Below are positions 1-64,000 of a stretch of 64,000 nucleotides of DNA, one piece after another. The stretch covers positions 230 to 64,229 of the forward strand of contig JBHHYU010000008.1 in NCBI GenBank assembly GCA_046757725.1. The letters are read 5' to 3'. The position numbers and the translations under genes were made by a program. Source of the stretch: Candidatus Binatia bacterium. Lineage in GTDB: Bacteria > Desulfobacterota > Binatia > UBA9968. Numbering within the stretch: position 1 is the first letter of the stretch; each line of letters begins with the position of its first letter. Under the pieces are notes generated by a model. The model worked only from the letters and a program-made list of their open reading frames with translations. It made no database searches and was not told where the DNA came from.

Positions 1-1
1 C

Positions 2-367
2 AATAAGATTCCATGCCAATACTGCCATGTGAATGCGCGGCGGTCTTCGGTTGCCGGCATCCCTACCGTCGCACGCTGCATGGGTTGCCACAAGATCACG
101 GCAGCTAAGAAACCCGAAATCAAGAAACTAAAGGGCTACTGGGATAAGAAAGCAGCTATCGTCTGGAGTAAGGTTACCCGGGTGCCGGACTTTGTTTTCT
201 TTGAGCACTGGCCCCATGTCAGGGCTGGGCTCCATTGTCAGACCTGTCATGGTCAAGTTGAGAGCATGGAGAAAGTACGACAGGCAAAGGAGCTTTCCAT
301 GAGTGAGTGTGTGACCTGTCACCGTCAAAAGAAAGCGAGTATCGATTGCCTTACCTGCCACAGGTAA
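2..367 (+). CDS. actA: Multihaem cytochrome c, 5' partial (ActA-like pentahaem subunit of Alternative Complex III)
   Basis: The open frame reaches the window edge. The fragment carries five CxxCH haem-binding motifs (CQYCH, CMGCH, CQTCH, CVTCH, CLTCH) and lies directly upstream of an ActB-like gene. Confidence 0.6.
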   Translation, partial: NKIPCQYCHVNARRSSVAGIPTVARCMGCHKITAAKKPEIKKLKGYWDKKAAIVWSKVTRVPDFVFFEHWPHVRAGLHCQTCHGQVESMEKVRQAKELSMSECVTCHRQKKASIDCLTCHR

Positions 368-465
368 GGCAAAGTCAAAGGCCAATTGTTAGTAAGGAGA
401 CCAGGAAAAAGAAAAGAGACACGAGAGAGCAAGGAGCAGTGAGCGGTGATTGAGGAACTGAAACC

Positions 466-3387
466 ATGACGATGAACCGGCGGGAATTTTTGAAGATCGC
501 GGGCGCGGGAAGCGCCACGGCAGCCATGGTGGGCTGTGCGGCGGAGCCTCCTGAGAAGATTATACCGTACCTTATCCCGCACGAGGAGATCACCCCGGGA
601 AAGGCCACCTGGTACGCGACGACCTGTCGGGAATGTCCCGCAGGATGTGGAATGCTGGTCAAGACGATGGAAGGACGAGCCATAAAAGTGGAAGGTAATC
701 CCGACCACCCGGTCAACCAGGGCCGTCTCTGCGCACGAGGGCAGGCCAGCCTGCAGGGGCTCTACAATCCGGATCGGATTCGCCGGCCCCTAAAAAAAGG
801 GGCACAACACAAACTCCAACCGATCTCCTGGGAGGAGGGCGAAAAATTAGTCGCCGAACAGCTTACGAATCTGAAGGGCCGGGGAAATCGGATCGCATTT
901 GTCACTTCCCTTGTCACAGGGAGCATGGATCGTTTGATAGAAACATGGCTCCAGCAAATGGGAGGAGGCAAACATCTTCGCTACGAAACGATCAGCTATG
1001 AATCTCTCCGGGAGGCAAATCGACTCGCCTTCGGTGTTAAAGCCATCCCTTTCTACGACATCGAGCAGGCCGATCTAGTGTTCTCCTTTGGAGCCGACTT
1101 TCTGGAGACATGGCTCTCCCCGGTAGAATACTCACGCCAGTTTTCCTCAATGCGGACTTACCGGGAGGGTCGGATGGGGCGCTTCGCCTATATCGGCCCC
1201 CGTCTCTCTCTTACGGGAGCAAACGCCGACGAGTGGATCACTCTGCGCCCGGGAACGGAGGGGTTCCTCGCGTTGGGCATGATCCATGTTATTCTCAGGG
1301 ACACGTTGAGGAAATCCCTGCCTGATAAGGAGGACGAGGGACTCCGAAAGCTGACAACTCCCTTTACCCCCAGCAAGGTCGCAGATCTCACCGGGATATC
1401 AGCGGATAAGGTCCAGGTTTTGGCACGAGCTTTTGCTCGGGCACGCCCCAGTCTAGCGTTGGCGGACGGCAAGGGTTCCAACGGAACTGAGACCTGCCTG
1501 GCAGTCAACCTCCTTAACTATGTTGCCGGCAACGTTGGCCGGACCATCCGCTTCGCTAAGACATCAGCGGCAGGCCACCTTTCGTCCTATCACGAGATGC
1601 GAGACCTCATAAAAGCTATGGAGGAAGGGAAAGTCTCCGTTTTACTTCTTGCCGGGGTAAATCCGGTCTTCACGCTTCCGGAAGGAGAACGCTTTAAAAC
1701 CGCGATGGAGAAGGTCCCCTTAGTAGTGAGTTTTTCGAGTTTTCTTGATGAAACGGGGGCCGCAGCCAACCTGATCCTGCCGGATCATACTTTTCTAGAG
1801 AGTTGGGGAGACTACGAGCCCTGGGATGGTGTAACCGGGTTGCAGCAGCCAACCATGCAGCCCTTGTACGATACCAGGAACCTGGGCGACCTGCTTCTTT
1901 CGGTGGCAAAGCGGGCCGGTGCAAAAAATAGCTTCCCGTGGGAAAACTTTCATGCCTACCTGAGAGAGCAGTGGACAAAACGGCACCAGCAGCTCAAACA
2001 TACTGACAACTTTGAGGAGTTCTGGACGGGAACACTTCAGCGGGGCAGCCTTCAAGCCTCTATGGCACCACGAGACGTCCAGCTTAGCCCTGAACTCTTT
2101 CAGAGTCGATTTGAGTCTCCAAAATTTATCGGAGAAAAAGAGGCATTCATACTAACTCCCTATGTCTCACCCCTCCTTTATGATGGGCGCATGGCGAATC
2201 GTCCCTGGCTCCAGGAGCTCCCAGACACATTGACGCAGATTGTCTGGGACAGTTGGCTGGAGATCCATCCCACCGACGCCAAGCGATTGGGGGTGGAAGA
2301 AGGAGGGTTAATTCGACTACAGTCTCCAGCAGGTCACATCCAGCTGGCCTCGCATATTTCGGGTGGTGTACGACCAGGGACAGTGGCCGTACCTGTTGGG
2401 CAAGGACATACTGGTTTTGGCCGTTATGCGGAAGGACGCGGCGCTAATCCGATTCCCCTTCTCTCCCCGGAACCGGAACCGGTTTCCGGGGGGCTTCGCT
2501 GGAACAGTACCCGAGTTTTCGTCTTTCCTACGGGCAAGCGGCGGCCTTTTGCCTCGGTTGAAGGAAGCGCCCGTCCCCATAAGAGAGAGATCATCCAGAC
2601 CGTTTCCCTGGCTACACTGCAAAGAGACGGTCATGGCGAGAAACCTCCGGACCTTCTTCAGATGTATCCGGAGCATTCCCATCCGGAGCATCGTTGGGGC
2701 ATGGCGATCGACCTCAACGCCTGCATTGGCTGTGGAGCCTGCGTAGCTGCCTGCGCCGCTGAGAACAACATCCCTGTCGTGGGGAAAGACGAAGTGCTCA
2801 AGGGACGTGAAATGTCCTGGATCCGGATCGAACGAGTCGACGAAGGGGAGGCCGGCTATCCCGATCAACACTTCCTCCCCATGCTCTGCCAGCAATGCGA
2901 TAAGGCGCCGTGTGAGCCAGTTTGTCCGGTCTACGCGACCTACCACAGTCCGGAAGGACTTAACGCCCAGGTCTACAATCGCTGCGTCGGAACACGATAC
3001 TGTTCCAACAACTGTCCTTACAAGGTTCGAAGATTCAACTGGTTTACCGCAGAGTGGCCTGAGCCGCTACAGCTCCAACTCAACCCGGATGTCACGGTCC
3101 GGACCATGGGGGTTATGGAAAAGTGTACATTTTGCGTGCAGCGTATCCGACACGAGGAGTTGACGGCGAAAGAAGAGGGACGCCGTGTCAAGGATGGTGA
3201 GATCAGCCCTGCATGCGCACAAACTTGCCCAACCCAGGCTATAGTTTTTGGAGATATGAAAGATCCCGGGAGCAGGGTGTCCAAGCAGGCGGCGAGCCCA
3301 CGAAATTATCGAGTCTTGGAGCATCTGAACACGCAACCGGCAATCAACTATCTTAAGAAGATCAAGCCCGGCCCTGTGGAGGATTAG
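466..3387 (+). CDS. actB: ACIII ActB-like subunit: Tat-exported molybdopterin-oxidoreductase-like domain fused to a 4Fe-4S multicluster domain (973 aa)
   Basis: The N-terminus has a twin-arginine motif (RREFLKIAGAG). The large MopB-like domain is followed by four Cys clusters (CIGCGACVAAC, CQQCDKAPCEPVCP, CVGTRYCSNNCP, CTFCVQR...CAQTCP). The gene context is actA upstream and an NrfD-like gene downstream. Confidence 0.75.
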   Translation: MTMNRREFLKIAGAGSATAAMVGCAAEPPEKIIPYLIPHEEITPGKATWYATTCRECPAGCGMLVKTMEGRAIKVEGNPDHPVNQGRLCARGQASLQGLYNPDRIRRPLKKGAQHKLQPISWEEGEKLVAEQLTNLKGRGNRIAFVTSLVTGSMDRLIETWLQQMGGGKHLRYETISYESLREANRLAFGVKAIPFYDIEQADLVFSFGADFLETWLSPVEYSRQFSSMRTYREGRMGRFAYIGPRLSLTGANADEWITLRPGTEGFLALGMIHVILRDTLRKSLPDKEDEGLRKLTTPFTPSKVADLTGISADKVQVLARAFARARPSLALADGKGSNGTETCLAVNLLNYVAGNVGRTIRFAKTSAAGHLSSYHEMRDLIKAMEEGKVSVLLLAGVNPVFTLPEGERFKTAMEKVPLVVSFSSFLDETGAAANLILPDHTFLESWGDYEPWDGVTGLQQPTMQPLYDTRNLGDLLLSVAKRAGAKNSFPWENFHAYLREQWTKRHQQLKHTDNFEEFWTGTLQRGSLQASMAPRDVQLSPELFQSRFESPKFIGEKEAFILTPYVSPLLYDGRMANRPWLQELPDTLTQIVWDSWLEIHPTDAKRLGVEEGGLIRLQSPAGHIQLASHISGGVRPGTVAVPVGQGHTGFGRYAEGRGANPIPLLSPEPEPVSGGLRWNSTRVFVFPTGKRRPFASVEGSARPHKREIIQTVSLATLQRDGHGEKPPDLLQMYPEHSHPEHRWGMAIDLNACIGCGACVAACAAENNIPVVGKDEVLKGREMSWIRIERVDEGEAGYPDQHFLPMLCQQCDKAPCEPVCPVYATYHSPEGLNAQVYNRCVGTRYCSNNCPYKVRRFNWFTAEWPEPLQLQLNPDVTVRTMGVMEKCTFCVQRIRHEELTAKEEGRRVKDGEISPACAQTCPTQAIVFGDMKDPGSRVSKQAASPRNYRVLEHLNTQPAINYLKKIKPGPVED

Positions 3388-4716
3388 ATGTCTCAGCTCA
3401 CATACAGCCAGGTCGATCAGGACATCCTTCGGGTCATGAGGAAACCCGGGTGGCGCTACTACACATTGCTATTTCTCGACCTCATCGTTTTAGGATGGGG
3501 TGCTTATGCCTGGCGATATCAGATAGTGCACGGCATGGGGGTCTCAGGACTTACCCACCCGGTGATGTGGGCGATCTACATTACCAACTTCGTCTTCTGG
3601 GTGGGCATAGCCCATTCGGGGACTTTGATATCAGCTATTCTCTACCTATTTCGCGTTCGGTGGCGAGCCGGCGTTTACCGGACTGCCGAAGCTGTTACAA
3701 TCTTTGCCCTTTTCACAGCCGGCCTCTTTCCGATCATTCACCTCGGTCGTCCCTGGTTCTTTTACTGGCTTCTCCCCTATTCTCAGGTGGGCGGCCTTTG
3801 GATCAACTTTCGCTCCCCTTTGGTCTGGGACGTCTTTGCAGTGATGACCTACATGATTATCAGTATCCTCTTTTTCTTTACCGGTCTGGTCCCGGACATG
3901 GCCATCGCTCGGAACAAGACTACGGGATGGCGGCATCGGCTTTACACCTTTATGGCCCAGGGTTGGCAAGGAACCGACCGGCAGTGGCGTCACTACAAGG
4001 CCGCTTACCTCTTTCTGGCAGCCCTGGCTACTCCACTGGTCATCTCGGTCCACAGCGTAGTCTCCTGGGATTTTGCCCAGACCATTGTCGCAGGTTGGCA
4101 CAGTACTATCTTTGCCCCCTATTTTGTTGCAGGCGCAATCCATTCAGGCCTAGCCATGGTGATCACCCTGCTTATTCCGGTCCGGAGAATCTTCCGCCTC
4201 GATGCCTATATCACTCAGAGACACCTGGAGAATCTGGCAAAGCTGATCATCCTCACCGGTCTCATCGTCGGATACGCCTACGTGGTGGAGACCTATATTA
4301 CCTGGTACAGCAATAACATCCCGGAATGGCAACGCTTCGTTTTCAACGTGACGGGAGCATACGCCATTCCGTTCTGGATCATGATTCTTTTTAACTCTCT
4401 CGTTCCTCTCCTCTTCTTCGTCCAGCGCATCCGCACCAGCACCCCCTGGCTCTTCGGGATTGCGATCCTGATCAATATCGGAATGTGGATGGAACGGTTC
4501 GTGATCATCGTTGGTTCATTGGCCCATGGGTACGATCCCCATTCCTGGGGGCTTTACTTTCCAACCTGGGTGGATATCAGCATCACCCTCGGCAGCTTCG
4601 CCTGGTTCTTTTTCTGGTTTCTCTTGTTCACAAAGTTTCTCCCCGTGGTTTCTATGGTGGAGGTGAAGGAAGAGTTGCCGCCTCCTATAAAGAAGATGGA
4701 AGGAAAGGAGGAATAA
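3388..4716 (+). CDS. actC: NrfD/PsrC-like polytopic membrane quinone-binding subunit (ActC-like)
   Basis: 442 aa, highly hydrophobic with many TM segments. The start codon directly abuts the actB stop (TAGATG), and a GGAGGA ribosome-binding site lies upstream. Confidence 0.7.
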   Translation: MSQLTYSQVDQDILRVMRKPGWRYYTLLFLDLIVLGWGAYAWRYQIVHGMGVSGLTHPVMWAIYITNFVFWVGIAHSGTLISAILYLFRVRWRAGVYRTAEAVTIFALFTAGLFPIIHLGRPWFFYWLLPYSQVGGLWINFRSPLVWDVFAVMTYMIISILFFFTGLVPDMAIARNKTTGWRHRLYTFMAQGWQGTDRQWRHYKAAYLFLAALATPLVISVHSVVSWDFAQTIVAGWHSTIFAPYFVAGAIHSGLAMVITLLIPVRRIFRLDAYITQRHLENLAKLIILTGLIVGYAYVVETYITWYSNNIPEWQRFVFNVTGAYAIPFWIMILFNSLVPLLFFVQRIRTSTPWLFGIAILINIGMWMERFVIIVGSLAHGYDPHSWGLYFPTWVDISITLGSFAWFFFWFLLFTKFLPVVSMVEVKEELPPPIKKMEGKEE

Positions 4717-4717
4717 A

Positions 4718-5233
4718 ATGGCTGCCTTATCGGACGGCCTTGTCGGGAGTTTTGCCCATCTTGATAGCCTGCTTACGGCCATCGAAGGATTGCGTCAAGC
4801 CGGTTATCACGAGATACAAGCCCTCTCTCCCGTCCCTCACCATGCCATCGACAAGGCACTGGAGAAACCGACTAGTCCGGTGCGTGTCTTTACGCTGATC
4901 GGTTGTCTTCTTGGCGCCATCACCGGCTTTGTGCTGACCATAGCCACTTCACTCCATTACCCGCTCATCACCGGCGGCAAACCGATTGTCTCGATCCCTC
5001 CCTTCCTCATCATCGTCTTCGAACTCACGATTCTGTTCGGCGGGCTCCTGACTCTCGGGGGCATGCTTTTGAATGCTCGTCTACCACAGGTACAGATCGT
5101 TCCAGCCTATAATCCTCGCTTCTCAGAGGATCGGTTCGGTTTGTGGGTCCGCTGCGAGACCAACAATTATAACGCCGTAACCGAACTGCTCCGAAACGCA
5201 GGTGCGGAGGAGATACGCCATGCCAAGGATTAG
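4718..5233 (+). CDS. actD: ActD-like small membrane subunit of ACIII (DUF3341-like)
   Basis: 171 aa with two central TM helices. There is a perfect AAGGAGG ribosome-binding site 8 nt upstream, and the position after actC matches the ACIII gene order. Confidence 0.6.
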   Translation: MAALSDGLVGSFAHLDSLLTAIEGLRQAGYHEIQALSPVPHHAIDKALEKPTSPVRVFTLIGCLLGAITGFVLTIATSLHYPLITGGKPIVSIPPFLIIVFELTILFGGLLTLGGMLLNARLPQVQIVPAYNPRFSEDRFGLWVRCETNNYNAVTELLRNAGAEEIRHAKD

Positions 5234-5269
5234 CTACATCGTCAAGAACGACGCCAAGGGAAGGCGCTG

Positions 5270-6550
5270 ATGCAAGAGGGCTTCGAAAAATGTTGGAACA
5301 TAAGGCCTAGGGTCTCCGAGGGATTGACCTGGGGATTGACCGGGTTATTGGGCGTTGGCTTGGTAGCGTTTGGCGCCAGCCTCCAACTTGACCCGATACG
5401 GGCCTGGCAGATCTATCTGGTCAACTTCCTTTTCTGGGCGGGACTGGCCCAAGGCGGAGTGGTTTTCGCTGCAGTTTACCATGTGGTTGGAGCAAAATGG
5501 GGAGCTTCCATAAGGCGCATGGCCGAGGGGTTCGCCGTCTTTCTCCCAGTGAGCCTCATCATGTTCTTGCCGCTCTTCTTCGGTCTCAGATTATTTTTCG
5601 ACCGGGTCCTTGAGCTGAACCCGGACCGTGGTGCATGGTTTGATCCCAGGTTTATATTTATCAGGGGTGTTCTGGGATTAGGATCGATGACGGTCTTAAG
5701 CCTATTTTTCGTTTACTACTCACTCCGGCCCGAGGTGGGGTTGGCCCTTAAACAAAACCTCATGCCTCGCCGCTGGTTCTACGACTGGTTGGCAGAGGAA
5801 TGGGGGGGCGGCGAGCTGATCGAGATTCAGCGAAGTCGCCGGGGAATGAGTGTGCTCGCGGCAGGTGTACTTTTGGCATACCCGATGATCTACAGCTTCA
5901 TGGCCTTCGATCTGATCATGGCGCTGGATCCGTTCTGGTACAGCTCCCTCTTTGGAGGCTACTTTTTTATCAGCACCTTCTATCTCGGCCTCGCCGGCCT
6001 AGCTGTGGTGGCAGTGCTGATCCGGCGGAACCTCGGCATTTCGGTGGTCACTGACGCCCACCTCTCGGATCTGGGCAAGCTCCTCCTGGGATTCGACCTG
6101 ACCTATGTCTCCATGCTCTGGTCACAATACATCGTCATATGGTACGGGAATCTTCCTGAAGAAACCCACTTCATCGTGCTTCGTCTGTGGGAAAGGCCCT
6201 GGGCGTTTCTTTCTTGGGGTGTACTGATTCTCAGTTCTTTGATCCCTTTCCTGGTGTTTCTGAGCAAGCGGGCCAAACAGATACCTTGGATTTTGCTGAC
6301 GGTCAGCCTATTGATCGCAACAGGGTTATGGCTCGAGCGATATGTCCTGATAGCGCCGTCCATAGGGCAACACGGGTCGCTCTCCTTTAGCCTGTTGGAG
6401 ATCGGAGTAACTTTAGGCTTCTTGGGAGCAGCCGGGTTAAGCTACCTTTTCTTTTTAAAGCACTTTCCCGTGCTTCCGCTTATCCAATTGCCGGTTTCGG
6501 CTGTTCCAGGTGAAACAGATGTTGTTGAAGAAGTCTCACCCAATGTTTAG
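5270..6550 (+). CDS. actF: Second NrfD-like membrane subunit (ActF-like)
   Basis: 426 aa polytopic membrane protein with NrfD-like composition. A GGGAAGG ribosome-binding site lies upstream. Confidence 0.6.
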   Translation: MQEGFEKCWNIRPRVSEGLTWGLTGLLGVGLVAFGASLQLDPIRAWQIYLVNFLFWAGLAQGGVVFAAVYHVVGAKWGASIRRMAEGFAVFLPVSLIMFLPLFFGLRLFFDRVLELNPDRGAWFDPRFIFIRGVLGLGSMTVLSLFFVYYSLRPEVGLALKQNLMPRRWFYDWLAEEWGGGELIEIQRSRRGMSVLAAGVLLAYPMIYSFMAFDLIMALDPFWYSSLFGGYFFISTFYLGLAGLAVVAVLIRRNLGISVVTDAHLSDLGKLLLGFDLTYVSMLWSQYIVIWYGNLPEETHFIVLRLWERPWAFLSWGVLILSSLIPFLVFLSKRAKQIPWILLTVSLLIATGLWLERYVLIAPSIGQHGSLSFSLLEIGVTLGFLGAAGLSYLFFLKHFPVLPLIQLPVSAVPGETDVVEEVSPNV

Positions 6551-7130
6551 AAATTTGCCGTTAAGGCTGCCTACCATGGTAGGGAAAACGATAAGGCAGC
6601 TGCAAAGCTGTTCTCGGCGTCGGAAGCGATTTGCTCTCAGAAGGGCCGGATTGTGCTTGGCTACCTTAGCGGGCCTGTTGTGGCTCGGTGTCAGTATGGC
6701 CTACGGATGGCCCTGGAGCACTGACATGGAGAAACAGCCTTCAGTCAAGCCACAGGAGGCACCCCTAGCGCCACCGCCCAACTCGATTCCAAGGAAAGGC
6801 AGAGAGCCGCGCATGAATCGGATTGAGGCGGGAAAGCGGTTGCGCAATCCCATAGACCCAACGGCCATGTCAGTTGAACACGGCAAGAAGCTTTTTCAGG
6901 TCTACTGCGCCCTTTGTCACGGACCCGATGCGAAGGGCGGGGGCCCTGTGGCCAAAAAATTTGTCCCACCTCCCGACCTGACTTTGGAAATATTCCGCAA
7001 GCGAACCGACGGCTTTATCTACGCAACCATTCGAGACGGAGGACCCCTCATGCCCAGCCAAGCGGAGGCCGTTTCTCCAAAAGAAAGATGGGACATCGTC
7101 AACTACCTCCGCACCTTGCAGGAGAAGTAA
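6510..7130 (+). CDS. actE: Monohaem membrane-anchored cytochrome c (ActE-like)
   Basis: Single CALCHG motif and an N-terminal TM anchor preceded by an Arg-rich stretch. The true start is probably an internal ATG (6543 or 6576), because the 6510 start overlaps actF by 40 bp. Confidence 0.55.
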   Translation: MKQMLLKKSHPMFRNLPLRLPTMVGKTIRQLQSCSRRRKRFALRRAGLCLATLAGLLWLGVSMAYGWPWSTDMEKQPSVKPQEAPLAPPPNSIPRKGREPRMNRIEAGKRLRNPIDPTAMSVEHGKKLFQVYCALCHGPDAKGGGPVAKKFVPPPDLTLEIFRKRTDGFIYATIRDGGPLMPSQAEAVSPKERWDIVNYLRTLQEK

Positions 7131-7425
7131 CGTACGTGAGTGCCTTAGAGAGCTTCTCCCTCCCGTTGCAAATCGAATAGTCTTTCGCAAATTTGGGAAA
7201 AGAGAGATTTTTAATTCTCAACCTCCGGAAGCATCACCCTAATCATCACCAGTTTATCCCAAGTTTTAACGTTCAGGTCAGTGGTATGTTTCTTGCGAAC
7301 CCCTCTTTCTAACTACCCGAGCAAAGGACCTCGCGGCATGGTGACCGAAACGTGTTTGGCGGCTAAATTGGATCGTACCGACAGGCACCGGTATCAGAGT
7401 GCAAACCAATGGTGGAGGCTTCTTC

Positions 7426-8154
7426 ATGCGAACAGTAAGATGGTTATTTATGCTCCTCTCGCTCTTTTTTTGGGGGTGGACGTTTTTCCCGAGCGCTGAG
7501 GCTATTGCCTTTGAACGGGACTCCCGATGGAACAGCTCTTACTCAAAGGGGCGCTCACTGTATCTTATTCAGTGCGCAGCCTGCCATGGCAAAAACGGTG
7601 AGGGCGGCGTCAGTCTCCCTCTTAACTTGCAAAGCTTTCTTGCCGTAGCCCCTCCGGGCTACATCCGTCGTTCGATTTTCTACGGGCGACTACCGCGGCC
7701 AATGGCCGCCTTCGGGACTATTCTCAAAAAGGAAGAGATCGAGTCCATCGCCGCCTATGTACGTTCCTGGCAGCTCCAGGATTACAAGGGCATTGACATG
7801 AATCGTGTGGCCGGTTCCGTATCCAACGGCAAGTTTCTCTTTGATGGAATCTGTTCCGGGTGTCACGGGAGGGACGGTGTCGGCGGCCCCCAAGTGGGTG
7901 GCGGTCACGTCACCAGCTCCATTGCCGGATATACCGGGCCCTCACTTAATAACCAGGGCTTTCTGAAGTCGGCCACGGACGGATATATCAAAGCGACCCT
8001 GATGTATGGCCGCGTTGGTACCCCCATGGGTTCCTACCTGAAGGGCAAGCAAGGTTTTGTCGAGCTGAGCGAGGAAGAGATCAGCGACATCGTGGCATAC
8101 ATTCGCTCCTGGGAAAAGCGAGACGCCGGGCCACGAGATCCCTGGAGAGAATGA
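7426..8154 (+). CDS. Dihaem class-I c-type cytochrome (periplasmic, Sec signal)
   Basis: Two CxxCH motifs (CAACHG, CSGCHG) and an N-terminal signal peptide (MRTVRWLFMLLSLFFWGWTFFPSAEA). A GGTGGAGG ribosome-binding site precedes the ATG at 7426. Confidence 0.7.
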   Translation: MRTVRWLFMLLSLFFWGWTFFPSAEAIAFERDSRWNSSYSKGRSLYLIQCAACHGKNGEGGVSLPLNLQSFLAVAPPGYIRRSIFYGRLPRPMAAFGTILKKEEIESIAAYVRSWQLQDYKGIDMNRVAGSVSNGKFLFDGICSGCHGRDGVGGPQVGGGHVTSSIAGYTGPSLNNQGFLKSATDGYIKATLMYGRVGTPMGSYLKGKQGFVELSEEEISDIVAYIRSWEKRDAGPRDPWRE

Positions 8155-8176
8155 ACAATCTTGAGGAGGAATAAAA

Positions 8177-10819
8177 ATGCTTAAGATAAATCGGCGCAAT
8201 TTTTTGCAGACATCCGCGGCTGCCCTGGCCACGGGCCTGGCCATGGGAGGCAGGCTTTTCAGAGACAGGGAGTTGTTCCAGTTTGTCGGGGATGCAGAAG
8301 GCGCAGCGACGGACACGCGCAAGCTGGTCCCAACCCAGTGTCCTTACTGCGGCGTGGGTTGCCATACTTACTTCGTTGTCGAAAAGGGAAAGATAGTGGC
8401 CTCGGTCCCTGACAAGGACTCCCCGGTAAACCAGGGCATGCAGTGTATCAAGGGACTGACGGCTGCGGAAGCGCTTTATGTAGACCGGCTGGATCAGGTC
8501 CTCATCCGCAAAGACATGTCAAACCCCCTGACCGGCCATGTCTCCAAAACCAAGGGGCGTTTTGATGACAGTGTATTCCGCGTTGGAACATGGGAGGAGG
8601 GGGCGGAGATCGTCTCCGACATGCTTCTCCGAGTGCTGAAAAAGCACGGGGGTAACGCGCTCGGGGTCTACCAGTCCGGCCAGCTCACGATGGAAGAACA
8701 GTGGCTGGACAATATTTTCTACAAGGGCGTGCTCCAGTCAAACACCATCGAAGCCAACGCACGGATGTGCATGACCTCGGCAGTTACCGGATACATCCAC
8801 AGTCTGGGCAGCGACCATCCTCCCGGCAATTATGCAGACATCGAAGAGGCGGATTTCATAAACCACTGGGGTCATAATTCACGTGGCTCGCACCCTGTCC
8901 TTTTCTGGCGGGTGGCCGCATCGAAAGAAAAACGGAATATTCCCACTATGGTGGTAGACCCACGTTACACCGGGACCATGGATGGCTACGCTCAGGTTAA
9001 TCCTAGTAACAGCCTTTCTGTCACCATCCGTCCGAACGGCGACATTTCGCTCCAGAACGCCATTGCCCATGTCTTAATGAAGGAATTCCCTCAGAGCGTG
9101 GACAGTGCCTTTATCCGCAAGCATACGGAAGGCTTTGACAGTTACCGTGCCGGCATTATGGCGCGTTACAGTCCCGAGCAGGTAGTCGACCGAACGGGCA
9201 TCGCTCCGTCGGTAGTGCGGCGGATCGCCGGGATCTGGGCAGACGCCACTATAAAGGGTCGACAGCGTGGCCGAGGTGGTGTGCTGACCTTCTGGGGAAT
9301 CGGCTACAACCAATCGGTTCACGGGCAGCATCGGACCATCAATCTGATCAACCTACACCTCCTGACCGGCAACATCGGCCGGCCCGGATGCGGGCCGTTT
9401 TCGATGACGGGTCAACCCAATGCCATGAGCGAGCGTCTCATGGGGGGGCTCACCGGCCGCCTCCCTTTCAATGAGGGAATTAAGAACGCCAAACACCGTA
9501 AGCTGATCAACCAGATGTGGGGCCTGCCGCCGGGACGCCTCGACGTCACCGCTGCCGCTCCAAACAAAGGCATGGCCATTGGCATGTTCGAGCGCGCATT
9601 CAAGGGCGAGGTCAAGGTTATACAGTTCGCCTACGCCACACACATCGACCTGCCTGAGGTCAACACCCTCGTCCGCCCGGCTATCACCAAAACGTTTACC
9701 TATATGAATGAGGCCTATCGCCATGCGCCGAACCTGCTTTACGCGGACGTGGTCTTCCCCGCCGCCACGCACGGGGAGAAGTGGGGAGTGTACCAGAACA
9801 GCGAGCGCCGGATGTACGTCACCGACAAGGCCATGGAGCCGCCCCGGAACTGCCGACCTGACCTCGACGTCACCATCGACGAGGGAAAGCATATCGCTGC
9901 CAAGCTGGGGCTCGATCCGGACAGGGTCTTCCCTTACAAAAAAAAGGCAAACGGCCGGTACGATCCCGAGGATGTCTTTCGCCACATCTGTAGGGCGAGC
10001 AAGGGCTCAGACGCAGATCTCACGGGGATCCTCGAAGTGGAAAAACGCGACCGCATCTCTCCCTATGAGCAGATGCGGAAGCTCAAGGGCATCTTCTATC
10101 CGGCACCCAGTTACGAATACGCGAAGAAGGGAGGCATCCCCCGCAAGTACATGGATCAAGAGGTTGGGTGGAGAAATAAGCCCTATGGCGCCTTTCGGCG
10201 TAAGAACGGCAAGGCTAAATTCAAGCTCACAGAACAGAACTATTCGCGCGCTAGGGAGATCATTTCCAAGTTGGACAAGGTCGGCAAAGATCCAAACTTC
10301 TTCGTAACCGACCATTACGATGTGCTTGTGGCAATGCGCGATAATGCACTGACGCCGGAGCTCCCCGACTTTGATTTTTACGGCAAGTCGATCACGGAGA
10401 CCAAAAGGGCTGATAAGTATCCCTACTGGCTCAGCCTTGGTGTAGTCTTTGAGCACTTTCATACGACCAAGACCATCCGCGCGGCCACGACCCGGCGACT
10501 TGTCCCTGAACAGTACGTTGAGATCAACCCCCGGGACGCCCGCCAGCTCGGCGTCGAGGATGGCGAATGGGTCCGCATTGTCACGCCTCGGGCGAGTTAT
10601 GAGGCACGAGTCAGTATCGGCACCAAGAGCAAGGTCAAACCGGCCCGCAACAAGGTCATGCCTGGCCAGCTCTTTAGTCCATGGAACCTTTCCGTCGCGG
10701 ATAGCGCGGACCCCAAGAAAAACCGTTGGTTGGTCAACGCAGTCTCGCATCGCGCCTTTGACCCTGTCTCCGGGCAGGCGGATTTCAAACACCTGAGAGC
10801 GCGGATCGAAAAGATCTAG
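8177..10819 (+). CDS. Tat-exported molybdopterin oxidoreductase, NapA-like periplasmic nitrate reductase catalytic subunit candidate (880 aa)
   Basis: Twin-arginine motif (RRNFLQTSAAA). The N-terminal 4Fe-4S motif C-x2-C-x3-C-x27-C is followed by ...PVNQGMQCIKGL, which resembles NapA/Nas (DAPVNRGLNCIKGY). A strong GAGGAGGA ribosome-binding site lies upstream and NapG/NapH-like genes lie downstream. Confidence 0.55.
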   Translation: MLKINRRNFLQTSAAALATGLAMGGRLFRDRELFQFVGDAEGAATDTRKLVPTQCPYCGVGCHTYFVVEKGKIVASVPDKDSPVNQGMQCIKGLTAAEALYVDRLDQVLIRKDMSNPLTGHVSKTKGRFDDSVFRVGTWEEGAEIVSDMLLRVLKKHGGNALGVYQSGQLTMEEQWLDNIFYKGVLQSNTIEANARMCMTSAVTGYIHSLGSDHPPGNYADIEEADFINHWGHNSRGSHPVLFWRVAASKEKRNIPTMVVDPRYTGTMDGYAQVNPSNSLSVTIRPNGDISLQNAIAHVLMKEFPQSVDSAFIRKHTEGFDSYRAGIMARYSPEQVVDRTGIAPSVVRRIAGIWADATIKGRQRGRGGVLTFWGIGYNQSVHGQHRTINLINLHLLTGNIGRPGCGPFSMTGQPNAMSERLMGGLTGRLPFNEGIKNAKHRKLINQMWGLPPGRLDVTAAAPNKGMAIGMFERAFKGEVKVIQFAYATHIDLPEVNTLVRPAITKTFTYMNEAYRHAPNLLYADVVFPAATHGEKWGVYQNSERRMYVTDKAMEPPRNCRPDLDVTIDEGKHIAAKLGLDPDRVFPYKKKANGRYDPEDVFRHICRASKGSDADLTGILEVEKRDRISPYEQMRKLKGIFYPAPSYEYAKKGGIPRKYMDQEVGWRNKPYGAFRRKNGKAKFKLTEQNYSRAREIISKLDKVGKDPNFFVTDHYDVLVAMRDNALTPELPDFDFYGKSITETKRADKYPYWLSLGVVFEHFHTTKTIRAATTRRLVPEQYVEINPRDARQLGVEDGEWVRIVTPRASYEARVSIGTKSKVKPARNKVMPGQLFSPWNLSVADSADPKKNRWLVNAVSHRAFDPVSGQADFKHLRARIEKI

Positions 10820-10840
10820 AGAGCGAGCTGGAGGATAGCT

Positions 10841-11437
10841 GTGAGATTGAAATGGAACCGGCGGCGTTTCCTGCGAGCTGCCGGAGGCGCACTGGGAACG
10901 GCAATACTCTGGGTTCTAGCGGGTGCGCGGGTATCCGCGCGGAGTGGGTCGAACTTCGCCAACCTGCTACGTCCTCCGGGGGCGTTGCCCGAACCTGAGT
11001 TTCTCCAGCGCTGCATCCGCTGCACCCGGTGCGCGGGCGTGTGTCCGAACACCGCCATTCGGATGGCCGGTTTCAGCTCTGGGCTCCACAATCTCAATAC
11101 CCCTTACATCATGCCCCGGGTGCAGGCCTGTATGCTCTGCATGAAATGCACCGAAGTCTGCCCGACGGGCGCGCTGCATCAAATCCCGGCGGATAACAAA
11201 CAGATCACTACCCGTGTCAAGATGGGGCGCGCCTATGTGGATAAGTCCATGTGTTATTCCTATCAAAAACGCACCTGCGGGGTCTGTATTCGCGCCTGTC
11301 CGTTCCCCGGTCTCGCCATGAAGACGGGGCTATACGAGCAGCCCATCGTGACCGACTCCTGTGTCGGATGCGGCCTGTGCGAGCGTGCCTGCATCCACAT
11401 TCCGCAGGCGATTCGAATCGTTCGGGAGGAGGCCTGA
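10841..11437 (+). CDS. NapG-like periplasmic ferredoxin (4x 4Fe-4S, Tat signal)
   Basis: GTG start with a GGAGGA ribosome-binding site. The RRRFLRAAGGALG motif is a Tat signal. Four CxxCxxCxxxCP-type cluster motifs are present. Confidence 0.65.
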   Translation: MRLKWNRRRFLRAAGGALGTAILWVLAGARVSARSGSNFANLLRPPGALPEPEFLQRCIRCTRCAGVCPNTAIRMAGFSSGLHNLNTPYIMPRVQACMLCMKCTEVCPTGALHQIPADNKQITTRVKMGRAYVDKSMCYSYQKRTCGVCIRACPFPGLAMKTGLYEQPIVTDSCVGCGLCERACIHIPQAIRIVREEA

Positions 11438-11441
11438 AGTC

Positions 11442-12968
11442 ATGACTCGATGGCCCCGCCGCATGGTGCAAATCTCGGCACTCGCCTTCCTTATCGCGGT
11501 GCCTGCGCTGAACTACGGCGGTGTCCTCTACCAACAGTACGGAAAAAACGGTTACCACAAGATTGCCCTCATGGGGACACTTTTCGAACGCGGGTTATAC
11601 AATCTCTTCTCAGCGATGGCGCGGGTGCTACCCAATCCGGCGGGAAACTCAACGAGTCTTGTGGGGGGATACGGCTCTTTTTCGATATTCGGTATCTCTT
11701 TCCTCGATCCTGTGATTGCCCTCGAGACGGTGCTTCGCGTGCAGGCAGTCTGGACCGCTATCCTCGTAGGGGCTGCGCTGCCACTGCTGCTGGCCGTGCT
11801 GTTGGGGCGGATCTTCTGCGGATGGCTTTGTCCCGTGAACACGGTGCTCGAAGGTTTCGACCTGCTTCGAAAGCGCGCCCTGCCGCGCATTGGCTTCCGG
11901 CCGCTGGACGTGGCAGTGCCGCGCTGGTTGAAGTGGGTTCTCTTGTTCGCCGGTGTGACCGTAGCCGTCCTGGCGGATCTCACCATCTGGACGCACTTAC
12001 TCCCCCATGTCCAGATCGGCCGGGACGTTTTTTCTCTTATCGTGTTCGGTACGACCACGGTGGGCGCTCCTCTCCTCCTAGGAATCATCCTGGCAGAGAT
12101 TCTCTTTTCCCGCAGGGTATGGTGCCGGTCGCTTTGCCCCACCGGGGCGCTACTCGGCCTGGCGGCCCTGGTAGCTCCACTACGAGTGCGTCGGGCGAAG
12201 GAACCGTGCCTTAAAGGCTGTGCGGCCTGTGCCCAGGCCTGCCCCATGGCACTGAATCCCGCAAAGCCGTTCCCGGTAGCTGAATGCTACAACTGCGGGC
12301 TCTGTGTCGCCACTTGCCCGGCTCAGTTGCTCACTCTCGGCTTCCCGCGGCCGCGCTGGGTCGTTGTTCAAGAGATATTTCCCATGTTTAAGCGCATGAC
12401 GCTTTTTGTCCTCACTGCTACCCTGCTTCTCTCCTCACCGGCGGCGGCCCACCACATGCGCGGCCAGCCACACTACGGGTATGCCGAGAACTATCCACAG
12501 GTCCCTACGAAGGAAACCCGCGCGCACATCGGCAACTTTGATATCACGATCGTCAGTTATTTCTTCGAAGGCCTGCGGCGTGACCTCTCGGACACCCCAC
12601 ACGACGTCCAGTTCTATGTAGGTCTTAGTGACAGCCGGACCCATCAGAGCTACATGGGCCCGCTTTCCATTGAGTTGTGGCGTGGGGGGCAGCGCATCGC
12701 CACCTTCAACCACACGCACCCCTTCGAAGAAGCAGTCTATCGCATTCGTCAGGCAGTTCCCGGACCGGGGACATATGAGATTCGCCTCGCAGGGGGTGGG
12801 ATCAGCGGAGTCGTCACCGTGGATGTGGAGGGAGAATCAGCTCAGTTGACGCCTTTCATCCTGACGGGGGCTGCCGCCCTGCTCGGCCTTCTTATTTTCT
12901 TAAACCGCCGACGGAGGCAGAGAAGGAGAGTCTATGTGGCATCTAATGCGCAAAACCATGTCCAATAG
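11442..12968 (+). CDS. NapH/MauN/CcoG-like polytopic membrane ferredoxin with an in-frame ~200-aa C-terminal extension (His-rich periplasmic domain plus terminal TM anchor)
   Basis: TM helices, a GWLCP motif and two C-terminal 4Fe-4S motifs (CLKGCAACAQACP, CYNCGLCVATCP). The frame then continues without a stop through a hydrophobic segment (MFKRMTLFVLTATLLLSSPAAAHHMRGQPHYGY...), a ~150-aa soluble domain and a final TM helix followed by an RRRRQRRR stretch. The ATG at 11442 has a GGGAGGAGG ribosome-binding site. Confidence 0.55.
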   Translation: MTRWPRRMVQISALAFLIAVPALNYGGVLYQQYGKNGYHKIALMGTLFERGLYNLFSAMARVLPNPAGNSTSLVGGYGSFSIFGISFLDPVIALETVLRVQAVWTAILVGAALPLLLAVLLGRIFCGWLCPVNTVLEGFDLLRKRALPRIGFRPLDVAVPRWLKWVLLFAGVTVAVLADLTIWTHLLPHVQIGRDVFSLIVFGTTTVGAPLLLGIILAEILFSRRVWCRSLCPTGALLGLAALVAPLRVRRAKEPCLKGCAACAQACPMALNPAKPFPVAECYNCGLCVATCPAQLLTLGFPRPRWVVVQEIFPMFKRMTLFVLTATLLLSSPAAAHHMRGQPHYGYAENYPQVPTKETRAHIGNFDITIVSYFFEGLRRDLSDTPHDVQFYVGLSDSRTHQSYMGPLSIELWRGGQRIATFNHTHPFEEAVYRIRQAVPGPGTYEIRLAGGGISGVVTVDVEGESAQLTPFILTGAAALLGLLIFLNRRRRQRRRVYVASNAQNHVQ

Positions 12969-13018
12969 GGTCCGGCGCGTCGTCTTCTCTGATAGGGAAT
13001 CGTCACGGGGGTGAATAG

Positions 13019-13615
13019 ATGACCGAGAAGCCTATCGACCGTAAGACCTTTCTACGTAAGGCCCCGTTGGCAATCGCGCGTGCCTTTGCCCAGGCCGTGC
13101 GCGAGGCGCATCCAACCATCCCAAAATCTTCTCTGCCTCTCCTTCGGCCGCCCGGGGGGGCCGCCAAAGAGACTTTCCTCGACTTGTGCTGCGGGACCGG
13201 TGCGTGCGCAGATGTCTGCCCGGCCAAAGCCATCCAGCTCCGCCCGCGTGAGGATACACCTTCGCTTCGCGCCCCGGTTATCATCCCCAACGAGGCTGCC
13301 TGCGTTGTCTGCGACGAACTCGCTTGCATGTCCGCTTGCCCCAGCGGCGCACTTGTGCCGGTCCCCCGAGAGAAGATCCGCATCGGCTTTGCCCGTGTCA
13401 ACACCGAGACATGCGTGGCATGGACGGGGACGGACCCGGGGTGCAACTATTGCGTTGCCCGTTGTCCACTCGGAACACCGGCCATCTCGATAGATAAGAA
13501 AGCAGACGGAAAAGGGCCGGTCGTTAAGGACGCCTGCATCGGCTGCGGTGTGTGCGAATACTACTGCCCGACCCAACCGCCCGCAATCCGCGTGCTTGCG
13601 AGGGAGCAGGGTTGA
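13019..13615 (+). CDS. Second NapG/NapF-like poly-ferredoxin (4x 4Fe-4S)
   Basis: Four Cys-cluster motifs. The N-terminus (DRKTFLRKAPLAIARAFAQAV) resembles a Tat signal but carries RK instead of RR. A ribosome-binding site lies upstream. Confidence 0.55.
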   Translation: MTEKPIDRKTFLRKAPLAIARAFAQAVREAHPTIPKSSLPLLRPPGGAAKETFLDLCCGTGACADVCPAKAIQLRPREDTPSLRAPVIIPNEAACVVCDELACMSACPSGALVPVPREKIRIGFARVNTETCVAWTGTDPGCNYCVARCPLGTPAISIDKKADGKGPVVKDACIGCGVCEYYCPTQPPAIRVLAREQG

Positions 13616-13738
13616 ACCTTTGTGCTTCCAGGATTTCCGCCTACCGGCCTGTGAAAAAGTTTCCATAAGCGGCCATTTTTTTCTTGACAAAGGGTTAGCG
13701 ATGCTTTAAACAGACTCATAAGAGTTAAACGACCTATT

Positions 13739-13749
13739 AGGTCTTTTGA
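13739..13749. promoter_or_regulatory. Exact 11-mer AGGTCTTTTGA, copy 1 (overlaps the Rrf2 RBS region, -17..-7 from ATG)
   Basis: An identical 11-mer recurs at 14258-14268 in the next intergenic region. A CTATTAG/CTAATAG half-site lies just 5' of each copy. Confidence 0.4.
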
Positions 13750-13755
13750 CTCCTA

Positions 13756-14229
13756 ATGAGTGAAATGAAGTTAGGGCGGGAAAGTTCATACGGAATCGAA
13801 GGCCTGTTGACTCTGGCTGCAAGGCCGCGGGGCACTGCGATGCTCTTAAGCGACATTGCCGCCGATAGAGGGATCCCCCAGAGTTTTCTCGCTAAAATCT
13901 TTCAGAAACTCACCAGATACGGAATCGTCCATTCTTTCCGTGGGGTCGTCCGCGGTTACGCCCTCGCTCGGCACCCAAAAGAGATCAAGGTTAAAGAGAT
14001 CCTATTGGCGATCGAAGGGCCTGATCTTTTCGAGCGTTGTATCTTCTGGAGCGATCGCTGTGCCGATCGCAACCCCTGTCCTCTGCATGACCAGTGGAAG
14101 CAATTAAAACATCAGTTCATCGGAGGATTGATGGAACGGACAACCCTGGCCGACCTGATAAAAAAAAGACCAGCCAGGCCTACGACGGCCAAGCGTCACT
14201 TTGTTCAGGACGCAAGGCGGGGAAGTTAA
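13756..14229 (+). CDS. Rrf2-family transcriptional regulator (NsrR/IscR-like, putative Fe-S cluster ligands)
   Basis: The N-terminal wHTH is typical of Rrf2. The motif CIFWSDRCADRNPCP gives C-x6-C-x5-C spacing as in NsrR/IscR. The gene sits between the Nap-like and NXR-like modules. Confidence 0.7.
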   Translation: MSEMKLGRESSYGIEGLLTLAARPRGTAMLLSDIAADRGIPQSFLAKIFQKLTRYGIVHSFRGVVRGYALARHPKEIKVKEILLAIEGPDLFERCIFWSDRCADRNPCPLHDQWKQLKHQFIGGLMERTTLADLIKKRPARPTTAKRHFVQDARRGS

Positions 14230-14257
14230 AAATTTTTGTGTCTCTAATAGACTAAAA

Positions 14258-14268
14258 AGGTCTTTTGA
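14258..14268. promoter_or_regulatory. Exact 11-mer AGGTCTTTTGA, copy 2 (128 bp upstream of the nxrC-like start)
   Basis: This is an exact repeat of 13739-13749. Chance recurrence of an 11-mer within ~300 bp of intergenic DNA is improbable. Confidence 0.4.
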
Positions 14269-14395
14269 ATCATTTGGTACACCCTAAGGAGTGCGGAAAC
14301 GGCATGATTTAATTTCCACGCGCTCATCAGGGACTCAACGAAAATAGAAGTAGGAGACATGAGGCGTTGAGCTAGTCATAGGGAGGAGGTCAGAA

Positions 14396-15976
14396 ATGAG
14401 ACGGTGTTTTTTGTTGATTGCCGGTGTGTTCCTCCTGTTACGTGCAGCAGGAGTCGGGACCTCCGCCGAATTAAAATCTCCTCCCCCTTCACCTAAACTC
14501 CTTGCCCTCGGAAAGCAGACTTACAACAAACATTGTGTCGCGTGCCATGGAGTGAATGGACGAGGAAATGGAGAAGCGGCCTACCTTCTCTATCCCAAAC
14601 CCCGTAATTTTGTGGCCGCAAGGTACCGCCTAGTGTCGACCTGGGAACGCATCCCGACCGACCAGGATCTCTTCAACACGATTTCGCGCGGCATGCCGGG
14701 ATCAGCCATGCCCTCGTGGGGGCATCTCTCGTCAAAGCAGCGCTGGGGGCTTGTTCATTACGTAAAGTCATTTGCTGAAAGGCCACTAACCACCAAGCCT
14801 CAGAGGAGACCAGGGGCTGATGGCAGCGATGGTCAAGGGGTCATCTATGTTGGGCCGGAGCCCTCTTACGATGCCACTGCCAAGGCGCGTGCTAAAGAGC
14901 TTTTCCGAGAGGCGTGTGCCTCCTGTCACGGTGCAACGGCAAAAGGGGATGGCGTGAAAAAGCAGTGGGACGTGGAAGGCTTTCCCACGCGCCCACGTGA
15001 TCTCACAGCCGGCGTTTTCAAGGGAAGTCCGGACCCCTTGCAACTGTACCGCCGCATCATCGCAGGCATTCCGGGTAGCCCCATGCCGATGAACAGCTGG
15101 GCTTATGGTAATGACGCCTGGCACCTCGTTCACTTTATCCGCTCCCTCTCAAGTGATGAGCAACGAGAGCGCGTGGAGATGAAAAAATTTCAGATCGTGG
15201 CCACGCGCGTAAAGAAGGTACCGGACAATCCCGACTCCGGCACTTGGCGTCTCGCCCAACCGGTAAACCTTCATCTGATGCCGCTCTGGTGGCGCTCCCA
15301 GCGGCCGGAAGAATTGACCGTGCGGGCACTCTACGACAGGAAGGAATTGGCTTTACTTTTAGTCTGGGCCGATCAGACGCATGACCATACAGCGATCCGG
15401 CCACAGGATTTCCGGGATGCTGCAGCGGTAGAGTTCTCGCTTACCAGGGATCCTCCTTTTTTCGCCATGGGCGAGAAGGGGAAATCCGTCAATATCTGGA
15501 TGTGGAAATCGGAGCGGCAGGCAGACCTTGAACCTGCCTTTCAGGACCTTGACAAGATCTACCCTAACCTCGGCATCGACTCTTACCCTAATCTATTACG
15601 CTCGCCGGTGGAACAGCCTTCGCGTAACGCGCTCACGCTCAAGTCAGACAAGACCTTCGTGACCGGATGGGGGGCGGGGAATATTGTTTCTGACCCCCAG
15701 CGCAAGAGCCCAGCCGAGGATCTCACGGCGCAGGGATTCGGCACGCTGCGAGCACGACCGCGGATCGACCAGAAGGTCAATGCGAAGGGCATTTATGGTG
15801 TCGGTGCCTACCGGGTCATCTTCCGGCGGGCGTTAAAGCCCAGCGGTAAGCACGCGCCGAAGTTTCAACCCGGCACGGCTGTGCCGGTGGCCTTTGCGGT
15901 CTGGAACGGCAGCGCCGGAGACCGTGACGGAAAAAAATCTGTGACCATCTGGCAGGAGCTGAAGATCGCAAAATGA
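14396..15976 (+). CDS. NxrC-like gamma subunit: Sec-signal, N-terminal dihaem cytochrome c fused to a C-terminal EB_dh-like (type-II DMSO-reductase haem-b subunit) domain
   Basis: Strong GGGAGGAGG ribosome-binding site and a signal peptide. Two cbb3/c552-type haem motifs (CVACHG, CASCHG) are followed by ...WNHLVHFIRSL. The C-terminal ~260 aa ends in VAFAVWNGSAGDRDGKKSVTIWQEL, which recalls from memory the gamma subunits of EbdC/SerC/NxrC enzymes. The gene lies immediately upstream of the alpha subunit. Confidence 0.55.
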   Translation: MRRCFLLIAGVFLLLRAAGVGTSAELKSPPPSPKLLALGKQTYNKHCVACHGVNGRGNGEAAYLLYPKPRNFVAARYRLVSTWERIPTDQDLFNTISRGMPGSAMPSWGHLSSKQRWGLVHYVKSFAERPLTTKPQRRPGADGSDGQGVIYVGPEPSYDATAKARAKELFREACASCHGATAKGDGVKKQWDVEGFPTRPRDLTAGVFKGSPDPLQLYRRIIAGIPGSPMPMNSWAYGNDAWHLVHFIRSLSSDEQRERVEMKKFQIVATRVKKVPDNPDSGTWRLAQPVNLHLMPLWWRSQRPEELTVRALYDRKELALLLVWADQTHDHTAIRPQDFRDAAAVEFSLTRDPPFFAMGEKGKSVNIWMWKSERQADLEPAFQDLDKIYPNLGIDSYPNLLRSPVEQPSRNALTLKSDKTFVTGWGAGNIVSDPQRKSPAEDLTAQGFGTLRARPRIDQKVNAKGIYGVGAYRVIFRRALKPSGKHAPKFQPGTAVPVAFAVWNGSAGDRDGKKSVTIWQELKIAK

Positions 15977-16058
15977 AGAGCGCAGCAGAAATAGAATTCA
16001 CAAAGCGGAATGGGGCAGGGGGTCTTGATGCTGACCAGTGGATTCCAGAAGGAGAGTG

Positions 16059-19000
16059 ATGACCATGAACGATGAAAAACTACAAGATCGGAATCGCTTG
16101 ACGCGCCGGGATTTCCTGCGCTGGATGGGTATCGGGAGCGGCACAGCAGTACTCAGCACAGGGTTGCCGTTGAGGCTTCTGGCTGCTGCGCGCCCCGGCG
16201 AGAATCCCCTCGCTGGTTCGGTGGACCGTAACTGGGAAAAAATATATCGCAATCAGTACAAGTATGATCGTGTTTTCGACTGGGTCTGCTCCCCCAATGA
16301 CACTCATGCCTGTCGAGTACGGGCCTATGTCCGAAATGAGATCGTGACGAGACTCGGATCAACCTACGACTACCAGACTTACGCCGACCTTTACGGTAAC
16401 AAAGCCACCCCGAACTGGAACCCACGGCAGTGCGCCAAGGGCTATACTTTCCATCGGGTGATCTACGGACCCTACCGGCTCAGGCATCCCATCGTCCGCA
16501 AAGGCTGGAAGGCCTGGGCCGACGCCGGCTTCCCTGAGCTGAGACCGGAAAACAAAGCGAAGTACATGTTCGACAACCGCGGCCAGGACGAGTTTGTTCA
16601 GATCTCCTGGGAGGATGCGCTTCAAAGCATCGCCAAGGCCATCGTCGCCATTTCGACACGTTACAGCGGTGAGGGGGGAAAGAGGCGGTTGCTGGCCCAG
16701 GGCTACCAGCCGGAAATGGTTGAGGCTGCCGCGGGTGCCGGCACTCGTTGCGTCAAGATGCGTGGAGGCATGGGCCTTCTAGGGGTCATCGGCAAATACG
16801 GGTTGTACCGGCTCAACAATTCGCTTGCGCTCCTCGATGCGAAGATTCGAGGGGTAGGTCCAGAAAAAGCACTAGCTGGCCGCAACTGGTCTAATTATAC
16901 CTGGCACGGAGATCAGGCGCCCGGCCACCCATGGGTGCACGGACTGCAAACATCGGACTGCGATTTCAACGACTTGCGCTTCACCAAGCTCATTATCTTG
17001 GACGGAAAGAATCTCGTAGAAAATAAGCTACCCGATGCCCACTGGTTCATCGAGTGCATGGAGCGTGGGGGAAAAATTGTCGTTATCGCCCCGGAATACG
17101 GACCTCCTGCAACCAAGGCTGATTACTGGATTCCCATTAGGCCCGAGACCGACACGGCACTCTGGCTTGGTGTTACTAAACTGATTTTCGAAAACAAGTG
17201 GTACGATGAGACATTCGTCAAACGCCATACCGATTTCCCCCTCCTCGTCCGTACCGATACGTTGAGGCGTCTGCGGGCACATGAGATCTTCCCGAACTAT
17301 TCCTCCAACCTCTCCCCTGATGGGCCTTCGATGAAGATCCAAGGTCTTACACGGGAGCAACACTCCAAACTCGGTGATTTTGTAATCTGGGACCAGAAAA
17401 ACAATGGCCCAGCCGCGCTCACGCGAGATGATGTGGGAGAGACGATGGCTAAAAAGAGGCTGGACCCAACCCTGGAAGGAACGTTCAAGGTCAAGCTTGT
17501 CGACGGTAAAGAGGTGGAGGTCGCCACGCTTTGGACGCTCTATCGGACCCATCTTCGGGACTATGACCTTGACACGGTATCAGAGATCACGCATGCACCC
17601 AAGAACCTGATCGAACAGCTTGCCAAGGACATCGGAGCGATAAAACCAGTTGCGATCCACCAGGGCGAGGGGATCAATCACTGGTTCCACGGTACCGAGA
17701 TGAACCGTGCAGCCTACCTGCCACTGATGCTAACCGGCAACATTGGCAGGCCGGGAGCCGGGGGCCATACATGGGCAGGAAATTACAAAGCAGGTCTTTT
17801 TCAGGGTTCCCCATGGACCGGGCCGGGCTTTAAGGGGTGGGTAGCCGAGGACCCATTCCACCCGAATTTGGACCCCAAGGCCCATGGAAAAAACGTAAAG
17901 ATCCATGGCTACACTAAGGGCGAGGAGCCAGCCTACTGGAACCATGGGGACCGGGCATTGATTCTCAACACACCGAAGTTCGGCCGTAAGAATTTTACCG
18001 GCGAGACCCACATGCCAACACCGACCAAAGCCATTATCTTTAACAACGTTAACCTGATCAATAATGCCAAGTGGGCCTACGGGATGATTAAGAACGTCAA
18101 CCCCAACATCGAGATGATCGTCTCGCTGGATATTCAGATGACTGCCTCTATTGAGTATGCAGACATTGCGCTGCCAGCGAATAGCTGGATGGAGTTTGAA
18201 GGGTTGGAGATGACGGCGAGCTGCTCAAATCCCTTCTTGCAGATCTGGAAGGGAGGTATTTCACCGGTGTTTGATAGCAGGGATGACCTGACGATTCTGG
18301 CTGGCATCGCCGGCGAGCTTGCCGAGATTACGGGAGAGAGCCGCTTTCGGGATCATTTTAAGTTCGCTGCGCCCGAACAGCGCGGGATCTATATCCAGCG
18401 CCTGCTCGACACCTGCACGACCACGGCAGGGTATAAACTCAAGGACATTATGGCCGGCAAGTATGGACCCCCGGGGGGCAGCCTGTTGAACTTCCGCACC
18501 TACCCTCGCATCCCCTTCTATGAGCAGATCCATGATTCAGAGCCGTTCCACACGGACACGGGGAGACTCCACGCCTATGCTGATATCCCTGAGGCAATCG
18601 AGTACGGGGAAAACTTCATCGTGCATCGGGAGGGACCAGAGGCTACGCCCTACTTGCCCAACGTCATTGTCAGTTCAAACCCTCACATTCGCCCGGAGGA
18701 TTACGGGATCCCTCTAACCGCGGAACACTGGGATGAACGCACCGTCCGCAACGTCAAGCTTCCATGGAGCAGAGTCAAAGAGACGAAAAATTTCCTGTGG
18801 GAGAAAGGCTTCCATTTCTACTGCCTCACTCCGAAGACACGCCACCGGGTCCACAGTGGTTGGTCAAACGTCGATTGGCACATGCTCTATGACTCAAACT
18901 TCGGCGACCCTTACCGTCTTGATAAGCGTGCGCCAACGGTGGGAGAGCACCAGCTCCATATCAATCCTCAGGCAGCACGGAAATTAGGGATCAACGATGG

Positions 19001-19538
19001 CGATTACGTTTACGTGGATGCCAACCCGGCCGACCGCCCCTACCTCGGCGCAACGCCCAGCGATCCTTTCTACAAGGTATCGCGCTGCATGCTGCGAGTG
19101 AAATACAACCATGCTTATCCCTATAACATCGTCATGATGAAGCACGCCCCGTTCATCGCCACAGAAAAGAGCGTCAAGGCACACGAAACACGCCCCGACG
19201 GCCGCGCCCTATCGGAAAATACCGGCTACCAGGCCAATCTCCGCTACGGCTCCCAGCAATCCGTCACCCGTAATTGGCACATGCCAATGCACCAAACGGA
19301 CAACCTTTTTCACAAGTCAAAGGTCTTTATGGGGTTTATCTTTGGCGGTGAAGCCGACAACCACGCGATCAACACCGTACCGAAGGAAACCCTGGTGCGC
19401 GTCACGAAGGCTGAGGACGGAGGCCTTGGCGCCAAAGGCATCTGGAAACCGGCCACCACCGGCTACACGCCGGACAACGAGAACGACTTCATGAAACGAT
19501 ATCTGGCAGGGGAGCTGGTCAAGGTGCCGGGCAAATAG
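16059..19538 (+). CDS. nxrA: Tat-exported NarG-type molybdopterin oxidoreductase alpha subunit, periplasmic NXR/NarG-like (NxrA candidate, ~1160 aa)
   Basis: Twin-arginine motif TRRDFLRWMGIGSG. The N-terminal Cys/His FS0-type motif is VCSPNDTHACRV. The size matches periplasmic NxrA (~1150 aa) rather than type-II enzymes (~920-980 aa) or cytoplasmic NarG (~1250 aa). A gamma-like subunit lies upstream and a beta subunit downstream. The alternative ATG at 16065 has better ribosome-binding-site spacing. Confidence 0.7.
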   Translation: MTMNDEKLQDRNRLTRRDFLRWMGIGSGTAVLSTGLPLRLLAAARPGENPLAGSVDRNWEKIYRNQYKYDRVFDWVCSPNDTHACRVRAYVRNEIVTRLGSTYDYQTYADLYGNKATPNWNPRQCAKGYTFHRVIYGPYRLRHPIVRKGWKAWADAGFPELRPENKAKYMFDNRGQDEFVQISWEDALQSIAKAIVAISTRYSGEGGKRRLLAQGYQPEMVEAAAGAGTRCVKMRGGMGLLGVIGKYGLYRLNNSLALLDAKIRGVGPEKALAGRNWSNYTWHGDQAPGHPWVHGLQTSDCDFNDLRFTKLIILDGKNLVENKLPDAHWFIECMERGGKIVVIAPEYGPPATKADYWIPIRPETDTALWLGVTKLIFENKWYDETFVKRHTDFPLLVRTDTLRRLRAHEIFPNYSSNLSPDGPSMKIQGLTREQHSKLGDFVIWDQKNNGPAALTRDDVGETMAKKRLDPTLEGTFKVKLVDGKEVEVATLWTLYRTHLRDYDLDTVSEITHAPKNLIEQLAKDIGAIKPVAIHQGEGINHWFHGTEMNRAAYLPLMLTGNIGRPGAGGHTWAGNYKAGLFQGSPWTGPGFKGWVAEDPFHPNLDPKAHGKNVKIHGYTKGEEPAYWNHGDRALILNTPKFGRKNFTGETHMPTPTKAIIFNNVNLINNAKWAYGMIKNVNPNIEMIVSLDIQMTASIEYADIALPANSWMEFEGLEMTASCSNPFLQIWKGGISPVFDSRDDLTILAGIAGELAEITGESRFRDHFKFAAPEQRGIYIQRLLDTCTTTAGYKLKDIMAGKYGPPGGSLLNFRTYPRIPFYEQIHDSEPFHTDTGRLHAYADIPEAIEYGENFIVHREGPEATPYLPNVIVSSNPHIRPEDYGIPLTAEHWDERTVRNVKLPWSRVKETKNFLWEKGFHFYCLTPKTRHRVHSGWSNVDWHMLYDSNFGDPYRLDKRAPTVGEHQLHINPQAARKLGINDGDYVYVDANPADRPYLGATPSDPFYKVSRCMLRVKYNHAYPYNIVMMKHAPFIATEKSVKAHETRPDGRALSENTGYQANLRYGSQQSVTRNWHMPMHQTDNLFHKSKVFMGFIFGGEADNHAINTVPKETLVRVTKAEDGGLGAKGIWKPATTGYTPDNENDFMKRYLAGELVKVPGK

Positions 19539-19572
19539 AGGGAGCTTGCAAGATAGACCGAGGAGAACTCAG

Positions 19573-19869
19573 ATGCCTTATGACGATCCTGATCCCACGG
19601 ATCCCAATATCTTGGTGGGGGTAGCCCTGCCGGCCGATGCGGAAGTAATATGCGAGATGGCCTACGTCTTTGCCGAAGAATTTATCCGAATGGGGTACGA
19701 TCGAGAGCGAGTGCTGCAGGTTTTCAAGAACCCGTTTTACACCGGTCCGCACAATGCTTACCGGGACCTGGGCGAAGAGAAAGTCCAGTCCATTATCGAG
19801 GAGTGTATCCACGCATGGGGCGGTGTCTGTTTTGTTGATTGCGACGACGGAAAGGAGACAGAACCATGA
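19573..19869 (+). CDS. Small acidic Cys-containing protein of unknown function, translationally coupled to nxrB
   Basis: 98 aa with a GAGGAG ribosome-binding site upstream. Its stop overlaps the nxrB start (ATGA). Cys residues include a C-terminal CFVDCDD. It occupies the entire nxrA-nxrB intergenic space. Confidence 0.5.
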   Translation: MPYDDPDPTDPNILVGVALPADAEVICEMAYVFAEEFIRMGYDRERVLQVFKNPFYTGPHNAYRDLGEEKVQSIIEECIHAWGGVCFVDCDDGKETEP

Positions 19870-21131
19870 GTCAGGTTTACAACTGGCAACTCGGCCGCAA
19901 GATGGATTATCCCTTTCCGGCCGCATATCCGAAGCGGCAGTTCGCCTTTGTCTTTAATATCAACCGCTGCATCGCCTGCCAGACCTGTACCATGGCCTGC
20001 AAATCAACCTGGACCTTCAGCAAGGGCCAGGAACATATGTGGTGGGCCAACGTCGAGACCAAACCTTATGGTGGTTATCCCCAGTTTTGGGACATGAAGA
20101 TCCTGCGGCTTCTCGAGGAAGCCAACCCCGGAGGGCAGCAATGGTCGGGAACCCCTTCCGGGAACTCCAAAAACCCCTACGGTCGTTTTGACGGACAAAC
20201 TATTTTTGAGGCTAAGAAAGCGCTTCAGCCCGGGAGCTCACGGGTCCTAGGTTACCTTCCCACCGACGAGGAGTGGAACTTTCCCAACATCTATGAGGAC
20301 AATCCGCTCGGCAAGAAAGGGGTGCCCAACCAATTCGACACAACCGGAGTGGAGCTGCCCGTACACAAGACCTGGTTCTTTTATCTGGCGCGTATTTGCA
20401 ACCACTGTACCTACCCCGGGTGTCTGGCAGCCTGCCCGCGCAAGGCCATTTACAAACGCCCTGAGGACGGCATCGTCCTCATCGACCAGAAGGAGTGCCG
20501 TGGCTACCGTAAGTGCGTGGAGGCCTGCCCTTACAAAAAGGCAATGTATCGGGGCAATACCCGAGTGACCGAGAAATGCATTGCCTGCTACCCACGAGTC
20601 GAGGGTAAAGACCCCGAGAGTGGTGGCCAGCCTATGGAAACGCGTTGCATGGCGGCGTGCGTGGGCCAGATGCGCATGCAGGGCCTAGTCAAAATGAACC
20701 GGGACGGCACCTGGACCGAAGACCGACACAATCCGATCTACTACCTCGTGCATGTGGCCAAAGTAGCCCTACCGCTTTATCCCGAACTCGGCACTTTACC
20801 CAATGGTTACTATATTCCTCCCCGCTGGGTACCGCGACCTTATCTTCGGCAGATGTTCGGTCCAGGCGTTGACAACGCGATCGAGCGTTATATTAACCCG
20901 GACCGAGAACTCCTTGCGGTCCTGCAGCTTTACCGGCGCTCCAACCGAATCATCTTCCGCTATGAAATTAAGAAGGGGCCAAAGATCTATGAGGCCACGC
21001 ACCGCGGCCGGAAAGTGACGCTGTACAACGACACCATTATCGCTTATGGCCGAAACAACAAGGAGATCTTCCGAACCACTGTTGAGGAGCCGGTTTATGT
21101 ACGGTCGAAAAAACATGCCAACTCGATATGA
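19866..21131 (+). CDS. nxrB: NarH/NxrB-type Fe-S beta subunit (4 clusters, NxrB-like insertion), 421 aa
   Basis: The N-terminus MSQVYNWQLGRKMDYPF...FAFVFNINRCIACQTCTMACKSTW resembles periplasmic NxrB. Four Cys clusters are present, including the inserted CIACYPRVEGKDPESGGQPMETRCMAAC. A GGAAAGGAGA ribosome-binding site lies upstream. Confidence 0.75.
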   Translation: MSQVYNWQLGRKMDYPFPAAYPKRQFAFVFNINRCIACQTCTMACKSTWTFSKGQEHMWWANVETKPYGGYPQFWDMKILRLLEEANPGGQQWSGTPSGNSKNPYGRFDGQTIFEAKKALQPGSSRVLGYLPTDEEWNFPNIYEDNPLGKKGVPNQFDTTGVELPVHKTWFFYLARICNHCTYPGCLAACPRKAIYKRPEDGIVLIDQKECRGYRKCVEACPYKKAMYRGNTRVTEKCIACYPRVEGKDPESGGQPMETRCMAACVGQMRMQGLVKMNRDGTWTEDRHNPIYYLVHVAKVALPLYPELGTLPNGYYIPPRWVPRPYLRQMFGPGVDNAIERYINPDRELLAVLQLYRRSNRIIFRYEIKKGPKIYEATHRGRKVTLYNDTIIAYGRNNKEIFRTTVEEPVYVRSKKHANSI

Positions 21132-21217
21132 AGAGATAAAGAGCCCGTATTCCGTTCGTTTTCATTTCCTCCTGCGCAACGTCCGGCGCCTTCAGGTCAC
21201 CCACAGTTCAGGAGATC

Positions 21218-22024
21218 GTGATGAAACCTGAAAATCTGAGAAAAGAACAAGAGGTCAGGGAGGGCGATCTAGCCCTCTGCCGAGCCACTCTGTATAGCGC
21301 GCTGGCGCTCGGCTTCCGACCGCCCACAGAGGAAACATTAACTCGCCTCGCCTCTACGGAGGGTGCAACGGTTTTGGCCGGCGCAGCGGCGCTGCTGGAC
21401 GGACAGCACCAGGTAACCCTCACCTCCGCCGCAGAGGATCTCAGCAAAATAAAAAAAACCTCCGTATCAGAGCTCGAAGTCTCATTCTGGCGCCTATTCG
21501 GCCATACCGTACGCGGCCAGGTACCCCTATATGAAACCGAGTACGGTGTTGATTCTCTTTTCCAGCAACCGCAGGAATTGGCAGACCTATTAGGTTTTTA
21601 CCACGCATTCGGTCTCGCCTTAGACCCGAAAGAACACGAACGGGCAGATCATGTTAGTTGCGAACTCGAGTTTCTCTCCTTTCTTGCCCTCAAAGAGGTC
21701 TACGGCTTGGAGCAACGGGACGACCCTATGCTGGAAGAGACACGTAAGGCCGCGCGCACCTTCTTACGGGATCATCTCGGTCGGTTCGCGCCTGCCTTCA
21801 CCAGGAAGCTTTCTCGTGAAGACCGGGAGGGCTTTTACGGGGCTCTAGGTGAGCTCTGCGCGAGGTTTGTGATCGAAGATTGTACCCGACTCAGCGTGTC
21901 GGTCGGCCCAGAGAGTTTAGGCTTGCGTCCAGCTGCTGAAGATCAAGTGCCGATGGCATGTGACAATGGAGCGGAGTGCACTGAGTTGTCCGGCGCTTGC
22001 GAACAGGAAATAATGGAAAAATGA
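21218..22024 (+). CDS. TorD/NarJ/DmsD-family redox enzyme maturation chaperone (delta subunit)
   Basis: Contains the family motif E-H-E-R-A-D-H-V-S-C-E-L-E-F-L-S-F-L (DHxxxELEFLxxL), typical of TorD/NarJ. The gene lies downstream of the beta subunit. Confidence 0.7.
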   Translation: MMKPENLRKEQEVREGDLALCRATLYSALALGFRPPTEETLTRLASTEGATVLAGAAALLDGQHQVTLTSAAEDLSKIKKTSVSELEVSFWRLFGHTVRGQVPLYETEYGVDSLFQQPQELADLLGFYHAFGLALDPKEHERADHVSCELEFLSFLALKEVYGLEQRDDPMLEETRKAARTFLRDHLGRFAPAFTRKLSREDREGFYGALGELCARFVIEDCTRLSVSVGPESLGLRPAAEDQVPMACDNGAECTELSGACEQEIMEK

Positions 22025-22977
22025 GCCCTGGGGTTCTTCTCAGTTACGACTCCAGTTTAATGGAAGAGGCTGTCTTCCTCGCTTTGCAGGGACATCCGGC
22101 CGCCGTGGAATTTTTCGGTGAGCGCAACAAACTCTACGAAATCAGTGATTCGGAGGAACAAGAGCGTGCCTTTCGGGATTTCCATTGCGCCTGGTTTACC
22201 CGTTTAGAATTCGCCGACCAGATCGAAAAGGCAGTCAACGAACACCCTTTTCTTACTTCCAGTGTCAGGCGCTGTGTCGTAGCTTGCGTCTCAAGAAAGC
22301 AAGATGAAGGAGCTGAACTCTTTGTCGGTTCCCAAGCAGAAAACAGCGAAAAAGAGCGTCGTACGGTGCGAATCCTATTGAGACCTGAATCATTTCTTGA
22401 CTCCCTTACTCTACTAAGACTGCTTCGCCATGAACTTTTGCACATCACGGACATGCTCAGCACTAGCTTCGGCTATGACCCGATCCTACCGAAGGCACCA
22501 GGCGGGCCCGCCTATGACCAATTACTACAAGACCGCTACCGTGTCCTGTGGGATGCAACGATAGATGGTCGAATGGTGCGGCGCGGCTGGGCGCCCGATT
22601 CGATCCGTGTAGAGCGCCTTTGTGAATTCCGCCATGCCTTTCCCATGTTCAGGGAAGCGGCCTCTCAGCTGTTTGATCGCTTTTTCGACCAAGAGCCACA
22701 TACGCATGGCGAATTGGTTACATTCGCCTGCAACCCCATGGCCGCCGTAGATGACTCACCAATGACGCGCAGCCCCGGAAGCCGGTGCCCTCTTTGCGGT
22801 TTTCCAACGTATGCGTTCGAGCCGGCGCCTGAGCACCTGCCTCTAGAGGTCCTCTCTCAGATCACTCAAGACTTTCCGCGGTGGCGCCCAACTCAGGGTC
22901 TTTGCACCCAGTGTGCGGATCTTTACCGGGCACGTTGGGCCTCGTCTCGTGCAGAGAGTCCTTTTCCGGGAACATAG
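22021..22977 (+). CDS. Hypothetical protein with HExxH motif and C-terminal CxxC...CxxC zinc-ribbon, translationally coupled to the chaperone gene
   Basis: The ATGA overlap with the chaperone gene's stop indicates translational coupling. The motif LLRHELLHITD carries HExxH. The C-terminus holds CPLCGFPTYAF...CTQCADLY. I recognise no known family. Confidence 0.45.
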   Translation: MSPGVLLSYDSSLMEEAVFLALQGHPAAVEFFGERNKLYEISDSEEQERAFRDFHCAWFTRLEFADQIEKAVNEHPFLTSSVRRCVVACVSRKQDEGAELFVGSQAENSEKERRTVRILLRPESFLDSLTLLRLLRHELLHITDMLSTSFGYDPILPKAPGGPAYDQLLQDRYRVLWDATIDGRMVRRGWAPDSIRVERLCEFRHAFPMFREAASQLFDRFFDQEPHTHGELVTFACNPMAAVDDSPMTRSPGSRCPLCGFPTYAFEPAPEHLPLEVLSQITQDFPRWRPTQGLCTQCADLYRARWASSRAESPFPGT

Positions 22978-23082
22978 CCACATCCTCGCGTTGATTGACA
23001 GCCGGGAGAAACGCTACCTCGCAGCAACCGCCTTGCTCATTCCAGCCTAGGAATTATCTGTAAAATTATTGTAGTATACAAA

Positions 23083-24612
23083 GTGATGGCTAAGGTCTAT
23101 GTCGCCGGCGTGGGAATGACAAAATTCGGGAAGAGCCCTCAATCGCTGGTTGAGCTTTTTTGTGAAGCTGCTTCCCGCGCCCTCTCAAACTCATCGTTCC
23201 AGGAAATGGATGCCTTGTACATTGGCGCCATGAACCCCGAACAGTTTACGGGAGAGAGCAATATCGCGTCGCATATCGTCGATGCCTTAGGTGGAACCGG
23301 TTTGCCCGCACTCAGGATAGAAACGGCCTCCTCCGCCGGGGCAGCGGCACTGCTCGCCGCATACCAGGCAGTGGCCTCGGGGTATTACCGGCGCGTTCTG
23401 GTGCTGGCTGGAGAAAAAATGACCCATCTCAGCACTAGCGCAACCACTCGGATTCTAGCTGAGGTCATCGACAGGCAAGAGCGACAGTGCGGGGCAACTA
23501 TGCCGGCCCTAGCAGCCATGATCACGGAAAAGTACCGAAAGAGATATCGTCTTTCGGCATCACGTCTGGAGCATATGCTTTGTCGCGTAGCGATGAAAAA
23601 TCACCGGAACGGCTCACACAACCCCCATGCGCAGTTTCAAAAACCTCTTTCGGAAAAGGCATACTTTTCGAGCAAGATGATCTCCACGCCACTCAGGCTT
23701 TATGATTGTGCGCCCATTACCGACGGCGCAGCAGCTGTGATCTTGACCTCGGAACATACGGACCTAGTTATCGCCGGCATAGGGCAGAGCACGGGGCCTG
23801 TCAGCCTTAGAGAGCGAGATTCTTTCACTTCCTTTCCCGCTACCCAGATTGCTGCTGCGAGGGCTTATGAGATGGCTGGTGTCTCCCCTAAGGACATCGA
23901 TTTTGCGGAAGTGCATGACGCCTTTACTCCATTTGAAATCATCGGTACGGAAGACCTAGGATTTTTTCCTCCTGGAAAAGGTGGTGAGGCTGTGGAGGCG
24001 GGAAAAACTGCCTTGGAAGGGTCACTGCCCGTCAACCCTTCGGGAGGTCTCAAATCCCGCGGGCATCCCGTGGGAGCAAGCGGTTTGGCACAGATCGTGG
24101 ATAACGCAGACCGACTAAGGGGAAACTCTGAGGCAAAGTCGCGACGCGAGGCCAAGAGGGCCTTGGCTCAAAGTATCGGGGGCCTAGCCGCCAACAACTT
24201 TGTGACCATCCTCGAGCGCAGTGACAGCTCGACTCAAGTCCAAAACCTATGGCCTCACCGGTACCCTCCCTCTTCCCTTCGGCGTCTTTCCCAACCTAAG
24301 TCGGATCACAAGGCGCCCGGCGATGAGGGTCGCATTGAAACGTTTACAGTTCTTCATGTCACCCCTGATGGCTTCCTTCCTCCTCTGGCACTTGCTCTCA
24401 TTCGTGACAAGCTCGGACGCCTCCATATGGCCCGGGGAGAGGATATCTCCCTTCTAAAAATCGGAAGAGAAGTGTACCTACGTCAAGGGGTGGATGGTTA
24501 TTATTTTACGGTAAAGAGCCACCTGCGTCGAGTCATGGATTCCATAGAAAAAGTTTTAGGGCGGCTTCCTCCATTGCCCCGAAGCAAAAAAACGGCTCAC
24601 GGCAAAAAGTAA
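23083..24612 (+). CDS. Thiolase-like (SCP-x/Ltp2-type) domain fused to a C-terminal DUF35 OB-fold domain; nucleophilic Cys apparently replaced by Ser
   Basis: The N-terminal KVYVAGVGMTKFGK and the GHPVGASG motif mark a thiolase fold. Where thiolases carry CxSG, this protein has ETASSAG. The C-terminal ~120 aa are OB-fold/DUF35-like (GRIETFTVLHV...). Confidence 0.55.
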   Translation: MMAKVYVAGVGMTKFGKSPQSLVELFCEAASRALSNSSFQEMDALYIGAMNPEQFTGESNIASHIVDALGGTGLPALRIETASSAGAAALLAAYQAVASGYYRRVLVLAGEKMTHLSTSATTRILAEVIDRQERQCGATMPALAAMITEKYRKRYRLSASRLEHMLCRVAMKNHRNGSHNPHAQFQKPLSEKAYFSSKMISTPLRLYDCAPITDGAAAVILTSEHTDLVIAGIGQSTGPVSLRERDSFTSFPATQIAAARAYEMAGVSPKDIDFAEVHDAFTPFEIIGTEDLGFFPPGKGGEAVEAGKTALEGSLPVNPSGGLKSRGHPVGASGLAQIVDNADRLRGNSEAKSRREAKRALAQSIGGLAANNFVTILERSDSSTQVQNLWPHRYPPSSLRRLSQPKSDHKAPGDEGRIETFTVLHVTPDGFLPPLALALIRDKLGRLHMARGEDISLLKIGREVYLRQGVDGYYFTVKSHLRRVMDSIEKVLGRLPPLPRSKKTAHGKK

Positions 24613-24616
24613 TTCT

Positions 24617-25294
24617 ATGATTAAGAGACACCCGACCCGCGTAGAGAAGGATTTCAGATCCCTGACGAGACTCCTGACTGAGAAGCTCAAGGACGCAATC
24701 GTGAAAGGGAAATTCTCCCCAGGGGAACGGCTTTCCGAGGAGAAACTCGCGTCGATGCTAAAAGTGAGCCGGGTACCACTGCGGGAGACCTTGCGTCGCC
24801 TGGAAGCTGAAGGTTATATCACCTTTCTCTTCAACAACGAAGTAACGGTCAGCAAACCGCCCGTGGAAGACATTCAAGACTACTACTCCATTGCCAGTGT
24901 CCTCGAAGGATTAGCGGCAAGGCTCGCTGTGGAGCAGGCCCGTCCTGAGGAGATTTCCCGCCTGAAGGAACTACACCAACTCCTGCGGCAGGCTTATCAA
25001 GCAAGGGACCTGGAACGGTACTTTGAAGCCAACAGCAACTTCCATCGCTTTATCGCTGAGATAGCAAGGAACGAGCATCTTTACCGACTCATAAATCAGA
25101 TGAGACACGAAATCCAAAAAGCCAGGATTCTTGCTCTGCAGATACCGCAGCGCCTTGATTATTCAATGCGGGAACACGACCAGATCCTCGACGCCTTCCT
25201 TAAAAAAAATCCTGAGTTAGCAGAAGTAACCGTCGTCAAACATCTGGATAACCAGAAGGACGCAATAAAACAGATGTTAGAAGCGGAAGCCTAG
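24617..25294 (+). CDS. GntR-family transcriptional regulator (HTH + FCD domain)
   Basis: The N-terminal motif SERKLASMLKVSRVPLRETLRRLEAEGYI is a GntR HTH. The C-terminal domain is alpha-helical and FCD-like. Confidence 0.7.
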   Translation: MIKRHPTRVEKDFRSLTRLLTEKLKDAIVKGKFSPGERLSEEKLASMLKVSRVPLRETLRRLEAEGYITFLFNNEVTVSKPPVEDIQDYYSIASVLEGLAARLAVEQARPEEISRLKELHQLLRQAYQARDLERYFEANSNFHRFIAEIARNEHLYRLINQMRHEIQKARILALQIPQRLDYSMREHDQILDAFLKKNPELAEVTVVKHLDNQKDAIKQMLEAEA

Positions 25295-25367
25295 TAGCAT
25301 GATGACTGATTAGGAATCGATTCCAACTCAAAACTACCCCTGAGATCTTGAAGAACAGGCGTTTGGT

Positions 25368-26081
25368 ATGTCAAAGGTTTGGGTTTTACAACATACTCCA
25401 TGTGAAACCCTGGGCACGATCGCAGATGTCTTGGAAACCACAGGAATTTCTTCTCAGACTGTTCGTGTCTTTGAAGGAGCGCCCGTACCCAAAAGCATAG
25501 GCGATGCCAACGGCCTCATCGTCATGGGCGGCCCCATGGGGGTTCATGACCAGTCCCATTGTCCCTTTCTCACAGAAGAAATGCGTCTGATTGGACAGGC
25601 TCTCCAGGAAGAGAGACCTGTGATGGGAATCTGTTTAGGAAGCCAACTATTGGCCGCGACTTTGGGCGCGCCCGTGATCAAAGGGGAAAGAAAAGAAATT
25701 GGCTGGTATTCAGTCACCTTGGGAGAATCGGCTAAATCCGATGTCTTGTGGGCCGACGTCGAGGCCTCCTTTATGGCCTACCATTGGCACGGGGATGTCT
25801 TTGAGTTGCCACGAAATGCGGTGCCGCTGGCATCCTCAAGTTTAACCAGAACTCAAGCCTTTCGGTATGGTCACCATACGTACGGTTTTCTGTTTCATAT
25901 GGAGGTCACCAAAAAGATCATCCAGGGGATGGTTGCGACGTTTACGGATGAGCTTCAAGAGGCGAAGGTGGATGGCGATGAAATCCTCCATCAGGCAGAG
26001 GACTATTTACCCCGCCTTCAGAGAATCGGCAGCTTAGTTTTTAAGCGGTGGGCAAACACAGTCACAAGAGCAAGCTCATAA
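25368..26081 (+). CDS. Class-I glutamine amidotransferase-like protein (GMP-synthase-type GATase domain)
   Basis: The MGICLGSQLL catalytic Cys context and the HxE region (YHWHGD...FHMEV) are typical of GATase1. Confidence 0.6.
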   Translation: MSKVWVLQHTPCETLGTIADVLETTGISSQTVRVFEGAPVPKSIGDANGLIVMGGPMGVHDQSHCPFLTEEMRLIGQALQEERPVMGICLGSQLLAATLGAPVIKGERKEIGWYSVTLGESAKSDVLWADVEASFMAYHWHGDVFELPRNAVPLASSSLTRTQAFRYGHHTYGFLFHMEVTKKIIQGMVATFTDELQEAKVDGDEILHQAEDYLPRLQRIGSLVFKRWANTVTRASS

Positions 26082-26099
26082 AGGCCGGCCTGTGCTTGC

Positions 26100-29000
26100 C
26101 TAGGTCTCATCTCCTCTTGCCATCCCTGATCCCGTGGTATGGCTCGGCTCTTTAGTCGCAATCACATGATCGGCAACCCTTTGCACACCACGAACCCTGA
26201 GATCCAGCCACAACGAATACAAGGCAGGAATGAGAACGAGGGTAAACAGGGTTGAGAGCGCTAGTCCCCCTAAAACGGCAGAGCCCAACCCCCTGTAGAG
26301 TTCGGAACCCGAGCCCCGGGAGAGGACCAAGGGGAGCATGCCAAAGATAGTCGTGGCGCTGGTCATGAAGATAGGGCGAATCCGGCTTCTAACGCTTAGT
26401 AGGAGCGCTTCCTGTGGTGGGTAGTCTTCCCGCATAAAGTTAAGAGCCTGATGAACAATAAGAATCGCATTGTTGACGACGATACCGGTAAGAATAATGA
26501 AGCCTAATATGGTTACAGAATCCATCTTGATGCTCGGTTCACTTGCATGAGATAGGCTAACACCGAGGACACCACCCGTCATCGCTAGAGGCACGCTGAA
26601 CATGATAATTAAGGGGTAAACCCAAGACTCAAAGAGGGAGCACATGAGCAAGTAGGTCACTACGAGGGCCAGAAGGAACGACCATTTCAGCGCGTTCCAG
26701 GCATCAACGAGATTCTGCACCTGACCGCTCACATCAATAGAATAGCCAAGAGGGAGTGCCCGCCGAGCTTTGCGGACAATGTTATGCTCTACCTGTTCAA
26801 GGGCAGCCGCCAACGGAATCTCTTCATGAAAATTAGCAGTTAGCTTGATGGCCCGGTCAAGATCCACATGCTCCACCTTCGTCGGTCCCTGAGCCCGTTT
26901 GATCACGGCAATGTCCGCGAGCTTAACCAACCCTCCGGACGGGCTCGAGAGAACCACCTGACCCAGGTTCTGGGTTCGGGCCATCTCAGGGTCGGGCCCT
27001 TTTAGAACAATGTCTAACTCCTTTCCACCTTCCCGGTAAACCCCGGCTAATGTCCCGTCAACCATCGTCTCCACGACCTCACCCACTTCGGAAACGCTGA
27101 GTCCAAGGGATGCAATCCGCTCTCGATCCACTAGGACCTGAAGTTCTGGATTTCCCCACTCAAACGTCGAGTTGACAAAGTTCACCGCAGAGAGACCTTT
27201 GACCTTGTCTTCGATGCTACCGGCAACACCACGGATAATCCCGAAATCATCTCCTTTGACATCAAGCTCAACATTGCTGCCCCCGAAAAACGCCCCACGC
27301 TGCCGAAAGAGCGGGGACTGTGTGATAAAGACTCCTTCGGTACCGGGAATTCCTTTGGAGCGCTGTCGCATCTCTGTAACGACTTTGCGCATCCCCCTGA
27401 GGTCGGCATGCTCCCGCTTGACACGCCCTCCCATAATCGAGTTGTCCACCCGTACCACCGAAAAGAGCCGTTTCATCTCCGGGATGGCCAGGAATCGGGC
27501 TTCAAGCGTCTTAATGATCTTCTCCTTCTGGTCGATACTCATACCAGGGGGGGTGCGAACAACAACAAAGATGAGGTTGCGGTTTCCCTGCGGCAAATAA
27601 TCTAGCGGAGGAGCAAACCCGTAAGCAACGACCAGCGCTCCAAGAATAATACCGGCCACCATACAAACACGTCGCAGTATCCCCTGCCGAAGCCATCCAA
27701 GCAGCCCTACGATAGCCTCAACAAAGGCCGCACCGGCTCGATCCAGGAGACCGCGACCCGCCCGGAGCCATCGGACCTGGAATCGGGTGCGCCCTGAGGA
27801 AATACGGGCAGATAGCATGGGAACAAACGTCAGGGCAACCACCAGTGATAGTGAGACAGCCACTGAGATCGCGATGGCAATGTCGCGGAAGAGCTGGCCA
27901 GCCTCTTGCTGGATGAAAAGAATCGGGACAAACACGGCAACGGTCGTTAAAGTTGACGCCAGAATTGCCCCCCACACCTCTTGCGCCCCAGCAAGCGCCG
28001 CCTCAAGCGGGCTCTTGCCTATCTCGCGGTGACGGTGGATATTTTCCAGAACGACGATCGCATTGTCCACTATCATTCCGGTGGCAAAGGCGAGCCCAGC
28101 CAGCGTGATGATATTAAGCGACCTTCCCAGGACATCTAAAACGATGAAGGTGGCCACCACAGAAACCGGAATGGCGAGGCCGATCACGAGGACACTGGAA
28201 AGGCTTTGCAGAAAGAGGAGAAGGACCACGATAGCCATGGCAAACGCGTAGTAAATATTACTCGTCACCAAACCAAGGGAGTCCGTGATATACTCCGTTT
28301 CATCATAGACCTGGTTCAGGTGAATTCCCCTATCTTTGTAAAGCTTGTCATTTAGATAGGTTAATTCAGCCTTGATCCCCTTCATCACCTTTACGGTATT
28401 GGCGCCTGATCGGCGAAGCACACCGAGCCCGATGGCTGGACGGCCGTTGTTCCTGACAACAAAATCCCGGTCCTCATGGCCGAAGGCTACGCTGGCAATG
28501 TCTCGGATGTAGACCGGCCCGCTTCGATCCCTGCGGACGATGACATCCTCTATTTGACGGATATCCGTGAACTGGCCCAGGGTTCGGACGACGTGGCGAC
28601 GCCTACCTTCGCTCAGATCGCCACCTTTGATATCCTGGTTTTCCTTGAGGATGGCTGCGCGCACCTCTTTCACGGTGAGCCCTCTGGCAGCCATTGCCTT
28701 CGGATCCAAGGTCACGTGAACCTCCCGATCCTGGCCCCCGAAGCGCCACACCGCCCCAACACCACTGATGCGTTCCAGACGCGGTGCGATGACATCTTCG
28801 ACCTCTTCCCAGATCTCATTCAGGTCACGCGCCGTTTCCACGATGATCCAGGCGATCGGACTCTCTTCGTCGGTGTTGACTGCACGGATCTGGGATTCCT
28901 CGGCATCCGGTGGAATATCTTTGACCAGATCAAGCTTTTCAGACACTCCGAGCCGCGCAACGTCCTTGTTGGTACCCCAGTCAAACTTGAGAATGATCCT

Positions 29001-29267
29001 GGACTTTCCTTCAATAGAATTTGAGGTCATCTCCCGCAGGTTTTCTACTGCATTAAGCTGGTCCTCAAGACGGTCAGTGATCTCTCGCTCGACCTCAAGC
29101 GGACCAGCCCCCTTATACTCAGTCTCGACGGTAATCTCTGGCCGGTCCACGGTGGGAATCATCTGAACCGGCAGGCGCAAGAGCGCAACCCCACCAAAGA
29201 TGAGCGCCAAAAGAACGCCTACTGTTACTGTGACAGGATAACGAACGCAGAACTCGATGAGTTTCAT
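26100..29267 (-). CDS. RND efflux transporter, HAE-1-like inner-membrane pump (AcrB/MexB family), 1055 aa
   Basis: 12-TM architecture with two large periplasmic loops. The TM4 motif GLAFATGMIVDNAIVVLEN is present. It overlaps the membrane-fusion-protein gene by 4 bp. Confidence 0.8.
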   Translation of the reverse strand: MKLIEFCVRYPVTVTVGVLLALIFGGVALLRLPVQMIPTVDRPEITVETEYKGAGPLEVEREITDRLEDQLNAVENLREMTSNSIEGKSRIILKFDWGTNKDVARLGVSEKLDLVKDIPPDAEESQIRAVNTDEESPIAWIIVETARDLNEIWEEVEDVIAPRLERISGVGAVWRFGGQDREVHVTLDPKAMAARGLTVKEVRAAILKENQDIKGGDLSEGRRRHVVRTLGQFTDIRQIEDVIVRRDRSGPVYIRDIASVAFGHEDRDFVVRNNGRPAIGLGVLRRSGANTVKVMKGIKAELTYLNDKLYKDRGIHLNQVYDETEYITDSLGLVTSNIYYAFAMAIVVLLLFLQSLSSVLVIGLAIPVSVVATFIVLDVLGRSLNIITLAGLAFATGMIVDNAIVVLENIHRHREIGKSPLEAALAGAQEVWGAILASTLTTVAVFVPILFIQQEAGQLFRDIAIAISVAVSLSLVVALTFVPMLSARISSGRTRFQVRWLRAGRGLLDRAGAAFVEAIVGLLGWLRQGILRRVCMVAGIILGALVVAYGFAPPLDYLPQGNRNLIFVVVRTPPGMSIDQKEKIIKTLEARFLAIPEMKRLFSVVRVDNSIMGGRVKREHADLRGMRKVVTEMRQRSKGIPGTEGVFITQSPLFRQRGAFFGGSNVELDVKGDDFGIIRGVAGSIEDKVKGLSAVNFVNSTFEWGNPELQVLVDRERIASLGLSVSEVGEVVETMVDGTLAGVYREGGKELDIVLKGPDPEMARTQNLGQVVLSSPSGGLVKLADIAVIKRAQGPTKVEHVDLDRAIKLTANFHEEIPLAAALEQVEHNIVRKARRALPLGYSIDVSGQVQNLVDAWNALKWSFLLALVVTYLLMCSLFESWVYPLIIMFSVPLAMTGGVLGVSLSHASEPSIKMDSVTILGFIILTGIVVNNAILIVHQALNFMREDYPPQEALLLSVRSRIRPIFMTSATTIFGMLPLVLSRGSGSELYRGLGSAVLGGLALSTLFTLVLIPALYSLWLDLRVRGVQRVADHVIATKEPSHTTGSGMARGDET

Positions 29268-30559
29268 TGAGACCTCGGCCCTGGGCCTCGCCGATAATGG
29301 TCCACTACGCGGATCTTTGCCCCGTCTTTGAGCGTTCCATTGCCGAGCACCACGACGGCTTGGCCCGTTTTCAGGGCATGGTGATAAACCTCCATAAGCC
29401 CTTTGACGACACGGCCGGTTGTGACCTTGTACTCCCTTGCCAACCCATCTACGACAACGAAAATCACCTCATCGGCCTCCCGACGCACGACGGCATCCTT
29501 CGGGACGAAGTAACCCTGGCGCTTTTCGCCCACCTTTACAGAAACTCGTGCCAACATTCCGCTTTTAAGACGGCCGTGTGGATTGGGAATGCTGACTTTG
29601 ACGGGGAACGTGCGACTTTGCGGGTCAGCTTGCGGGACAATGTGGGACACAGTGCCACCAAAGCCCTTACCAGGGATAGCATCCACTCGGACCGTAGCGG
29701 ACAGGCCGATTCGAAGAAGACTGATATAGCGCTCTCCCACCGGACCGGAAGCAAAAACGGGGTCAAGGTCGATGAGGTCTGCAATAGCATCACCCGCATG
29801 CACCCAAGTGCCGACATCCACATATTTCTTGATCAAAAAGCCGGTAAGCGGCGAACGCAGAGTGGTGCGATGGAGTTCGTACGCGATCTGGCTGTGGTGG
29901 GCCTCGGCTTCACGCAACTCAGCCCTAGCCTGGGCGATTTCTTCCTTGCGAGGACCTTCCTCTGCCATCCGGAGGGCCGCAAGAACCCTCCTGTGCTTTT
30001 CTTTTGCCGCCAGGTAATTACTTTGGTGCTGCTCAAACTCGGCTAGGCTGATAAGCTCGCGTCGATATAGGCGCTCTGCCCGCCGAAAATCCTGCTCCGC
30101 TCGAGTGAGTAAGGCTTTTTGTTCCTCTGCCTCTGCGCGCCGTTGGGCAATTTCTTCGGACCGGTAACCCCGCCTGAGCTCCTCCCATCTCTGTCTGGCC
30201 TTATCAACGGCTGCTTGACTCTCATTGAGGGCAATCTCTCTCGATGTCCGATCAAGCTGGACGAGAACGGTTTTCCCCAACACCACACGGTCCCCTTCTC
30301 GCACGGTCGCCTGGACAACTTTCCCATCCACCATCGCCCCGACGGTCGTAGCGATATTTGGCTCAATAGTAGCGACAAAGGAGATTTTTTCCTGTACGTT
30401 TCGGGATACTACGGGAGCAACCTCAACCGGAGTCAGAGGAGATTCTGCAAAGGAAGGTGTTGAACCGACTAGGCCCACTAGAGTTACGATCAAACCTAGA
30501 GCATAGGGAACCGATCGATTTTCCCTAACAGAAAAAAAGGTCAACCTATCTTCATCCAT
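29264..30559 (-). CDS. RND membrane fusion (periplasmic adaptor) protein, HlyD/AcrA family
   Basis: Signal or anchor sequence, a long coiled-coil segment (EIAQRRAEAEEQKALLTRAEQDF...), then a beta-barrel and MP domain. It is coupled to the pump gene. Confidence 0.75.
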   Translation of the reverse strand: MDEDRLTFFSVRENRSVPYALGLIVTLVGLVGSTPSFAESPLTPVEVAPVVSRNVQEKISFVATIEPNIATTVGAMVDGKVVQATVREGDRVVLGKTVLVQLDRTSREIALNESQAAVDKARQRWEELRRGYRSEEIAQRRAEAEEQKALLTRAEQDFRRAERLYRRELISLAEFEQHQSNYLAAKEKHRRVLAALRMAEEGPRKEEIAQARAELREAEAHHSQIAYELHRTTLRSPLTGFLIKKYVDVGTWVHAGDAIADLIDLDPVFASGPVGERYISLLRIGLSATVRVDAIPGKGFGGTVSHIVPQADPQSRTFPVKVSIPNPHGRLKSGMLARVSVKVGEKRQGYFVPKDAVVRREADEVIFVVVDGLAREYKVTTGRVVKGLMEVYHHALKTGQAVVVLGNGTLKDGAKIRVVDHYRRGPGPRSQ

Positions 30560-30683
30560 TGACCTTTTAATCTACGCTACTTCCTGAGGTGTCTCAATAC
30601 ATTGAATGGGCTTCAAAAATCGTGAAAGAAAAAGAACTTAGGATCAGAAGGGGCAGGAGGGGAAAATAGAGAACCTGTGAATC

Positions 30684-31385
30684 TTACGATTGGCCTTTTC
30701 CTCTTTTTTGTAATTTTTCCAAGGCCCTTTTGGCAGCCGCCTGCTCAGACTGTTTTTTGCTCCGACCCTCGCCCTCGCCCATCACTTGGCTGCCGATAAT
30801 GATCTCGGTGACAAAACGTTTCTCGTGATCCGGGCCGATCGCCGACACCAATCGATATTTTGGCGGAGCGTGAAAGAGCATTTGGCTGATCTCTTGAAGT
30901 CTGGTTTTGTAATCCTGCCGCCCTAGGTGCCCCTCCTTTATATTGAGTGCAAAAAGCCGCTCTACCAAATGGCGGGTAGGCTCATAGCCGCCATCCCAAT
31001 AGATACCCCCGAGAAGGGCCTCAAAGGCACCTGCAAGAATGGATCGTTTTTTTCGCCCGCCGCTTCGCTCCTCACCCTTTCCCATCCGAAGCAGGGGGCC
31101 AAGATTTAGCGCAGCTCCTTTTTCCGCCAGAGCGGATGAGTTAACAAGAGAGGCACGCATCCTCGAAAGATCGCCCTCACTTTTTTCCGGAAACCGGCGC
31201 ATCAGCAGATCACTGATGGCAAGATCTAAAACGGCATCACCGAGAAATTCAAGGACCTCGTTGTGCTCGCCGCCTCCTTCATGATTGTAAGAGACGTGAG
31301 TGAGACAACGCAGGAGCAGAGCGGGATTCGAGAATGAATAACCCAACTCTCTCTGCAGGAGGAGTAACTGCGGCTCTTTTTCCAC
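30684..31385 (-). CDS. rnc: Ribonuclease III
   Basis: The catalytic RNase III signature ERLEFLGDAVL-like (EVLEFLGDAVLDL) is present, with a C-terminal dsRBD and a Lys-rich tail. Confidence 0.85.
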   Translation of the reverse strand: MEKEPQLLLLQRELGYSFSNPALLLRCLTHVSYNHEGGGEHNEVLEFLGDAVLDLAISDLLMRRFPEKSEGDLSRMRASLVNSSALAEKGAALNLGPLLRMGKGEERSGGRKKRSILAGAFEALLGGIYWDGGYEPTRHLVERLFALNIKEGHLGRQDYKTRLQEISQMLFHAPPKYRLVSAIGPDHEKRFVTEIIIGSQVMGEGEGRSKKQSEQAAAKRALEKLQKRGKGQS

Positions 31386-31426
31386 CGCTACCTGTTAATC
31401 GCTCGCGGCGATCTGGGTCCCGGGCC

Positions 31427-32764
31427 TCACCTGGACGCCACCATTCTCCCCCTCAACCATCCCCCTTCCAGGTCATACAGTTCGACTTTGGTTTCACGAT
31501 TGATTCGGTCGCTGCCGGTGCAAACAACAACGGGAAGGTAGTTTCGGCTATAACCTCTACGATCGCCACTGTTTTTATCGATCTTTGCTTCGATCAAGAC
31601 GGGAACCTCTCGACCCAGAAAACCGCGGTAAAAATCTCTTTTTTTCTTTCCGCCCAGTTCCCGCATTTTTCTAGCACGTTCTTTCTTCACATCGTTGGGA
31701 ACTTGATCGGGCAATGAGGCGGCGAGTGTGCCTTTTCGAATGGAATAGGGAAATACATGAAAATAAGTCAGCGGAAGAGACGCGAAAAATTCCATGGAGC
31801 ACTCGAAGTCCTCGTCCGTTTCGCCCGGAAACCCTACGATGATATCGCTGCCCAGGGCGGCGTCGGGCAGCCTCTGTTTTACTTTGGAGATAAGCTCCCG
31901 ATAGTAGGCCGTGTCATAGTTCCTACGCATTTGCTTGAGCCTCCCGTCCTCACCTCCCTGAGCACAAACATGAAGATGGGGACACAGCACATCGGATTGC
32001 GCGAGGAGGTCCAACAACCTCTCGGGAACCTCCCGTGGGTCCAGCGAACTCAGTCGTACCCGCGGGACGATTCGGCTCTGCGAGATTTTTTCCAGCAAAA
32101 GCGTGAGATCCAGCTTGGGCTTGAGATCATGTCCGTATCCCCCAAGGTGAATCCCCGTCAGGACGATCTCGGCAAATCCCTCCTCTGCAAGCATTCGCAT
32201 TTGGTTTAACACCTCCTCTGGAGGAACGCTCCGACTCCGTCCTCGTGCAGTAGGAATAATGCAGTACGTACAAGAATAGTTACAGCCCTCTTGAATCTTC
32301 AAAAAGGCGCGAGTGTGCCCGGGAAGCCCCTTCGCTCCCAATACAGAGACCCCGTGCTCTCTCCGCACATCACCTACGGCGATTGTCTCGGTTAGGCGCG
32401 GGCCAGACCGGTCCACATACCGCAGCAAATCCTCCAAGCGATTGAGACCGACTACGTAATCGACGCCGGGAACCTGCGCTACTTTCTCCGGACTGACCTG
32501 GGCATAACAGCCGGTCACGAGGACCGTTGATGCAGGACTTGAGCGCTTGGCACGCCGGACAAGCTGCCGTGCCTCCCAATCCGCACGATCGGTAACCGTG
32601 CAAGTATTGATAATATAGCAGTCGGCATGCTGATCAAAAGAGACGAACAAGTGTTCCTTTTCCAAGCGGGTCCGAATCACCGCAGAATCGTACTGGTTGA
32701 TTTTACAACCGAGCGTCGTTATCGCGATACGCACCCTACCCCCGCTTTCTGCCTCTCTTAACAA
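31427..32764 (-). CDS. Radical-SAM methylthiotransferase, MiaB/MtaB family (MTTase N-domain + CxxxCxxC + TRAM)
   Basis: An N-terminal Cys triad (TLGCKINQYDS..., INTC, TGCYAQ), a radical SAM motif CNYSCTYC and a C-terminal TRAM-like domain. Confidence 0.7.
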   Translation of the reverse strand: MLREAESGGRVRIAITTLGCKINQYDSAVIRTRLEKEHLFVSFDQHADCYIINTCTVTDRADWEARQLVRRAKRSSPASTVLVTGCYAQVSPEKVAQVPGVDYVVGLNRLEDLLRYVDRSGPRLTETIAVGDVRREHGVSVLGAKGLPGHTRAFLKIQEGCNYSCTYCIIPTARGRSRSVPPEEVLNQMRMLAEEGFAEIVLTGIHLGGYGHDLKPKLDLTLLLEKISQSRIVPRVRLSSLDPREVPERLLDLLAQSDVLCPHLHVCAQGGEDGRLKQMRRNYDTAYYRELISKVKQRLPDAALGSDIIVGFPGETDEDFECSMEFFASLPLTYFHVFPYSIRKGTLAASLPDQVPNDVKKERARKMRELGGKKKRDFYRGFLGREVPVLIEAKIDKNSGDRRGYSRNYLPVVVCTGSDRINRETKVELYDLEGGWLRGRMVASR

Positions 32765-32832
32765 ACCAGCTCTCCGGCCTCATCTCCTGGATCCTAATCT
32801 CTGAACTACTGGAGCTTCATTATTCCGCCAGA

Positions 32833-33567
32833 TCACCGGCCTAGATTTTTGAGCAGCTGTCTTACCTCACGGAGTGCTTCGTTTTCTTCGTTCTGGCGCT
32901 CTTCCAATCCGCCTTGGCGAGTGCTTAACGCAGTGACCTGTTTCTCCAGCTTCTGGATGTGTTCGGTCAAACTGCCCATGGCCTTGGCGACGGGGTCAGG
33001 CAGCCGGTTGTGATCTAGGTCGATGAGGTGTGCCTGCGGGTCCCGATGGACCCCTTCTCCTTCGACTACCCTCCCGGGTATCCCTACCACTGTGGAGTTG
33101 GGCGGGACCGAGTTGACTACAACCGAGCCGGAACCGATCTTGCTGTTGCGGCCGATGGTCACAGGTCCAAGGATAGTTGCCCGAGCGCCGATGATCACGC
33201 AATCTTCCACCGTGGGATGTCGCTTTTCTTTCCTCCGGCTGGTACCACCCAAGGTCACGCCCTGGTAGATGGTCACGTCATCGGCGATCTCCGTGGTCTC
33301 TCCGATAACGACTCCCATACCGTGGTCAATAAAAAAACGTCGGCCAACCTCTGCAGCCGGATGAATCTCTATGCCGGTGAAAAAACGTCCTACGTTGCTG
33401 ACAAAGCGGCCTAGTGCTTTAAAGCCTTTCAGCCAGATCAGATGAGCGAGCCGATGGAAGAAGAGCGCATGAAATCCGGGGTAGGTAAAAACGACCTCCC
33501 AGACATTACGCGCCGCTGGGTCGCGCTCAAAAACAACCTGAATATCTTCCCTAATGGTTTTCCACAT
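32833..33567 (-). CDS. cysE: Serine O-acetyltransferase with C-terminal coiled-coil tail
   Basis: A hexapeptide-repeat left-handed beta-helix with CysE-typical N-terminal helices ([15 protein letters not shown]) and the [27 protein letters not shown] motif. Confidence 0.8.
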
Positions 33568-33588
33568 AAGCCGATGTCCATGGTGTCG

Positions 33589-35166
33589 TTAGGCTCGTTG
33601 CCTGGAATCCTTATAGAGTTTGTAATCGATACTATCCACAACGGCCTGCCAACTTGCATCGATAACGTTATGGGATACGCCCACGGTCCCCCACCGATTT
33701 GTACCATCACCCGACTCAATTAACACTCGAACTAACGCAGCCGTTCCCTCACCAGAGGAAAGAACCCGGACTTTGTAATCCAGCAGGTCCATCTCCCTAA
33801 GAGACGGATAAAACTTCATTAAGGCCCTCCGCAGAGCTCGGTCCAAGGCATTCACAGGACCATTACCCATTGCCGCTGCATGTTCCATGGTTCCATCCAC
33901 CTCCACCATAATCGTGGCCTCGGAGATTGGAGGTTCTTCTTCTTTCCTCTTTTCATCGATGACCCGAAAACCAACCAGACGAAAGTTTTTTTTCTTCCTT
34001 CCCAATGCATCCTGAATGAGAAGTTCAAAGGATGCCTCCGCCGCTTCAAACTCGTATCCCTGGCTCTCTAGATGTTTAATACGGCGAAGGATCTCATGTA
34101 TCACCCGATCGTCGTTTTTGAGTCGGATACCGTATTCCTTGGCTTTGTATACAATATTGCTCCGACCAGCCAGATCCGACAGCAATACCCGCTGCTGATT
34201 GCCTACAAGCCCGGGGTTGATGTGTTCGTAGGTTTCGCGGTTTTTGAGAATTGCGGCGACGTGCAGGCCACCCTTGTGTGCAAACGAGCTGTCCCCCACG
34301 TAGGGTTGATGCTTGAGGGGATGGATATTTGCAAGCTCATAAAAAAAGTGCGAGACCTCACGCAGCTTCCTCATCTGGTCGGGTTGAATACACCTCTTCC
34401 CCATCTTAAGCTGCAGGTTAGGGATCACGGAACAGAGATTAAGGTTTCCACATCGTTCACCAAAGCCGTTGATAGTTCCCTGCACCTGGCGCACCCCCAT
34501 TTCCACTCCCACCATGGTGTTGGCCACCGCCAGCTCCCCATCGTTATGACAGTGAATCCCCAGATGGCTCGTCATCTCGCTGTTCAATTTGGCGATCGCG
34601 TCACGAATCTCTCCCGGTAGACGACCACCATTGGTATCACAGAGGACAATCCAGTCCGCCCCCGCTTCCTCGGCCACCCAAAGACATTCCAGGGCATACT
34701 CCGGATTCGAGCGATAGCCGTCAAAGAAATGTTCCGCATCAAAAACGACTTCATCCACACGCTTTTTCATAAATGCGATGGAATCCGAAATCATCTCTAA
34801 ATTTGCCTTCTTGCTAATCCGAAGGGCGTCACGCACATGGAGGTCCCAGGTCTTTCCTACCAGGGTAACCACCGGCATATCCGCATCCAAGAGTATCTTC
34901 AAGCTGAGATCCTGAGAGGGTTTGGATGTCGGTTTCCGCGTGGTGCCGAAGGCGGCTATTTTGGTTCCTTGTAACTTAAGCCTTTTGACTTCCTTAAAAA
35001 AATCCGCATCCCTGGGATTGGAACCGGGATAGCCCCCCTCGATATAGTCGATTCCCAACTCCACAAGCTTGTCTGTAATACGCAGCTTATCCTCAAGGGT
35101 AAAGGAAACATCCTCCGCCTGACAGCCGTCCCTCAAAGTCGTGTCATAGATTAAAACGTCTTTCAT
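33589..35166 (-). CDS. cimA: (R)-citramalate synthase / 2-isopropylmalate synthase family (CimA-like, 525 aa)
   Basis: The N-terminal motif YDTTLRDGCQAEDVSF, an HMGL-like TIM barrel and a C-terminal LeuA dimerisation/regulatory domain. The size matches CimA. Confidence 0.7.
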   Translation of the reverse strand: MKDVLIYDTTLRDGCQAEDVSFTLEDKLRITDKLVELGIDYIEGGYPGSNPRDADFFKEVKRLKLQGTKIAAFGTTRKPTSKPSQDLSLKILLDADMPVVTLVGKTWDLHVRDALRISKKANLEMISDSIAFMKKRVDEVVFDAEHFFDGYRSNPEYALECLWVAEEAGADWIVLCDTNGGRLPGEIRDAIAKLNSEMTSHLGIHCHNDGELAVANTMVGVEMGVRQVQGTINGFGERCGNLNLCSVIPNLQLKMGKRCIQPDQMRKLREVSHFFYELANIHPLKHQPYVGDSSFAHKGGLHVAAILKNRETYEHINPGLVGNQQRVLLSDLAGRSNIVYKAKEYGIRLKNDDRVIHEILRRIKHLESQGYEFEAAEASFELLIQDALGRKKKNFRLVGFRVIDEKRKEEEPPISEATIMVEVDGTMEHAAAMGNGPVNALDRALRRALMKFYPSLREMDLLDYKVRVLSSGEGTAALVRVLIESGDGTNRWGTVGVSHNVIDASWQAVVDSIDYKLYKDSRQRA

Positions 35167-36386
35167 AGCTTCCCCTGCTTCTCGATAAACTCCTCGTGCA
35201 GTATCCGAACCGCAAGCTCCGTATATTTTTCCTCCACCACCACGGATATTTTGATTTCGGATGTAGTAATCATTTCTATGTTGATGCCCTGCTGCGCGAG
35301 AAGCTGAAACATTTTTGCCGCCACTCCGGCATGGGTCCGCATCCCCACCCCAATGATAGAGATCTTGGCGATGTTGGGATTCGCCGTAACCCCCTTAGCC
35401 TGGATGGCGGACGCAGTCTTTTTCACTAGAGAGAAGGCCTCCTTATAATCTGCTTTAGGAACAGTAAAAGTCAAATCCGTCGTACCATCCTCGCTGGCAT
35501 TTTGAATGATCATGTCCACAACAATATTCGCCTTCCAGATCGGTGTAAATATTTGTGACGCAAGCCCTGGCCGGTCAGGGACCTTTAAAAGCGTGATTTT
35601 GGTCTCATCCTTGTCATAAGTTACTCCAGAAACCAAAACCGAATCCATATGCTCGTCCTCCTTTACCAGCCATGTTCCTTCAACTTCTGAGAAGCTGGAA
35701 CGAATATGGACGGGTACATTAAATTTTTTGGCAAGCTCGACAGAACGGATCTGGAGAACTTTAGCCCCGGAACTTGCCATTTCGATCATTTCTTCATGAG
35801 AAATCCGACTTAGTTTTTTTGCCGCGGGACAGATAGCCGGGTCAGTGGTAAAGATACCCTCCACATCCGTATAGATTTCACAAACATCGGCCTTCAGGGC
35901 TGCGGCCATGGCTACGGCACTGGCATCCGATCCACCTCGACCCAATGTAGTAATATTATCTTCTTTGTCCACCCCCTGAAATCCTGCAACCACGACGATA
36001 TTTCCACCTTCCAGTGCTTGACTTATCCGAGTCGAATCAATGCTCTGGATACTCGCTTTTCCATAGGTGCTATCCGTCGCAATTCTCACCTGATGCCCGA
36101 GAAAGGAACGTGCGTGAAGTCCCGAATCTTTAAGCGCAAGGGTCAAAAGGGATGCAGAAACCTGCTCCCCCGAGGCCAGTAGCACATCACGCTCGCGTTC
36201 ATCCGGAGTCTCAGAAATCTGTTGAGCCAGGGCCAGGAGTCTGTTTGTTTCTCCAGCCATTGCAGAAACCACCACGACCACACTATGCTTTGCCTGCCTG
36301 GCTGTTTTGATTTTGTTGGCGACGTGTTTAATTTGTTCTACTGTTCCCAGGGAGGTACCGCCATATTTTTGTACGATCATTGCCAT
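35163..36386 (-). CDS. lysC: Aspartate kinase (monofunctional, two ACT domains)
   Basis: The N-terminus MAMIVQKYGGTSLG, a kinase domain and C-terminal ACT repeats. It overlaps cimA by 4 bp. Confidence 0.85.
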   Translation of the reverse strand: MAMIVQKYGGTSLGTVEQIKHVANKIKTARQAKHSVVVVVSAMAGETNRLLALAQQISETPDERERDVLLASGEQVSASLLTLALKDSGLHARSFLGHQVRIATDSTYGKASIQSIDSTRISQALEGGNIVVVAGFQGVDKEDNITTLGRGGSDASAVAMAAALKADVCEIYTDVEGIFTTDPAICPAAKKLSRISHEEMIEMASSGAKVLQIRSVELAKKFNVPVHIRSSFSEVEGTWLVKEDEHMDSVLVSGVTYDKDETKITLLKVPDRPGLASQIFTPIWKANIVVDMIIQNASEDGTTDLTFTVPKADYKEAFSLVKKTASAIQAKGVTANPNIAKISIIGVGMRTHAGVAAKMFQLLAQQGINIEMITTSEIKISVVVEEKYTELAVRILHEEFIEKQGKL

Positions 36387-36549
36387 CTGCGTATCTCTAG
36401 AAACCAGAAATCAAAATTCACGATTCGGGTGCCCACCTCCCTGTGGAATCCTGGCTCCCGGGCTTCAAATTCTGTTTCCTCCCTTGATCCCTTTCCCGTT
36501 TCCAATGCTAGACTTCGTCGAAACTCCGCAGTCCAAAATCTAAACTCCT

Positions 36550-37050
36550 TTATCCCTGATCCTTTAACCCCTTGATGATCTCCTCATAATGCTCGCCATA
36601 AGGCTTCATCGTGACCTTTCGCCGGTTGTCGTTCATTGCAACAAAATCGACTTGCATATACTCCGTAACCTCTTCTGAAGCAAGGTGATTGAACCATTCG
36701 ATCACGCTTACACCCTCGGAGAAGAGGTACTCTCGAAGGTTCAACTCCTCCATCTCCCTCACGCTATTTATCCGGTAAAGGTCGATATGATAGATGGGTA
36801 ACCGTCCACTGTATTCATTGATCAGTGTAAATGAAGGGCTGCGGATCCATGTCTCTTTAGCCACTTCTAGTCCCTTAACCATGCCACGGGCGAAACAGGT
36901 CTTCCCGCTTCCCAACTCGCCCGTAAGTCCAACGATGTCACCTGCCATGAGAAGCCTGCCCAACCTTTCCCCCAAAATTCGCGTTTGCCGTGATGATCTG
37001 GACAGAGTGCTTAAGAATTTTTTGGGCATGAGGCACCATGCATCAGGCAA
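36550..37050 (-). CDS. tsaE: tRNA threonylcarbamoyladenosine biosynthesis protein TsaE (P-loop ATPase)
   Basis: The Walker A motif GDIVGLTGELGSGKT, typical of YjeE/TsaE, in a 166-aa protein. Confidence 0.75.
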   Translation of the reverse strand: MPDAWCLMPKKFLSTLSRSSRQTRILGERLGRLLMAGDIVGLTGELGSGKTCFARGMVKGLEVAKETWIRSPSFTLINEYSGRLPIYHIDLYRINSVREMEELNLREYLFSEGVSVIEWFNHLASEEVTEYMQVDFVAMNDNRRKVTMKPYGEHYEEIIKGLKDQG

Positions 37051-37077
37051 GAGGCATCAAAAAATGTTATCGCTATT

Positions 37078-38691
37078 CTATCTGCCGGTTGCGCTCTTCC
37101 CTCTGCCTTCTGCCAAACTGCGTATTCCCTGAGGCAGCGCCTCCAGTACATCCGATGCGATCATCCCAATCTGCCCCTTAGTTCCAGCCACCTGGTCTCC
37201 AACAAGACCGTGGAGAAAAACTCCTAGCTTGAGCGCATCTTCCATCCTAAAACCCTGAGCCAAGAGACCCGCCAAAATACCCGCGAGGACATCTCCCATT
37301 CCCCCACTCGCCATCCCGGGATTTCCCGTCGGATTGATAGAGACCTCTCCCCTGGGAGTAGAGATCACCGTCCTTGCCCCTTTGAGCACCACATAGCAAC
37401 CATAATCGCATGCAAAGGAGCGTGCCGTGCCAATCCGATCCTTGTTGACAGTGGCATTATCCTGTCTTACGAGCCTCGCCATCTCTCCGGGATGAGGGGT
37501 CAATACCGGAGGGGTTCTTGCACTACGAAGCCGCTCAACGTCTTCAGCTAAACAGTTGAGCCCATCCGCATCAATGACCCAGGGGATCTCCAGATTTCGA
37601 AGGAGCCACCTGAGCGCGTTTCGAACGAAATCCTTGACTCCTATTCCAGGACCCAAGAGTAAAGCTCTTTTTTTATCGATAAGGTGGTACCAGTCTTGGT
37701 CATTTAGAGACTCCACCTCTTCCTCTGAATTTTCTTTCAGTGGTTCGGTCATAACCTCTACCATGGAACCGGCAAAGATATCATTGAGGGAGCGGGGGCC
37801 CGCCAATGTCACCATCCCTGCTCCCACTCGCATGGCCGCCCGACAAGCCATAATAGCAGCCCCTGTCTTTCCCCTGGAGCCTGCCACTACCAGAAGATGC
37901 CCGTAGGTGCCCTTGTGGACATTTGGCTCTCTCACGGGAACGAGCCAGTGGATATCCTTCTTCTCTAAGAGTTCCGTCGGGACATGCAATTGATCCACCG
38001 CCTTGGGATGGATACCTATATCCCCCACGACCAAGTCTCCCACGTAAGAGAGCCCAGGATAGATAACCTGTCCCACTTTAGGGTAACCAAAGGTTACGGT
38101 CATCTCCGCCTGTATCGCTATACCCAAAGGCCTTCCCAACTCCGCATCCAAGCCCGAAGGAATATCCACAGCCACAACAGGAAGACCCGAGGCATTGATG
38201 ACGGAAATGGCATCCGCGTAAAGACCACGAACCTCCTTTTTGAGGCCGGTTCCCAGGATAGCATCGACCAGAAGCCTTTTTCCTTTCAACCTCTGACTAA
38301 AGAGCGCAAAGGAGTCAGAGGTTACCTCAACGATTTTTCCTTTGATCTTGAGAAAAGCACCCAGATTTTCCTTCGCATCGTGAGAGAGTTCTTCCTTACG
38401 GGCCAGCAGAACCACCTCACAGGGTATCTTTTTCTCTTGGAGTTTCCGAGCAACCACCAATCCATCTCCCCCGTTGTTCCCTTTCCCGGCAACTACCAGT
38501 ACTCCTCCTTTTGCGATTCGCCCAAAGGAGCCCATCAGGGCTTTAGTCACACTTTCTCCTGCCCGCTCCATCAAGACCAGACTCGGAACCCCGTACTTCT
38601 GGATTGTCAAGCGATCCAACGTACGCATCTCTTCTGAGGTTACGACCAACATATTTTTCGTGTCTCGTGCTCGCCTATGGCGCGAACACAA
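37078..38691 (-). CDS. nnr: Bifunctional NAD(P)H-hydrate repair enzyme Nnr (YjeF_N epimerase + carbohydrate-kinase-like dehydratase)
   Basis: Two-domain architecture with an N-terminal YjeF_N (GKGNNGGDGLVVAR) and a C-terminal ADP-dependent dehydratase (GPGIG, ...DADGLN). Confidence 0.8.
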   Translation of the reverse strand: MCSRHRRARDTKNMLVVTSEEMRTLDRLTIQKYGVPSLVLMERAGESVTKALMGSFGRIAKGGVLVVAGKGNNGGDGLVVARKLQEKKIPCEVVLLARKEELSHDAKENLGAFLKIKGKIVEVTSDSFALFSQRLKGKRLLVDAILGTGLKKEVRGLYADAISVINASGLPVVAVDIPSGLDAELGRPLGIAIQAEMTVTFGYPKVGQVIYPGLSYVGDLVVGDIGIHPKAVDQLHVPTELLEKKDIHWLVPVREPNVHKGTYGHLLVVAGSRGKTGAAIMACRAAMRVGAGMVTLAGPRSLNDIFAGSMVEVMTEPLKENSEEEVESLNDQDWYHLIDKKRALLLGPGIGVKDFVRNALRWLLRNLEIPWVIDADGLNCLAEDVERLRSARTPPVLTPHPGEMARLVRQDNATVNKDRIGTARSFACDYGCYVVLKGARTVISTPRGEVSINPTGNPGMASGGMGDVLAGILAGLLAQGFRMEDALKLGVFLHGLVGDQVAGTKGQIGMIASDVLEALPQGIRSLAEGRGKSATGR

Positions 38692-38694
38692 TCA

Positions 38695-39420
38695 TCAAGC
38701 ACGAATCAAAAGCTCCTTCATCTCCCTGACCGCTTGTTCCATACCGACCATGATCGCCCGAGCGACGATGCTGTGTCCGATGTTGAGTTCAATGATTTCA
38801 CTGATCCGCGCAATAGAAGAGACGTTATCATAATTCAGGCCGTGGCCGCCGTGTACCTCCAGCCCCAACCTGTGGGCAAGGGCGGCGATGGCAGCGATCT
38901 CGTCAAGCTCCTCGGCTCGATCCCCCAAGGCGTTACAATAGCGGCCCGTATGAAGCTCCACGCTGTTGGCCCCAACAACTTGGCTCGCCTGGATCTGCCT
39001 GTCTTTTGGATCTACAAAGAGACTGACTCGGATCCCTTGTCTCTGGAGCCGCTGCACAGCCTCCCGGACCCCGGCCTGGTGAGCCACGACATCGAGCCCG
39101 CCTTCTGTAGTCAATTCCTCACGGCGCTCAGGAACAAAACAGGCATCATCTGGATGAAGCTTTTCGGCCCGGTCCACCATCTCCGGGGTTACGGCCATTT
39201 CCAGGTTAAGCTTCGTTTTTACTCTCTGACGTAGAATTTCAACATCCCGTTCCTGAATATGGCGGCGATCTTCCCGCAGGTGAACGGTAATTCCGTCCGC
39301 CCCTCCCCTCTCCGCCAAAAGTGCCGCCTCCACCGGATCGGGAACTCCGATTCCCCTAGCTTGGCGCACCGTAGCAACATGATCGACATTGATACCTAAT
39401 CGAGGCATGGCATGGTTCAC
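38695..39420 (-). CDS. pdxJ: Pyridoxine 5'-phosphate synthase
   Basis: The N-terminal motif [16 protein letters not shown] and the TIM-barrel PdxJ signature throughout the 241-aa protein. Confidence 0.85.
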
Positions 39421-40871
39421 CCCAACTGAGACCGGATCTCCTCAGCCACCTCTTGAGCCATTGCGTGGATCCGGTCCTCACTTTCCCCTTCCAACATGAC
39501 CCGTGCCAGAGGTTCGGTCCCTGAATAGCGAACCAAGATCCTCCCGTGTCCGCTTAATTCTTTTTCAATAGCAGCGATCTTCCGACTGAGCCGAGGGAGC
39601 CGGGAAAGGTCTCTCTTTTCTTTCACCCTCACGTTAAGTAGAATCTGCGGGAGCTTGGTCATCACTTTTTTCAATTCCCCGAGTCGCATTCCTTTCTCCA
39701 CCATGATGGCCAGGAGCTGTAACCCCGTGATACAGCCATCTCCGGTTGTATTGTGATCTAGAAAAATGATGTGACCTGACTGCTCCCCGCCGAGGTTATG
39801 TCCTCGTCGCAGCATCTCTTCAACCACGTAACGGTCCCCCACCGCGGTGCGTACCACTTTGATCCCCATTCCGTGAAGCGCAAGATCCAATCCCAAATTG
39901 CTCATGACCGTAGCCACCACTGTCTCACCTTTAAGGGTTCCGTGCTCTTGCATCTCCTTGGCACAGATTACAAGGGCTTGATCCCCATCCAGCACCTCGC
40001 CTTCTTCATCAATGAATATAGCCCGATCCCCGTCCCCATCCAAAGATAAGGCGAGATCCGCGTGATGCTCCAACAATGCCTGCCGAGCCGTTTCCGGATA
40101 GAGAGAGCCGCAATCCTGGTTGATATTTTCCCCATCCGGATGCACCCCAATGGGGATTACCTCGGCCCCTAGTTCCGACAATACCTCAGGCGCAACCCGA
40201 TAGCACGCTCCGTAGCCACAATCCACCACAATTTTTAACCCCTCCAGGGTCAGATGGCGGGGAAAGGTATTTTTAAGATAGACGATGTACCTTCCCACAG
40301 CATCGGAGATACGGAACGCCTTGCCAATCGCAGATGCCGTCGGTTTGTTCCGCTCAGTCTCACCATGTAAAATCATCTCTTCCATGCGGGCTTCGACCCC
40401 ATCTGGAAGTTTGAACCCGTTATAAGAGAAGAATTTTATCCCATTATCTTCATAAGAATTATGAGAGGCGGAGATCACAACACCGGCATCGGCTCTCATG
40501 CTCCGGGTTAGAAAGGCCACACCAGGAGTTGGCAAAGGACCGACAAGCAGGACATCCGCGCCCTTAGAGCAGATTCCGGAAGCTAGGGCTGTTTCGAGCA
40601 TATAGCCTGAAAGACGCGTATCTTTCCCGATCAGGATTTTATGGCGGTGTTTTCCACTGCCTTCTCGCGAGTTCGAGGAGGAAGAGGCACGTTTTTCGCC
40701 GGTTCTGCCGGTAGAACGGGGGAAAGTCTCATGAAGAACGTCGGCTACGGCTCGACCCAGTTTTAATGCCATCTCGGAGGTCATGGGCTCGAGGTTTGCA
40801 ACACCTCGGACCCCATCGGTTCCGAAAAGGTGTCGCTTGTGGTTTTTCTTTTTTACAGGTGCTGATGACAT
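39417..40871 (-). CDS. glmM: Phosphoglucosamine mutase
   Basis: The phosphoserine-loop region [15 protein letters not shown] (SHNP-like), four phosphohexomutase domains, and a position downstream of cdaA-cdaR. Confidence 0.8.
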
Positions 40872-40897
40872 CGCTGTTCACTCCTCTTTCGAAGGAC

Positions 40898-41836
40898 TTA
40901 CTTTTTCGGCTTTAAAATCCTAACCTTAAAACGGTCCGGCTTTTGCTCCAGCACTTCAATCTCCTCGGGGAGATCAAGACCCAGGGCGAGCGTGTGCTTC
41001 CCGGGTTTCAATCCGTTCAAATCCAGGTATACCTGCTCCGCTCCCACTTGTAATTGTTCGATGATGCGCTTGGGACCTGATAGACGGAGGGTAACTCGCC
41101 TAGGGCTTATGCGATAGCTTCCCTCAAAATTTTTTACTTTCACTTCAACGTGACTGAACTCTTTTGTTACCCACTCCTCCTTCACTGTGACTGAAACGGT
41201 AACTCGATCCCGAGAAAGTGAAAAAGATTTTCCCGTAGAGCTGAGATGGACCTCGCGTGATAAACGCTTTTTGATCCCCTCCAGCTTAACAGGCAATGTC
41301 TCCAACGAAATCATCGGGTTGAGCTCACGAGCCGGACCTCTAATCTTGATGGTCTCTGGATCGGTCTCAACATGGGCCACCTTATAGCCAAAAGGGGGTT
41401 TCCCGACAAAGCGAACCGTAACAGGAAGCGAACGTGTGACCATCAATTCCAAAACTAGATTGACCACTGAGGGGCTGATCCGGGTAATTTTTACCCCACG
41501 AGGAGGATTAAAAAAATCAGGACTTAGCCGGAATGTCGAGGTTCCCGGCCGGGCTCCGTCCAGATCCAGGATGACTTTCAGACGATCCGGATCCATAGTG
41601 GAGAGCAGTGCCGGGGGCCCCATCACCCGGACCTCGATTTTTCCAAGCTCCGGATTCCCTACCATCACATTGGAGGGAATATTGCGCAACTCCACGGGAA
41701 CCTCCATAGCCCGCTCTACGGCTTTTTGGCCGGCATTAACATAGAGCCATAGACCGAGAGCAAAGACTAAAGAAAAGAGCTTCAACCCTAGATTGCTACC
41801 CGCCAAAGCCATCATTGCTTTCCAACCGCGCTTCAT
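40898..41836 (-). CDS. cdaR: YbbR-domain CdaA regulatory protein
   Basis: An N-terminal TM anchor followed by repeated YbbR-like beta-rich domains. It overlaps cdaA by 4 bp. Confidence 0.65.
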   Translation of the reverse strand: MKRGWKAMMALAGSNLGLKLFSLVFALGLWLYVNAGQKAVERAMEVPVELRNIPSNVMVGNPELGKIEVRVMGPPALLSTMDPDRLKVILDLDGARPGTSTFRLSPDFFNPPRGVKITRISPSVVNLVLELMVTRSLPVTVRFVGKPPFGYKVAHVETDPETIKIRGPARELNPMISLETLPVKLEGIKKRLSREVHLSSTGKSFSLSRDRVTVSVTVKEEWVTKEFSHVEVKVKNFEGSYRISPRRVTLRLSGPKRIIEQLQVGAEQVYLDLNGLKPGKHTLALGLDLPEEIEVLEQKPDRFKVRILKPKK

Positions 41837-42585
41837 GAGGCAAACAGTCCCTCTAGCAGTTTGCGAAGCTGGAGAGCGTCAAGGTCCTGGGTGACTTTTC
41901 CTTCCACGACCAAAGAGATCTTTCCATGCTCCTCTGAGACGACGATGGCCACCGCGTCAGTCTCCTCCGTCAAGCTAATCGCTGCACGATGGCGGGTCCC
42001 GAGGGCCTTACTCAAGTTGATATCCACGGTAAGAGGCAGAAAGCATCTGACCGCAGCGACCCTTCCTTTCTGGATCACCAAGGCGCCATCATGGATCGGA
42101 GTCCCGGGCAAAAAGACGCTTTCCAGGAGTTCCCGACTCACTTGCGCATCGAGACGCGTGCCCACTTCTATATAATCGTTTAATCCCACCTCCCGCTCGA
42201 GAATCATCAAAGCCCCTATCCTTTCACGGGCGAGAGCGACGGCAGCATTGGTGACCTCTTCGACGACCGGCCCATGCTCAATACGATCGGGGCCTCCGAA
42301 GAGGGGTGCCGTTCCCACCTGTGTTAGGGCACGCCGGATGTCGCTTTGAAAGATCACAACAATAACTAGAATGATAGACCCTAACAGGCTGTCGAGAACC
42401 CAATTGAGTGTAAAGAAACCCCACACCTTGGATGAAACAGAAGCCAAGAGGACCACCACCAGCCCAATGAGCATCTGCATGGCGCGGGTCCCTTTGATCA
42501 TGTAAATCAGCCGATAAATCACAAAGGTGATGACGCCGACATCAACGGCATCTTGCCACCGCAGGTGCGCAAAGATCTCAAGCAT
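41833..42585 (-). CDS. cdaA: Diadenylate cyclase CdaA (c-di-AMP synthase, DAC domain)
   Basis: Three N-terminal TM helices and a DisA_N/DAC domain (DGA...RHRAA-like motifs GALVIQKGRVAAVRC, TRHRAAISL). The start is set at the internal Met (MLEIFAHLRWQD) and the ORF extends further upstream. Confidence 0.75.
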   Translation of the reverse strand: MLEIFAHLRWQDAVDVGVITFVIYRLIYMIKGTRAMQMLIGLVVVLLASVSSKVWGFFTLNWVLDSLLGSIILVIVVIFQSDIRRALTQVGTAPLFGGPDRIEHGPVVEEVTNAAVALARERIGALMILEREVGLNDYIEVGTRLDAQVSRELLESVFLPGTPIHDGALVIQKGRVAAVRCFLPLTVDINLSKALGTRHRAAISLTEETDAVAIVVSEEHGKISLVVEGKVTQDLDALQLRKLLEGLFAS

Positions 42586-43408
42586 CTTGTCTTCCCTTGG
42601 ACTCTGACATCCCAAAACGAAGCGCATCGGCAACTCGTATCGCCCGACAGGCTGTTTTTACATCGTGGATCCGGATCATGTTCGCCCCACGCAGCACAGC
42701 CGCAACGGTAGCTGCCAAGCTCCCTTCCAGACGATCGCCGGGACCAACCTCCAAAATCTCACCGATAAAGGTCTTGCGTGATGGCCCTACCAGAAGTGGG
42801 CGTCCCAAAACATCAAGGGAAGAGAGGTCCCGTAACAATGTCAAGTTATGGTCCAAGTTTTTGCCGAAGCCGATTCCAGGGTCGATGATGATCTGTTTCG
42901 GTTCTACACCCCTTTTCGCAGCAAATCGCATTCGGTCCAGCAAAAAATTTTTCACTTCGTCCAGTACATTCTGATAGTAAGGCTTTTCCTGCATCGTTTG
43001 CGGCTTCCCCTGCATATGCATTAGAATCACGGGAGTCTTTTTCTCCGCAACCAAAGAAACCATACCAGGATCAAACCTCAACGCGCTGATATCATTGACT
43101 ATATCCGCTCCCTCATCCAAGGCAGCCCGCGCCACTTCAGCCTTATAAGTATCGATGGAAATAGGGATGGCCACGGCTTGGCGTAGGCCACGGATAATCG
43201 GCAGGACTCGTTCCATTTCTTCTTGTACCGAGACAGGCCGAGCGCCCGGGCGACTGGATTCTCCCCCAATGTCAATGACGTCCGCCCCACTACAAGCCAA
43301 CTCCACCCCGCGAGCTACTGCTCTCGCCGGGTCTAGGTACTTCCCACCGTCAAAGAAAGAATCCGGCGTGATGTTGAGGATTCCCATCACAGCGGTCCGC
43401 CGTTCCAT
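42578..43408 (-). CDS. folP: Dihydropteroate synthase
   Basis: The motifs MGILNITPDSFFDGG and a pterin-binding TIM barrel (DIGGESSRPGA). The ORF extends to 43510, but the conserved N-terminus begins near the internal Met. Confidence 0.8.
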   Translation of the reverse strand: MERRTAVMGILNITPDSFFDGGKYLDPARAVARGVELACSGADVIDIGGESSRPGARPVSVQEEMERVLPIIRGLRQAVAIPISIDTYKAEVARAALDEGADIVNDISALRFDPGMVSLVAEKKTPVILMHMQGKPQTMQEKPYYQNVLDEVKNFLLDRMRFAAKRGVEPKQIIIDPGIGFGKNLDHNLTLLRDLSSLDVLGRPLLVGPSRKTFIGEILEVGPGDRLEGSLAATVAAVLRGANMIRIHDVKTACRAIRVADALRFGMSESKGRQDA

Positions 43409-43742
43409 GTCAATGTTTCCCCGAGAGGTCGCTAGAATCCAGCCCCGCGGCGGAGCAGAAACCTCTATCGCACTTACGTATTGATTCACACTATGCCTAG
43501 GAGGCTTCATGATCAGCCATCAGTGAAAATTCTTTGGGCAACCAGGTAGTGGCACAATAGGTAGGCTAACCTTTGCCGACACCCTCTTCACTTTTAGACA
43601 ACCCGCTGCTGACCCCTCCCAGCAGCCAATGACGTAAACCCGTCATTTATACCGGTGAGGATCCTGCCCCCACGACTTGCAACAAATGCTTGATTTGAGG
43701 GGTGAAATTTCCGAGGGTTAGCAAATCCTTTGGGAGGCCAAC

Positions 43743-45584
43743 TCAGGCTTGAGCTGTAACGGACGAAGGGGAAAGTGATCCCCCTCCGTTTGCACCAAAC
43801 TCTTGGACTAAGGCATCAATCTCCGCGCCATCCAGGACCTCCTTTTCGAGAAGGTTCTCAGCAATTTTATGAAGAAGCTGAAGATTACTCGCCAGGATAG
43901 CCTTAGCCCGTTGATAGCTCTCCAGCACGATGCGTCTGACCTCAGCATCAATTTCCATAGCGGTGCTCTCCGAGTAATCCTGTTGTTGGGTAAAATCTCT
44001 TCCCAAAAAAATCTCTTGCTCCTTCTTGCCAAAGGTCATGGGACCCAACTTTTCACTCATCCCCCACTCACAAACCATTTGATGGGCTAGCTCCGTTGCA
44101 CGTTCAATGTCGTTACCCGCACCGGTGGTCATATGGTTGAGGACCAGTTCCTCAGCGACGCGCCCGCCGAAGAGAATCGCGAGGTTGTTGAGGAGATACT
44201 CCTTAGGATAGGTGTGCTTTTCATCTACGGGGAGCTGCTGGGTAAGGCCGAGTGCCAGCCCCCGAGGAATGATCGTCACTTTGTGGATCGGGTCAGTTCC
44301 GGGTATGAGCTTGGCAACCAGGGTGTGCCCAGCTTCATGAAAAGCCGTATTGCGCTTTTCTTCTTCGCTGATGATCATACTCTTACGCTCGGAGCCCATC
44401 ATGACTTTATCCTTGGCCAACTCAAAGTCACCCATATTAACCTTTTCCTTGTTATCCCGAGCCGCTAAAAGCGCTGCTTCGTTGACCAGATTCTCAAGGT
44501 CGGCTCCGGCAAATCCCGGAGTGCCTCGGGCCAGAACCTTGACATCAACATCCGGCGCCAAAGGAACCTTCCGGGTATGAACCGACAAGATACCCTCCCT
44601 ACCCTTTATATCGGGCCTGGGGACTACGACTCTGCGATCAAACCGTCCAGGCCGAAGCAGCGCAGGATCCAGAACATCGGGGCGATTGGTGGCTGCAATT
44701 AAAATAACTCCATCATTGCCTTCAAAACCGTCCATCTCCACCAGGAGCTGGTTCAGAGTCTGTTCCCGCTCGTCGTGCCCGCCGCCAAGACCAGCTCCTC
44801 GATGGCGCCCAACCGCATCCAGCTCATCGATAAAGACAATACAGGGAGCATTCTTTTTGCCTTGGATAAACAGGTCCCGGACCCTGGATGCACCGACCCC
44901 AACAAACATCTCTACAAAATCAGAACCGCTGATGCTGAAGAATGGGACCCCCGCTTCCCCGGCGATAGCCCGGGCCAACAGCGTTTTGCCGGTTCCCGGG
45001 GGACCGACGAGCAGGCATCCTTTGGGAATTCTGCCACCTAATCGAGTAAACCTTTTAGGCTCCTTGAGAAAGGCGATGATCTCTTGCAATTCATCCTTTG
45101 CCTCCTCCACGCCGGCCACGTCGTTAAACGTTACCCGTTGTTGATTTTCGGTCAAGAGCTTGGCACGGCTTTTGCCAAAGGACATCGCCTTGCCTCCACC
45201 GACTTGCATCTGACGCATAAAAAAGATCCACACCCCGATTAAGAGAAGCATCGGAAACCAGTTAAGGAGGAGCACCATGTACCAGGGAGATTCGTCCGCG
45301 GGTTTTGCCGAGATCTTAACCTTCTTTTCCCGAAGTGTCTTCACCAACTCCGGGTCATTGGGAGTAAAGGTCTTAAAACGTTCCCCGCTTTTGAATTCGC
45401 CTTGAACGTGACTCCCTTGAATCGTAACCCCTTGGATCTCATCCTTTTCAATAGCCGCCCAGAATTCACTAAAGGCGATCTCCGGTTCTCTACCTTTCTG
45501 CTTGCTAAACAGATTATACAGAAGCAGGAAAACCAAGCCGAGGACCAACCAGAGCGCCAAATTTTTAGACAATGGGTTCAACAA
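43743..45584 (-). CDS. ftsH: ATP-dependent zinc metalloprotease FtsH
   Basis: Two N-terminal TM helices, an AAA+ domain ([12 protein letters not shown]-like), a second-region-of-homology motif, and the protease HEAGH zinc motif. Confidence 0.9.
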
Positions 45585-45665
45585 AAGCCTCCATTAACAC
45601 TAAAACCCAGCAAATTCTAACACACTCAAATACTTAGTTCAATCTATACATGTACAGAGACTCAG

Positions 45666-47099
45666 TCAGCTATGGCCACTTCTGTGATGGGCTGCCAGTC
45701 TCACCCAAAGAAACTTTTTGGTTTCAGGTCTGACTTTACCGATTTCGCTTCTAGCGTATCCGGGAACCCAGAGAATTTCACCTCTGGCCAGGAGCAAAGG
45801 AAGAGTACGGCGAACAGTCTGTGGTACCCGCTTCTCGATAAAGAGATCTTTGACTTTCTTATGCCCCTGCATTCCCAAAGGCTGAAACCGGTCCCCTTCC
45901 CGAAAATTTCGTACCTCCAGGGTACCGGGGAGAAACGAAAGGTCAAAGACGGCTTCCCGGTTCCCCTGACGTCGTACCCTGGGCGAGCGACAAGTCCGCG
46001 AACTTTGTATCCTGATTCTAGCCTCGGGGATGAACAGCACTGCGTCATGCGGCAGGGCATAGGTATAGCGCACCGGTGTCCCTTTTCGCCCTCCTTTTAC
46101 AAGCCGCACACTGTCATAGGTTCGGACTAAGTTCCATCCCCTCGGGACGGACAGGCAACCCTGTGGCGGTCCCTGGGCGATGAGCTTGAGGAAGTCTTCC
46201 ACATGATCGAATCCAATACCTCTCAGGTCACCTAACTTGGCCTCAAGCCAACTACGGATGATCCTTCTTTGCATCGCCTTGTCTTCCTTCAGCAAAAGCT
46301 CCCGCTGCAGTTTACCTCCGTGCACCACCCGCTGGAGATGTTCCCGAGCCGTTTGCTCCAAGATTTTCTCTTCCTGACGTAAAAGGTCTGCCATCTGTGC
46401 CAGTCTCTCATCCAGACCGGGATTTATTCTCTCTCTGAGTTGGGGCAGCAGGTGAAGGCGCAGCCAGTTACGGAGCGGACCTGAGTCCAGATTGGTTCGG
46501 TCCGTCCGGTAGGCAAGACATTGAGCTGTGAGATACTCGACAATCTCCTTTTTCGATACCTCGATCAATGGATGGATGAGCAACGGTCCCGACAGTGCTT
46601 TGCGCGTGGAAGGAGCCAGCTTGCGGACCGGAGGCATACCGCTCAATCCCTTTCTGCCGCTGCCCCGTAAAAGCCACATTAGAAGCGTCTCTACCTGGTC
46701 GTCCCTTGTGTGCCCCGTGGCGATTCTGGAAACCCCGGCCCCGACCGCTACCCTGTTAAAAAAACGATATCTCTCCTCTCTGGCCATAGCTTCGAGATTG
46801 CCCATTCCCCTCTGGGACCTCATCCCTGGAAGATCCACATGCTTGAGATGAAAGGGAAGGGCTAAGCGCTTCGCGAGTTCAGCCACAAACTGGGCGTCTT
46901 GCCGCGCATCTTCTCCCCGGATCCCATGTTGAAGATGAGCGACCTCCAAACGCAAACCCAGTTGCTTGCCGAATCCGGACAAGAGGTGGACTAATGCCAC
47001 CGAATCCGGTCCACCGGAAACGGCCACTAAAACTCCGTCACCGGATGAGAGCATCTTGTATTTTTGAATGGTCTCTCTTACTTTTTCGTCAAGGGTCAT
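45666..47099 (-). CDS. tilS: tRNA(Ile)-lysidine synthetase
   Basis: The PP-loop motif SGGPDSVAL close to the N-terminus and TilS C-terminal domains (477 aa). Confidence 0.8.
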   Translation of the reverse strand: MTLDEKVRETIQKYKMLSSGDGVLVAVSGGPDSVALVHLLSGFGKQLGLRLEVAHLQHGIRGEDARQDAQFVAELAKRLALPFHLKHVDLPGMRSQRGMGNLEAMAREERYRFFNRVAVGAGVSRIATGHTRDDQVETLLMWLLRGSGRKGLSGMPPVRKLAPSTRKALSGPLLIHPLIEVSKKEIVEYLTAQCLAYRTDRTNLDSGPLRNWLRLHLLPQLRERINPGLDERLAQMADLLRQEEKILEQTAREHLQRVVHGGKLQRELLLKEDKAMQRRIIRSWLEAKLGDLRGIGFDHVEDFLKLIAQGPPQGCLSVPRGWNLVRTYDSVRLVKGGRKGTPVRYTYALPHDAVLFIPEARIRIQSSRTCRSPRVRRQGNREAVFDLSFLPGTLEVRNFREGDRFQPLGMQGHKKVKDLFIEKRVPQTVRRTLPLLLARGEILWVPGYARSEIGKVRPETKKFLWVRLAAHHRSGHS

Positions 47100-47283
47100 A
47101 AAAACGTTCGGCTATAGAACGATTCCGTTCACTTTCCTAGTCCAAATCAACGATGGACGTTCCACACGGGTCTAAGGTAAGACCGCGTGCTTGGTTAGGG
47201 AAGTTTCTGAAAGCAGACTAATGCTCGTTCGGAATCTACGTCCTTCCTGTCATGAACTTACCCTATGGCAGTAGAGCCGTCGC

Positions 47284-48372
47284 CTAGATTTTTAACCGTC
47301 CGACATAACCGGTCATCTCCACGTAACCGAGGCCTCCTACGCGATGAGCTCGATAGGTCCCACGAATCTGTACGCTGCCTTCCCAATAAGTGATCTTCGT
47401 GCTCTTGCGGGTATCCAACTCCTGTCCGGGAAAAAAGGGAATAACCTCCAGACTAATCTTCTCACGGGGTATTGTCACCTTCCATTGCATCGGGTAATCG
47501 CCGCCGCTTTTAGGGCTCTTCCATCGCCTCAATGTTTTTATACGGAAGTCGCTGAGAGCAAGATGCCGGGTAGTACCATTCTTATAGACCAGGGTGCCGC
47601 TCGAGTACGGGTCCGGAGATCCATCTTTCCTTCGGATCAGGTAGAGCATGATTTCTGTCTCATTATCAAGTTGAATGCTGAACCAGTCCCACCCCACTTG
47701 ATCCTCTCTTAGCTGGTTGCTGCCAAACTCATGGTCCATCCAGCTTATTCCGTGCACTTTTTGTTTTCTTCCCCCGATCTCCAGCTCTCCTTCGCTCTGA
47801 AGGCGCGTGAATGAATAGTAGTAGGACGCTTTTCCTTCTCCTGCCCCTTTCTGGCTCAAGCCCTCCTTCCCGTGCAAAACCGGCGGCTTAAGGGAAGTTA
47901 ATTGTAATCGCAAAACATAATCCGGATCTTTCACCTCGATCACATGGCTTTTCCCTTTTCCCTCAATTTTCCAGTCCTCATTCCAAACTAAAAAACGGTG
48001 GACTGAGGCCCCCGCCTTCTTTTTGTATCCGCGATTCACTCTCTCGCGATACGAAAACTTTTTCTCTTGCAGATCTGAAAGGGCAAAGTGGGCCATGTAA
48101 AGCTCGGTAAAAAGTGGTGGAACCTTTTTCTCTTCAGTCTGCCTATCACGCAAGCCAAAGCGAAAAAAGGTTACCTGATAACCGTAAGTTTTTCCCGTTT
48201 CCGACTCCAGGTGACCGGTATAGTACCACCACTCGGTTTTAAAATTTGGATGGGAAAAATGGTCTCGAGGAAAAGAGATGCTTCTTCCGGGTAAAGCAAC
48301 TTGATACGTGAAAGCGGAGGCAAGAAAGAAAACACTTAGCAACCAAAGCACTGTCCATCGGTTCTGGGGCAT
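47284..48372 (-). CDS. Secreted lipocalin-like AttH/CrtC-family protein (carotenoid-1,2-hydratase-like fold)
   Basis: A signal peptide followed by the motif DHFSHPNFKTEWWYYTGHL, characteristic of AttH/CrtC hydratase-like proteins. Confidence 0.5.
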   Translation of the reverse strand: MPQNRWTVLWLLSVFFLASAFTYQVALPGRSISFPRDHFSHPNFKTEWWYYTGHLESETGKTYGYQVTFFRFGLRDRQTEEKKVPPLFTELYMAHFALSDLQEKKFSYRERVNRGYKKKAGASVHRFLVWNEDWKIEGKGKSHVIEVKDPDYVLRLQLTSLKPPVLHGKEGLSQKGAGEGKASYYYSFTRLQSEGELEIGGRKQKVHGISWMDHEFGSNQLREDQVGWDWFSIQLDNETEIMLYLIRRKDGSPDPYSSGTLVYKNGTTRHLALSDFRIKTLRRWKSPKSGGDYPMQWKVTIPREKISLEVIPFFPGQELDTRKSTKITYWEGSVQIRGTYRAHRVGGLGYVEMTGYVGRLKI

Positions 48373-48380
48373 GAAGAACC

Positions 48381-49721
48381 TCAGAGATAGGGATTGAGGA
48401 GACGGCTCACTTTCCGGCGGACTCTCTCGGCAACCTCCACCCGCCGGTAACGCTCACTTCCATCAGTGAGAGCCGTAGCATCAATTCCCACCCGGGTCAT
48501 AGTTTTGCCGTGAGCCGATGGATCGATAGCCATCGCCCTACCCCCCGGTTCTACCCACAGATTCTCATCTGCATGGAGGCGGGTAGAGAGGACCCACCAT
48601 AAATCTCCGCCACCCTCTAAGGAAACATCGGCATCAGCCACTACTACATTTTTGGCTATTGGAATAGCCTCCCAAAGTGCCCGGATTAGGGTTTTTACCT
48701 CCGCATGAGGCATCGGCCTAACCGCCGCCAGCACTGTGAGCCCTAAAGTGCGCGGGGGGAAATGGATCCGAACGAGTGAGGGAAATTTCTGCCTAAGATG
48801 CGAGAGGTTTTCAGCCTCCCAGAGAAACTCGATCAGAGTCGAATCTTCTTGGCTAAAAGGCACTAGAGCATGATAGATGGCATCTCTCCTGTGCATTACC
48901 GAGAAGATCCGCCCCACAGGGCTTTCGAAGGTCATATAATAGCCTGACGTTTCGCCAAACGGACCTTCGGTCTCTCTCACACCGGGGAGGATTTCGCCTT
49001 CCAAAACAAACTCCGCATGGGCTGGGACCTCCAAATCGGAGTTGAGACAACTAACTACCTCAATGGCCCTGGAGGCAAGAGCCCCGCCGACAGCGAACTT
49101 CTCCCCCTCTGGTAAGCGGATCACAGAGGAAAGAAAGGTCACCGGGTCGCAACCGATCACCAAGGCTATCGGTAGAGGCTGGGATCGAGCCTCGGCCTTG
49201 CGGAAATAGGCAGCAATAGGAGGATTGTTAAGTAGAATGCCGATCTTGTCTCCTCCTTTAAGCTGCACCCGGTGGATACCGCAGCTCAGTTTCCCCGATT
49301 CCGGGTCACGGGCAATAGCGATGGCACTGGTAAGATACGGTCCCGCGTCGCCCTCATGATGGATCAAGGCAGGAAGAAGCCGAGGGAGGTCAATGCTTTC
49401 CCGCTGGACGACTTCCATAATAGGTCCATCAGTGACTCTGATGGGTGGGATCAGCTCTTTTCGCCTTGCCCCATAAAAGGAGAGAAGATTCTCAGGGTTC
49501 CCGAAGGCTAGGGCGATTCTCCTGCGATTGCCAAGGAGGCTTCCGACAAGAGAAAAGGAATGACCCTCAACCTGCGAGAGGTGGAGTGCCTTCCCTGTCT
49601 TTTCCTCGACCTCACGGATTGCCGCAGAGATCTCTTGATTGCAAGAGACTCCAACAGGCACTTTTAGGACCTCTCCTTCAAGTTGAAGCAGATTGAGAAA
49701 TTCTCGCAGATCACGAAACAT
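48381..49721 (-). CDS. UbiD-family (prenyl-FMN-dependent) decarboxylase
   Basis: The hallmark motif EGPFGETSGYY and overall UbiD layout in a 446-aa protein. No UbiX homologue is adjacent. Confidence 0.7.
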   Translation of the reverse strand: MFRDLREFLNLLQLEGEVLKVPVGVSCNQEISAAIREVEEKTGKALHLSQVEGHSFSLVGSLLGNRRRIALAFGNPENLLSFYGARRKELIPPIRVTDGPIMEVVQRESIDLPRLLPALIHHEGDAGPYLTSAIAIARDPESGKLSCGIHRVQLKGGDKIGILLNNPPIAAYFRKAEARSQPLPIALVIGCDPVTFLSSVIRLPEGEKFAVGGALASRAIEVVSCLNSDLEVPAHAEFVLEGEILPGVRETEGPFGETSGYYMTFESPVGRIFSVMHRRDAIYHALVPFSQEDSTLIEFLWEAENLSHLRQKFPSLVRIHFPPRTLGLTVLAAVRPMPHAEVKTLIRALWEAIPIAKNVVVADADVSLEGGGDLWWVLSTRLHADENLWVEPGGRAMAIDPSAHGKTMTRVGIDATALTDGSERYRRVEVAERVRRKVSRLLNPYL

Positions 49722-49776
49722 ATCTGGCCTCGGGCATGGTTTGAGATACTAGCCAAGCGATGCTATAAGGGCACCT

Positions 49777-50607
49777 ATGGATGATGCAAAATACACCTGT
49801 GCGAAGTTACTCACAACCCCGGCAGAGCTGATAAAAAAGTTGGGACGCCCCGACCTCCGCCTTATCGATACCCGGCCGGCGGAAAGGTTTGCTCAGGGCC
49901 ACATCCCCGGTTCCATCCATTTCGACCTTTTTGGAATAAGCCTCGTTGACACCAGTCCTGCCCCGCTCAAAGCCTTCCTGTCAATGATACGTCATCTTTT
50001 TGAGTTGCGTGGTATAGACCTCGACAAGGAGGTTGTCTTCTACGAAGACGATTCGGGTATGCGGGCGGCCCGCGGGTTATGGTTTCTGGAGTACTTTGGT
50101 CACCAAAGAGTCCATGTGCTTGATGGCGGCATACACGCCTGGGAACGAGCCGGCTACCAGATCACGACCGATACTATCTCACCCGAGCCATCTCAACTGA
50201 TAACGGCAGAGAAACGCGATGTCCTGGCCACAGCCGATGATGTTTTGAGTTCTTTAAAAAAGAAGAGGGTGTGCATAATTGATACCCGTAGCGACGATGA
50301 GTATCTGGGCAGGAATATTCGAGCAGCGCGAGGCGGAGCGATTCCTGGGGCTATACATCTGGAGTGGGTTCAAAACCTTGATCCTTCGGGAAGATACAAA
50401 CCCAATACCGAGCTACGAGAACTCTATTTCAACATGGGGCTCACTCAAGACAAAGAGGTTATCACCTACTGCCAGGGGGGCTATCGTGCGGCCCATAGTT
50501 ATCTAGCCCTAAGACTCCTCGGTTATCCAAGAGTGCGCAATTATCTGGGCTCATGGAGAGAATGGGGGGACCGGCTGGACCTACCGATCGAGAAACCCTG
50601 GGAGTAA
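49777..50607 (+). CDS. Tandem-rhodanese thiosulfate/3-mercaptopyruvate sulfurtransferase
   Basis: Two rhodanese domains, with the active-site loop CQGGYRAAHS in the second. Confidence 0.7.
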   Translation: MDDAKYTCAKLLTTPAELIKKLGRPDLRLIDTRPAERFAQGHIPGSIHFDLFGISLVDTSPAPLKAFLSMIRHLFELRGIDLDKEVVFYEDDSGMRAARGLWFLEYFGHQRVHVLDGGIHAWERAGYQITTDTISPEPSQLITAEKRDVLATADDVLSSLKKKRVCIIDTRSDDEYLGRNIRAARGGAIPGAIHLEWVQNLDPSGRYKPNTELRELYFNMGLTQDKEVITYCQGGYRAAHSYLALRLLGYPRVRNYLGSWREWGDRLDLPIEKPWE

Positions 50608-50711
50608 ACTAAGCCTGTCTGAGCAAGTAGGCAGCGCAGCAGCTAGTAGCGAGGTCAGATACTGGCTACAGCAAACCTACTCGTCATCTCCCGGATTCTC
50701 GGAGGGGGGCA

Positions 50712-51092
50712 TTACGAACAGACAACGTAACTATACTGTAGCGCCCCCCGTAAGGCGACAACAGGAAGGAGCGCGCAGTTCACCCTGCTGCGTGCGGTGG
50801 TCCCCCCCAGGTTTTCTAAAACCTGCTGATCGCTAATCCGTATGATTGCAGCAGGTGTCAACCCTTCGAGAGACTCAAAAAGAATAGACGCCGACGCCTT
50901 GGCAATGGCGCACATCTCGCCGGAAAATTTAGCTTCCAGGACATCGCGCTCTTCTGTCCATCTAATCTCCACCCGGATGCGGTCCCCACATAACGGATTG
51001 ACATGCTCGAATTGGAGATCTGGGTTTGTAATCCTCCCAAATCGTTTTGGGTGTTTCGCATGGTTCAGGATTTTATCACTATACAAACTCAC
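50712..51092 (-). CDS. SufU/IscU-type Fe-S cluster scaffold (NifU N-terminal domain)
   Basis: The motif HAKHPKRFGRI...NPLCGDRI...GEMCAIAKAS and a C-terminal Cys give the three-Cys scaffold pattern. Confidence 0.7.
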   Translation of the reverse strand: MSLYSDKILNHAKHPKRFGRITNPDLQFEHVNPLCGDRIRVEIRWTEERDVLEAKFSGEMCAIAKASASILFESLEGLTPAAIIRISDQQVLENLGGTTARSRVNCALLPVVALRGALQYSYVVCS

Positions 51093-51132
51093 CGGGAACG
51101 TCCTGCGTGGCAGAGGAGAAAATACTGTTTCA

Positions 51133-52251
51133 TTACGAGGTGAGAATACCCTTTGCCGACCTCATGTTTCCACCCGTTCGACCGGTCCGCACCATGAGCA
51201 GCTCGCTCACCACCGCCACGGCCAGCTGTTCCGGAGTTTCTGCCCCAATATCGAGCCCAACAGGAATATGAATTCTGCCGATCTCGCCATCTTCGAAACC
51301 CATCTCTTTGAGCCTCCCGGCCAATGCCACTGCCCGCTTCCGGCTACCCAAAACCCCTATATATCTTGCATCGGACCGAAGCAACACCTTTAAGACCGGC
51401 AAGTCGTGTTTGGCCGCATGGGCGAGAAGCACCGCAAAACTAAACTTGTTAAATACTCGCTCTTGGGCGATCTCCCCCGGAAATCCCACTAGAATTTCGC
51501 TGGCGGTCGGAAAACGCTCCCGATTGGCAAAGATCGGCCTGCTATCGATGACATGGACACGAAATCCTACCTCGGCGCCAAGCCTAGCTACAGGTACCGC
51601 TACCTGACCCGCCCCGAAAACATAGAGATCGGGGCTATAATTAACAATATCAATGAATACTTCTACGGCGGCTGACTTCCCACTTACCGGTTTCCATGTG
51701 CTGTCCAGATCCAGTGATCGGGAAATTCCCTTGGACAATAGATCCTTTGCTACCCGCCAGGCCACCTGGTTGAGCCCTTCCTCGCCAAGGGAACCACAAG
51801 TCTCCCCTTCCGGAGTCACAATGGCCTTTGCGGAGATTTTAACCGAGGAAAGAGAAGAGCGGATAACGGTCAAAAGAGCGAAAGGATTCCCCGTACCTAT
51901 GAGACCCTTGATTCGACCGGAGAGGTCAGGCTCCATCCTGACCGGCTCGACTAAGACCCGTAGGGCTCCCGCACACGTCAGCCCGATCTCAAGCGCATCT
52001 TCTTCGCCGAGCTGCATCCGGAGGAGCTGTGGTATACCCGACCGAGCCACTTCCACTGAAGCCTCCATCACCTGGGAATCCACACAACCTCCGATGGTCA
52101 CTGCACCTTTAAGGCTCTGGCCTCCAATGACAAGCATCTTGGAGCCCTCTTTCCTTGGGGCCGTCCCCTCGGTAGCAACCACCGTAGCCAAACAGGCTTC
52201 AGAAGAACACTCCTCCGAGGCCTTCAGAAGATCATCAAGGAATTGTCTCAT
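51133..52251 (-). CDS. XdhC/CoxI-family molybdoenzyme maturation factor
   Basis: An N-terminal XdhC_CoxI domain (ATVVATEGTAPRKEGSKMLV) plus a C-terminal Rossmann-like XdhC_C domain. Confidence 0.7.
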   Translation of the reverse strand: MRQFLDDLLKASEECSSEACLATVVATEGTAPRKEGSKMLVIGGQSLKGAVTIGGCVDSQVMEASVEVARSGIPQLLRMQLGEEDALEIGLTCAGALRVLVEPVRMEPDLSGRIKGLIGTGNPFALLTVIRSSLSSVKISAKAIVTPEGETCGSLGEEGLNQVAWRVAKDLLSKGISRSLDLDSTWKPVSGKSAAVEVFIDIVNYSPDLYVFGAGQVAVPVARLGAEVGFRVHVIDSRPIFANRERFPTASEILVGFPGEIAQERVFNKFSFAVLLAHAAKHDLPVLKVLLRSDARYIGVLGSRKRAVALAGRLKEMGFEDGEIGRIHIPVGLDIGAETPEQLAVAVVSELLMVRTGRTGGNMRSAKGILTS

Positions 52252-52448
52252 CCGTAGCTGTTCTGCACAAAAATACGCCCCGCATGCAGAGAAACCTTAA
52301 CCGTAGTCATCCAGCTAGTTGTAGTTCCTCAATATTCGCTCAGCTTGTGTTTCGGCTACCTAGACTTCGCCTCTGGAGGTCTGCCGGTTTCCCGATCACT
52401 AAGGTTGCCTTGAAACAAAATATTCCTTCCCCGAATAGCAATCGAGTA

Positions 52449-53048
52449 TCACGAAGGTAAAGCAGAAGAGAGCTTCACGTAGTCTTCCCAGGTATCCATA
52501 TCGCCCGGAAAAGACCGGTCAACCTCGACCTCGCGCACCCACTCCGGATGGGTGGCCAGGAGCTTCCAGACCCCTTTGTCGCCGTGCAAGGCTTTGAGCT
52601 GTTCGAATAGCGCAGCCGCAAAGAGCATCGGGTGCCCCGAGCGACCACGATAGGAAACGCGCACAACCGGCGACTTCATCTCTTGCCAAACCCTCATCAC
52701 CGCAGCTATGGTCTCATGCTCTAACCCAGGCTGATCTGCCAGGATCAAAGCAGCTGCTTCTGCCTTCCGGTCGATCGCCTCAAGACCAGCTCGAATGGAG
52801 GCACTACAACCCTCATGGAAGTCGGTTGCCTCCACGAACCGGGCCCTTTTTACAGTCACGCTGCGCCGAACCTCTTCAGCCTCGTGACCAATCACCACCA
52901 CCACTTCATCAAGAGGCGAAGTCTCTACTTGCTTGATAACCCATTCCAGCACCGTCGTTCCACGCCAGGGAAGGAGTTGCTTAGTTCGTTTTCCAAGCCG
53001 ACTGGAAGTACCGGCAGCAAGAACCAGACCGGAAACAAACGCGCTCAT
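52449..53048 (-). CDS. MobA-like nucleotidyltransferase, molybdenum cofactor cytidylyltransferase (MocA-like)
   Basis: The motif LVLAAGTSSRLG is a GT-A nucleotidyltransferase signature. The gene sits inside the CODH cluster and overlaps the XdhC-YHS gene by 4 bp. Confidence 0.65.
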   Translation of the reverse strand: MSAFVSGLVLAAGTSSRLGKRTKQLLPWRGTTVLEWVIKQVETSPLDEVVVVIGHEAEEVRRSVTVKRARFVEATDFHEGCSASIRAGLEAIDRKAEAAALILADQPGLEHETIAAVMRVWQEMKSPVVRVSYRGRSGHPMLFAAALFEQLKALHGDKGVWKLLATHPEWVREVEVDRSFPGDMDTWEDYVKLSSALPS

Positions 53049-54028
53049 GCCTGCGTATCTGCCGGGAGATACTTTCGGGGGTCTTTTTCAAAGCTTTTCT
53101 TGCAGTGGCTATTGCAGAAATAATACATCGCATTTTGGAATCGGAAGCTGTGCCCCGCCGTCCGAGGATCGACGGTCATATGGCAAACGGGATCCTCTAC
53201 CAAGGCAGCCTTTGCCGGTGTTTCGGAGCTACGCTGCTCCGATGCATTCTTACCTCGGGTCCGCCGAAGAACAACGATTTCCGCCACGATGCTCAGTGCC
53301 ACCTCCTGGAAGGTTCGCGCGGAAATATCCAAACCCGCCGGCCCCTTAACCAACGCCAGTTTCTCCCTGGGAATTCCGTCTTCACACACGTGGTTAACGG
53401 TCTCTTTAAATCTCTTTTTGCTGGCCACAAGACCGAGATATTCTGGAGACAGACCTATTAGCCCTTTTACGGCCTCCTCGTCCCAATTTCCATTGGTAGC
53501 CACGACCGAGTACCGATCCCCCCTCTCCCCTAATTCCTTCTTATCTATTCGATTTAAAATGATGTCGGCATCGGGAAATCTTTCTTTTGTGGCGGCGGGA
53601 TCAATGAGAACGACCTTGAAGCCAACGGCTTTACCTATTTTCACCAGTGCTTCAGCAGCCGGTGAAACACCGCAAACTAGAAGTTCCGGCTCCGGAAGGT
53701 AGGGCTCTACGTAGATCTCCATCGTTCCACCGCTATAACAGCTCATCCGGTAGAGCTCAATTCCCTGCCGTGATTCCTCGTTTAGATTCGGGGTCAGCAC
53801 TACCAGCCTGGGCTCGCCATCCATGATGGCTTTCTGCGCTTCCTGTAGTACGGTGGGCTGGGCACAGGCCCCTCCAACCCACCCCAGAAAATCCCCAGCA
53901 GCGCTAATAATGGCTTTGTCCCCAGGCGCACCCGAAGTAGGTCGTTCTCTCCGGACGACAGTGGCAAGCGCGAACGGCTTTCCCTCAGCCAAAAGCTCGC
54001 TGGCCTTCTTTAAGACAGGGTTATTCAC
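53045..54028 (-). CDS. XdhC-family maturation factor with C-terminal YHS metal-binding domain
   Basis: An N-terminal XdhC_CoxI and Rossmann-like domain, then DPVCHMTVDP...HSFRFQNAMYYFCNSHCKKSFEKDPRKY, a textbook YHS domain. Confidence 0.65.
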   Translation of the reverse strand: MNNPVLKKASELLAEGKPFALATVVRRERPTSGAPGDKAIISAAGDFLGWVGGACAQPTVLQEAQKAIMDGEPRLVVLTPNLNEESRQGIELYRMSCYSGGTMEIYVEPYLPEPELLVCGVSPAAEALVKIGKAVGFKVVLIDPAATKERFPDADIILNRIDKKELGERGDRYSVVATNGNWDEEAVKGLIGLSPEYLGLVASKKRFKETVNHVCEDGIPREKLALVKGPAGLDISARTFQEVALSIVAEIVVLRRTRGKNASEQRSSETPAKAALVEDPVCHMTVDPRTAGHSFRFQNAMYYFCNSHCKKSFEKDPRKYLPADTQA

Positions 54029-54098
54029 GGGACCGCGCTAATGATAGCACGCAGACGAACTGCAAGAAAGGCTTTTCGCTTACAGCCTGCCTAGAATG

Positions 54099-56465
54099 CT
54101 ATTCAGCGGCCCCGTGATCATGGAGGCATTTCCAGACTTTGTCCGGTGTAACGGGGATATCAATGTGGCGCACCCCGAGATGCCAGAGGGCATCCACAAC
54201 AGCATTTACGATCGCTGCAGGGGCACCTACTGTGGCTGACTCTCCCACCCCTTTAGCACCTAGCGGATGATGGGGGGATGGCGTACAGGTTTTGTCGGTT
54301 TCCCATTTTGGCGTCTCCACGGCTGTGGGTAAGAGGTAGTCCATGAAGCTCCCTCCATGTATGTTGCCCTCGGCGTCGTAACTGATCTCTTCGTACATCG
54401 CAGGGGCAAGGCCCATTGTAAGGCCGCCGTGAATCTGCCCTTCTACAATCATGGGGTTGATGATATTGCCGCAGTCATCTACGGCCACGAAGCGCCGGAT
54501 CTTCACCTCCCCGGTGCCTTTGTCAATATCCACCACGCAAATATAGCTTCCGAAAGGGTAGGTGAGGTTCGGCGGATCGTAATAAGAGACCGCTTCAAGA
54601 CCTGCTTCCATGCCTTGTGGATGATTGGTATAAGCGGCGAAGGCAATCTCCTGAATCGTCTTCGCCTGGGAAGGATTGCCTCGTACGAAAAATTTCCCCG
54701 GCTCCCACTCGAGATCAGCCTCGTTGGCCTCCAGCAGGTGAGCAGCAATCTTTTTCGCCTTATCCCGTATCTTGCGTGCTGCCATCGCGCCTGCAGCCCC
54801 TGCCACAGGAGTGCTGCGGCTAGCATAGGTGCCTAGACCATAAGGAGCCGTGTCAGTATCCCCTTCTTCGACCGTGATGTGGTCTACCGGGATCCCGAGC
54901 TCTTCCGCAACAATCTGGGCATAGGTTGTCTCGTGTCCTTGCCCCTGAGACTTGGTTCCGAAACGGGCAATGACTTTGCCCGTAGGATGGATTCTAATCT
55001 CGGCGGAGTCAAACATTTTCAGGCCCAGGATATCAAAGTGTTTGGACGGACCGGCCCCCAGGATCTCGGTGAAGCTGGATACACCGATTCCCATGAACTC
55101 TCCCTTTTTCCGCTTCTCCGCTTGCTCCTTGCGGAGAGCGGCGTAGCCGATCTTTTCCATAGCCAAATCAAGGGCTCGTGAGTAGTTGCCGCTGTCATAT
55201 TCCCAACCTAAAGCTGACTTGTACGGGAATTGTTCGGCCTTGATGAAATTCTTCTTTCTAAAGTCGGTTGGATCCATCTTGAGTTCATGGGCCATAATGT
55301 CCGCCATCCTCTCGATGGCGTGAACAGCTTCGGTCACGCGGAATGAACAACGGTAGGCGATGCCACCGGGTGGTTTATTGGTATAGACACCGTCCACCTC
55401 TACATGAGCCGCTTTGAAGTCGTACGAGCCCGTACAAATGTGGAATAGTCCGGCTGGAAACTTCGACGGGTTAGCCGCTGCATCCGTGTAGCCGTGATCG
55501 GCTATGGTCTTCACGCGCAGTCCGGTAAGGGTCCCATCCTTCTTGGCCGCTAGCTCGCCGGTGATATGGTAGTCACGGGCGAAGGAATCGGCCTGGAGGT
55601 TTTCCATCCGATCCTCGATCCATTTTATCGGCAACCCGGTTACGACTGCGGCAGCGACAGCGATCACATAACCGGGATAGACCGGTACCTTTCCACCAAA
55701 GCCTCCACCGATATCCGGTGAGATAATGCGGATCTTTTCCTCCGAAAGCCCAACATGCCCTGCCACAAGCGCAAAGACGGTACGGATGGCATGGGGCGCC
55801 TGGGTTGTCATCCAGACCGTGAGCTTTCCACTTACCTTGTCGAACTGGGCTACGCAGCCCGGTGTCTCAATGGATGCCACATGAATCCGCGGGAGGTAGA
55901 TATCCTGCTTGACCTTGACATCCGCCTCCTTAAAAGCCTTCTCAGTAGCCGCCTTATCACCAACCTCCCAGTGCCAGATGTGGTTATCTTTCTTGTCCTT
56001 CTTGTCGGTCCGCAGCACCGGCGCCCCAGGCTCTAGTGCCTTGAAGGGATCCACGACCACCGGAAGCGGCTCATACTCCACTTCAACCGCCGCCACTCCG
56101 TCCGCAGCAATATAGCGGTCGGTCGCCACAACGGCAGCCACCTCCTGCGCCTGATACATGACCTTTTCCACGGGCAAAACCATCTGCGTATCCGACATGA
56201 GTGTCGGCATCCAGTGAAGATTATAGCCGGCCAGCGTCTCGCCGGTAATCACCGCCGCCACGCCCGGGATCGCAGTGGCCTTGGAAGTATCAATCTTCTT
56301 AATTTTGGCATGGGCATAAGGGCTCCGAACGATGTCTAAATAGACCATCCCCGGAAGCTTGACATCATCAATGTATGTCCCTTTACCACGGATGAACCGC
56401 GCGTCCTCCTTCCGCTTTACGGAGTGACCCATACCTCCGATTTCCGGGCTTGTTCGAGGCGCCAT
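54099..56465 (-). CDS. coxL: Aerobic carbon monoxide dehydrogenase large subunit, form I (Mo-Cu) active-site signature
   Basis: The xanthine dehydrogenase/CoxL-family Mo-binding subunit carries the loop GIAYRCSFR. Form I is characterised by AYxCSFR, whereas form II has AYRGAGR. It lies downstream of coxM-coxS. Confidence 0.75.
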   Translation of the reverse strand: MAPRTSPEIGGMGHSVKRKEDARFIRGKGTYIDDVKLPGMVYLDIVRSPYAHAKIKKIDTSKATAIPGVAAVITGETLAGYNLHWMPTLMSDTQMVLPVEKVMYQAQEVAAVVATDRYIAADGVAAVEVEYEPLPVVVDPFKALEPGAPVLRTDKKDKKDNHIWHWEVGDKAATEKAFKEADVKVKQDIYLPRIHVASIETPGCVAQFDKVSGKLTVWMTTQAPHAIRTVFALVAGHVGLSEEKIRIISPDIGGGFGGKVPVYPGYVIAVAAAVVTGLPIKWIEDRMENLQADSFARDYHITGELAAKKDGTLTGLRVKTIADHGYTDAAANPSKFPAGLFHICTGSYDFKAAHVEVDGVYTNKPPGGIAYRCSFRVTEAVHAIERMADIMAHELKMDPTDFRKKNFIKAEQFPYKSALGWEYDSGNYSRALDLAMEKIGYAALRKEQAEKRKKGEFMGIGVSSFTEILGAGPSKHFDILGLKMFDSAEIRIHPTGKVIARFGTKSQGQGHETTYAQIVAEELGIPVDHITVEEGDTDTAPYGLGTYASRSTPVAGAAGAMAARKIRDKAKKIAAHLLEANEADLEWEPGKFFVRGNPSQAKTIQEIAFAAYTNHPQGMEAGLEAVSYYDPPNLTYPFGSYICVVDIDKGTGEVKIRRFVAVDDCGNIINPMIVEGQIHGGLTMGLAPAMYEEISYDAEGNIHGGSFMDYLLPTAVETPKWETDKTCTPSPHHPLGAKGVGESATVGAPAAIVNAVVDALWHLGVRHIDIPVTPDKVWKCLHDHGAAE

Positions 56466-56467
56466 CT

Positions 56468-56947
56468 CTATCCTCCTTGCCGCAACTTCTCAGCGGCATA
56501 AAGAACGGACTTCACAATATTTACATAACCCGTGCAACGACAGAGGTTTCCGGATATCGCTACCCTGACCTCATCCTCGGTCGGACTTGGGTTCTCCTTC
56601 AGAAAGGCTGTTGCCGTCATCATCATACCAGGCGTGCAGAAACCGCATTGCAGTCCGTGCTCCTGCCAGAACCCCTCCTGGATAGGATTGAGTTTCCCGT
56701 CTTGTTCCAGCCCTTCAACCGTGGTGATCTCTCGACCATCCGCCTGGACCGCAAAGACCGTACATGATTTGACCGCTTTCCCGTCCAGAATCACACTGCA
56801 AGCCCCACAGTGGGACGTATCACAGCCTATGTGGGTACCGGTGAGGCCCAAGACATCCCTCAGGCAATGAACCAAAAGGAGCCTGGGCTCGACCTCAGCT
56901 TCCCTATCCGCCCCATTGACTTTGATACGGATCTTTTGTGTCGCCAT
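56468..56947 (-). CDS. coxS: CO dehydrogenase small subunit, 2x[2Fe-2S]
   Basis: A plant-type ferredoxin motif [11 protein letters not shown] plus the second-cluster motif [10 protein letters not shown] in a 159-aa protein. Confidence 0.85.
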
Positions 56948-56949
56948 GA

Positions 56950-57825
56950 CTAGATCCCTCCTCGAGCCCGATCCAGGGCACGGTTGAGCGCACGGACCGT
57001 AAGCACTCGGACCACATTCTTTTTATATTCCTCGGATCCTCGCCGATCCTCTATGGGTTGCGACGCCTCGGATGCCAGTTGCCCGGCACGTTTGATGGCT
57101 ACGTCGTCAATTTTCTTGCCCTGCAGCGCGTCTTCTGCTTTCTTCGGCTTCATCGGAGTCGAACCAACATTCGTAAGGCCGATCCCAACCCGTTCGCAAC
57201 TACCATTTTTTCCCAGAGTCAACTGGGCAGCCACTCCGACGGTAGCGAAATCACCCACTTTTCTCTCCAGTTTGAAATATGCCCCGCCGCTACCGGAGGG
57301 GGGGATCGGTATGCGAATTTCAGTGAGGATCTCATCGGACCCGAGAGCCGTATCAAATAGGCCGGTAAAGAAAGCCGTGATAGGAATCACCCGCTCGCCC
57401 TTGGACCCGGTAACTGCCAGCTCAGCCCCTATAGCCAACATGGTGGCCGGGTGGTCGTTGGCCGGATCTCCATGGGCGAGGTTTCCACCCACCGTGGCCC
57501 GGTTACGAACAAGCGGGTCCGCAATAACGGCGCTCGTGTCTAAAAGGATCGGATATTTTGAGCGTATCAGATCAGACTTTTCGAGTTCAGCTTCCTTGGT
57601 AAGGGCGCCGATCCTGAGAAAACCACCGGCCTCCTTGATATACTCCAATCCTGAGATCCGATTGATATCAACGAGATAACGCGGCCCAGCCAGACGCAAC
57701 TTCATCAGAGGAATCAGACTCATGCCGCCCGATAATATCTTCGCTTCCGTTCCATGGCGCTGCAGCAACCCGATGGCCTCATGCACGGTAGCCGGCGCAT
57801 AATAGTCAAAAGAGGGAGGAATCAT
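56950..57825 (-). CDS. coxM: CO dehydrogenase medium subunit, FAD-binding
   Basis: An FAD-binding PCMH-type domain ([15 protein letters not shown]) and a CO_deh_flav_C domain. Confidence 0.8.
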
Positions 57826-57846
57826 GACGTTGCCTCCTTACTGATT

Positions 57847-58713
57847 TTAGAAGTTGATCCCTACATACGGCCCTACCTGCAGGTTGTTCACGTTGATTTG
57901 GTTCCTGTCTTTGTTGAAATAATTGAAGCTAAAGGCCACACCAAGGCTAAACTGCCTTGCCAATACATATTCAACTCCGGCGCCTGAAGTCCCACCCACA
58001 GTTAGATACGTGACTCCATTGGATGGCGGGGAGTTTACCTGGAAGGCTAATCCAACAGGAATGAGGTAAGGTCGAACATTTCGTAACCAAGGAGCGACTT
58101 CTCCCAGATTGTCAAACCGGTATTTAGGTGACACGGCAATCTTGTATAGATTCTGGCTCCCGTTACTGCTCAAACCCAGAATACCGGAGGTTTTGTTACG
58201 CATGCCGCTAAAATCCATGGAGATCTGGCCTACCAAGGTATTGTTAAACCAGGGATCCTTGAGAAGAGGAATATCCAGGGCGGCGCCAACCATCCACCCA
58301 TCCTTGCCGCCATTTGTATTAAAAGCACTTTTGGCAGGACCGTCGAGGTGAGTATATCCACTTCTAAAAGATACCTGACCACCCCACAATTTTTTGTCCC
58401 GCCCAGGTATGCTGGCAGACACCAGAGCGGATGGAACGGCCAGCGGCATTCCGTTATGCCCGTCTCGAGTCGATGCCACGATGGTTCCTCTTCCTGTTGA
58501 AACGAGCTGGGGCCTCGCCGCTAGGCGTGCCTCTATACGCGCCTCCAGTTTTTCGAGTTTTTTGAGCTTAGCGTCAACGCGAGCCTCAAGGGCCTCTAAC
58601 CTTTTAATCTTGGTACCCGCGTCTTGAACCTGAGCCATAGCCCCCTGAGGTAACAAGCTTAGAAACGCTAGCAGAAGAAAACTTTGCAGGAAGTTTTTAA
58701 TTAACTTTCCCAT
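57847..58713 (-). CDS. Putative outer-membrane beta-barrel protein with N-terminal coiled-coil segment
   Basis: A Sec signal (MGKLIKNFLQSFLLLAFLSLLPQGAMA), a coiled-coil stretch (KIKRLEALEARVDAKLKKLEKLEARIEARLA), then an amphipathic beta-rich region ending in the aromatic residue ...GINF. Confidence 0.4.
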   Translation of the reverse strand: MGKLIKNFLQSFLLLAFLSLLPQGAMAQVQDAGTKIKRLEALEARVDAKLKKLEKLEARIEARLAARPQLVSTGRGTIVASTRDGHNGMPLAVPSALVSASIPGRDKKLWGGQVSFRSGYTHLDGPAKSAFNTNGGKDGWMVGAALDIPLLKDPWFNNTLVGQISMDFSGMRNKTSGILGLSSNGSQNLYKIAVSPKYRFDNLGEVAPWLRNVRPYLIPVGLAFQVNSPPSNGVTYLTVGGTSGAGVEYVLARQFSLGVAFSFNYFNKDRNQINVNNLQVGPYVGINF

Positions 58714-59242
58714 AGCGGACCTCCCTTGAACTAACAATAAATGAACTGACAATAAAATTACAAAACGCCATAATCTTAAATTAACTCCAAAAGGCCCCTA
58801 AAAGTTCCTTAAAAAGCAGAAAAAACTCAAAAGATGCAAAAACCGCACATTTAAAAACTGACGGACGCAAGCCCTTCTCCACGGCTATCGTCACCGCACC
58901 GTGATACACTAGGCCCTCTTTCCAGACCACAGGGACAACTGCATAATTCCGAGTTCGGGTTATCGTATCTCTCGCAACCTTGTCAAGAGAAATTCCCCTC
59001 AAATTTGATCTTTCCAACTAATGGAGTATGTGCTAACAACGAAGCCCTAATCACTTGTATTAAAAGGATTATCAATGACCAAAGGCCCTCTCCTAACGTA
59101 CCCATAGGTCTCCCTTACTCAGGGCAGAACTCTTGTCGCGCTAGGCCGGGCCCTGGCCTTGGTATTCCCGCTCAAGCCCTCAATACAAATAAGGAAATAC
59201 GGGAAAACCAGGAGTTGAGGGAGAAGAAAAGGAACTTTCCAA

Positions 59243-59980
59243 ATGAAGATTAAAGACCAGGCTGCCATCGTGACGGGAGGTGGGAGTGGACTCGGTCGCG
59301 CTATGGCCCTGGGGCTAGCCCGTGAAGGGGCCAGGGTTCTCATCGCTGACGCCCGAGAGGCCGAAGGAAGGAAAGTCCTGGCAGAGATTCGATCGCTGGG
59401 TGGTGATGGTGATCTCTTCGTCGGAGATCTCAGCCAAGAGAAAATGGCACAACAGATGGTGAATCTCTCCGTCCAGCAACTAAAAGGTGTGGACATCCTT
59501 ATTAACAACGCCGGCCTGAGAATGGAAAAACATGAGGACCGCATTTACGAATCCTGGAGATGTCTGGAGATGCGACACACCCACGAACTCCCGGTTGAGG
59601 AGTGGGACCTTGTTCTCAACGTCAATCTCAGGGCGGTCTTTCTCTGTACTCACTTTGCTCTTCCATACATGATCCACCAGAGAAGCGGAACCATCATCAG
59701 CATATCGTCCAATGCAGGAAACCGAGGAGTCTCCGGAAAGAGCGCCTACTGCGCCCCCAAACATGCCATTGAGGGTCTTATGAAAACCGTTGCTGAAGAG
59801 GTGCGTCCATACGGAGTCAGCGCTAATGCCATTCATCCGGGCAGCCGGGTCGACGTGGACGGTCGCGGAGGACAATCCCCCGATGTGGTCGTACCCTTGG
59901 TCTTGTTTCTAGCCGAACAGGATAAACCCCTTATGAGCGGAAGAACTATCAACGCAAGGGATTGGAACAAGGAAAAATAA
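59243..59980 (+). CDS. Short-chain dehydrogenase/reductase (SDR) family oxidoreductase
   Basis: The cofactor-binding motif TGGGSGLGRA and the catalytic YCAPKHA (YxxxK). Confidence 0.8.
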   Translation: MKIKDQAAIVTGGGSGLGRAMALGLAREGARVLIADAREAEGRKVLAEIRSLGGDGDLFVGDLSQEKMAQQMVNLSVQQLKGVDILINNAGLRMEKHEDRIYESWRCLEMRHTHELPVEEWDLVLNVNLRAVFLCTHFALPYMIHQRSGTIISISSNAGNRGVSGKSAYCAPKHAIEGLMKTVAEEVRPYGVSANAIHPGSRVDVDGRGGQSPDVVVPLVLFLAEQDKPLMSGRTINARDWNKEK

Positions 59981-60041
59981 AACTGCTATAATCCTGGGAG
60001 AGTATATAAACTCGCGCTGTGAGTCATCGGCGAAACACTTT

Positions 60042-60596
60042 ATGATCCGTGTATCACCAAAATTGTCGGTTAGGCATATTATAATTCTGCTCACTAGCGT
60101 CTGGGTCATTTCGTTAATATTTGGAGGCACAGCCATGGCTATGGAACTCAAAAGCTCTGCGTTTCAGAATAGTGAGAGCATTCCGCGTCGCTATACATGC
60201 GACGGGGCTGATCTGTCCCCTCCCTTGAACTGGCAAAATCCCCCTCCCGGGACCAAGGGCTTTGCGCTGATTGTCGATGATCCGGATGCTCCTATCGGAA
60301 CATGGGTTCACTGGGTCATCTATGACTTGCCTGCAGAAACCAAAGAGTTGGCTGAGGGAATCTCCCCGTCAGAAATCCTACCCAACGGGGCCAAACAGGG
60401 GATCAACGATTTTAGAAAGGTCGGCTACGGCGGCCCATGCCCACCACATGGACCGGCCCATCGTTACTTTTTTAAACTCTACGCTCTGGATGAACAGACA
60501 AACCTAAAGCCCAGGCCCACGAAAGGACAACTCCTTGACGCTATCAAAGGACACACGCTCAGCGAGACCCAACTCATAGGGCACTATAAGCGATAG
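60042..60596 (+). CDS. YbhB/YbcL-family PEBP (Raf-kinase-inhibitor-like) protein with signal peptide
   Basis: A conserved PEBP core (DPDAP...WVHWV...RYFFKLYALD) and an N-terminal hydrophobic signal. Confidence 0.75.
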   Translation: MIRVSPKLSVRHIIILLTSVWVISLIFGGTAMAMELKSSAFQNSESIPRRYTCDGADLSPPLNWQNPPPGTKGFALIVDDPDAPIGTWVHWVIYDLPAETKELAEGISPSEILPNGAKQGINDFRKVGYGGPCPPHGPAHRYFFKLYALDEQTNLKPRPTKGQLLDAIKGHTLSETQLIGHYKR

Positions 60597-60637
60597 GCCC
60601 GGCCTCGCACCCGACGGAGAAATCACAGGCTCTGACT

Positions 60638-61447
60638 TTGGCGCACTACCAACGCCGAGTCTCCAAACGTGCATTTTTTATTGACACCGCGGCGCTTTTG
60701 CAAATACTATCCGGAAGCGGCGCGATAAGACGGAACGCGTTGCGCGGAGATGTTTGGCTACCGCTCGAGTTTAGCAGAATGGGAACACAGAGCTTTGTAG
60801 ATTCAGTCGTCCGGGAAATCATTCAGCCGGGAGTTCAAGGATTAATGGACAGCCGTTACTTCCTTGAGCTTAGGGAAGGGAAGCTCTCCACCCGGAGACT
60901 CCGGGGTTGGGCCCTCCAGCATTATCTTCACAACGTCGCGCTCTGTAAAGGCTTCGCCCTCTGCATGGCGAAACATGCTCATGATCCGTTCCTCTACGAC
61001 TACTTCTCGAAACAGCTGCGCGAGGAACAACCCCATCCGGAGCTGGCCAAGCAATTCGGACTCGCCCTAGGTTTAACGGAAGAGGATTTCGATAACGCCG
61101 TGCCGGTCTACGAATGTCTGGCACATACAAGCGCCGTTATCCGCACTATGTTTTTGGGTTCTCCGGAAGAGAACCGTGCTTCAGCTCTGGTTAACGAAAG
61201 TATGGTCCTGCGTTACTCCGGCGAATTCAACAACTACCTGCGCAAGCACTACGGGCTTAACGACGAGGCCCTGGAGTTCTTTACGGTTCACGCCGTTGCA
61301 GACAAGGAGCACACCGTACAGGCGGCCAGAGTTATGGAACGTTATGCCAGCACTCCTTTGAAGCAGTGCCTGGCACGGGAAACCGCGCATCATATGGTTA
61401 GATTCAAGCTCGGAAAATTCGATGGGATCTACAAGGAATATGCCTAG
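60638..61447 (+). CDS. Hypothetical all-alpha protein, possibly a haem-oxygenase-like fold (TenA/PqqC/CADD-type iron-containing redox enzyme)
   Basis: The composition is helical, and spaced His/Glu residues (HYLHN..., HAVADKEH) recall that fold from memory. The true start may be the Met at 60779. Confidence 0.3.
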   Translation: MAHYQRRVSKRAFFIDTAALLQILSGSGAIRRNALRGDVWLPLEFSRMGTQSFVDSVVREIIQPGVQGLMDSRYFLELREGKLSTRRLRGWALQHYLHNVALCKGFALCMAKHAHDPFLYDYFSKQLREEQPHPELAKQFGLALGLTEEDFDNAVPVYECLAHTSAVIRTMFLGSPEENRASALVNESMVLRYSGEFNNYLRKHYGLNDEALEFFTVHAVADKEHTVQAARVMERYASTPLKQCLARETAHHMVRFKLGKFDGIYKEYA

Positions 61448-62061
61448 GTGTAACGGAAGCCACTGTTTTTTATTTAAGCTCATTCCCCAGTACAGTGCAT
61501 CTGACTCGGAGACGTTATAGTCTAGAGGTCTGTTTGTGTAAGCCTCGTGCTCTGACGATCGCTTCTACGAACGGCTTAGGGTGGCGATCAATACTTACCC
61601 TGCTCATGGCGAGAACCGGTGCCAACGGGGCGTACCTAATCACTAGTGACGTGGATGAAAGGGATCGGCCTTTCCTCATCGGCGAGAAAACAACAGACGG
61701 ATTTTTCAGGACAAGGGGGAGGTTAGAGACGGCTACCGCGAGAGGGTTGGCCTATCCGCTTTATGCTGATATGCTTTCGCGTGAAATGGCGAAACAGGAT
61801 TTGAACGAGCCGAAAAAGTTTGCGGCCAAAATTCTTAGCGAATTTCCATACGGATTTGAGGCCTACAACGGCTTTCCCTCAAGTCCGTGAAGGTAGGATA
61901 CTTCGACAAGGCATTCGGGGGCCGATCACATGGGGGCCTCTTCTATCCTGACTCTTAGGGGGACCACTGAAGACGCACATTTTAGCCGGGATATTAACGT
62001 TGCCGGTATACGGCTTTCAGCGTACCAAAGAATAAATAAACTCAGGGGGTTAAACAAATCT

Positions 62062-63237
62062 ATGATTTCACCGCTCAAACTTCCACAGAGAATTCTTCTA
62101 GGACCGGGTCCCAGCAATGTACACTCGGCGGTACTGAAGGCGCTCTCAGCTCCAGTGGTAGGCCATCTCGATCCCGAGTTCTTTAATATCATGGAAGAGA
62201 ACAAGGAGATGCTTCGGTGGCTCTTCCAAACCAAAAATGAACTCACCTTTCCGGTTTCCGGAACAGGCAGTGCCGGTATGGAGACATGCCTGGTGAACCT
62301 GATCGAGGAAGGAGATCCTGTCCTGGTAGGCATCAACGGGGTTTTCGGTACGCGTATGGCGGACGTCGTCGAACGCTGTGGGGGAAAGCTTATCCGCGTG
62401 GAGGCTCCCTGGGGCGAGATCATCCGGCCCGAACAGATTGCAAGGGTACTTAAACAGAACCCGGTTAAGATCGTAAGCCTCGTTCACGCTGAGACCTCTA
62501 CTGGCATCTGGCAACCCGTGGAGGAAATTTCAAGGATGGTCCATGACGCCGGGGCACTTCTGGTTCTCGATACGGTAACCTCTTTGGGTGGCTGTCCGGT
62601 CACCTTGGATACCTGGCACGTGGATGCCTGTTATAGTGGCACCCAGAAATGTCTTAGTTGCCCTCCGGGACTCTCTCCTGCCTCCTTCAATGATGCAGCG
62701 CGGAAAAAATTTGAAAATCGCAAGAAAAAAGTCAAGAGTTGGTACCTGGATGTCACAATGATCGAACGCTACTGGGGAAAAGAGAGAGTTTATCACCACA
62801 CGGCACCGGTCTCCATGAATTATGGCCTCCACGAGGCTCTGCGTTTGGTCAAGGAAGAGGGACTGAAAGTAAGGTTCCGCCGTCACGAGCTGAACCACAA
62901 AGCCCTTGCAGCCGGCCTCCAAGCCCTGGGAATACAGCTCGCATCGCAGGGCGGCCACCGCCTGTGGATGCTCAATAGCGTAGCGATTCCGGAAGGTGCA
63001 AAAGACTCTGAGGTCCGAAAAAGACTACTCCAAGAATTCAGTATTGAGATCGGTTCCGGCCTGGGATCGTTGGCGGGAAAGACATGGCGCATTGGCCTGA
63101 TGGGAGAATCCAGCAGAAAAGAGTACGTTATTAAATTACTCCGGGCCCTGGGTGATATCCTCCCTGATTACGGTCTCAAGGCTTCTGCCAAGGAGGCAGT
63201 CGCTGCAGCAGAGGAGACTTACCGACTCAATCAGTAA
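62062..63237 (+). CDS. Class-V aminotransferase (serine-pyruvate / alanine-glyoxylate aminotransferase family)
   Basis: The N-terminus LLGPGPSNV, a PLP-fold, and the Lys context SGTQKCLS. The start is set at the ATG at 62062, which has an AGGGGG ribosome-binding site; the ORF track extends further upstream. Confidence 0.75.
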   Translation: MISPLKLPQRILLGPGPSNVHSAVLKALSAPVVGHLDPEFFNIMEENKEMLRWLFQTKNELTFPVSGTGSAGMETCLVNLIEEGDPVLVGINGVFGTRMADVVERCGGKLIRVEAPWGEIIRPEQIARVLKQNPVKIVSLVHAETSTGIWQPVEEISRMVHDAGALLVLDTVTSLGGCPVTLDTWHVDACYSGTQKCLSCPPGLSPASFNDAARKKFENRKKKVKSWYLDVTMIERYWGKERVYHHTAPVSMNYGLHEALRLVKEEGLKVRFRRHELNHKALAAGLQALGIQLASQGGHRLWMLNSVAIPEGAKDSEVRKRLLQEFSIEIGSGLGSLAGKTWRIGLMGESSRKEYVIKLLRALGDILPDYGLKASAKEAVAAAEETYRLNQ

Positions 63238-63289
63238 ACACCCAGGCTGGAATTTGATAACTGGAAAACAGGTGATTTGGGGCTAGGCC

Positions 63290-63907
63290 TCAGTTTCTTC
63301 TCTTGATGAACATGGCGTCGTCCCGGTGTATAAACCCGGGAGGGTTGCCATGCTTGGACCGGACCTCAAGCCACTCTCCAACAGACTTCACGACAGTGAC
63401 CCTTGTTCTCTTTTGGATGGTCATCACTTTTCGGGAAGCCCCCGATGGCCGTTCAAAAACAGTGGTGTCTCGTATAACTTCATAGGTTCCCGGATCAGCC
63501 GACCGCCTACGGAATCCAGGTGATGCGGGTTCCGTACGTCTTTGGGTAGCCCTCCGTCTAGCTTGCATCTGAGTCGCTGTCAATTGCTTTATCGTCTCTT
63601 TTGCCCCTTTTAACCTCTCCCGAGCAGAGGAAAGTGACTCCGCATCCTTTTTCACCCGGGCTTTTAACTGTCCGACCTGTTTTGAGTTCTCCTCCAGTTC
63701 CTTCCGAAGCTCGCTGATCTGAGCATTTCTTTCCTCGATCTGTCTCTCTTTCTTTTCCAGTTCCCCTGTCTTTTCTTCAAGTGATGCAGTGAGTCGTTCA
63801 CTGTCCTCTTGGGTTCCGACCATACTTAGGCCCACCCAGAAAGCTCCCACGGCAACAACCAATACGATGAGAATGTAGCTCCATGTATCCCGGGATTTCT
63901 TTTCCAT
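63290..63907 (-). CDS. Membrane-anchored coiled-coil protein with C-terminal bacterial SH3-like domain
   Basis: An N-terminal TM helix, a long coiled coil (ELEKKERQIEERNAQISELRKELEEN), and a C-terminal VTVVKSVGEWLEVRS...GFIH SH3b-like motif. Confidence 0.45.
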   Translation of the reverse strand: MEKKSRDTWSYILIVLVVAVGAFWVGLSMVGTQEDSERLTASLEEKTGELEKKERQIEERNAQISELRKELEENSKQVGQLKARVKKDAESLSSARERLKGAKETIKQLTATQMQARRRATQRRTEPASPGFRRRSADPGTYEVIRDTTVFERPSGASRKVMTIQKRTRVTVVKSVGEWLEVRSKHGNPPGFIHRDDAMFIKRRN

Positions 63908-64000
63908 ACATTACCTCCCTCAAAAGTACCTTGACATGATTTGCGTTCTCCGTCACAAAAAACCCCCTGAAGTTCTTTATGCTAGGTATCACTCACCTTT

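Follow-up and report, generated by a model that had tools for sequence, protein, structure and literature searches.

A cytochrome c–haem b fusion protein as the probable gamma subunit of an NXR-type cassette in a Binatia bacterium

Introduction

For the electron route at the periplasmic nitrite:nitrate oxidoreductase (NXR) that Nitrospira, Nitrospina and anammox bacteria share, the literature lists several gamma-subunit or alternative NxrC candidates with putative roles (PMC3578206, PMC6606698). A further candidate gamma subunit is encoded by a gene of a Candidatus Binatia bacterium, located in a 64,000-nucleotide stretch of DNA that was analysed as a whole and is referred to here as the window. 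The gene stands directly upstream of an NxrA-type gene, and the initial annotation read its product as a haem-b gamma subunit fused to an N-terminal dihaem cytochrome c (c2-b). We asked whether the fusion is a genuine single protein, which haems it is likely to carry, and whether it could serve as the electron-transfer subunit of the adjacent enzyme.

Results

A single gene encodes both modules

The c2-b protein is encoded by one uninterrupted ORF of 526 aa, giving a mature protein of about 502 aa and 56 kDa without haems:

14396–15976, + strand: candidate gamma-subunit gene (Sec signal, dihaem cytochrome c, EB_dh haem-b domain)

The start codon is an ATG with a GGGAGGAGG Shine-Dalgarno sequence 6 nt upstream. 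Promoter and terminator scans gave no signal above shuffle expectation.

The initial annotation itself named a frameshift that joins two distinct genes as a condition that would refute it. The two would here be an nxrC and a gene for a cytochrome c, and one MAG contig could not by itself rule this out. Independent NCBI, JGI, ENA and Logan assemblies argue otherwise: both CxxCH motifs are present in 119 of the 120 best database homologues, most of these are 523–531 aa long, and a protein of ~526 aa recurs in more than 100 independent assemblies at 70–83% identity. The architecture is also common to 102 distinct representatives of 50%-identity clusters, and an AF2 model with a pTM of 0.87 packs the two modules compactly into a single protein, joined by a confidently predicted linker. 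Because length and both motifs are conserved across independent assemblies, a merger through assembly, frameshift or gene calling is excluded, and we assign an artefactual fusion a negligible probability.

The protein is predicted to be Sec-exported and soluble

The only hydrophobic segment of the protein, aa 2–24, lies within a predicted export signal:

14396–14467, + strand: Sec-type signal peptide, aa 1–24, MRRCFLLIAGVFLLLRAAGVGTSA, with a ...TA/E cleavage context conserved in homologues

No transmembrane segment was found outside aa 2–24, the maximum Kyte-Doolittle value of any 19-residue window after aa 25 being 0.73. The N-terminal residues MRRCFLL hint at Tat export, a possibility that we rejected. 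Of the 112 close homologues compared, only four have the twin-arginine pair, so the signal is assigned to the Sec type.

The N-terminal half resembles a docking dihaem cytochrome c

Pfam Cytochrom_C (PF00034) matches the N-terminal half twice (E 5.6e-21), defining two domains, each with a haem-binding motif and a candidate distal ligand:

14483–14785, + strand: cytochrome c domain 1, aa about 30–130, with CVACH (aa 47–51) at 14534–14548
14708–14710, + strand: M105, candidate distal ligand of domain 1
14858–15163, + strand: cytochrome c domain 2, aa about 155–256, with CASCH (aa 174–178) at 14915–14929
15083–15085, + strand: M230, candidate distal ligand of domain 2

CVACH, CASCH, M105 and M230 are all 100% conserved among the 102 representatives of 50%-identity clusters. 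A structural relative of this module is Kustc0457 (6h5l_B), which matches aa 37–256 with an E-value of 2.8e-37 in a single-sequence PDB search and 5.8e-64 in a profile search. Together, the two domains cover the entire 226-aa Kustc0457 chain, and Foldseek gives the AF2 model a target-normalised TM-score of 0.82 to it.

The C-terminal half carries an NxrC/EbdC-type haem-b domain

The remainder of the protein belongs to the EB_dh family, with two candidate axial ligands for haem b:

15179–15973, + strand: EB_dh/NxrC-type haem-b domain, aa 262–526, identified by Pfam, PDB and fold matches
15467–15469, + strand: M358, candidate haem-b ligand, aligned to EbdC Met108 and the same residue of Kuenenia NxrC
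15935–15937, + strand: K514, candidate haem-b ligand, aligned to EbdC Lys201 and the same residue of Kuenenia NxrC

Pfam EB_dh (PF09459) matches aa 305–515 with an E-value of 9.4e-22 and a score of 78.6 bits; the cut-off is 33.3. The type II gamma model TIGR03477 scores 122.9 bits, under its cut-off of 169.85, so the domain is a divergent relative of that curated subfamily. In single-sequence PDB searches, aa 308–523 match Kuenenia NxrC (7b04_C) at 1e-23 and EbdC at 2e-12; profile searches give 1.9e-52 and 4.4e-24, respectively. Over the domain that the proteins have in common, identity to Kuenenia NxrC is ~27–35%. The target-normalised Foldseek TM-scores of the AF2 model are 0.78 to NxrC (7b04_C) and 0.83 to EbdC (2ivf_C). 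This model, built on an 87-sequence alignment, has a pLDDT of 90.2 and a pTM of 0.87, whereas an alignment of 24 close homologues gave a pLDDT of only 53.7.

Among the 102 cluster representatives, 99 have M358 and 101 have K514, and both residues are invariant in two homologue alignments (A1 and A3). The C-terminal motif quoted in the initial annotation, VAFAVWNGSAGDRDGKKSV, is found in the protein and contains K514. The domain assignments of that annotation hold for both halves: searches with PF09459 and cytochrome-c models, which it had proposed, find EB_dh once and Cytochrom_C twice in the expected halves. The two class-I cytochrome c domains behind a Sec signal are confirmed by the PF00034 matches, the CVACH and CASCH motifs and the aa 2–24 segment, and the NxrC/EbdC-type domain by the PF09459 score, the 7b04_C and EbdC matches and the Met/Lys ligands.

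The gene opens a conserved NXR-type cassette

The c2-b gene is preceded by a regulator gene and followed by five cassette genes on the same strand:

13756–14229, + strand: Rrf2-family Fe-S transcriptional regulator, directly upstream of the c2-b gene
16059–19538, + strand: nxrA, NxrA-type Mo-bisPGD catalytic subunit with Tat motif TRRDFLR
19573–19869, + strand: small conserved ORF of 98 aa between nxrA and nxrB
19866–21131, + strand: nxrB, NxrB-type 4-cluster Fe-S subunit, full-length match to Kuenenia NxrB (7b04_A, 589 bits)
21218–22024, + strand: NarJ/TorD-like type II DMSO-reductase chaperone
21997–22977, + strand: conserved 326-aa protein with a C-terminal zinc-finger-like CPLCG...CTQC, the final cassette gene

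The nxrA ORF opens at GTG 16038, and its ATG at 16059 is preceded by an AGGAGA Shine-Dalgarno sequence. The stop codon of the 98-aa ORF overlaps the nxrB ATG (ATGA). Pfam and PDB searches with the 98-aa and 326-aa proteins returned no match. The 326-aa protein was considered as a second NxrC and rejected, as it is not EB_dh-like and has the zinc-finger-like C-terminus. An Rrf2 regulator gene also precedes the cassette, in the same orientation, in about 20 of the 80 loci compared; for the regulator in the window, all IscR and NsrR subfamily scores are under their cut-offs.

We compared the cassette across 85 loci with enough downstream DNA, comprising 80 species-level genomes from at least 10 phyla and five distant relatives with a gamma identity of 38–42%. 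The order c2-b gamma, NxrA, small ORF, NxrB, NarJ/TorD-like chaperone, zinc-finger-like protein holds, with the c2-b gene first, in 85/85. No small canonical NxrC lies inside the cassette in any of the 85 loci; a second EB_dh ORF occurs in three, always outside the cassette, and the 64-kb window contains no other. Between cassettes, gamma identity is 38–42%, compared with 57–73% for alpha and beta.

The wider neighbourhood is more variable. A Nap-like cluster and ACIII lie upstream of the c2-b gene in the window, and the neighbourhood in related loci includes hemerythrin/ScdA, Crp/Fnr and anaerobic genes. The connection to ACIII suggested by the initial annotation is particular to this genome: in the first 80 related loci, a 10-kb surround of the gene contained no ACIII subunit. 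The window contains neither an HAO-like gene nor a bd-like oxidase.

The fusion is widespread in uncultured bacteria

More than 5000 clusters at 90% identity, and 683 at 50% identity, have the c2–EB_dh architecture, and the cassette is abundant in metagenomes of soil, sediment and groundwater. The c2-b fusion is therefore no one-off: it is conserved, widely distributed among uncultured bacteria, and varies on a subunit type that was already known. The initial annotation's description of the fusion as unusual was overstated, both because the architecture is this common and because "alternative NxrC" proteins with haem c and haem b had been described between 2010 and 2019 from Nitrospina gracilis, Nitrospira moscoviensis and anammox bacteria (PMC3578206, PMC6606698). 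Our search of the literature on PF09459 and NxrC fusions found no paper on an operon-encoded soluble form. The window protein is such a form, a soluble, operon-encoded variant of the haem-c/haem-b NxrC, and it appears to act as the sole gamma subunit.

Discussion

Assignment to an NXR-type enzyme

An alignment of NxrA with its Kuenenia counterpart (7b04_B, 1831 bits) spans about 900 residues with 64% identity, and the FS0 motif CSPNDTHAC and the Mo-ligand-region motif YTWHGDQAPGHP are identical in the two proteins. Perchlorate reductase and EbdA, the next-best structure matches, score ten times lower, and the beta subunit matches NxrB along its full length. These results argue against a different substrate, such as chlorate, selenate or an organic compound, in whose chemistry the c2-b subunit would then take part. 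Type II enzymes with an EB_dh gamma subunit do vary widely in substrate (Ebd, Ser, Clr, Ddh), and all NCBIfam matches to the alpha subunit are under their cut-offs; given the likeness to NxrA and NxrB, we nevertheless consider another substrate very improbable.

The c2-b protein is probably the gamma subunit through which a soluble NXR-type nitrite:nitrate oxidoreductase of the periplasm transfers electrons. This reading is based on the protein's domain composition, its conserved haem ligands, its constant operon linkage to NxrA and NxrB, and a cassette that encodes no second gamma candidate. As a candidate gamma subunit of the adjacent NxrAB-type enzyme, the role first proposed for it, the protein is backed by synteny in all 85 loci. 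Counted against this reading are the TIGR03477 score under its cut-off and the greater divergence of gamma relative to alpha and beta. The protein could alternatively be a free soluble periplasmic shuttle, or a transient adaptor between NxrAB and a membrane complex, such as an alt_NxrC/bd-like oxidase module, ACIII or a bc complex. NxrAB would then work as a two-subunit enzyme or rely on a different partner. The Sec signal and missing membrane anchor of the c2-b protein would suit such a role, a membrane-anchored alt_NxrC-like protein and a bd-like oxidase adjoin the cassette in two Methylomirabilota loci, and soluble haem-c/haem-b NxrC-like proteins have been considered possible free electron shuttles instead of fixed subunits (PMC3578206). 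A shuttle is, however, difficult to reconcile with a gene that comes first in the operon at every locus compared and with cassettes that encode no other EB_dh gamma. The protein also keeps the NxrC/EbdC fold and ligands, and in solved structures the EB_dh domain is a stably bound gamma subunit. We thus regard the shuttle or adaptor role as unlikely and retain the gamma-subunit assignment.

Proposed electron path

As a gamma subunit, the c2-b protein would leave the cell unfolded via Sec, acquire two covalent His/Met-ligated c-haems in its Kustc0457-like N-terminal module and a single b-haem with Met/Lys ligation in the C-terminal EB_dh domain, and then assemble with Tat-exported NxrAB. Electrons could pass from Mo-bisPGD to FS0, through the four Fe-S clusters of NxrB to haem b, and on through the two c-haems in turn to an external high-potential partner. 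Candidates for this partner are a cytochrome c, an ACIII or bc complex, and a terminal oxidase. The fusion would thereby supply a built-in cytochrome c partner, where canonical NXR, Ebd, Ser and Clr recruit a separate protein. Occupancy by three haems, physical assembly with NxrAB, the partner protein and the catalytic direction are points that we infer. It is reasonable to suppose that the c-haems wire the enzyme to the cytochrome c pool.

Direction of catalysis and significance

We lean towards a reversible enzyme. In this Binatia bacterium, a non-nitrifier, we see roughly an even chance of nitrate reduction with electrons drawn from the cytochrome c pool or ACIII; nitrite oxidation, with electrons passing to cytochrome c oxidase, is almost as likely. 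Clues to the direction conflict, with the upstream Nap-like cluster, ACIII and the neighbouring genes of the relatives named above on one side and a nitrite-oxidising closest characterised enzyme on the other.

With haem b and two c-haems predicted in the sole gamma candidate, the protein offers a simple model of the NXR exit wire, from the Fe-S clusters through haem b and two c-haems to the cytochrome c pool, and this gamma lineage is tractable for expression and structural work. In soil, sediment and groundwater metagenomes, it is common practice to score nxrA matches as "nitrite oxidation" or "nitrate reduction" in the absence of evidence for either; subunit composition and redox partner would help to tell which process the carriers perform.

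A broader proposal treats the fusion as a "Rosetta stone" that marks a Kustc0457-like dihaem cytochrome c as the long-sought direct redox partner of NxrC haem b in all periplasmic NXRs. If true, it would cover the separate dihaem cytochromes that belong to the nxr gene sets of Nitrospira, Nitrospina and anammox bacteria. The cassette with its six genes would then amount to a nitrite:cytochrome c oxidoreductase that is complete in itself and spreads horizontally, and cytochrome-c-coupled nitrite oxidation, beyond nitrate reduction, would be a cryptic capacity of numerous phyla of non-nitrifiers (Binatia, Methylomirabilota/Rokubacteria, Acidobacteriota, Omnitrophota, Planctomycetota and others). 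Taken jointly, these claims are doubtful.

Comparison with known systems

Kuenenia stuttgartiensis NxrC (7B04 chain C) and EbdC, the gamma subunit of ethylbenzene dehydrogenase (2IVF chain C), share with the c2-b protein the EB_dh fold and Met/Lys haem-b ligands, and they are likewise Sec-exported, soluble and encoded with alpha, beta and chaperone genes. They are, however, single-domain proteins of 322 and 214 aa with haem b only, whereas the c2-b protein adds a 230-aa dihaem c module in front. Judged as a type II gamma subunit, it thus has the EB_dh domain and fold, the Met and Lys ligands and the linkage to cognate alpha, beta and chaperone genes, but at 526 aa and with two extra CxxCH domains it departs from the single-domain, monohaem form of about 200–320 aa. 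Gene order also differs: the window has gamma-alpha-beta, compared with nxrABC in Nitrospina and an unlinked nxrC in Nitrospira (PMC3578206, PMC6606698).

The alt_NxrC proteins of nitrifiers and anammox bacteria (e.g. NITMOv2_3640), with which we compared the window protein by their published descriptions, are similar in combining c-haem motif(s) and a haem-b domain in one chain behind a Sec signal, and in accompanying a Nitrospira/Nitrospina/anammox-type periplasmic NXR, as the window protein accompanies NXR-type genes (PMC3578206, PMC6606698). The published proteins, however, mostly have a transmembrane helix, their genes lie apart from nxrAB in clusters with bd-like oxidase and c-cytochromes, and they occur alongside a canonical soluble NxrC and were judged non-core (PMC3578206, PMC6606698). 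In contrast, the window protein lacks a membrane anchor, its gene is directly upstream of nxrA, and no canonical NxrC accompanies it. A protein of locus L034 with the published alt_NxrC architecture is collinear with aa 39–374 of the window protein at 33% identity; the named matches in a homologue search from it were from NC10, Rokubacteria and Tectomicrobia only.

The full-length homologue of the N-terminal half, Kustc0457 (6H5L chain B), is the dihaem cytochrome c of the Kuenenia HAO-like nitrite reductase complex, where it docks and its two six-coordinate c-haems lengthen the electron wire of the HAO-like enzyme (PMC8042395). Kustc0457 is free-standing and docks non-covalently on an octahaem HAO, whereas the window module is fused to a haem-b domain and would serve a molybdoenzyme.

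The same logic of a soluble periplasmic alpha-beta-gamma Mo enzyme applies to SerABC (with cytochrome c4) and to the chlorate and perchlorate reductases. Enzymes of the SerABC type are established to exchange electrons with quinol:cytochrome c oxidoreductase via c-type cytochromes (cited in PMC3578206). In the selenate, chlorate and perchlorate systems the c-type cytochrome is a separate protein or, in the case of PcrC, takes the place of the EB_dh subunit, whereas the window protein has both b- and c-type haem sites in one chain.

Domain architecture of the fused candidate gamma subunit

The gene encoding the fused protein lies exactly where the initial annotation had placed it:

14396–15976, forward strand, fused gene (526 codons, ATG start)

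A ribosome-binding site, GGGAGGAGG, is located 6 nt upstream of the ATG. Using Pfam, we identified two Cytochrom_C/Cytochrome_CBB3 domains and, as had been proposed for the C-terminal half, an EB_dh domain (PF09459; aa 305–515, E 9.4e-22) exceeding the gathering score. The NCBIfam type II gamma-subunit model TIGR03477 matched with an E-value of 1.1e-35, under its curated cut-off. The two CxxCH motifs are CVACH (aa 47–51) and CASCH (aa 174–178), and the only cysteine besides their four is Cys4 of the signal peptide. The sole hydrophobic stretch spans aa 2–24, which, with the two Pfam domains, agrees with the Sec signal and paired cytochrome c domains described initially; the mature protein comprises about 502 aa (56 kDa). 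The N-terminal 'MRRCFLL' resembles a Tat motif. Because its RR pair is rare (4 of 112 close homologues) and the '...TA|E' cleavage context is kept in close homologues, we consider the signal to be of the Sec type, which c-type cytochrome maturation requires, and the rarity of the RR pair argues against Tat export.

Sequence searches of the PDB relate the two halves to different structures. Residues 37–256 align with chain B of 6H5L over all of its 226 aa (E 2.8e-37), and residues 308–523 match Kuenenia stuttgartiensis NxrC (7B04 chain C, E 1e-23) and EbdC of ethylbenzene dehydrogenase (2IVF chain C, E 2e-12). Searching with a profile built from 87 family members gave E-values of 5.8e-64, 1.9e-52 and 4.4e-24 for 6H5L_B, 7B04_C and 2IVF_C, respectively. 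The AlphaFold2 model based on this 87-member alignment, used instead of an alignment of 24 close homologues that gave a pLDDT of 53.7, reached a pLDDT of 90.2 and a pTM of 0.87, with a high-confidence linker. Foldseek against the PDB ranked the same three chains first, with target-normalised TM-scores of 0.78 (NxrC), 0.82 (6H5L_B) and 0.83 (EbdC), and found no solved chain holding both modules. The Foldseek output names 6H5L the 'Kustc0457/Kustc0458' complex. Kustc0457 is a dihaem cytochrome c that docks on an HAO-like octahaem nitrite reductase and contributes two six-coordinate haems to its haem circuit (PMC8042395). The structural interpretation of the initial annotation, an NxrC-like gamma subunit joined to a dihaem cytochrome c, is supported.

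In HMMER alignments, Met358 and Lys514 of the fused protein correspond to EbdC Met108 and Lys201, the axial ligands of haem b in 2IVF; Kuenenia NxrC also has the corresponding Met and Lys. We assessed ligand conservation in 102 representatives of 50%-identity clusters with the same architecture, for which both CxxCH motifs were a selection criterion and hence reach 100%. The candidate distal c-haem ligands, Met105 and Met230, are present in 100% of the 102 representatives, Met358 in 99 and Lys514 in 101. On the basis of this conservation, the fused protein is predicted to contain two His/Met c-haems and one Met/Lys b-haem, and these sites are presumably occupied.

Distribution of the fusion

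Of 120 listed matches, one is identical to the window protein and belongs to a 'Candidatus Binatia bacterium' MAG at NCBI; the next 119, drawn from NCBI, JGI, ENA and Logan assemblies, are 70–83% identical and nearly all 523–531 aa long. Both CxxCH motifs occur in 119 of the 120, the identical entry included. This constancy of length and motifs across assemblies rules out the frameshift or gene-merge artefact that had been considered initially, and the fusion is real.

HMMER, run exhaustively against 1.84 billion cluster representatives, returned 683 at E ≤ 1e-30 and 4138 at E ≤ 1e-10. The majority of the best 150 of these match end to end, with 480–620 aa, two CxxCH motifs, an N-terminal signal and no C-terminal transmembrane helix. 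A profile search yielded >5000 90%-identity clusters at E ≤ 1e-20. Rarer architectures of the dihaem-c and EB_dh family (representatives P0216, P0226, P0230 and P0290) include a 962-aa protein whose dihaem–EB_dh core is preceded by about 11 predicted transmembrane helices, two proteins with seven CxxCH motifs, and a 648-aa entry with an additional Rrf2 domain in front, possibly the product of merged gene calls.

Composition and conservation of the nxr cassette

The fused gene is followed in the window by:

16059–19538, forward strand, NxrA (Tat motif TRRDFLR)
19573–19869, forward strand, small ORF of 98 aa (stop overlaps the nxrB start, ATGA)
19866–21131, forward strand, NxrB
21218–22024, forward strand, NarJ/TorD-like chaperone
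21997–22977, forward strand, 326-aa zinc-finger-like protein (C-terminal CPLCG...CTQC)

NxrA matches Kuenenia NxrA with 1831 bits and 64% identity over 898 aligned residues, the CSPNDTHAC (FS0) and YTWHGDQAPGHP motifs being identical, and NxrB matches its Kuenenia counterpart over the full length (589 bits). For nxrA and nxrB, we favour the ATG codons at 16059 and 19866, given their good Shine-Dalgarno sequences and the onset of Kuenenia homology there; the mechanical starts, GTG 16038 and TTG 19839, are probably too early. The 98-aa ORF, which has no Pfam or PDB match and no signal peptide, has its own Shine-Dalgarno sequence, occupies the same position in five distant cassettes (28–51% identity) and may be an uncharacterised assembly factor or subunit. 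The 326-aa protein is always the last cassette gene (27–58% identity across loci). Pfam, NCBIfam and the PDB gave no match for it, and it is probably the 'putative zinc finger' of the Kuenenia/Nitrospira/Nitrospina NXR gene set (PMC3578206).

A scan of one genome per GTDB species revealed a relative in 162 genomes, of which we examined the best 80 (64–82% identity). These include Binatia, Methylomirabilota/Rokubacteria, Acidobacteriota (Vicinamibacteria, Polarisedimenticolia), Latescibacterota, Planctomycetota, Gemmatimonas, Verrucomicrobiia, Hydrogenedentota, KSB1, Krumholzibacteriia and others. The order fused gamma–NxrA–NxrB–chaperone–zinc-finger is found in all of the 80 loci with sufficient downstream DNA, and five distant members (38–42% identity; Omnitrophota and metagenome contigs) have the same cassette, including the small ORF. 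Between cassettes, the alpha and beta subunits are 57–73% identical, a range that includes the 64% of Kuenenia NxrA, and the gamma subunits just about 40%. No second EB_dh ORF is present elsewhere in the 64-kb window; one occurs in just 3 of 85 loci, never inside the cassette. As no cassette contains another EB_dh ORF, the fused protein is the only gamma-subunit candidate of this operon type, and its domain composition and ligand conservation are accompanied by an invariant operon linkage without an alternative gamma.

Genomic neighbourhood

Upstream of the fused gene, the window contains:

466–8154, forward strand, operon resembling alternative complex III (ACIII), with a fused ActB (973 aa), ActC, ActD, ActF-like and cytochromes c
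7399–8154, forward strand, 251-aa dihaem cytochrome c of the ACIII-like operon
8177–13615, forward strand, divergent Nap-like cluster for a second periplasmic Mo enzyme, situated between the ACIII-like operon and the cassette
13756–14229, forward strand, Rrf2-family regulator (Cx6Cx5Cx2H cluster-ligand pattern), directly upstream of the fused gene

The ActB, ActC, ActD, ActF and monohaem cytochrome c genes of the ACIII-like operon occupy 466–7130, and ActA is expected upstream of, or across, the window start. The proposed link to ACIII proved local to the window's genome, as no ACIII subunits were detected within 10 kb of the fused gene in the first 80 loci. The Nap-like cluster encodes a Tat-signal NapA-like subunit (323 bits against a 904-bit cut-off), a pair of NapG-like ferredoxins and a NapH-like membrane Fe-S protein of 535 aa; at one locus, Rieske/cytochrome b genes with NapA lie beside the cassette. 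About 20 of 80 loci have a co-oriented Rrf2 regulator gene upstream, and NCBIfam gave no IscR, NsrR or RirA assignment for that of the window. Neighbours at other loci include hemerythrin/ScdA-like proteins, a Crp/Fnr regulator, TatA/TatC, anaerobic ribonucleotide reductase and BcrAD/HGD-D-type genes.

In about 14 of 80 loci (for example, locus L003, 8274–9557, reverse strand), the opposite strand upstream of the cassette encodes a radical-SAM (SPASM-like) protein, and radical-SAM genes also neighbour the distant cassettes L082, L084 and L085. The reverse-strand region 51133–56465 of the window, unrelated to the fused gene, encodes a CoxL/xanthine-dehydrogenase-family molybdenum hydroxylase large subunit (788 aa) and two XdhC-type chaperones, one with a YHS domain.

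Electron transfer and reaction direction

On the best-supported interpretation, the fused protein serves a soluble periplasmic NXR-type enzyme as its gamma subunit, for which we infer cofactor loading, complex formation and partner identity. The fusion would lengthen the electron wire of such an enzyme, with electrons passing from Mo-bisPGD through FS0 and the four NxrB clusters to haem b, and then through the two c-haems to an external high-potential partner. It would hard-wire a cytochrome c partner, which the related enzymes Ser, Clr, Ebd and canonical NXR recruit separately.

We give roughly even chances to nitrate reduction, which is suggested by the non-nitrifier carrier lineages, several of them apparently anaerobic, and by the redox-stress and Fnr-type regulators nearby. 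The ACIII of the window could supply electrons for this direction through cytochrome c, by analogy with selenate reductase, which receives electrons via a bc1–cytochrome c4 route. Nitrite oxidation is a serious possibility, if short of even odds: the closest characterised enzyme oxidises nitrite, and the c-haems have conserved His/Met ligation, as is usual in high-potential cytochromes. The Nap-like cluster immediately upstream favours neither direction. That the cassette acts on another substrate is very improbable. The fusion offers both a clue and an experimental handle on how a periplasmic NXR connects to the respiratory chain.

Comparison with alternative NxrC proteins

Lücker et al. (2013, PMC3578206) described four 'alternative NxrC' proteins from Nitrospina gracilis with 1–3 CxxCH sites, and the DMSO-reductase-like haem-b domain occurs in three of them. 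For the two with a predicted soluble form, a possible role as electron shuttles was suggested. The set conserved in Kuenenia, Nitrospira and Nitrospina comprises an alternative NxrC, mono- and dihaem cytochromes c, a TorD-like chaperone, a zinc-finger protein and a bd-like oxidase (PMC3578206). In Nitrospira moscoviensis, alt_nxrC_2 encodes a 66.8-kDa dihaem cytochrome c with a signal peptide and one transmembrane helix. The gene shows high expression, is separated from nxrAB and adjoins a bd-like oxidase, and the authors excluded its product from the core subunits (Mundinger et al. 2019, PMC6606698). Given these published haem-c NxrC-like proteins (PMC3578206, PMC6606698) and the abundance of the architecture in metagenomes, describing the fusion as unusual was an overstatement.

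At two Methylomirabilota/Rokubacteria loci, L034 (3519–8920, forward strand) and L054 (18017–21288, reverse strand), a module of the published alternative NxrC type adjoins the cassette. It comprises a Cyt_bd_oxida_I-like protein, a dihaem cytochrome c and an EB_dh protein of about 745 aa that has three CxxCH motifs, transmembrane segments at its N-terminus and a transmembrane helix at its C-terminus. By eye, the L054 protein apparently has Arg at the haem-b Lys ligand position. Because the ~745-aa protein aligns collinearly with aa 39–374 of the window protein (33% identity), we assign the window protein and the alternative NxrC-type proteins to the same dihaem-c and EB_dh superfamily.

We found no description in the literature of the operon-encoded soluble fused form, and metagenome papers count the adjacent gene of the cassette simply as nxrA or narG. 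The fused protein is a variant of NxrC and alternative NxrC that is abundant in public data; as the cognate gamma of an NXR-type cassette that is widespread and horizontally distributed, it seems not to have been described before. Set against the published descriptions of nitrifier alternative NxrC, it is probably a distinct paralogue: unlike the alternative NxrC-type proteins, it is soluble, with neither anchor and no third haem domain, and it is encoded by the first gene of the nxr operon, where it takes the place of a canonical NxrC.

What the first reader, a model, noticed from the sequence alone, without database searches (positions are those of the whole stretch)
19573..19869. Small Cys-containing ORF wedged between nxrA and nxrB with an ATGA stop/start overlap
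The 98-aa acidic protein is MPYDDPDP...CFVDCDD. It has its own GAGGAG ribosome-binding site and its stop codon overlaps the nxrB start, implying translational coupling and co-expression with the catalytic subunits. The function is unknown. It could be an assembly or metal-handling factor, or an additional small subunit.
Basis: seen in the sequence. Interest (0 to 1): 0.6.

Follow-up and report, generated by a model that had tools for sequence, protein, structure and literature searches.

The report
Conserved small partner protein of nitrite oxidoreductase
The small gene between the two main subunit genes of this nitrite-oxidoreductase-like enzyme is real and strongly conserved; it belongs to an undescribed protein family that holds the same position in hundreds of such gene clusters across many bacterial phyla, and it most likely binds the enzyme rather than a metal.

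Summary
An ATG ORF at 19573-19869 (98 aa, pI 4.1) follows a GAGGAG ribosome-binding site, and its stop overlaps the beta-subunit start (ATGA).

It is a real gene:
- At least 541 clusters at 50% identity exist.
- dN/dS is 0-0.3 for close pairs.
- It lies between alpha and beta in all 90 relatives' clusters examined that carry it, across more than 10 phyla. These include three more distant NXR-like lineages.
- It is absent from the three anammox-type clusters checked. There the genes between nxrB and nxrA (kustd1701/1702) are a NarJ-like chaperone and a 322-aa protein.

No Pfam, NCBIfam, PDB-sequence or Foldseek relative was found, and no paper describes it.

Metal handling is not supported. Only one of the four Cys is conserved in near relatives, and none across the wider family.

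The anatomy is a highly conserved N-terminal peptide (MPYxDPDPTDPxxLVGVxLP) that is disordered when modelled alone, a confident four-helix domain (pLDDT 96), and a variable tail.

It evolves more slowly than the two maturation genes and co-varies with the structural subunits. It stays next to beta when foreign DNA is inserted after alpha.

Best reading: a cofactor-less NXR-binding protein, either a small subunit or a docking clamp. A transient cytoplasmic assembly factor is a close rival.

The parts
19560..19565 (+). GAGGAG ribosome-binding site of the small ORF, 7 nt before its ATG
   Evidence: Read directly from the sequence.
19573..19869 (+). Small ORF: 98 aa, 11.1 kDa, pI 4.14, no signal peptide. 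Member of an undescribed family found between the alpha and beta genes of periplasmic NXR-like enzymes.
   Evidence: homologues. (purifying selection). (no curated family).
19573..19638 (+). Residues 1-22: the most conserved stretch, MPYxDPDPTDPxxLVGVxLP. Predicted disordered when the protein is modelled alone. Proposed docking peptide.
   Evidence: Invariant P2, P6, D7, P8, D10, P11, L14, G16 and V17. pLDDT 54-58. The DPxxLVGV core is kept in distant members.
19639..19818 (+). Residues 23-82: compact four-helix domain (helices 23-39, 44-52, 57-66 and 68-82).
   Evidence: AF2 gives pLDDT of 95 or more in the full-length model. The domain modelled alone gives mean pLDDT 96.3 and pTM 0.83. No Foldseek neighbour in the PDB.
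19819..19866 (+). Residues 83-98: tail, variable in sequence and length across the family. It carries two non-conserved Cys and the beta ribosome-binding site (AAGGAG, 19852-19857).
19866..21131 (+). Beta subunit (NxrB-like, four Fe-S clusters, 421 aa). Its ATG overlaps the small ORF's stop.
   Evidence: 589 bits to 7B04_A.
16038..19538 (+). Alpha subunit (NxrA-like Mo-bisPGD subunit, 1166 aa as listed). Carries a twin-arginine motif, RRDFLRW.
   Evidence: 65% identity to Kuenenia NxrA, active-site residues conserved.
14396..15976 (+). Gamma subunit: two cytochrome c domains plus an EB_dh haem-b domain (526 aa).
21218..22024 (+). Delta: NarJ/TorD-type chaperone (268 aa).
   Evidence: PF02613, TIGR03482.
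21997..22977 (+). Conserved 326-aa protein of unknown function with an HExxH motif and a C-terminal CxxC...CxxC. Last gene of the six-gene cassette.
   Evidence: present in relatives. (32% identity to the Kuenenia 322-aa protein).

Best explanation
The ORF encodes a small, acidic protein with no cofactor that is a dedicated binding partner of the structural core of a periplasmic NXR/NAR-type molybdoenzyme.

Proposed mechanism. It is translated from the same mRNA immediately before beta, and its stop is coupled to the beta start, so it is made in step with beta. Its invariant N-terminal peptide becomes ordered by docking onto a structural subunit, beta and/or gamma being the best candidates. 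The four-helix domain provides a second contact. It stays with the enzyme as a small non-catalytic subunit or clamp. Because it has no signal peptide, it would travel through the Tat system attached to alpha, as beta does.

Shown here:
- The gene is real and under purifying selection.
- Its position between alpha and beta is constant.
- Close spacing or overlap with the beta start is the rule.
- It lacks a conserved metal-binding pattern.
- The domain anatomy is as described.
- It co-varies with the structural genes, not the maturation genes.

Inferred:
- Physical binding.
- The identity of the partner.
- Persistence in the mature enzyme and export with it.
For: - Position: the order gamma-alpha-small-beta-delta-orf326 holds in all 87 loci from the first scans. 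The small gene also lies between alpha and beta in three further loci of the same type, L093-L095, and in three divergent lineages, L090, L092 and L097. Homology of the divergent copies is confirmed at 97-98% hhalign probability for L090 and L092 and by direct reading of the translation for L097.
- Linkage to beta: where about 1.4 kb of foreign DNA is inserted, it lies between alpha and the small gene, and the small gene stays next to beta.
- Coupling: the stop overlaps the beta start or lies within 10 nt of it in 63 of 92 loci.
- Rate of evolution (mean pairwise distance): alpha 0.22, beta 0.24, gamma 0.51, small 0.66, delta 0.82, orf326 1.05.
- Co-variation: the small protein's distance matrix correlates at 0.86-0.88 with gamma, alpha and beta, but 0.76 with delta and 0.60 with orf326. 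Partial correlations are 0.37 (gamma), 0.26 (beta), 0.07 (alpha), 0.10 (delta) and 0.01 (orf326). The same method recovers alpha-beta (0.73) and delta-alpha (0.31), pairs known from established knowledge of NarGH and NarJ.
- Anatomy: the most conserved segment is disordered in isolation, which fits folding on binding, and it is followed by a very confident helical domain.
- No fusion partner: nearly every family member is a free-standing small protein of 57-187 aa; the few longer ones (P0330, P0302) are isolated fusions or likely chimeras.
Against: - The gene is absent from the three anammox-type clusters checked. The active, crystallised Kuenenia NXR consists of A, B and C only (PMC8387239). 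The protein therefore cannot be needed for catalysis in general.
- It has no signal peptide, so a periplasmic location requires hitch-hiking, which is not shown.
- The mirror-tree correlations rest on 37 non-independent loci of one operon and are only suggestive.
- No interaction model could be computed.
- No proteomic evidence was available.
- A transient chaperone would show most of the same genomic features.
Confidence: 0.4

Rival explanations
1. It is a transient cytoplasmic assembly factor. It holds newly made beta, or the beta-docking face of alpha, until the cofactors are inserted. It is released before Tat export and is not part of the mature enzyme. This resembles NarJ-type chaperones and the Nitrobacter PPIase NxrX, which occupies the same position.
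For: - A positional precedent exists. In Nitrobacter winogradskyi, nxrX lies between nxrA and nxrB and is regarded as a folding helper (PMC4786786).
- In other type II enzymes the chaperone gene sits among the structural genes, as in serABDC and narGHJI (my own knowledge).
- The protein has no signal peptide.
- It is absent from the anammox clusters and from the purified Kuenenia ABC enzyme (PMC8387239).
- It has a disordered conserved peptide plus a small helical domain.
Against: - The clusters already encode a NarJ/TorD-type chaperone and a second conserved maturation-type protein.
- The small protein evolves more slowly than both of those, and it co-varies with the structural module rather than with them.
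Confidence: 0.33
2. It is a regulatory or sensing adaptor. It would link the enzyme or its assembly to an O2, NO or iron signal, for example by working with the hemerythrin-like proteins that recur in these clusters.
For: - Hemerythrin genes lie upstream in L007, downstream in L090, and between beta and delta in L093.
- One family member, P0330, is fused to a hemerythrin-like HHE domain.
- An Rrf2-type regulator gene lies directly upstream in the window.
Against: - There is only one fusion among 150 listed representatives, and it may be an assembly artefact.
- Most clusters, including the window's, have no hemerythrin gene next to the cassette.
- The protein shows no DNA-binding or sensor signature.
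Confidence: 0.1
3. It acts mainly in cis. Translating the ORF brings ribosomes to the beta start and melts mRNA structure, which sets the beta:alpha ratio. The protein product would be secondary.
For: - The ATGA overlap in the window.
- Overlap or spacing of 10 nt or less in 63 of 92 loci.
- In many relatives the ORF runs through a long hairpin just before the beta ribosome-binding site. One example folds at -116.6 kcal/mol with z = -6.9.
Against: - The amino-acid sequence is strongly conserved across phyla, with dN/dS of 0-0.3 and 24 invariant residues. A pure coupling ORF would not show this.
- The window itself has no hairpin.
- Coupling and a functional protein can coexist.
Confidence: 0.05
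4. It is a cysteine-based metal- or redox-handling protein.
For: - This copy has four Cys, three of them near the C-terminus.
- C78 is invariant in the 120 closest relatives.
Against: - C27, C86 and C90 are replaced by R/T, R/K and L/R/Q in most near relatives.
- C78 is Val, Ala or Leu in distant members that hold the same position.
- No CxxC motif or His/Cys cluster is conserved.
- No metal-binding family matches.
Confidence: 0.03
5. It is a chance ORF in a long nxrA-nxrB spacer.
For: None, beyond its small size and the lack of annotation.
Against:: hundreds of homologues, a fixed position, and purifying selection in this reading frame.
Confidence: 0.01

Closest known systems
NxrX / NorX of Nitrobacter (gene between nxrA and nxrB)
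   Same: It has the same position between the alpha and beta genes of a nitrite oxidoreductase, and it is regarded as an accessory folding or assembly protein (PMC4786786, PMC12815253).
   Different: NxrX is a peptidyl-prolyl isomerase homologue in the cytoplasm-facing, NarG-like NXR. The protein here matches no PPIase or any other Pfam family, is much smaller, and belongs to the periplasmic NXR lineage. It is an analogue by position, not a homologue.
NarJ / TorD / DmsD-type chaperones (the 'delta' gene of type II DMSO-reductase operons)
   Same: They are small-to-medium, all-helical proteins without cofactors. They are encoded within the operon and bind a subunit during maturation.
   Different: A true member of that family (PF02613, TIGR03482) is already encoded at 21218-22024. 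The small protein has no similarity to it and does not co-vary with it.
NXR-T (Kustd1705) of Kuenenia
   Same: It is a lineage-specific extra protein of a periplasmic-type NXR, found in addition to A, B and C (PMC8387239).
   Different: NXR-T is a monohaem cytochrome c that induces tubule formation. The small protein has no haem motif and no signal peptide, and it is absent from anammox clusters.
FdsD, the small subunit of NAD-dependent formate dehydrogenase (from my own knowledge, not tested)
   Same: It is a small, cofactor-less helical protein encoded in a molybdoenzyme operon, described both as a subunit and as a helper of cofactor insertion.
   Different: No sequence match was found; the Pfam scan returned nothing. 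The enzyme class is different and cytoplasmic.
UBA-type three-helix protein-binding domains
   Same: A weak sequence resemblance covers residues 31-64. The 'MGY-ERERV...NP-H-A' pattern aligns with the RAD23 UBA domain at E = 0.09-0.4. UBA_3 matches at E = 0.003-0.02, below its cut-off.
   Different: All matches are below significance. Foldseek with a pLDDT-96 model does not retrieve UBA domains. The domain also has a fourth helix.

Membership tests
NxrX/NorX (Nitrobacter) | Gene lies between nxrA and nxrB | tested here: met
   PMC4786786 for Nitrobacter.
NxrX/NorX (Nitrobacter) | Peptidyl-prolyl isomerase domain | tested here: not met
   No Pfam or NCBIfam family at E <= 0.01. No rotamase hit among the 70 members scanned at E <= 5.
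NarJ/TorD/DmsD chaperones | Match to PF02613 / TIGR03482 | tested here: not met
   No hit for the small protein. The neighbouring 268-aa gene does match.
Cys-ligated metal or Fe-S protein | Conserved pattern of at least three Cys/His ligands | tested here: not met
   Only C78 is conserved in the near family. No Cys is conserved in the wider family.
UBA-like domain | Significant sequence or fold match to UBA domains | tested here: inconclusive
Periplasmic NXR/NAR-type type II DMSO reductase (for the flanking genes) | Full-length homology of alpha and beta to a characterised NXR, with the Mo ligand Asp and the FS0 ligands conserved | tested here: met
   Alpha is 65% identical over 1146 residues to Kuenenia NxrA. 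Asn70, Asp71, Cys67, Cys75 and Asp275 are conserved. Beta scores 589 bits to 7B04_A.
Periplasmic NXR/NAR-type type II DMSO reductase (for the flanking genes) | Twin-arginine signal on alpha and none on beta | tested here: met
   RRDFLRW is near the alpha N-terminus. Beta starts MSQVYNWQLGR, like Kuenenia NxrB.
Periplasmic NXR/NAR-type type II DMSO reductase (for the flanking genes) | Physiological nitrite oxidation | not testable with these tools
   The organisms are uncultured. Papers list these genes as 'NAR/NXR' (PMC11264602; 10.1101/2022.03.11.484050).
Stoichiometric subunit of the mature enzyme | Co-purifies with, or is resolved in, the mature complex | not testable with these tools
No proteomic data were available.

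The most novel reading that the evidence does not exclude
Most periplasmic NXR-like enzymes outside the anammox bacteria are four-subunit enzymes. The small protein would be a cofactor-less fourth subunit that leaves the cytoplasm attached to alpha-beta through the Tat system and sits at the beta/gamma end of the complex. It would define an enzyme architecture different from the only solved NXR, that of Kuenenia. It may also be required to produce these enzymes in a foreign host.
Probability: 0.3. Interest if true: 0.65.

Novelty: new variant of a known kind. Interest (0 to 1): 0.5.

Why it matters
NXR makes almost all nitrate in nature. NXR-like clusters of unknown direction are widespread in soil, aquifer and marine lineages: Binatia, Methylomirabilota, Acidobacteriota, Gemmatimonadota and others.

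- A conserved fourth gene inside the core of these clusters has so far been annotated only as 'hypothetical'. None of the papers I could search mentions it.
- If it is a subunit or an obligatory assembly factor, it is a missing component for heterologous expression, biochemical reconstitution and structural work on these enzymes.
- Its presence or absence cleanly separates the alpha-X-beta cluster type from the anammox type. That makes it a practical marker when classifying NXR/NAR-like genes in metagenomes.

Tried and rejected
- Kuenenia small ORFs. I expected kustd1701/1702, which lie between nxrA and nxrB in Kuenenia, to be homologues. They are a 322-aa protein (the relative of orf326) and a NarJ-like chaperone. 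A family HMM finds nothing in the Kuenenia or Brocadia loci.
- Curated families. Pfam and NCBIfam give no family. Scanning 70 members one by one gives only sub-threshold UBA_3 hits.
- PDB sequence searches. With the single protein and with a profile, only marginal RAD23 UBA matches appear.
- Complex prediction. I built a paired small+linker+beta alignment from 32 loci.
- Domain fusions as a functional clue. P0330 is a single fusion to a hemerythrin-like domain. P0302, P0279 and P0270 look like chimeras or read-through. This is too thin to build on.
- Promoter and terminator scan of 13500-23300: nothing above the shuffled expectation.
- Literature. Searches for kustd1701/1702, nxrX, 'between nxrA and nxrB' and extra NXR subunits found no description of this protein.
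- Canonical nitrite oxidisers. I could not test whether Nitrospira and Nitrospina carry the gene.

Full report
**Observation**

- The ATG is at 19573 and the TGA ends at 19869, giving 98 codons.
- GAGGAG lies 7 nt upstream of the start.
- The beta-subunit ATG at 19866 overlaps the stop as ATGA. The beta ribosome-binding site (AAGGAG, 19852-19857) lies inside the 3' end of the small ORF.
- The protein is acidic: pI 4.14, 11.1 kDa.

**Surroundings**

All genes of the cluster are on the + strand:

| Gene | Window coordinates | Description |
|---|---|---|
| Rrf2 regulator | 13756-14229 | Transcription regulator |
| gamma | 14396-15976 | Two cytochrome c domains plus an EB_dh haem-b domain |
| alpha | 16038-19538 | Molybdopterin subunit with a twin-arginine motif |
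| small ORF | 19573-19869 | This finding |
| beta | 19866-21131 | Four Fe-S clusters |
| delta | 21218-22024 | NarJ/TorD-type chaperone |
| orf326 | 21997-22977 | Unknown function |

Alpha scores 1830 bits over its full length against Kuenenia NxrA (7B04_B). It is 65% identical, and Asn70, the FS0 ligands Cys67/Asp71/Cys75 and the Mo ligand Asp275 are conserved. Beta scores 589 bits against 7B04_A. The 'nxrA/nxrB' labels are therefore right as homology. The physiological direction is unknown: papers on these uncultured lineages write 'NAR/NXR'. The exact protein is on record from a Candidatus Binatia MAG as 'hypothetical protein'.

**Is it a gene?**

Yes.
- A word-indexed search found 495 homologues at 55-74% identity.
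- An exhaustive profile search found 541 clusters at 50% identity, 256 of them at E <= 1e-10.
- A profile of divergent members found 1294 proteins.
- Nearly all are free-standing proteins of 57-187 aa. Every one that carries a source name is called 'hypothetical', and none has a Pfam domain.
- Close pairs have dN/dS of 0-0.3, and third codon positions vary 2.2-2.6 times more than first and second positions.
- The overlapping 135-aa ORF on the minus strand (19519-19926) is therefore a shadow of the real gene.

**Where is it found?**

A scan of one genome per species gave 80 loci. They come from Binatia, Methylomirabilota/Rokubacteria, Acidobacteriota, Gemmatimonadota, Latescibacterota, KSB1, Eisenbacteria, Hydrogenedentota, Handelsmanbacteria, Marinimicrobia and Phycisphaerae.

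In all 87 loci held at that point, tblastn with the six window proteins gives the same order: gamma-alpha-small-beta-delta-orf326. Further loci from a Zixibacteria MAG, a Verrucomicrobiales MAG and an unnamed run show the same order.

Three more distant NXR-like lineages have different surroundings: cytochrome bd-like oxidase and cytochrome c genes upstream, and gamma placed after delta. They also carry a small ORF of 88-112 aa between alpha and beta, overlapping the beta start. These are L090, L092 (a Xanthobacteraceae MAG) and L097 (a Tara Oceans contig). L090 and L092 are homologous at 97-98% hhalign probability, and L097 by direct reading of its translation.

The three clusters with the anammox gene order lack the gene. 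These are Kuenenia, Brocadia and L091, with the order nxrC-nxrB-delta-322 aa-nxrA. An HMM search of all six frames of the Kuenenia and Brocadia loci found nothing.

This also settles what kustd1701 and kustd1702 are. They are the 322-aa relative of orf326 (32% identity) and the NarJ-like chaperone, not relatives of the small protein.

**Anatomy**

The 120 nearest relatives all start at the same Met and share an almost invariant N-terminus, MP[YF]xDPDPxDPxxLVGVxLP. A conserved core follows, to about residue 85. After that the sequences differ in both length and composition.

AF2 predicts residues 1-22 as disordered when the protein is modelled alone (pLDDT 54-58). Residues 23-82 form four helices with pLDDT of 95 or more. 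The domain modelled on its own with a more diverse alignment gives mean pLDDT 96.3 and pTM 0.83. Foldseek finds no significant neighbour in the PDB for either model.

A weak resemblance of residues 31-64 to UBA domains recurs in four searches but never reaches significance. I treat it as a lead only.

Of the four Cys in this copy, C27, C86 and C90 are private. C78 is invariant among near relatives but is Val, Ala or Leu in the distant members. The residues kept across the whole family include D10, P11, L14, G16, M29, E35, E36, G41, F51, P54, H60, G67 and E68. This is not a metal-cluster pattern.

**Relation to its neighbours**

- The small ORF's stop overlaps the beta start or lies within 10 nt of it in 63 of 92 loci.
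- Four loci have about 1.4 kb inserted. In L047 the insert carries toxin-antitoxin-like genes on the minus strand. L063 has a larger gap of about 2.2 kb that I did not examine. In all five the extra DNA lies between alpha and the small gene, so the small gene stays attached to beta.
- Mean pairwise distances across 37 complete loci place the small protein between the structural and the maturation genes: alpha 0.22, beta 0.24, gamma 0.51, small 0.66, delta 0.82, orf326 1.05.
- Correlating the distance matrices separates two modules. Gamma, alpha, small and beta correlate at r = 0.82-0.94. Delta and orf326 correlate at r = 0.79.
- Partial correlations of the small protein are 0.37 with gamma, 0.26 with beta, 0.07 with alpha, 0.10 with delta and 0.01 with orf326.
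- The same calculation recovers alpha-beta (0.73) and delta-alpha (0.31). That gives some trust in it, although the pairs are not independent and the result is only suggestive.

**Mechanism**

The data fit a cofactor-less protein that binds the structural core of the enzyme. It would do so through a peptide that folds on binding, plus a small helical domain. It is made in step with beta.

I rank the readings as follows:

| Reading | Confidence | Main argument |
|---|---|---|
| Lasting small subunit or clamp, exported attached to alpha-beta | 0.40 | Evolves more slowly than the maturation genes and co-varies with the structural module |
| Transient cytoplasmic assembly factor | 0.33 | Positional precedent of the Nitrobacter PPIase NxrX between nxrA and nxrB (PMC4786786); absent from the crystallised Kuenenia ABC enzyme (PMC8387239) |
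| Adaptor linked to hemerythrin-like proteins | 0.10 | Recurring hemerythrin neighbours and one fusion |
| Role purely in cis, as a translational coupler | 0.05 | Contradicted by the protein's conservation |
| Cys or metal handling | 0.03 | Cys residues are not conserved |
| Chance ORF | 0.01 | Refuted by homologues, fixed position and purifying selection |

**Comparison with what is known, and novelty**

The category is familiar: an accessory protein or small subunit encoded inside a molybdoenzyme operon. Examples are NarJ, NxrX, NXR-T and FdsD.

The protein family itself matches none of them. It has no curated model and no solved relative, and it is not mentioned in any paper I could search. 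Its distribution is a clean, previously unremarked rule: present in every alpha-then-beta cluster I examined and absent from the anammox-type order.

I rate it a new variant of a known kind, of moderate interest. It would rise if the protein proves to be a fourth subunit or a requirement for assembly.

I could not test whether canonical Nitrospira or Nitrospina carry it.

Noticed in passing
L007:8256-8409; L015:919-1150; L017 and L025:6261-6409; L020:6258-6423 (related loci; not present in the window at 19828-19868): In many relatives the stretch between the conserved core of the small ORF and the beta ribosome-binding site holds a long inverted repeat. Its arms are built from tandem 7-8 nt units (GATTTTG.../...CAAAATC or GTTCAAAC.../GTTTGAAC). 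The L015 example folds at -116.6 kcal/mol with z = -6.9. The small ORF stays open through it, so the variable tails such as 'FSILDFGFSI...IQNPKSKIQN' are the two arms translated, and the ORF still ends at the beta start. It may be an intercistronic mRNA element that sets the alpha:beta ratio.
   Followed up: partly
window 21997-22977; L088:8045-9013: The last gene of the cassette (326 aa, no Pfam family) is 32% identical to the Kuenenia 322-aa protein between the NarJ-like gene and nxrA (kustd1701). Both have an HExxH motif (HELLHITDM / HEIMHILDM) and a C-terminal CPLC...CxxC pair. It co-varies with the delta chaperone (partial r = 0.61). It looks like an uncharacterised NXR maturation protein shared with anammox bacteria.
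   Followed up: partly
L007:39-623; L090:11653-12090; L093:8612-9121; protein P0330: Hemerythrin-like (HHE) genes recur around these clusters. In L093 one lies between beta and delta. One family member, P0330 (310 aa), is a fusion of the small protein to a hemerythrin-like domain.
   Followed up: no
L047:4638-5935 (also L038, L046 and L084): About 1.4 kb carrying toxin-antitoxin-like ORFs on the minus strand (one begins MKRGELYRV, resembling MazF/PemK) is inserted between alpha and the small gene inside the operon.
   Followed up: partly
L088 (Kuenenia stuttgartiensis CP049055.1, 722938-736170): The two 'unknown' or 'hypothetical' genes kustd1701 and kustd1702 between nxrA and nxrB are a 322-aa HExxH/zinc-ribbon protein and a NarJ-type chaperone. 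A published data set reports both as transcribed but not detected in the proteome (PMC6423088).
   Followed up: yes
window 13756-14229 (+): An Rrf2-family regulator (PF02082) with a Cys-rich C-terminal part (CIFWSDRCADRNPCPLH) lies directly upstream of the gamma gene on the same strand. It could be a redox- or NO-responsive regulator of the cluster.
   Followed up: no
window 19519-19926 (-): A 135-aa ORF on the opposite strand spans the whole small gene. Given the purifying selection in the + frame, it is a shadow ORF and not a gene.
   Followed up: yes
L093:10909-12018; L094:10784-11880; L095:10523-11496: In several relatives, molybdenum-cofactor genes (MOSC, MobA-like NTP_transf_3, FmdE/MobB) directly follow orf326. 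The 3' half of the cluster is thus a maturation module, and the small gene sits in the structural 5' half.
   Followed up: no

Follow-up and report, generated by a model that had tools for sequence, protein, structure and literature searches.

A protein of an undescribed family encoded behind the chaperone gene of a nitrite oxidoreductase-like operon: a possible maturation factor for a periplasmic molybdoenzyme

The window analysed here, a whole stretch of 64,000 nucleotides from a Candidatus Binatia contig, carries an operon for a nitrite oxidoreductase (NXR)-like enzyme in the order gamma, alpha, a small open reading frame (ORF) of about 100 amino acids, beta, delta and a gene here called X. 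The genes and the features within X are as follows.

14396..15976, plus strand: gamma subunit with two cytochrome c domains and an EB_dh haem-b domain (PF00034 twice, PF09459, TIGR03477) and an N-terminal hydrophobic Sec signal
16038..19538, plus strand: alpha, the NxrA-like Mo-bisPGD catalytic subunit (TIGR03479), with the Tat motif TRRDFLR at its N-terminus
19573..19869, plus strand: small conserved ORF of 98 aa between alpha and beta, from its translation; no known domain
19866..21131, plus strand: beta, the Fe-S subunit, NxrB-like (TIGR03478, 2e-73; Fer4_11)
21218..22024, plus strand: delta, a TorD/NarJ-like redox-enzyme maturation chaperone (PF02613 Nitrate_red_del, 8e-20; TIGR03482, 8e-30)
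22021..22024, plus strand: ATGA stop/start overlap of delta (TorD-like) and X, read directly from the sequence
22021..22977, plus strand: gene X, from its ORF and translation a 318-aa predicted cytoplasmic protein of an unnamed family
22270..22458, plus strand: predicted zincin-like core of X (residues 84-146), three beta-strands and then a long motif-bearing helix in the AF2 model
22429..22452, plus strand: HELLHITD (residues 137-144 of X), with the conserved core E138-x2-H141-x2-D144 and a variable H137
22534..22572, plus strand: conserved helix segment R172-Y173-x3-W177-D178-x5-R184 of X, in predicted helix 162-187
22705..22707, plus strand: H229 of X, an invariant His that opens a later helix and is a candidate for binding a metal or ligand
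22786..22914, plus strand: Cys4 module of X, C256-x2-C259...x35...C295-x2-C298, four conserved Cys at a predicted metal site

The NXR label given to the neighbouring enzyme in an earlier note on this DNA holds at the level of homology, as the alpha subunit matched Kuenenia NxrA (7b04_B) along its whole length with a score of 1830 bits; it aligns end to end with the mature Kuenenia protein and has no C-terminal extension. The gene upstream of X, described there as TorD/NarJ-like, matched both PF02613 and TIGR03482, the latter being the type II DMSO-reductase chaperone profile. The ATG of beta at 19866 overlaps the stop codon of the small ORF, which had no Pfam match, was found in 58 of 84 X-anchored loci (mostly loci with DNA reaching that far) at 40-71% identity, and is called in public annotations as a gene of 101-121 aa. 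A scan for promoters and terminators gave nothing above shuffle expectation.

The ORF of gene X has no internal stops and encodes 318 amino acids followed by the stop codon that had been counted into the 319 aa first reported. Its ATG (22021-22023) overlaps the TGA (22022-22024) of the delta ORF just as described, and the sequence LLRHELLHITD was likewise located, with HELLH at residues 137-141 (nucleotides 22429-22443). The two CxxC motifs are also present (C256/C259 and C295/C298), separated by 35 residues and not by the 32 originally counted. Sequence prediction gave no signal peptide, hydrophobic segment or TM segment, and a deposited hypothetical protein from a Candidatus Binatia MAG is identical in sequence to X. 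In 100,000 shuffles of the X protein an HExxH arose by chance in 1.9% and at least two CxxC in 1.3%; because of these frequencies the motifs by themselves carry little weight as evidence, and it is their conservation that counts.

X is a member of an undescribed and unnamed protein family. This family comprises 1,022 clusters at 50% identity and has relatives in 437 species-level genomes, almost all of them MAGs, from Binatia, Methylomirabilota, Acidobacteriota and others. The best 80 of the 437 X loci in the genome scan were all from MAGs or SAGs, and neither among these 80 nor among the matches of the other homology searches was there a named relative from cultured nitrite oxidisers or from anammox bacteria. 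The first reading of the protein had recognised no family, and sequence searches against Pfam, NCBIfam and the PDB agreed in giving no match. Searching 45 diverse family members against Pfam at E<=5 gave no recurring family; three of the 45 had weak matches to the rubredoxin-like RUBY_RBDX (best E 0.059), and the curated peptidase profiles returned a single chance-level match to Peptidase_M91 (E 0.12). Against PDB sequences the single protein gave noise only and a profile search gave no matches, no homology of X to known maturation factors was found, and the extra parts of longer family members (P0127, P0189, P0167 and others) contained no Pfam domain.

Operon mapping placed delta directly upstream of X in nearly all 84 X-anchored loci, from more than 10 phyla, and this linkage extended to family members sharing no more than 28-30% identity with the protein of the window. 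Among metagenome loci anchored on beta and having at least 2.2 kb of downstream sequence, delta and then X followed in 35 of 35. The 4-nt stop/start overlap between delta and X was found in 70 of 127 loci, with gaps of -1 to +30 nt in a further 32 or so. These counts bear out the proposed coupling of X to the TorD/NarJ-like gene, the two being co-transcribed and apparently translationally coupled. Exceptions to the synteny were a locus where X follows nuoFGHI with no delta (L035) and another where delta and X neighbour multihaem cytochromes and neither alpha nor beta lies within 8 kb (L074). One in-frame, uninterrupted delta-X fusion ORF was identified (L043:2-1513), which could be an assembly artefact. 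A second candidate fusion (L059) was rejected on account of a stop codon between the two genes. An apparent fusion of X to a multihaem cytochrome (L054) has a signal-peptide-like segment at the junction, which led us to treat it as a lost stop or an assembly error. Genes for regulators (Rrf2, Crp/Fnr, GntR, sigma-54 activator) were often near the X operon and differed between loci.

Median identities to the window genes were 84% for alpha, 80% for beta, 70% for gamma, 53-55% for delta and 45-46% for X. The divergence of X is therefore similar to that of the chaperone and much faster than that of the structural subunits which, as judged from these sequence comparisons, is the pattern of an accessory factor and not of a subunit.

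Residue conservation in X was computed over 323 non-identical relatives. The motif Glu of catalytic type, E138, was present in 323/323 relatives, as a zincin would require, and D144 was also 100% conserved, while H141 reached 94% (Y or F in about 4%) and H229 99%. Within the helix segment R172, Y173 and R184 were 99% and W177 100% conserved. All four Cys (C256, C259, C295 and C298) were 99% conserved, which provides the two CxxC knuckles expected of a Cys4 zinc finger. The first His of the HExxH, H137, was conserved at only 75%; the remaining 25% of sequences carry R, A, S, Y, T, C, G, F or another residue in its place. It was present in about half of the lineages of the family; among 153 clusters at 55% identity, 79 had only H at this position and 69 had no H at all. 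These replacements occurred within the same operon context and represent many independent changes. Zincins conserve both His of the motif, and X does not (H137 75%, H141 94%). As H137 varies in the same operon context, the canonical zincin protease site is not the conserved feature of X, and the metalloprotease-type zinc site suggested as possible in the earlier note fails at its first His. An HExxH in one sequence, as the example of X teaches, is not evidence of protease activity.

The AF2 model of X was confident (pLDDT 88.3), with strands at residues 84-89, 97-102 and 114-120, the motif-bearing helix at 128-146 and other helices at 162-187, 229-237 and 296-311. The predicted topology, a beta-sheet and then the motif-bearing helix, fits that of zincins. 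Helix 296-311 of the model begins at the second CxxC, the arrangement of a treble-clef or rubredoxin-like knuckle. What stands of the C-terminal zinc ribbon suggested earlier is thus the invariant four-Cys motif, with a knuckle and helix start predicted in place of the classical two-hairpin ribbon. Foldseek searches with the model gave no match with E<=1e-3 in the PDB or BFVD; the matches were weak and mostly of zincin type, with best E-values of 0.16 in the PDB (4l7a, a putative Zn peptidase) and 3e-3 in BFVD. Further PDB matches at E 1-4 were leishmanolysin, bothropasin, ecarin and fragilysin, and the weak BFVD matches included SprT-like (probability 0.84-0.95, E 0.06-0.08), M34 and IrrE proteins. 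We used these zincin-type matches as a hint of the fold only. On the model a zincin-derived domain in X is plausible, and D144 and H229, both invariant in the alignment, are candidates for a third metal ligand. Proteolysis by a classical mechanism throughout the X family is not plausible.

Our preferred reading, to which we assign a probability of about 0.5, is that X is a cytoplasmic, operon-specific maturation factor working with the chaperone for the Tat-exported periplasmic NXR-like molybdoenzyme. As X always follows the chaperone gene in NXR-like operons of uncultured bacteria, being the last of their six genes, it is probably a helper of enzyme assembly, and the tie to the Mo-enzyme is well founded because the operon linkage is very strong; the function itself is one that we infer from guilt by association. 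An accessory factor is expected to remain linked in the operon to both structural and chaperone genes, which was observed for X (35/35; overlap in 70/127), and to stay in the cytoplasm while the enzyme is exported, which is predicted from the lack of a signal in X, the Tat motif of alpha and the Sec signal of gamma. The role formerly suggested for X, in maturation, processing or metal insertion, keeps its link to the Mo-enzyme through the synteny (35/35) and loses its HExxH protease site. Two further roles were rejected, that of an extra enzyme subunit, given the absence of an export signal and the fast evolution of X, and that of an unrelated hitch-hiker gene, given the synteny in 35 of 35 loci.

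TorD/NarJ-family chaperones are cytoplasmic and act on apo-enzymes before Tat export. Chaperone action before Tat export has also been applied to NXR (PMC3578206, PMC6606698). X may likewise act before Tat export, as a co-chaperone or proofreading factor. Its Cys4 module would hold a structural Zn (or Fe) ion and mediate protein contacts, and its putative zincin-derived N-domain would bring together E138, H141, D144 and H229, flanked by R172/Y173/W177/R184. The ligand of this invariant cluster could be a metal ion, a peptide stretch within the NxrA/NxrB precursor, or both. Because the first His of the HExxH is dispensable, the function shared by the family is not classical zincin proteolysis.

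Alternatively, X may be a genuine metallopeptidase acting on some component of the NXR-like enzyme to process or degrade it, for instance by trimming an extension after cofactor insertion or by clearing mis-assembled precursor; we consider this unlikely. HybD/HycI endopeptidases remove an extension of [NiFe] hydrogenases after cofactor insertion. In X the metal would be bound by H137/H141 and a third ligand, or at a non-canonical H141/D144/H229 site with E138 as general base, and the conservation of E138 (100%), H141 (94%), D144 and H229 (99-100%) is consistent with such a site, as is the zincin-type succession of beta-sheet and motif helix. The weak structural matches were moreover only to proteases (4l7a, leishmanolysin, snake-venom metalloproteinases (SVMPs), fragilysin, SprT-like proteins at probabilities up to 0.95, M34 and IrrE), albeit with all Foldseek E-values >=3e-3. 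However, 25% of sequences and 69/153 clusters lack H137 within the same operon, H141 is itself Y or F in about 4%, and no MEROPS-type Pfam family was found in the 45 members at E<=5 bar the chance-level M91 match. The end-to-end alignment of alpha with mature Kuenenia NxrA also leaves no C-terminal extension to be removed.

It is quite unlikely, in our judgement, that X is instead a metallochaperone or cofactor handler, an analogue of FdhE or HypA which supplies alpha or beta with a metal or Fe-S centre or checks one there. Its targets could include the unusual 3Cys/1Asp FS0 cluster or the beta subunit's four clusters. The sites for this would be the Cys4 module, with rubredoxin-like Fe binding, and the His/Asp/Glu site, and the invariant Cys4 and E/H/D/H residues fit such a role, as do the weak RUBY_RBDX matches in 3/45 members (best E 0.059). 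The architecture, a helical or alpha/beta N-domain with a C-terminal CxxC...CxxC knuckle module in a cytoplasmic protein, and the context of a Tat-exported periplasmic Mo-enzyme also parallel E. coli FdhE, but neither sequence nor fold searches matched X to FdhE, HypA or any Fe-S carrier. This alternative furthermore overlaps with a role as maturation factor and differs from it only in what is bound.

Finally, a regulatory role, in which X would adjust operon expression through a Zn finger that binds nucleic acid or a sigma/anti-sigma partner and the N-domain might sense metal or redox state, agrees with the C-terminal Cys4 finger, the position at the operon end and the frequent regulators nearby, but it is highly improbable, as no DNA-binding domain was detected by Pfam in X or the 45 members, the tight coupling to the chaperone implies stoichiometric production that would be unusual for a regulator, and the neighbouring regulators differ between loci and so offer X no conserved partner.

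Extending the maturation-factor reading, we tentatively suggest that X and the small ORF might form an undescribed, obligatory maturation module of a widespread periplasmic NXR-like clade. X would then represent a new class of co-chaperone, with a degenerate zincin fold and a Cys4 finger, that engages the precursor jointly with the TorD-like protein ahead of Tat export. If so, the absence of X would help to explain why heterologous production of such enzymes is hard.

Almost all of the Earth's nitrate is the product of nitrite oxidoreductase, and close homologues of the periplasmic NXR are very common in uncultured phyla of soil, sediment and groundwater whose nitrogen metabolism is obscure. 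To our knowledge, TorD/NarJ-like chaperones are the only factors currently recognised in the maturation of type II DMSO-reductase-family enzymes. If X is required for assembly, it would be a new component of this pathway, a practical candidate for co-expression with recombinant NXR-like enzymes and a specific marker gene for this operon type in metagenomes. If X proves dispensable, the finding shrinks to one more conserved hypothetical protein.

Among known systems, the best PDB structural matches of X were metzincins and 4l7a (BACCAC_01431), none of them significant. The metzincin motif is HExxHxxGxxH/D, whereas X has HExxHxxD, with D144 at the position of the metzincin Gly; X also lacks evidence of a Met-turn and does not conserve the first His. 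SprT-like proteins, including Spartan and Wss1, resemble X in the order of their parts, a small zincin-type core whose long helix bears the motif and then a Cys4 Zn module, and they gave its best-probability BFVD matches (0.84-0.95), which are weak (E 0.06-0.08; TM <=0.46 relative to the target). No Pfam SprT-like match was found in the 45 members, however, and SprT-type enzymes need both His and a third His close by, whereas X tolerates loss of the first. X is also longer, by about 80 residues at the N-terminus and about 100 in helices, and its context is respiratory, in contrast to the DNA-repair context of SprT-like proteins.

A further parallel is FdhE (PF04216, PDB 2FIY), the accessory protein of the E. 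coli periplasmic formate dehydrogenases. FdhE is like X a cytoplasmic protein of about 310 aa, with an N-domain and knuckle module(s) of CxxC pairs, and is tied to a Tat-exported Mo-enzyme. FdhE has four CxxC forming two rubredoxin-like centres, in comparison to two CxxC in X, and is without the (H)ExxHxxD motif. The FdhE profile matched none of the 45 X members (E<=5) and FdhE was absent from the 50 best Foldseek PDB matches listed. The likeness is one of analogy and not of homology.

A "putative zinc finger" protein conserved with NXR in Kuenenia, Nitrospira and Nitrospina was noted by Lucker et al. 2013 (PMC3578206). It shares with X an annotation without function, a predicted Zn finger and conservation beside the NXR subunits and a TorD-like chaperone, a comparison made by description only, as the paper gives no locus tag or sequence (PMC3578206).

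X can also be compared with the TorD/NarJ/DmsD family, to which the adjacent delta belongs. Members of this family are, like X, cytoplasmic and fast-evolving and share an operon with a Tat-exported Mo-bisPGD enzyme, and like X they are not expected in the mature enzyme; X is moreover co-translated with one of them. The PF02613 and TIGR03482 profiles, both matched by the upstream gene, gave no match in X. The fold of TorD/NarJ/DmsD proteins is all-helical, whereas X is predicted to combine an alpha/beta zincin-like core with a Cys4 module. X would stand as an addition to the chaperone and not as its substitute.

Operon analysis of the gene at 22021..22977 (X) showed that it is an obligatory, translationally coupled neighbour of a TorD-like chaperone gene (delta). 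X is the last of six genes found on one strand in the order gamma, alpha, small ORF, beta, delta and X:

14396..15976, + strand: gamma, two cytochrome c domains and an EB_dh haem-b domain, Sec-type signal
16038..19538, + strand: alpha, 1166 aa, Tat motif TRRDFLR
19573..19869, + strand: small ORF of 98 aa between alpha and beta, without known domain
19866..21131, + strand: beta, Fe-S subunit, ATGA overlap with the small ORF (19866-19869)
21218..22024, + strand: delta, TorD/NarJ-like chaperone (PF02613, 8e-20; TIGR03482, 'DMSO reductase family type II enzyme chaperone', 8e-30)
22021..22977, + strand: X, open ORF of 318 residues plus stop

The ATG of X (22021-22023) overlaps the TGA of delta (22022-22024), and LLRHELLHITD places HELLH at residues 137-141. 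An earlier note, made from the sequence alone, had described this ORF, its ATGA overlap with a TorD/NarJ-like gene and the HExxH segment, and was essentially right in doing so, although the spacer between the CxxC pairs (C256/C259 and C295/C298) is 35 residues and not the 32 it gave. HExxH arose in 1.9% and at least two CxxC in 1.3% of 100,000 shuffles of the X protein, so that these motifs by themselves mean little without conservation. Scanning the protein for a hydrophobic segment or signal peptide found neither.

The full-length match of alpha to Kuenenia stuttgartiensis NxrA (PDB 7b04_B; 1830 bits, versus 190 bits for perchlorate reductase and 115 bits for E. coli NarG) justifies, at the homology level, the NXR label previously given to this enzyme. 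Gamma, in which two cytochrome c domains (three in some relatives) are fused to the EB_dh domain, is like the 'alternative NxrC' proteins known from Nitrospina and Kuenenia and unlike canonical NxrC; operons bearing X form a clade recognisable by this type of gamma. No domain was found for the small ORF in a Pfam search, and it was seen in 58 of 84 related loci (40–71% identity), mostly where the DNA reaches that far; it is a second uncharacterised universal component of the NXR-like operon. Unannotated Kuenenia genes kustd1701/1702 likewise lie between nxrA and nxrB.

Linkage was surveyed by tblastn of the six operon proteins against 84 loci found through X, and this six-gene order was recovered wherever the contig was long enough, consistent with public gene calls and including X members only 28–30% identical to the window protein. 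In two exceptions, X follows nuoFGHI without delta (L035), or delta and X lie beside multihaem cytochromes with alpha/beta absent within 8 kb (L074). A reverse test searched JGI metagenomes with beta, independently of X, and returned 80 loci; delta then X followed in 35/35 loci whose DNA extends 2.2 kb or more past beta, and the X start was visible in 12 of the 13 with 1.1–2.2 kb. The co-occurrence with TorD-like genes in NXR clusters that had been proposed as a check was borne out. In 70 of 127 loci the stop codon of delta and the start codon of X share a 4-nt overlap, and in about 32 more they lie within -1 to +30 nt, indicating that translational coupling is a conserved property and no accident of the window. 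One Methylomirabilota MAG (L043:2-1513) carries an uninterrupted delta-X ORF lacking about 20 C-terminal residues of delta and about 12 N-terminal residues of X; this single case, a natural fusion or possibly an assembly or deletion artefact, is consistent with physical partnership of the two proteins. The link between X and this environmentally widespread operon is about as strong as comparative genomics allows.

Separately, at L054:3651-5915 no stop codon ends the X frame, which reads on into what looks like a signal peptide and then a multihaem cytochrome c (five CxxCH motifs); given the signal-like segment at the junction, this was rejected as a real fusion and is probably a lost stop codon or assembly error.

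The earlier note had recognised no family for X, and none emerged in Pfam, NCBIfam or a PDB sequence search with single sequence or profile; 45 diverse members scanned against Pfam at E<=5 gave no recurring family. An identical protein is deposited from a 'Candidatus Binatia bacterium' MAG, and all 439 relatives from a word-indexed search are 'hypothetical' or unnamed. A profile search with HMMER across 1.84 billion cluster representatives returned 1,022 clusters at E<=1e-3 (574 at E<=1e-30). In a set holding one genome for each GTDB species, 437 genomes have relatives, and the best 80 of these are nearly all MAGs from Binatia, Methylomirabilota/Rokubacteria, Acidobacteriota, Gemmatimonadota, Latescibacterota, Planctomycetota, KSB1, Eisenbacteria and others. 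Cultured nitrite oxidisers and anammox bacteria were absent from the matches listed in the protein and metagenome searches and from these best 80 of 437 genomes. The X family is real, large and unnamed, without described function.

Median identities to the window proteins were 84% for alpha, 80% for beta, 70% for gamma, 57–60% for the small ORF, 53–55% for delta and 45–46% for X, indicating that X evolves like the chaperone and unlike a structural subunit. Across loci L001-L166, alpha/beta are 77–90% identical among MAGs of many phyla (Binatia, Acidobacteriota, Methylomirabilota, Planctomycetota, Gemmatimonadota and others) and delta and X only 35–60%, a pattern that points to very strong constraint, recent horizontal spread of the operon, or both.

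An AlphaFold2 model of X built from a 30-sequence alignment was confident (mean pLDDT 88.3, pTM 0.73) and comprised:

residues 11-81: N-terminal helical region
84-89, 97-102 and 114-120: three strands, followed by the long motif helix 128-146
162-242: helical bundle containing the RY..W..R helix and H229
between bundle and Cys4 module: low-confidence linker
Cys4 module: second CxxC beginning helix 296-311

The modelled Cys4 geometry is that of a treble clef or rubredoxin knuckle. Foldseek against PDB and BFVD gave nothing significant; the weak matches were mostly zincin-type proteases, in PDB 4l7a (a putative Zn peptidase, E 0.16), leishmanolysin, snake-venom metalloproteinases and fragilysin, and in BFVD SprT-like (probability up to 0.95, E 0.06–0.08), M34-family endopeptidase, IrrE-like and 'Zn-dependent protease' entries. 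These matches lend moderate support to a putative zincin-derived core followed by a Zn module, reminiscent of SprT-like proteins, but are no evidence of membership.

HExxH appeared invariant in 30 close relatives; among 45 diverse cluster representatives, 22 keep the first His (137) and 17 have R instead. Across 323 non-identical members the conservation is 75% for H137 (R 17%; also S, A, P, G, Y, F, E, D, L, T and C) and 94% for H141 (Y or F about 4%), while E138, D144 and W177 are 100% and H229, R172, Y173, R184, Y39, E15, F51 and the four Cys 99% conserved. Clusters at 55% identity were H only in 79 cases, without H in 69 and mixed in 5; the nearest neighbour of R137 sequences has H as often as R, and the variants sit inside the same operon. 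The conserved signature is consequently E-x2-H-x2-D with a distant His, the R-Y...W...R helix and Cys4, and the canonical metalloprotease reading, for which conservation of HExxH among orthologues was the set test, fails.

The sequence of X predicts a cytoplasmic protein, whereas the enzyme leaves the cytoplasm, alpha by Tat, gamma by Sec and beta presumably by hitch-hiking with alpha. We consider X to be, with a probability of roughly 0.5, a cytoplasmic co-chaperone or proofreading factor that would join delta on the alpha/beta precursor prior to export. The Cys4 module would serve as a structural, metal-stabilised interaction domain, and a candidate cluster of conserved polar residues (E138, H141, D144 and H229) in the zincin-like groove may hold a metal and/or peptide segment. 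That X is a true peptidase using an unorthodox set of ligands is unlikely: the invariant Glu and the fold hints favour it, but the first His is dispensable and alpha, aligned to Kuenenia NxrA, has no extension to remove. Of the roles earlier proposed for X, maturation is strengthened, though unproven, by operon linkage, and proteolysis is weakened by the variable HExxH. Somewhat less likely than the peptidase is a metallochaperone, or a protein that handles Fe-S or other cofactors, in analogy to FdhE or HypA; X resembles FdhE in architecture but has no profile or fold match to it, and has two CxxC motifs against the four of FdhE. A regulator is improbable, and other, unnamed roles share the remaining probability.

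A dense respiratory region (466-13615, + strand) lies directly 5' of the operon, and a further gene pair lies 3' of X:

466-3387, + strand: fused molybdopterin/Fe-S ActB-like protein, in an Alternative-Complex-III-like set with NrfD-like membrane proteins
7399-8154, + strand: dihaem cytochrome c
8177-10819, + strand: NapA-like periplasmic nitrate reductase, Tat signal
10841-13615, + strand: NapG/NapH-like ferredoxins
13756-14229: Rrf2 regulator
23083-25294, + strand: thiolase-like gene with OB-fold tail and GntR/FCD regulator

Nap beside the NXR-like enzyme raises the question of which way the latter runs. The thiolase-like and GntR/FCD pair also follows X in several Binatia-type or related MAG loci (L017, L018, L024, L033, L047), is absent after X in other phyla and is probably lineage-specific synteny unrelated to the operon. 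In one lineage (L003:11010-12167 and L004:1303-2460) the gene after X combines an FmdE domain, a DksA/TraR-type zinc finger and MobB, which is related to molybdopterin-guanine-dinucleotide synthesis; this is a further hint of Mo-cofactor and maturation functions gathering at the operon's 3' end.

In comparison with known systems, X is similar to SprT-like and other minimal zincins in the order of parts (putative zincin-type core, then putative Zn module), but does not keep their two His and matched no peptidase profile. In working it is most like the TorD/NarJ accessory factors of Tat-exported Mo-enzymes, but without profile or fold match to that family. The genes conserved with NXR in Kuenenia, Nitrospira and Nitrospina include, besides a TorD-like chaperone, 'one putative zinc finger' protein (Lucker et al. 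2013, PMC3578206). In Nitrospirales, nxrC and TorD have 'several proteins of unknown function' beside them (PMC12342949), and in the Kuenenia cluster kustd1699 and kustd1701 are without annotation (PMC6423088). X may be a relative of one of these proteins. Operon-specific maturation factors of Mo-enzymes are a kind already known, and X is most probably one of them, with a combination of fold and motif that is new for this role.
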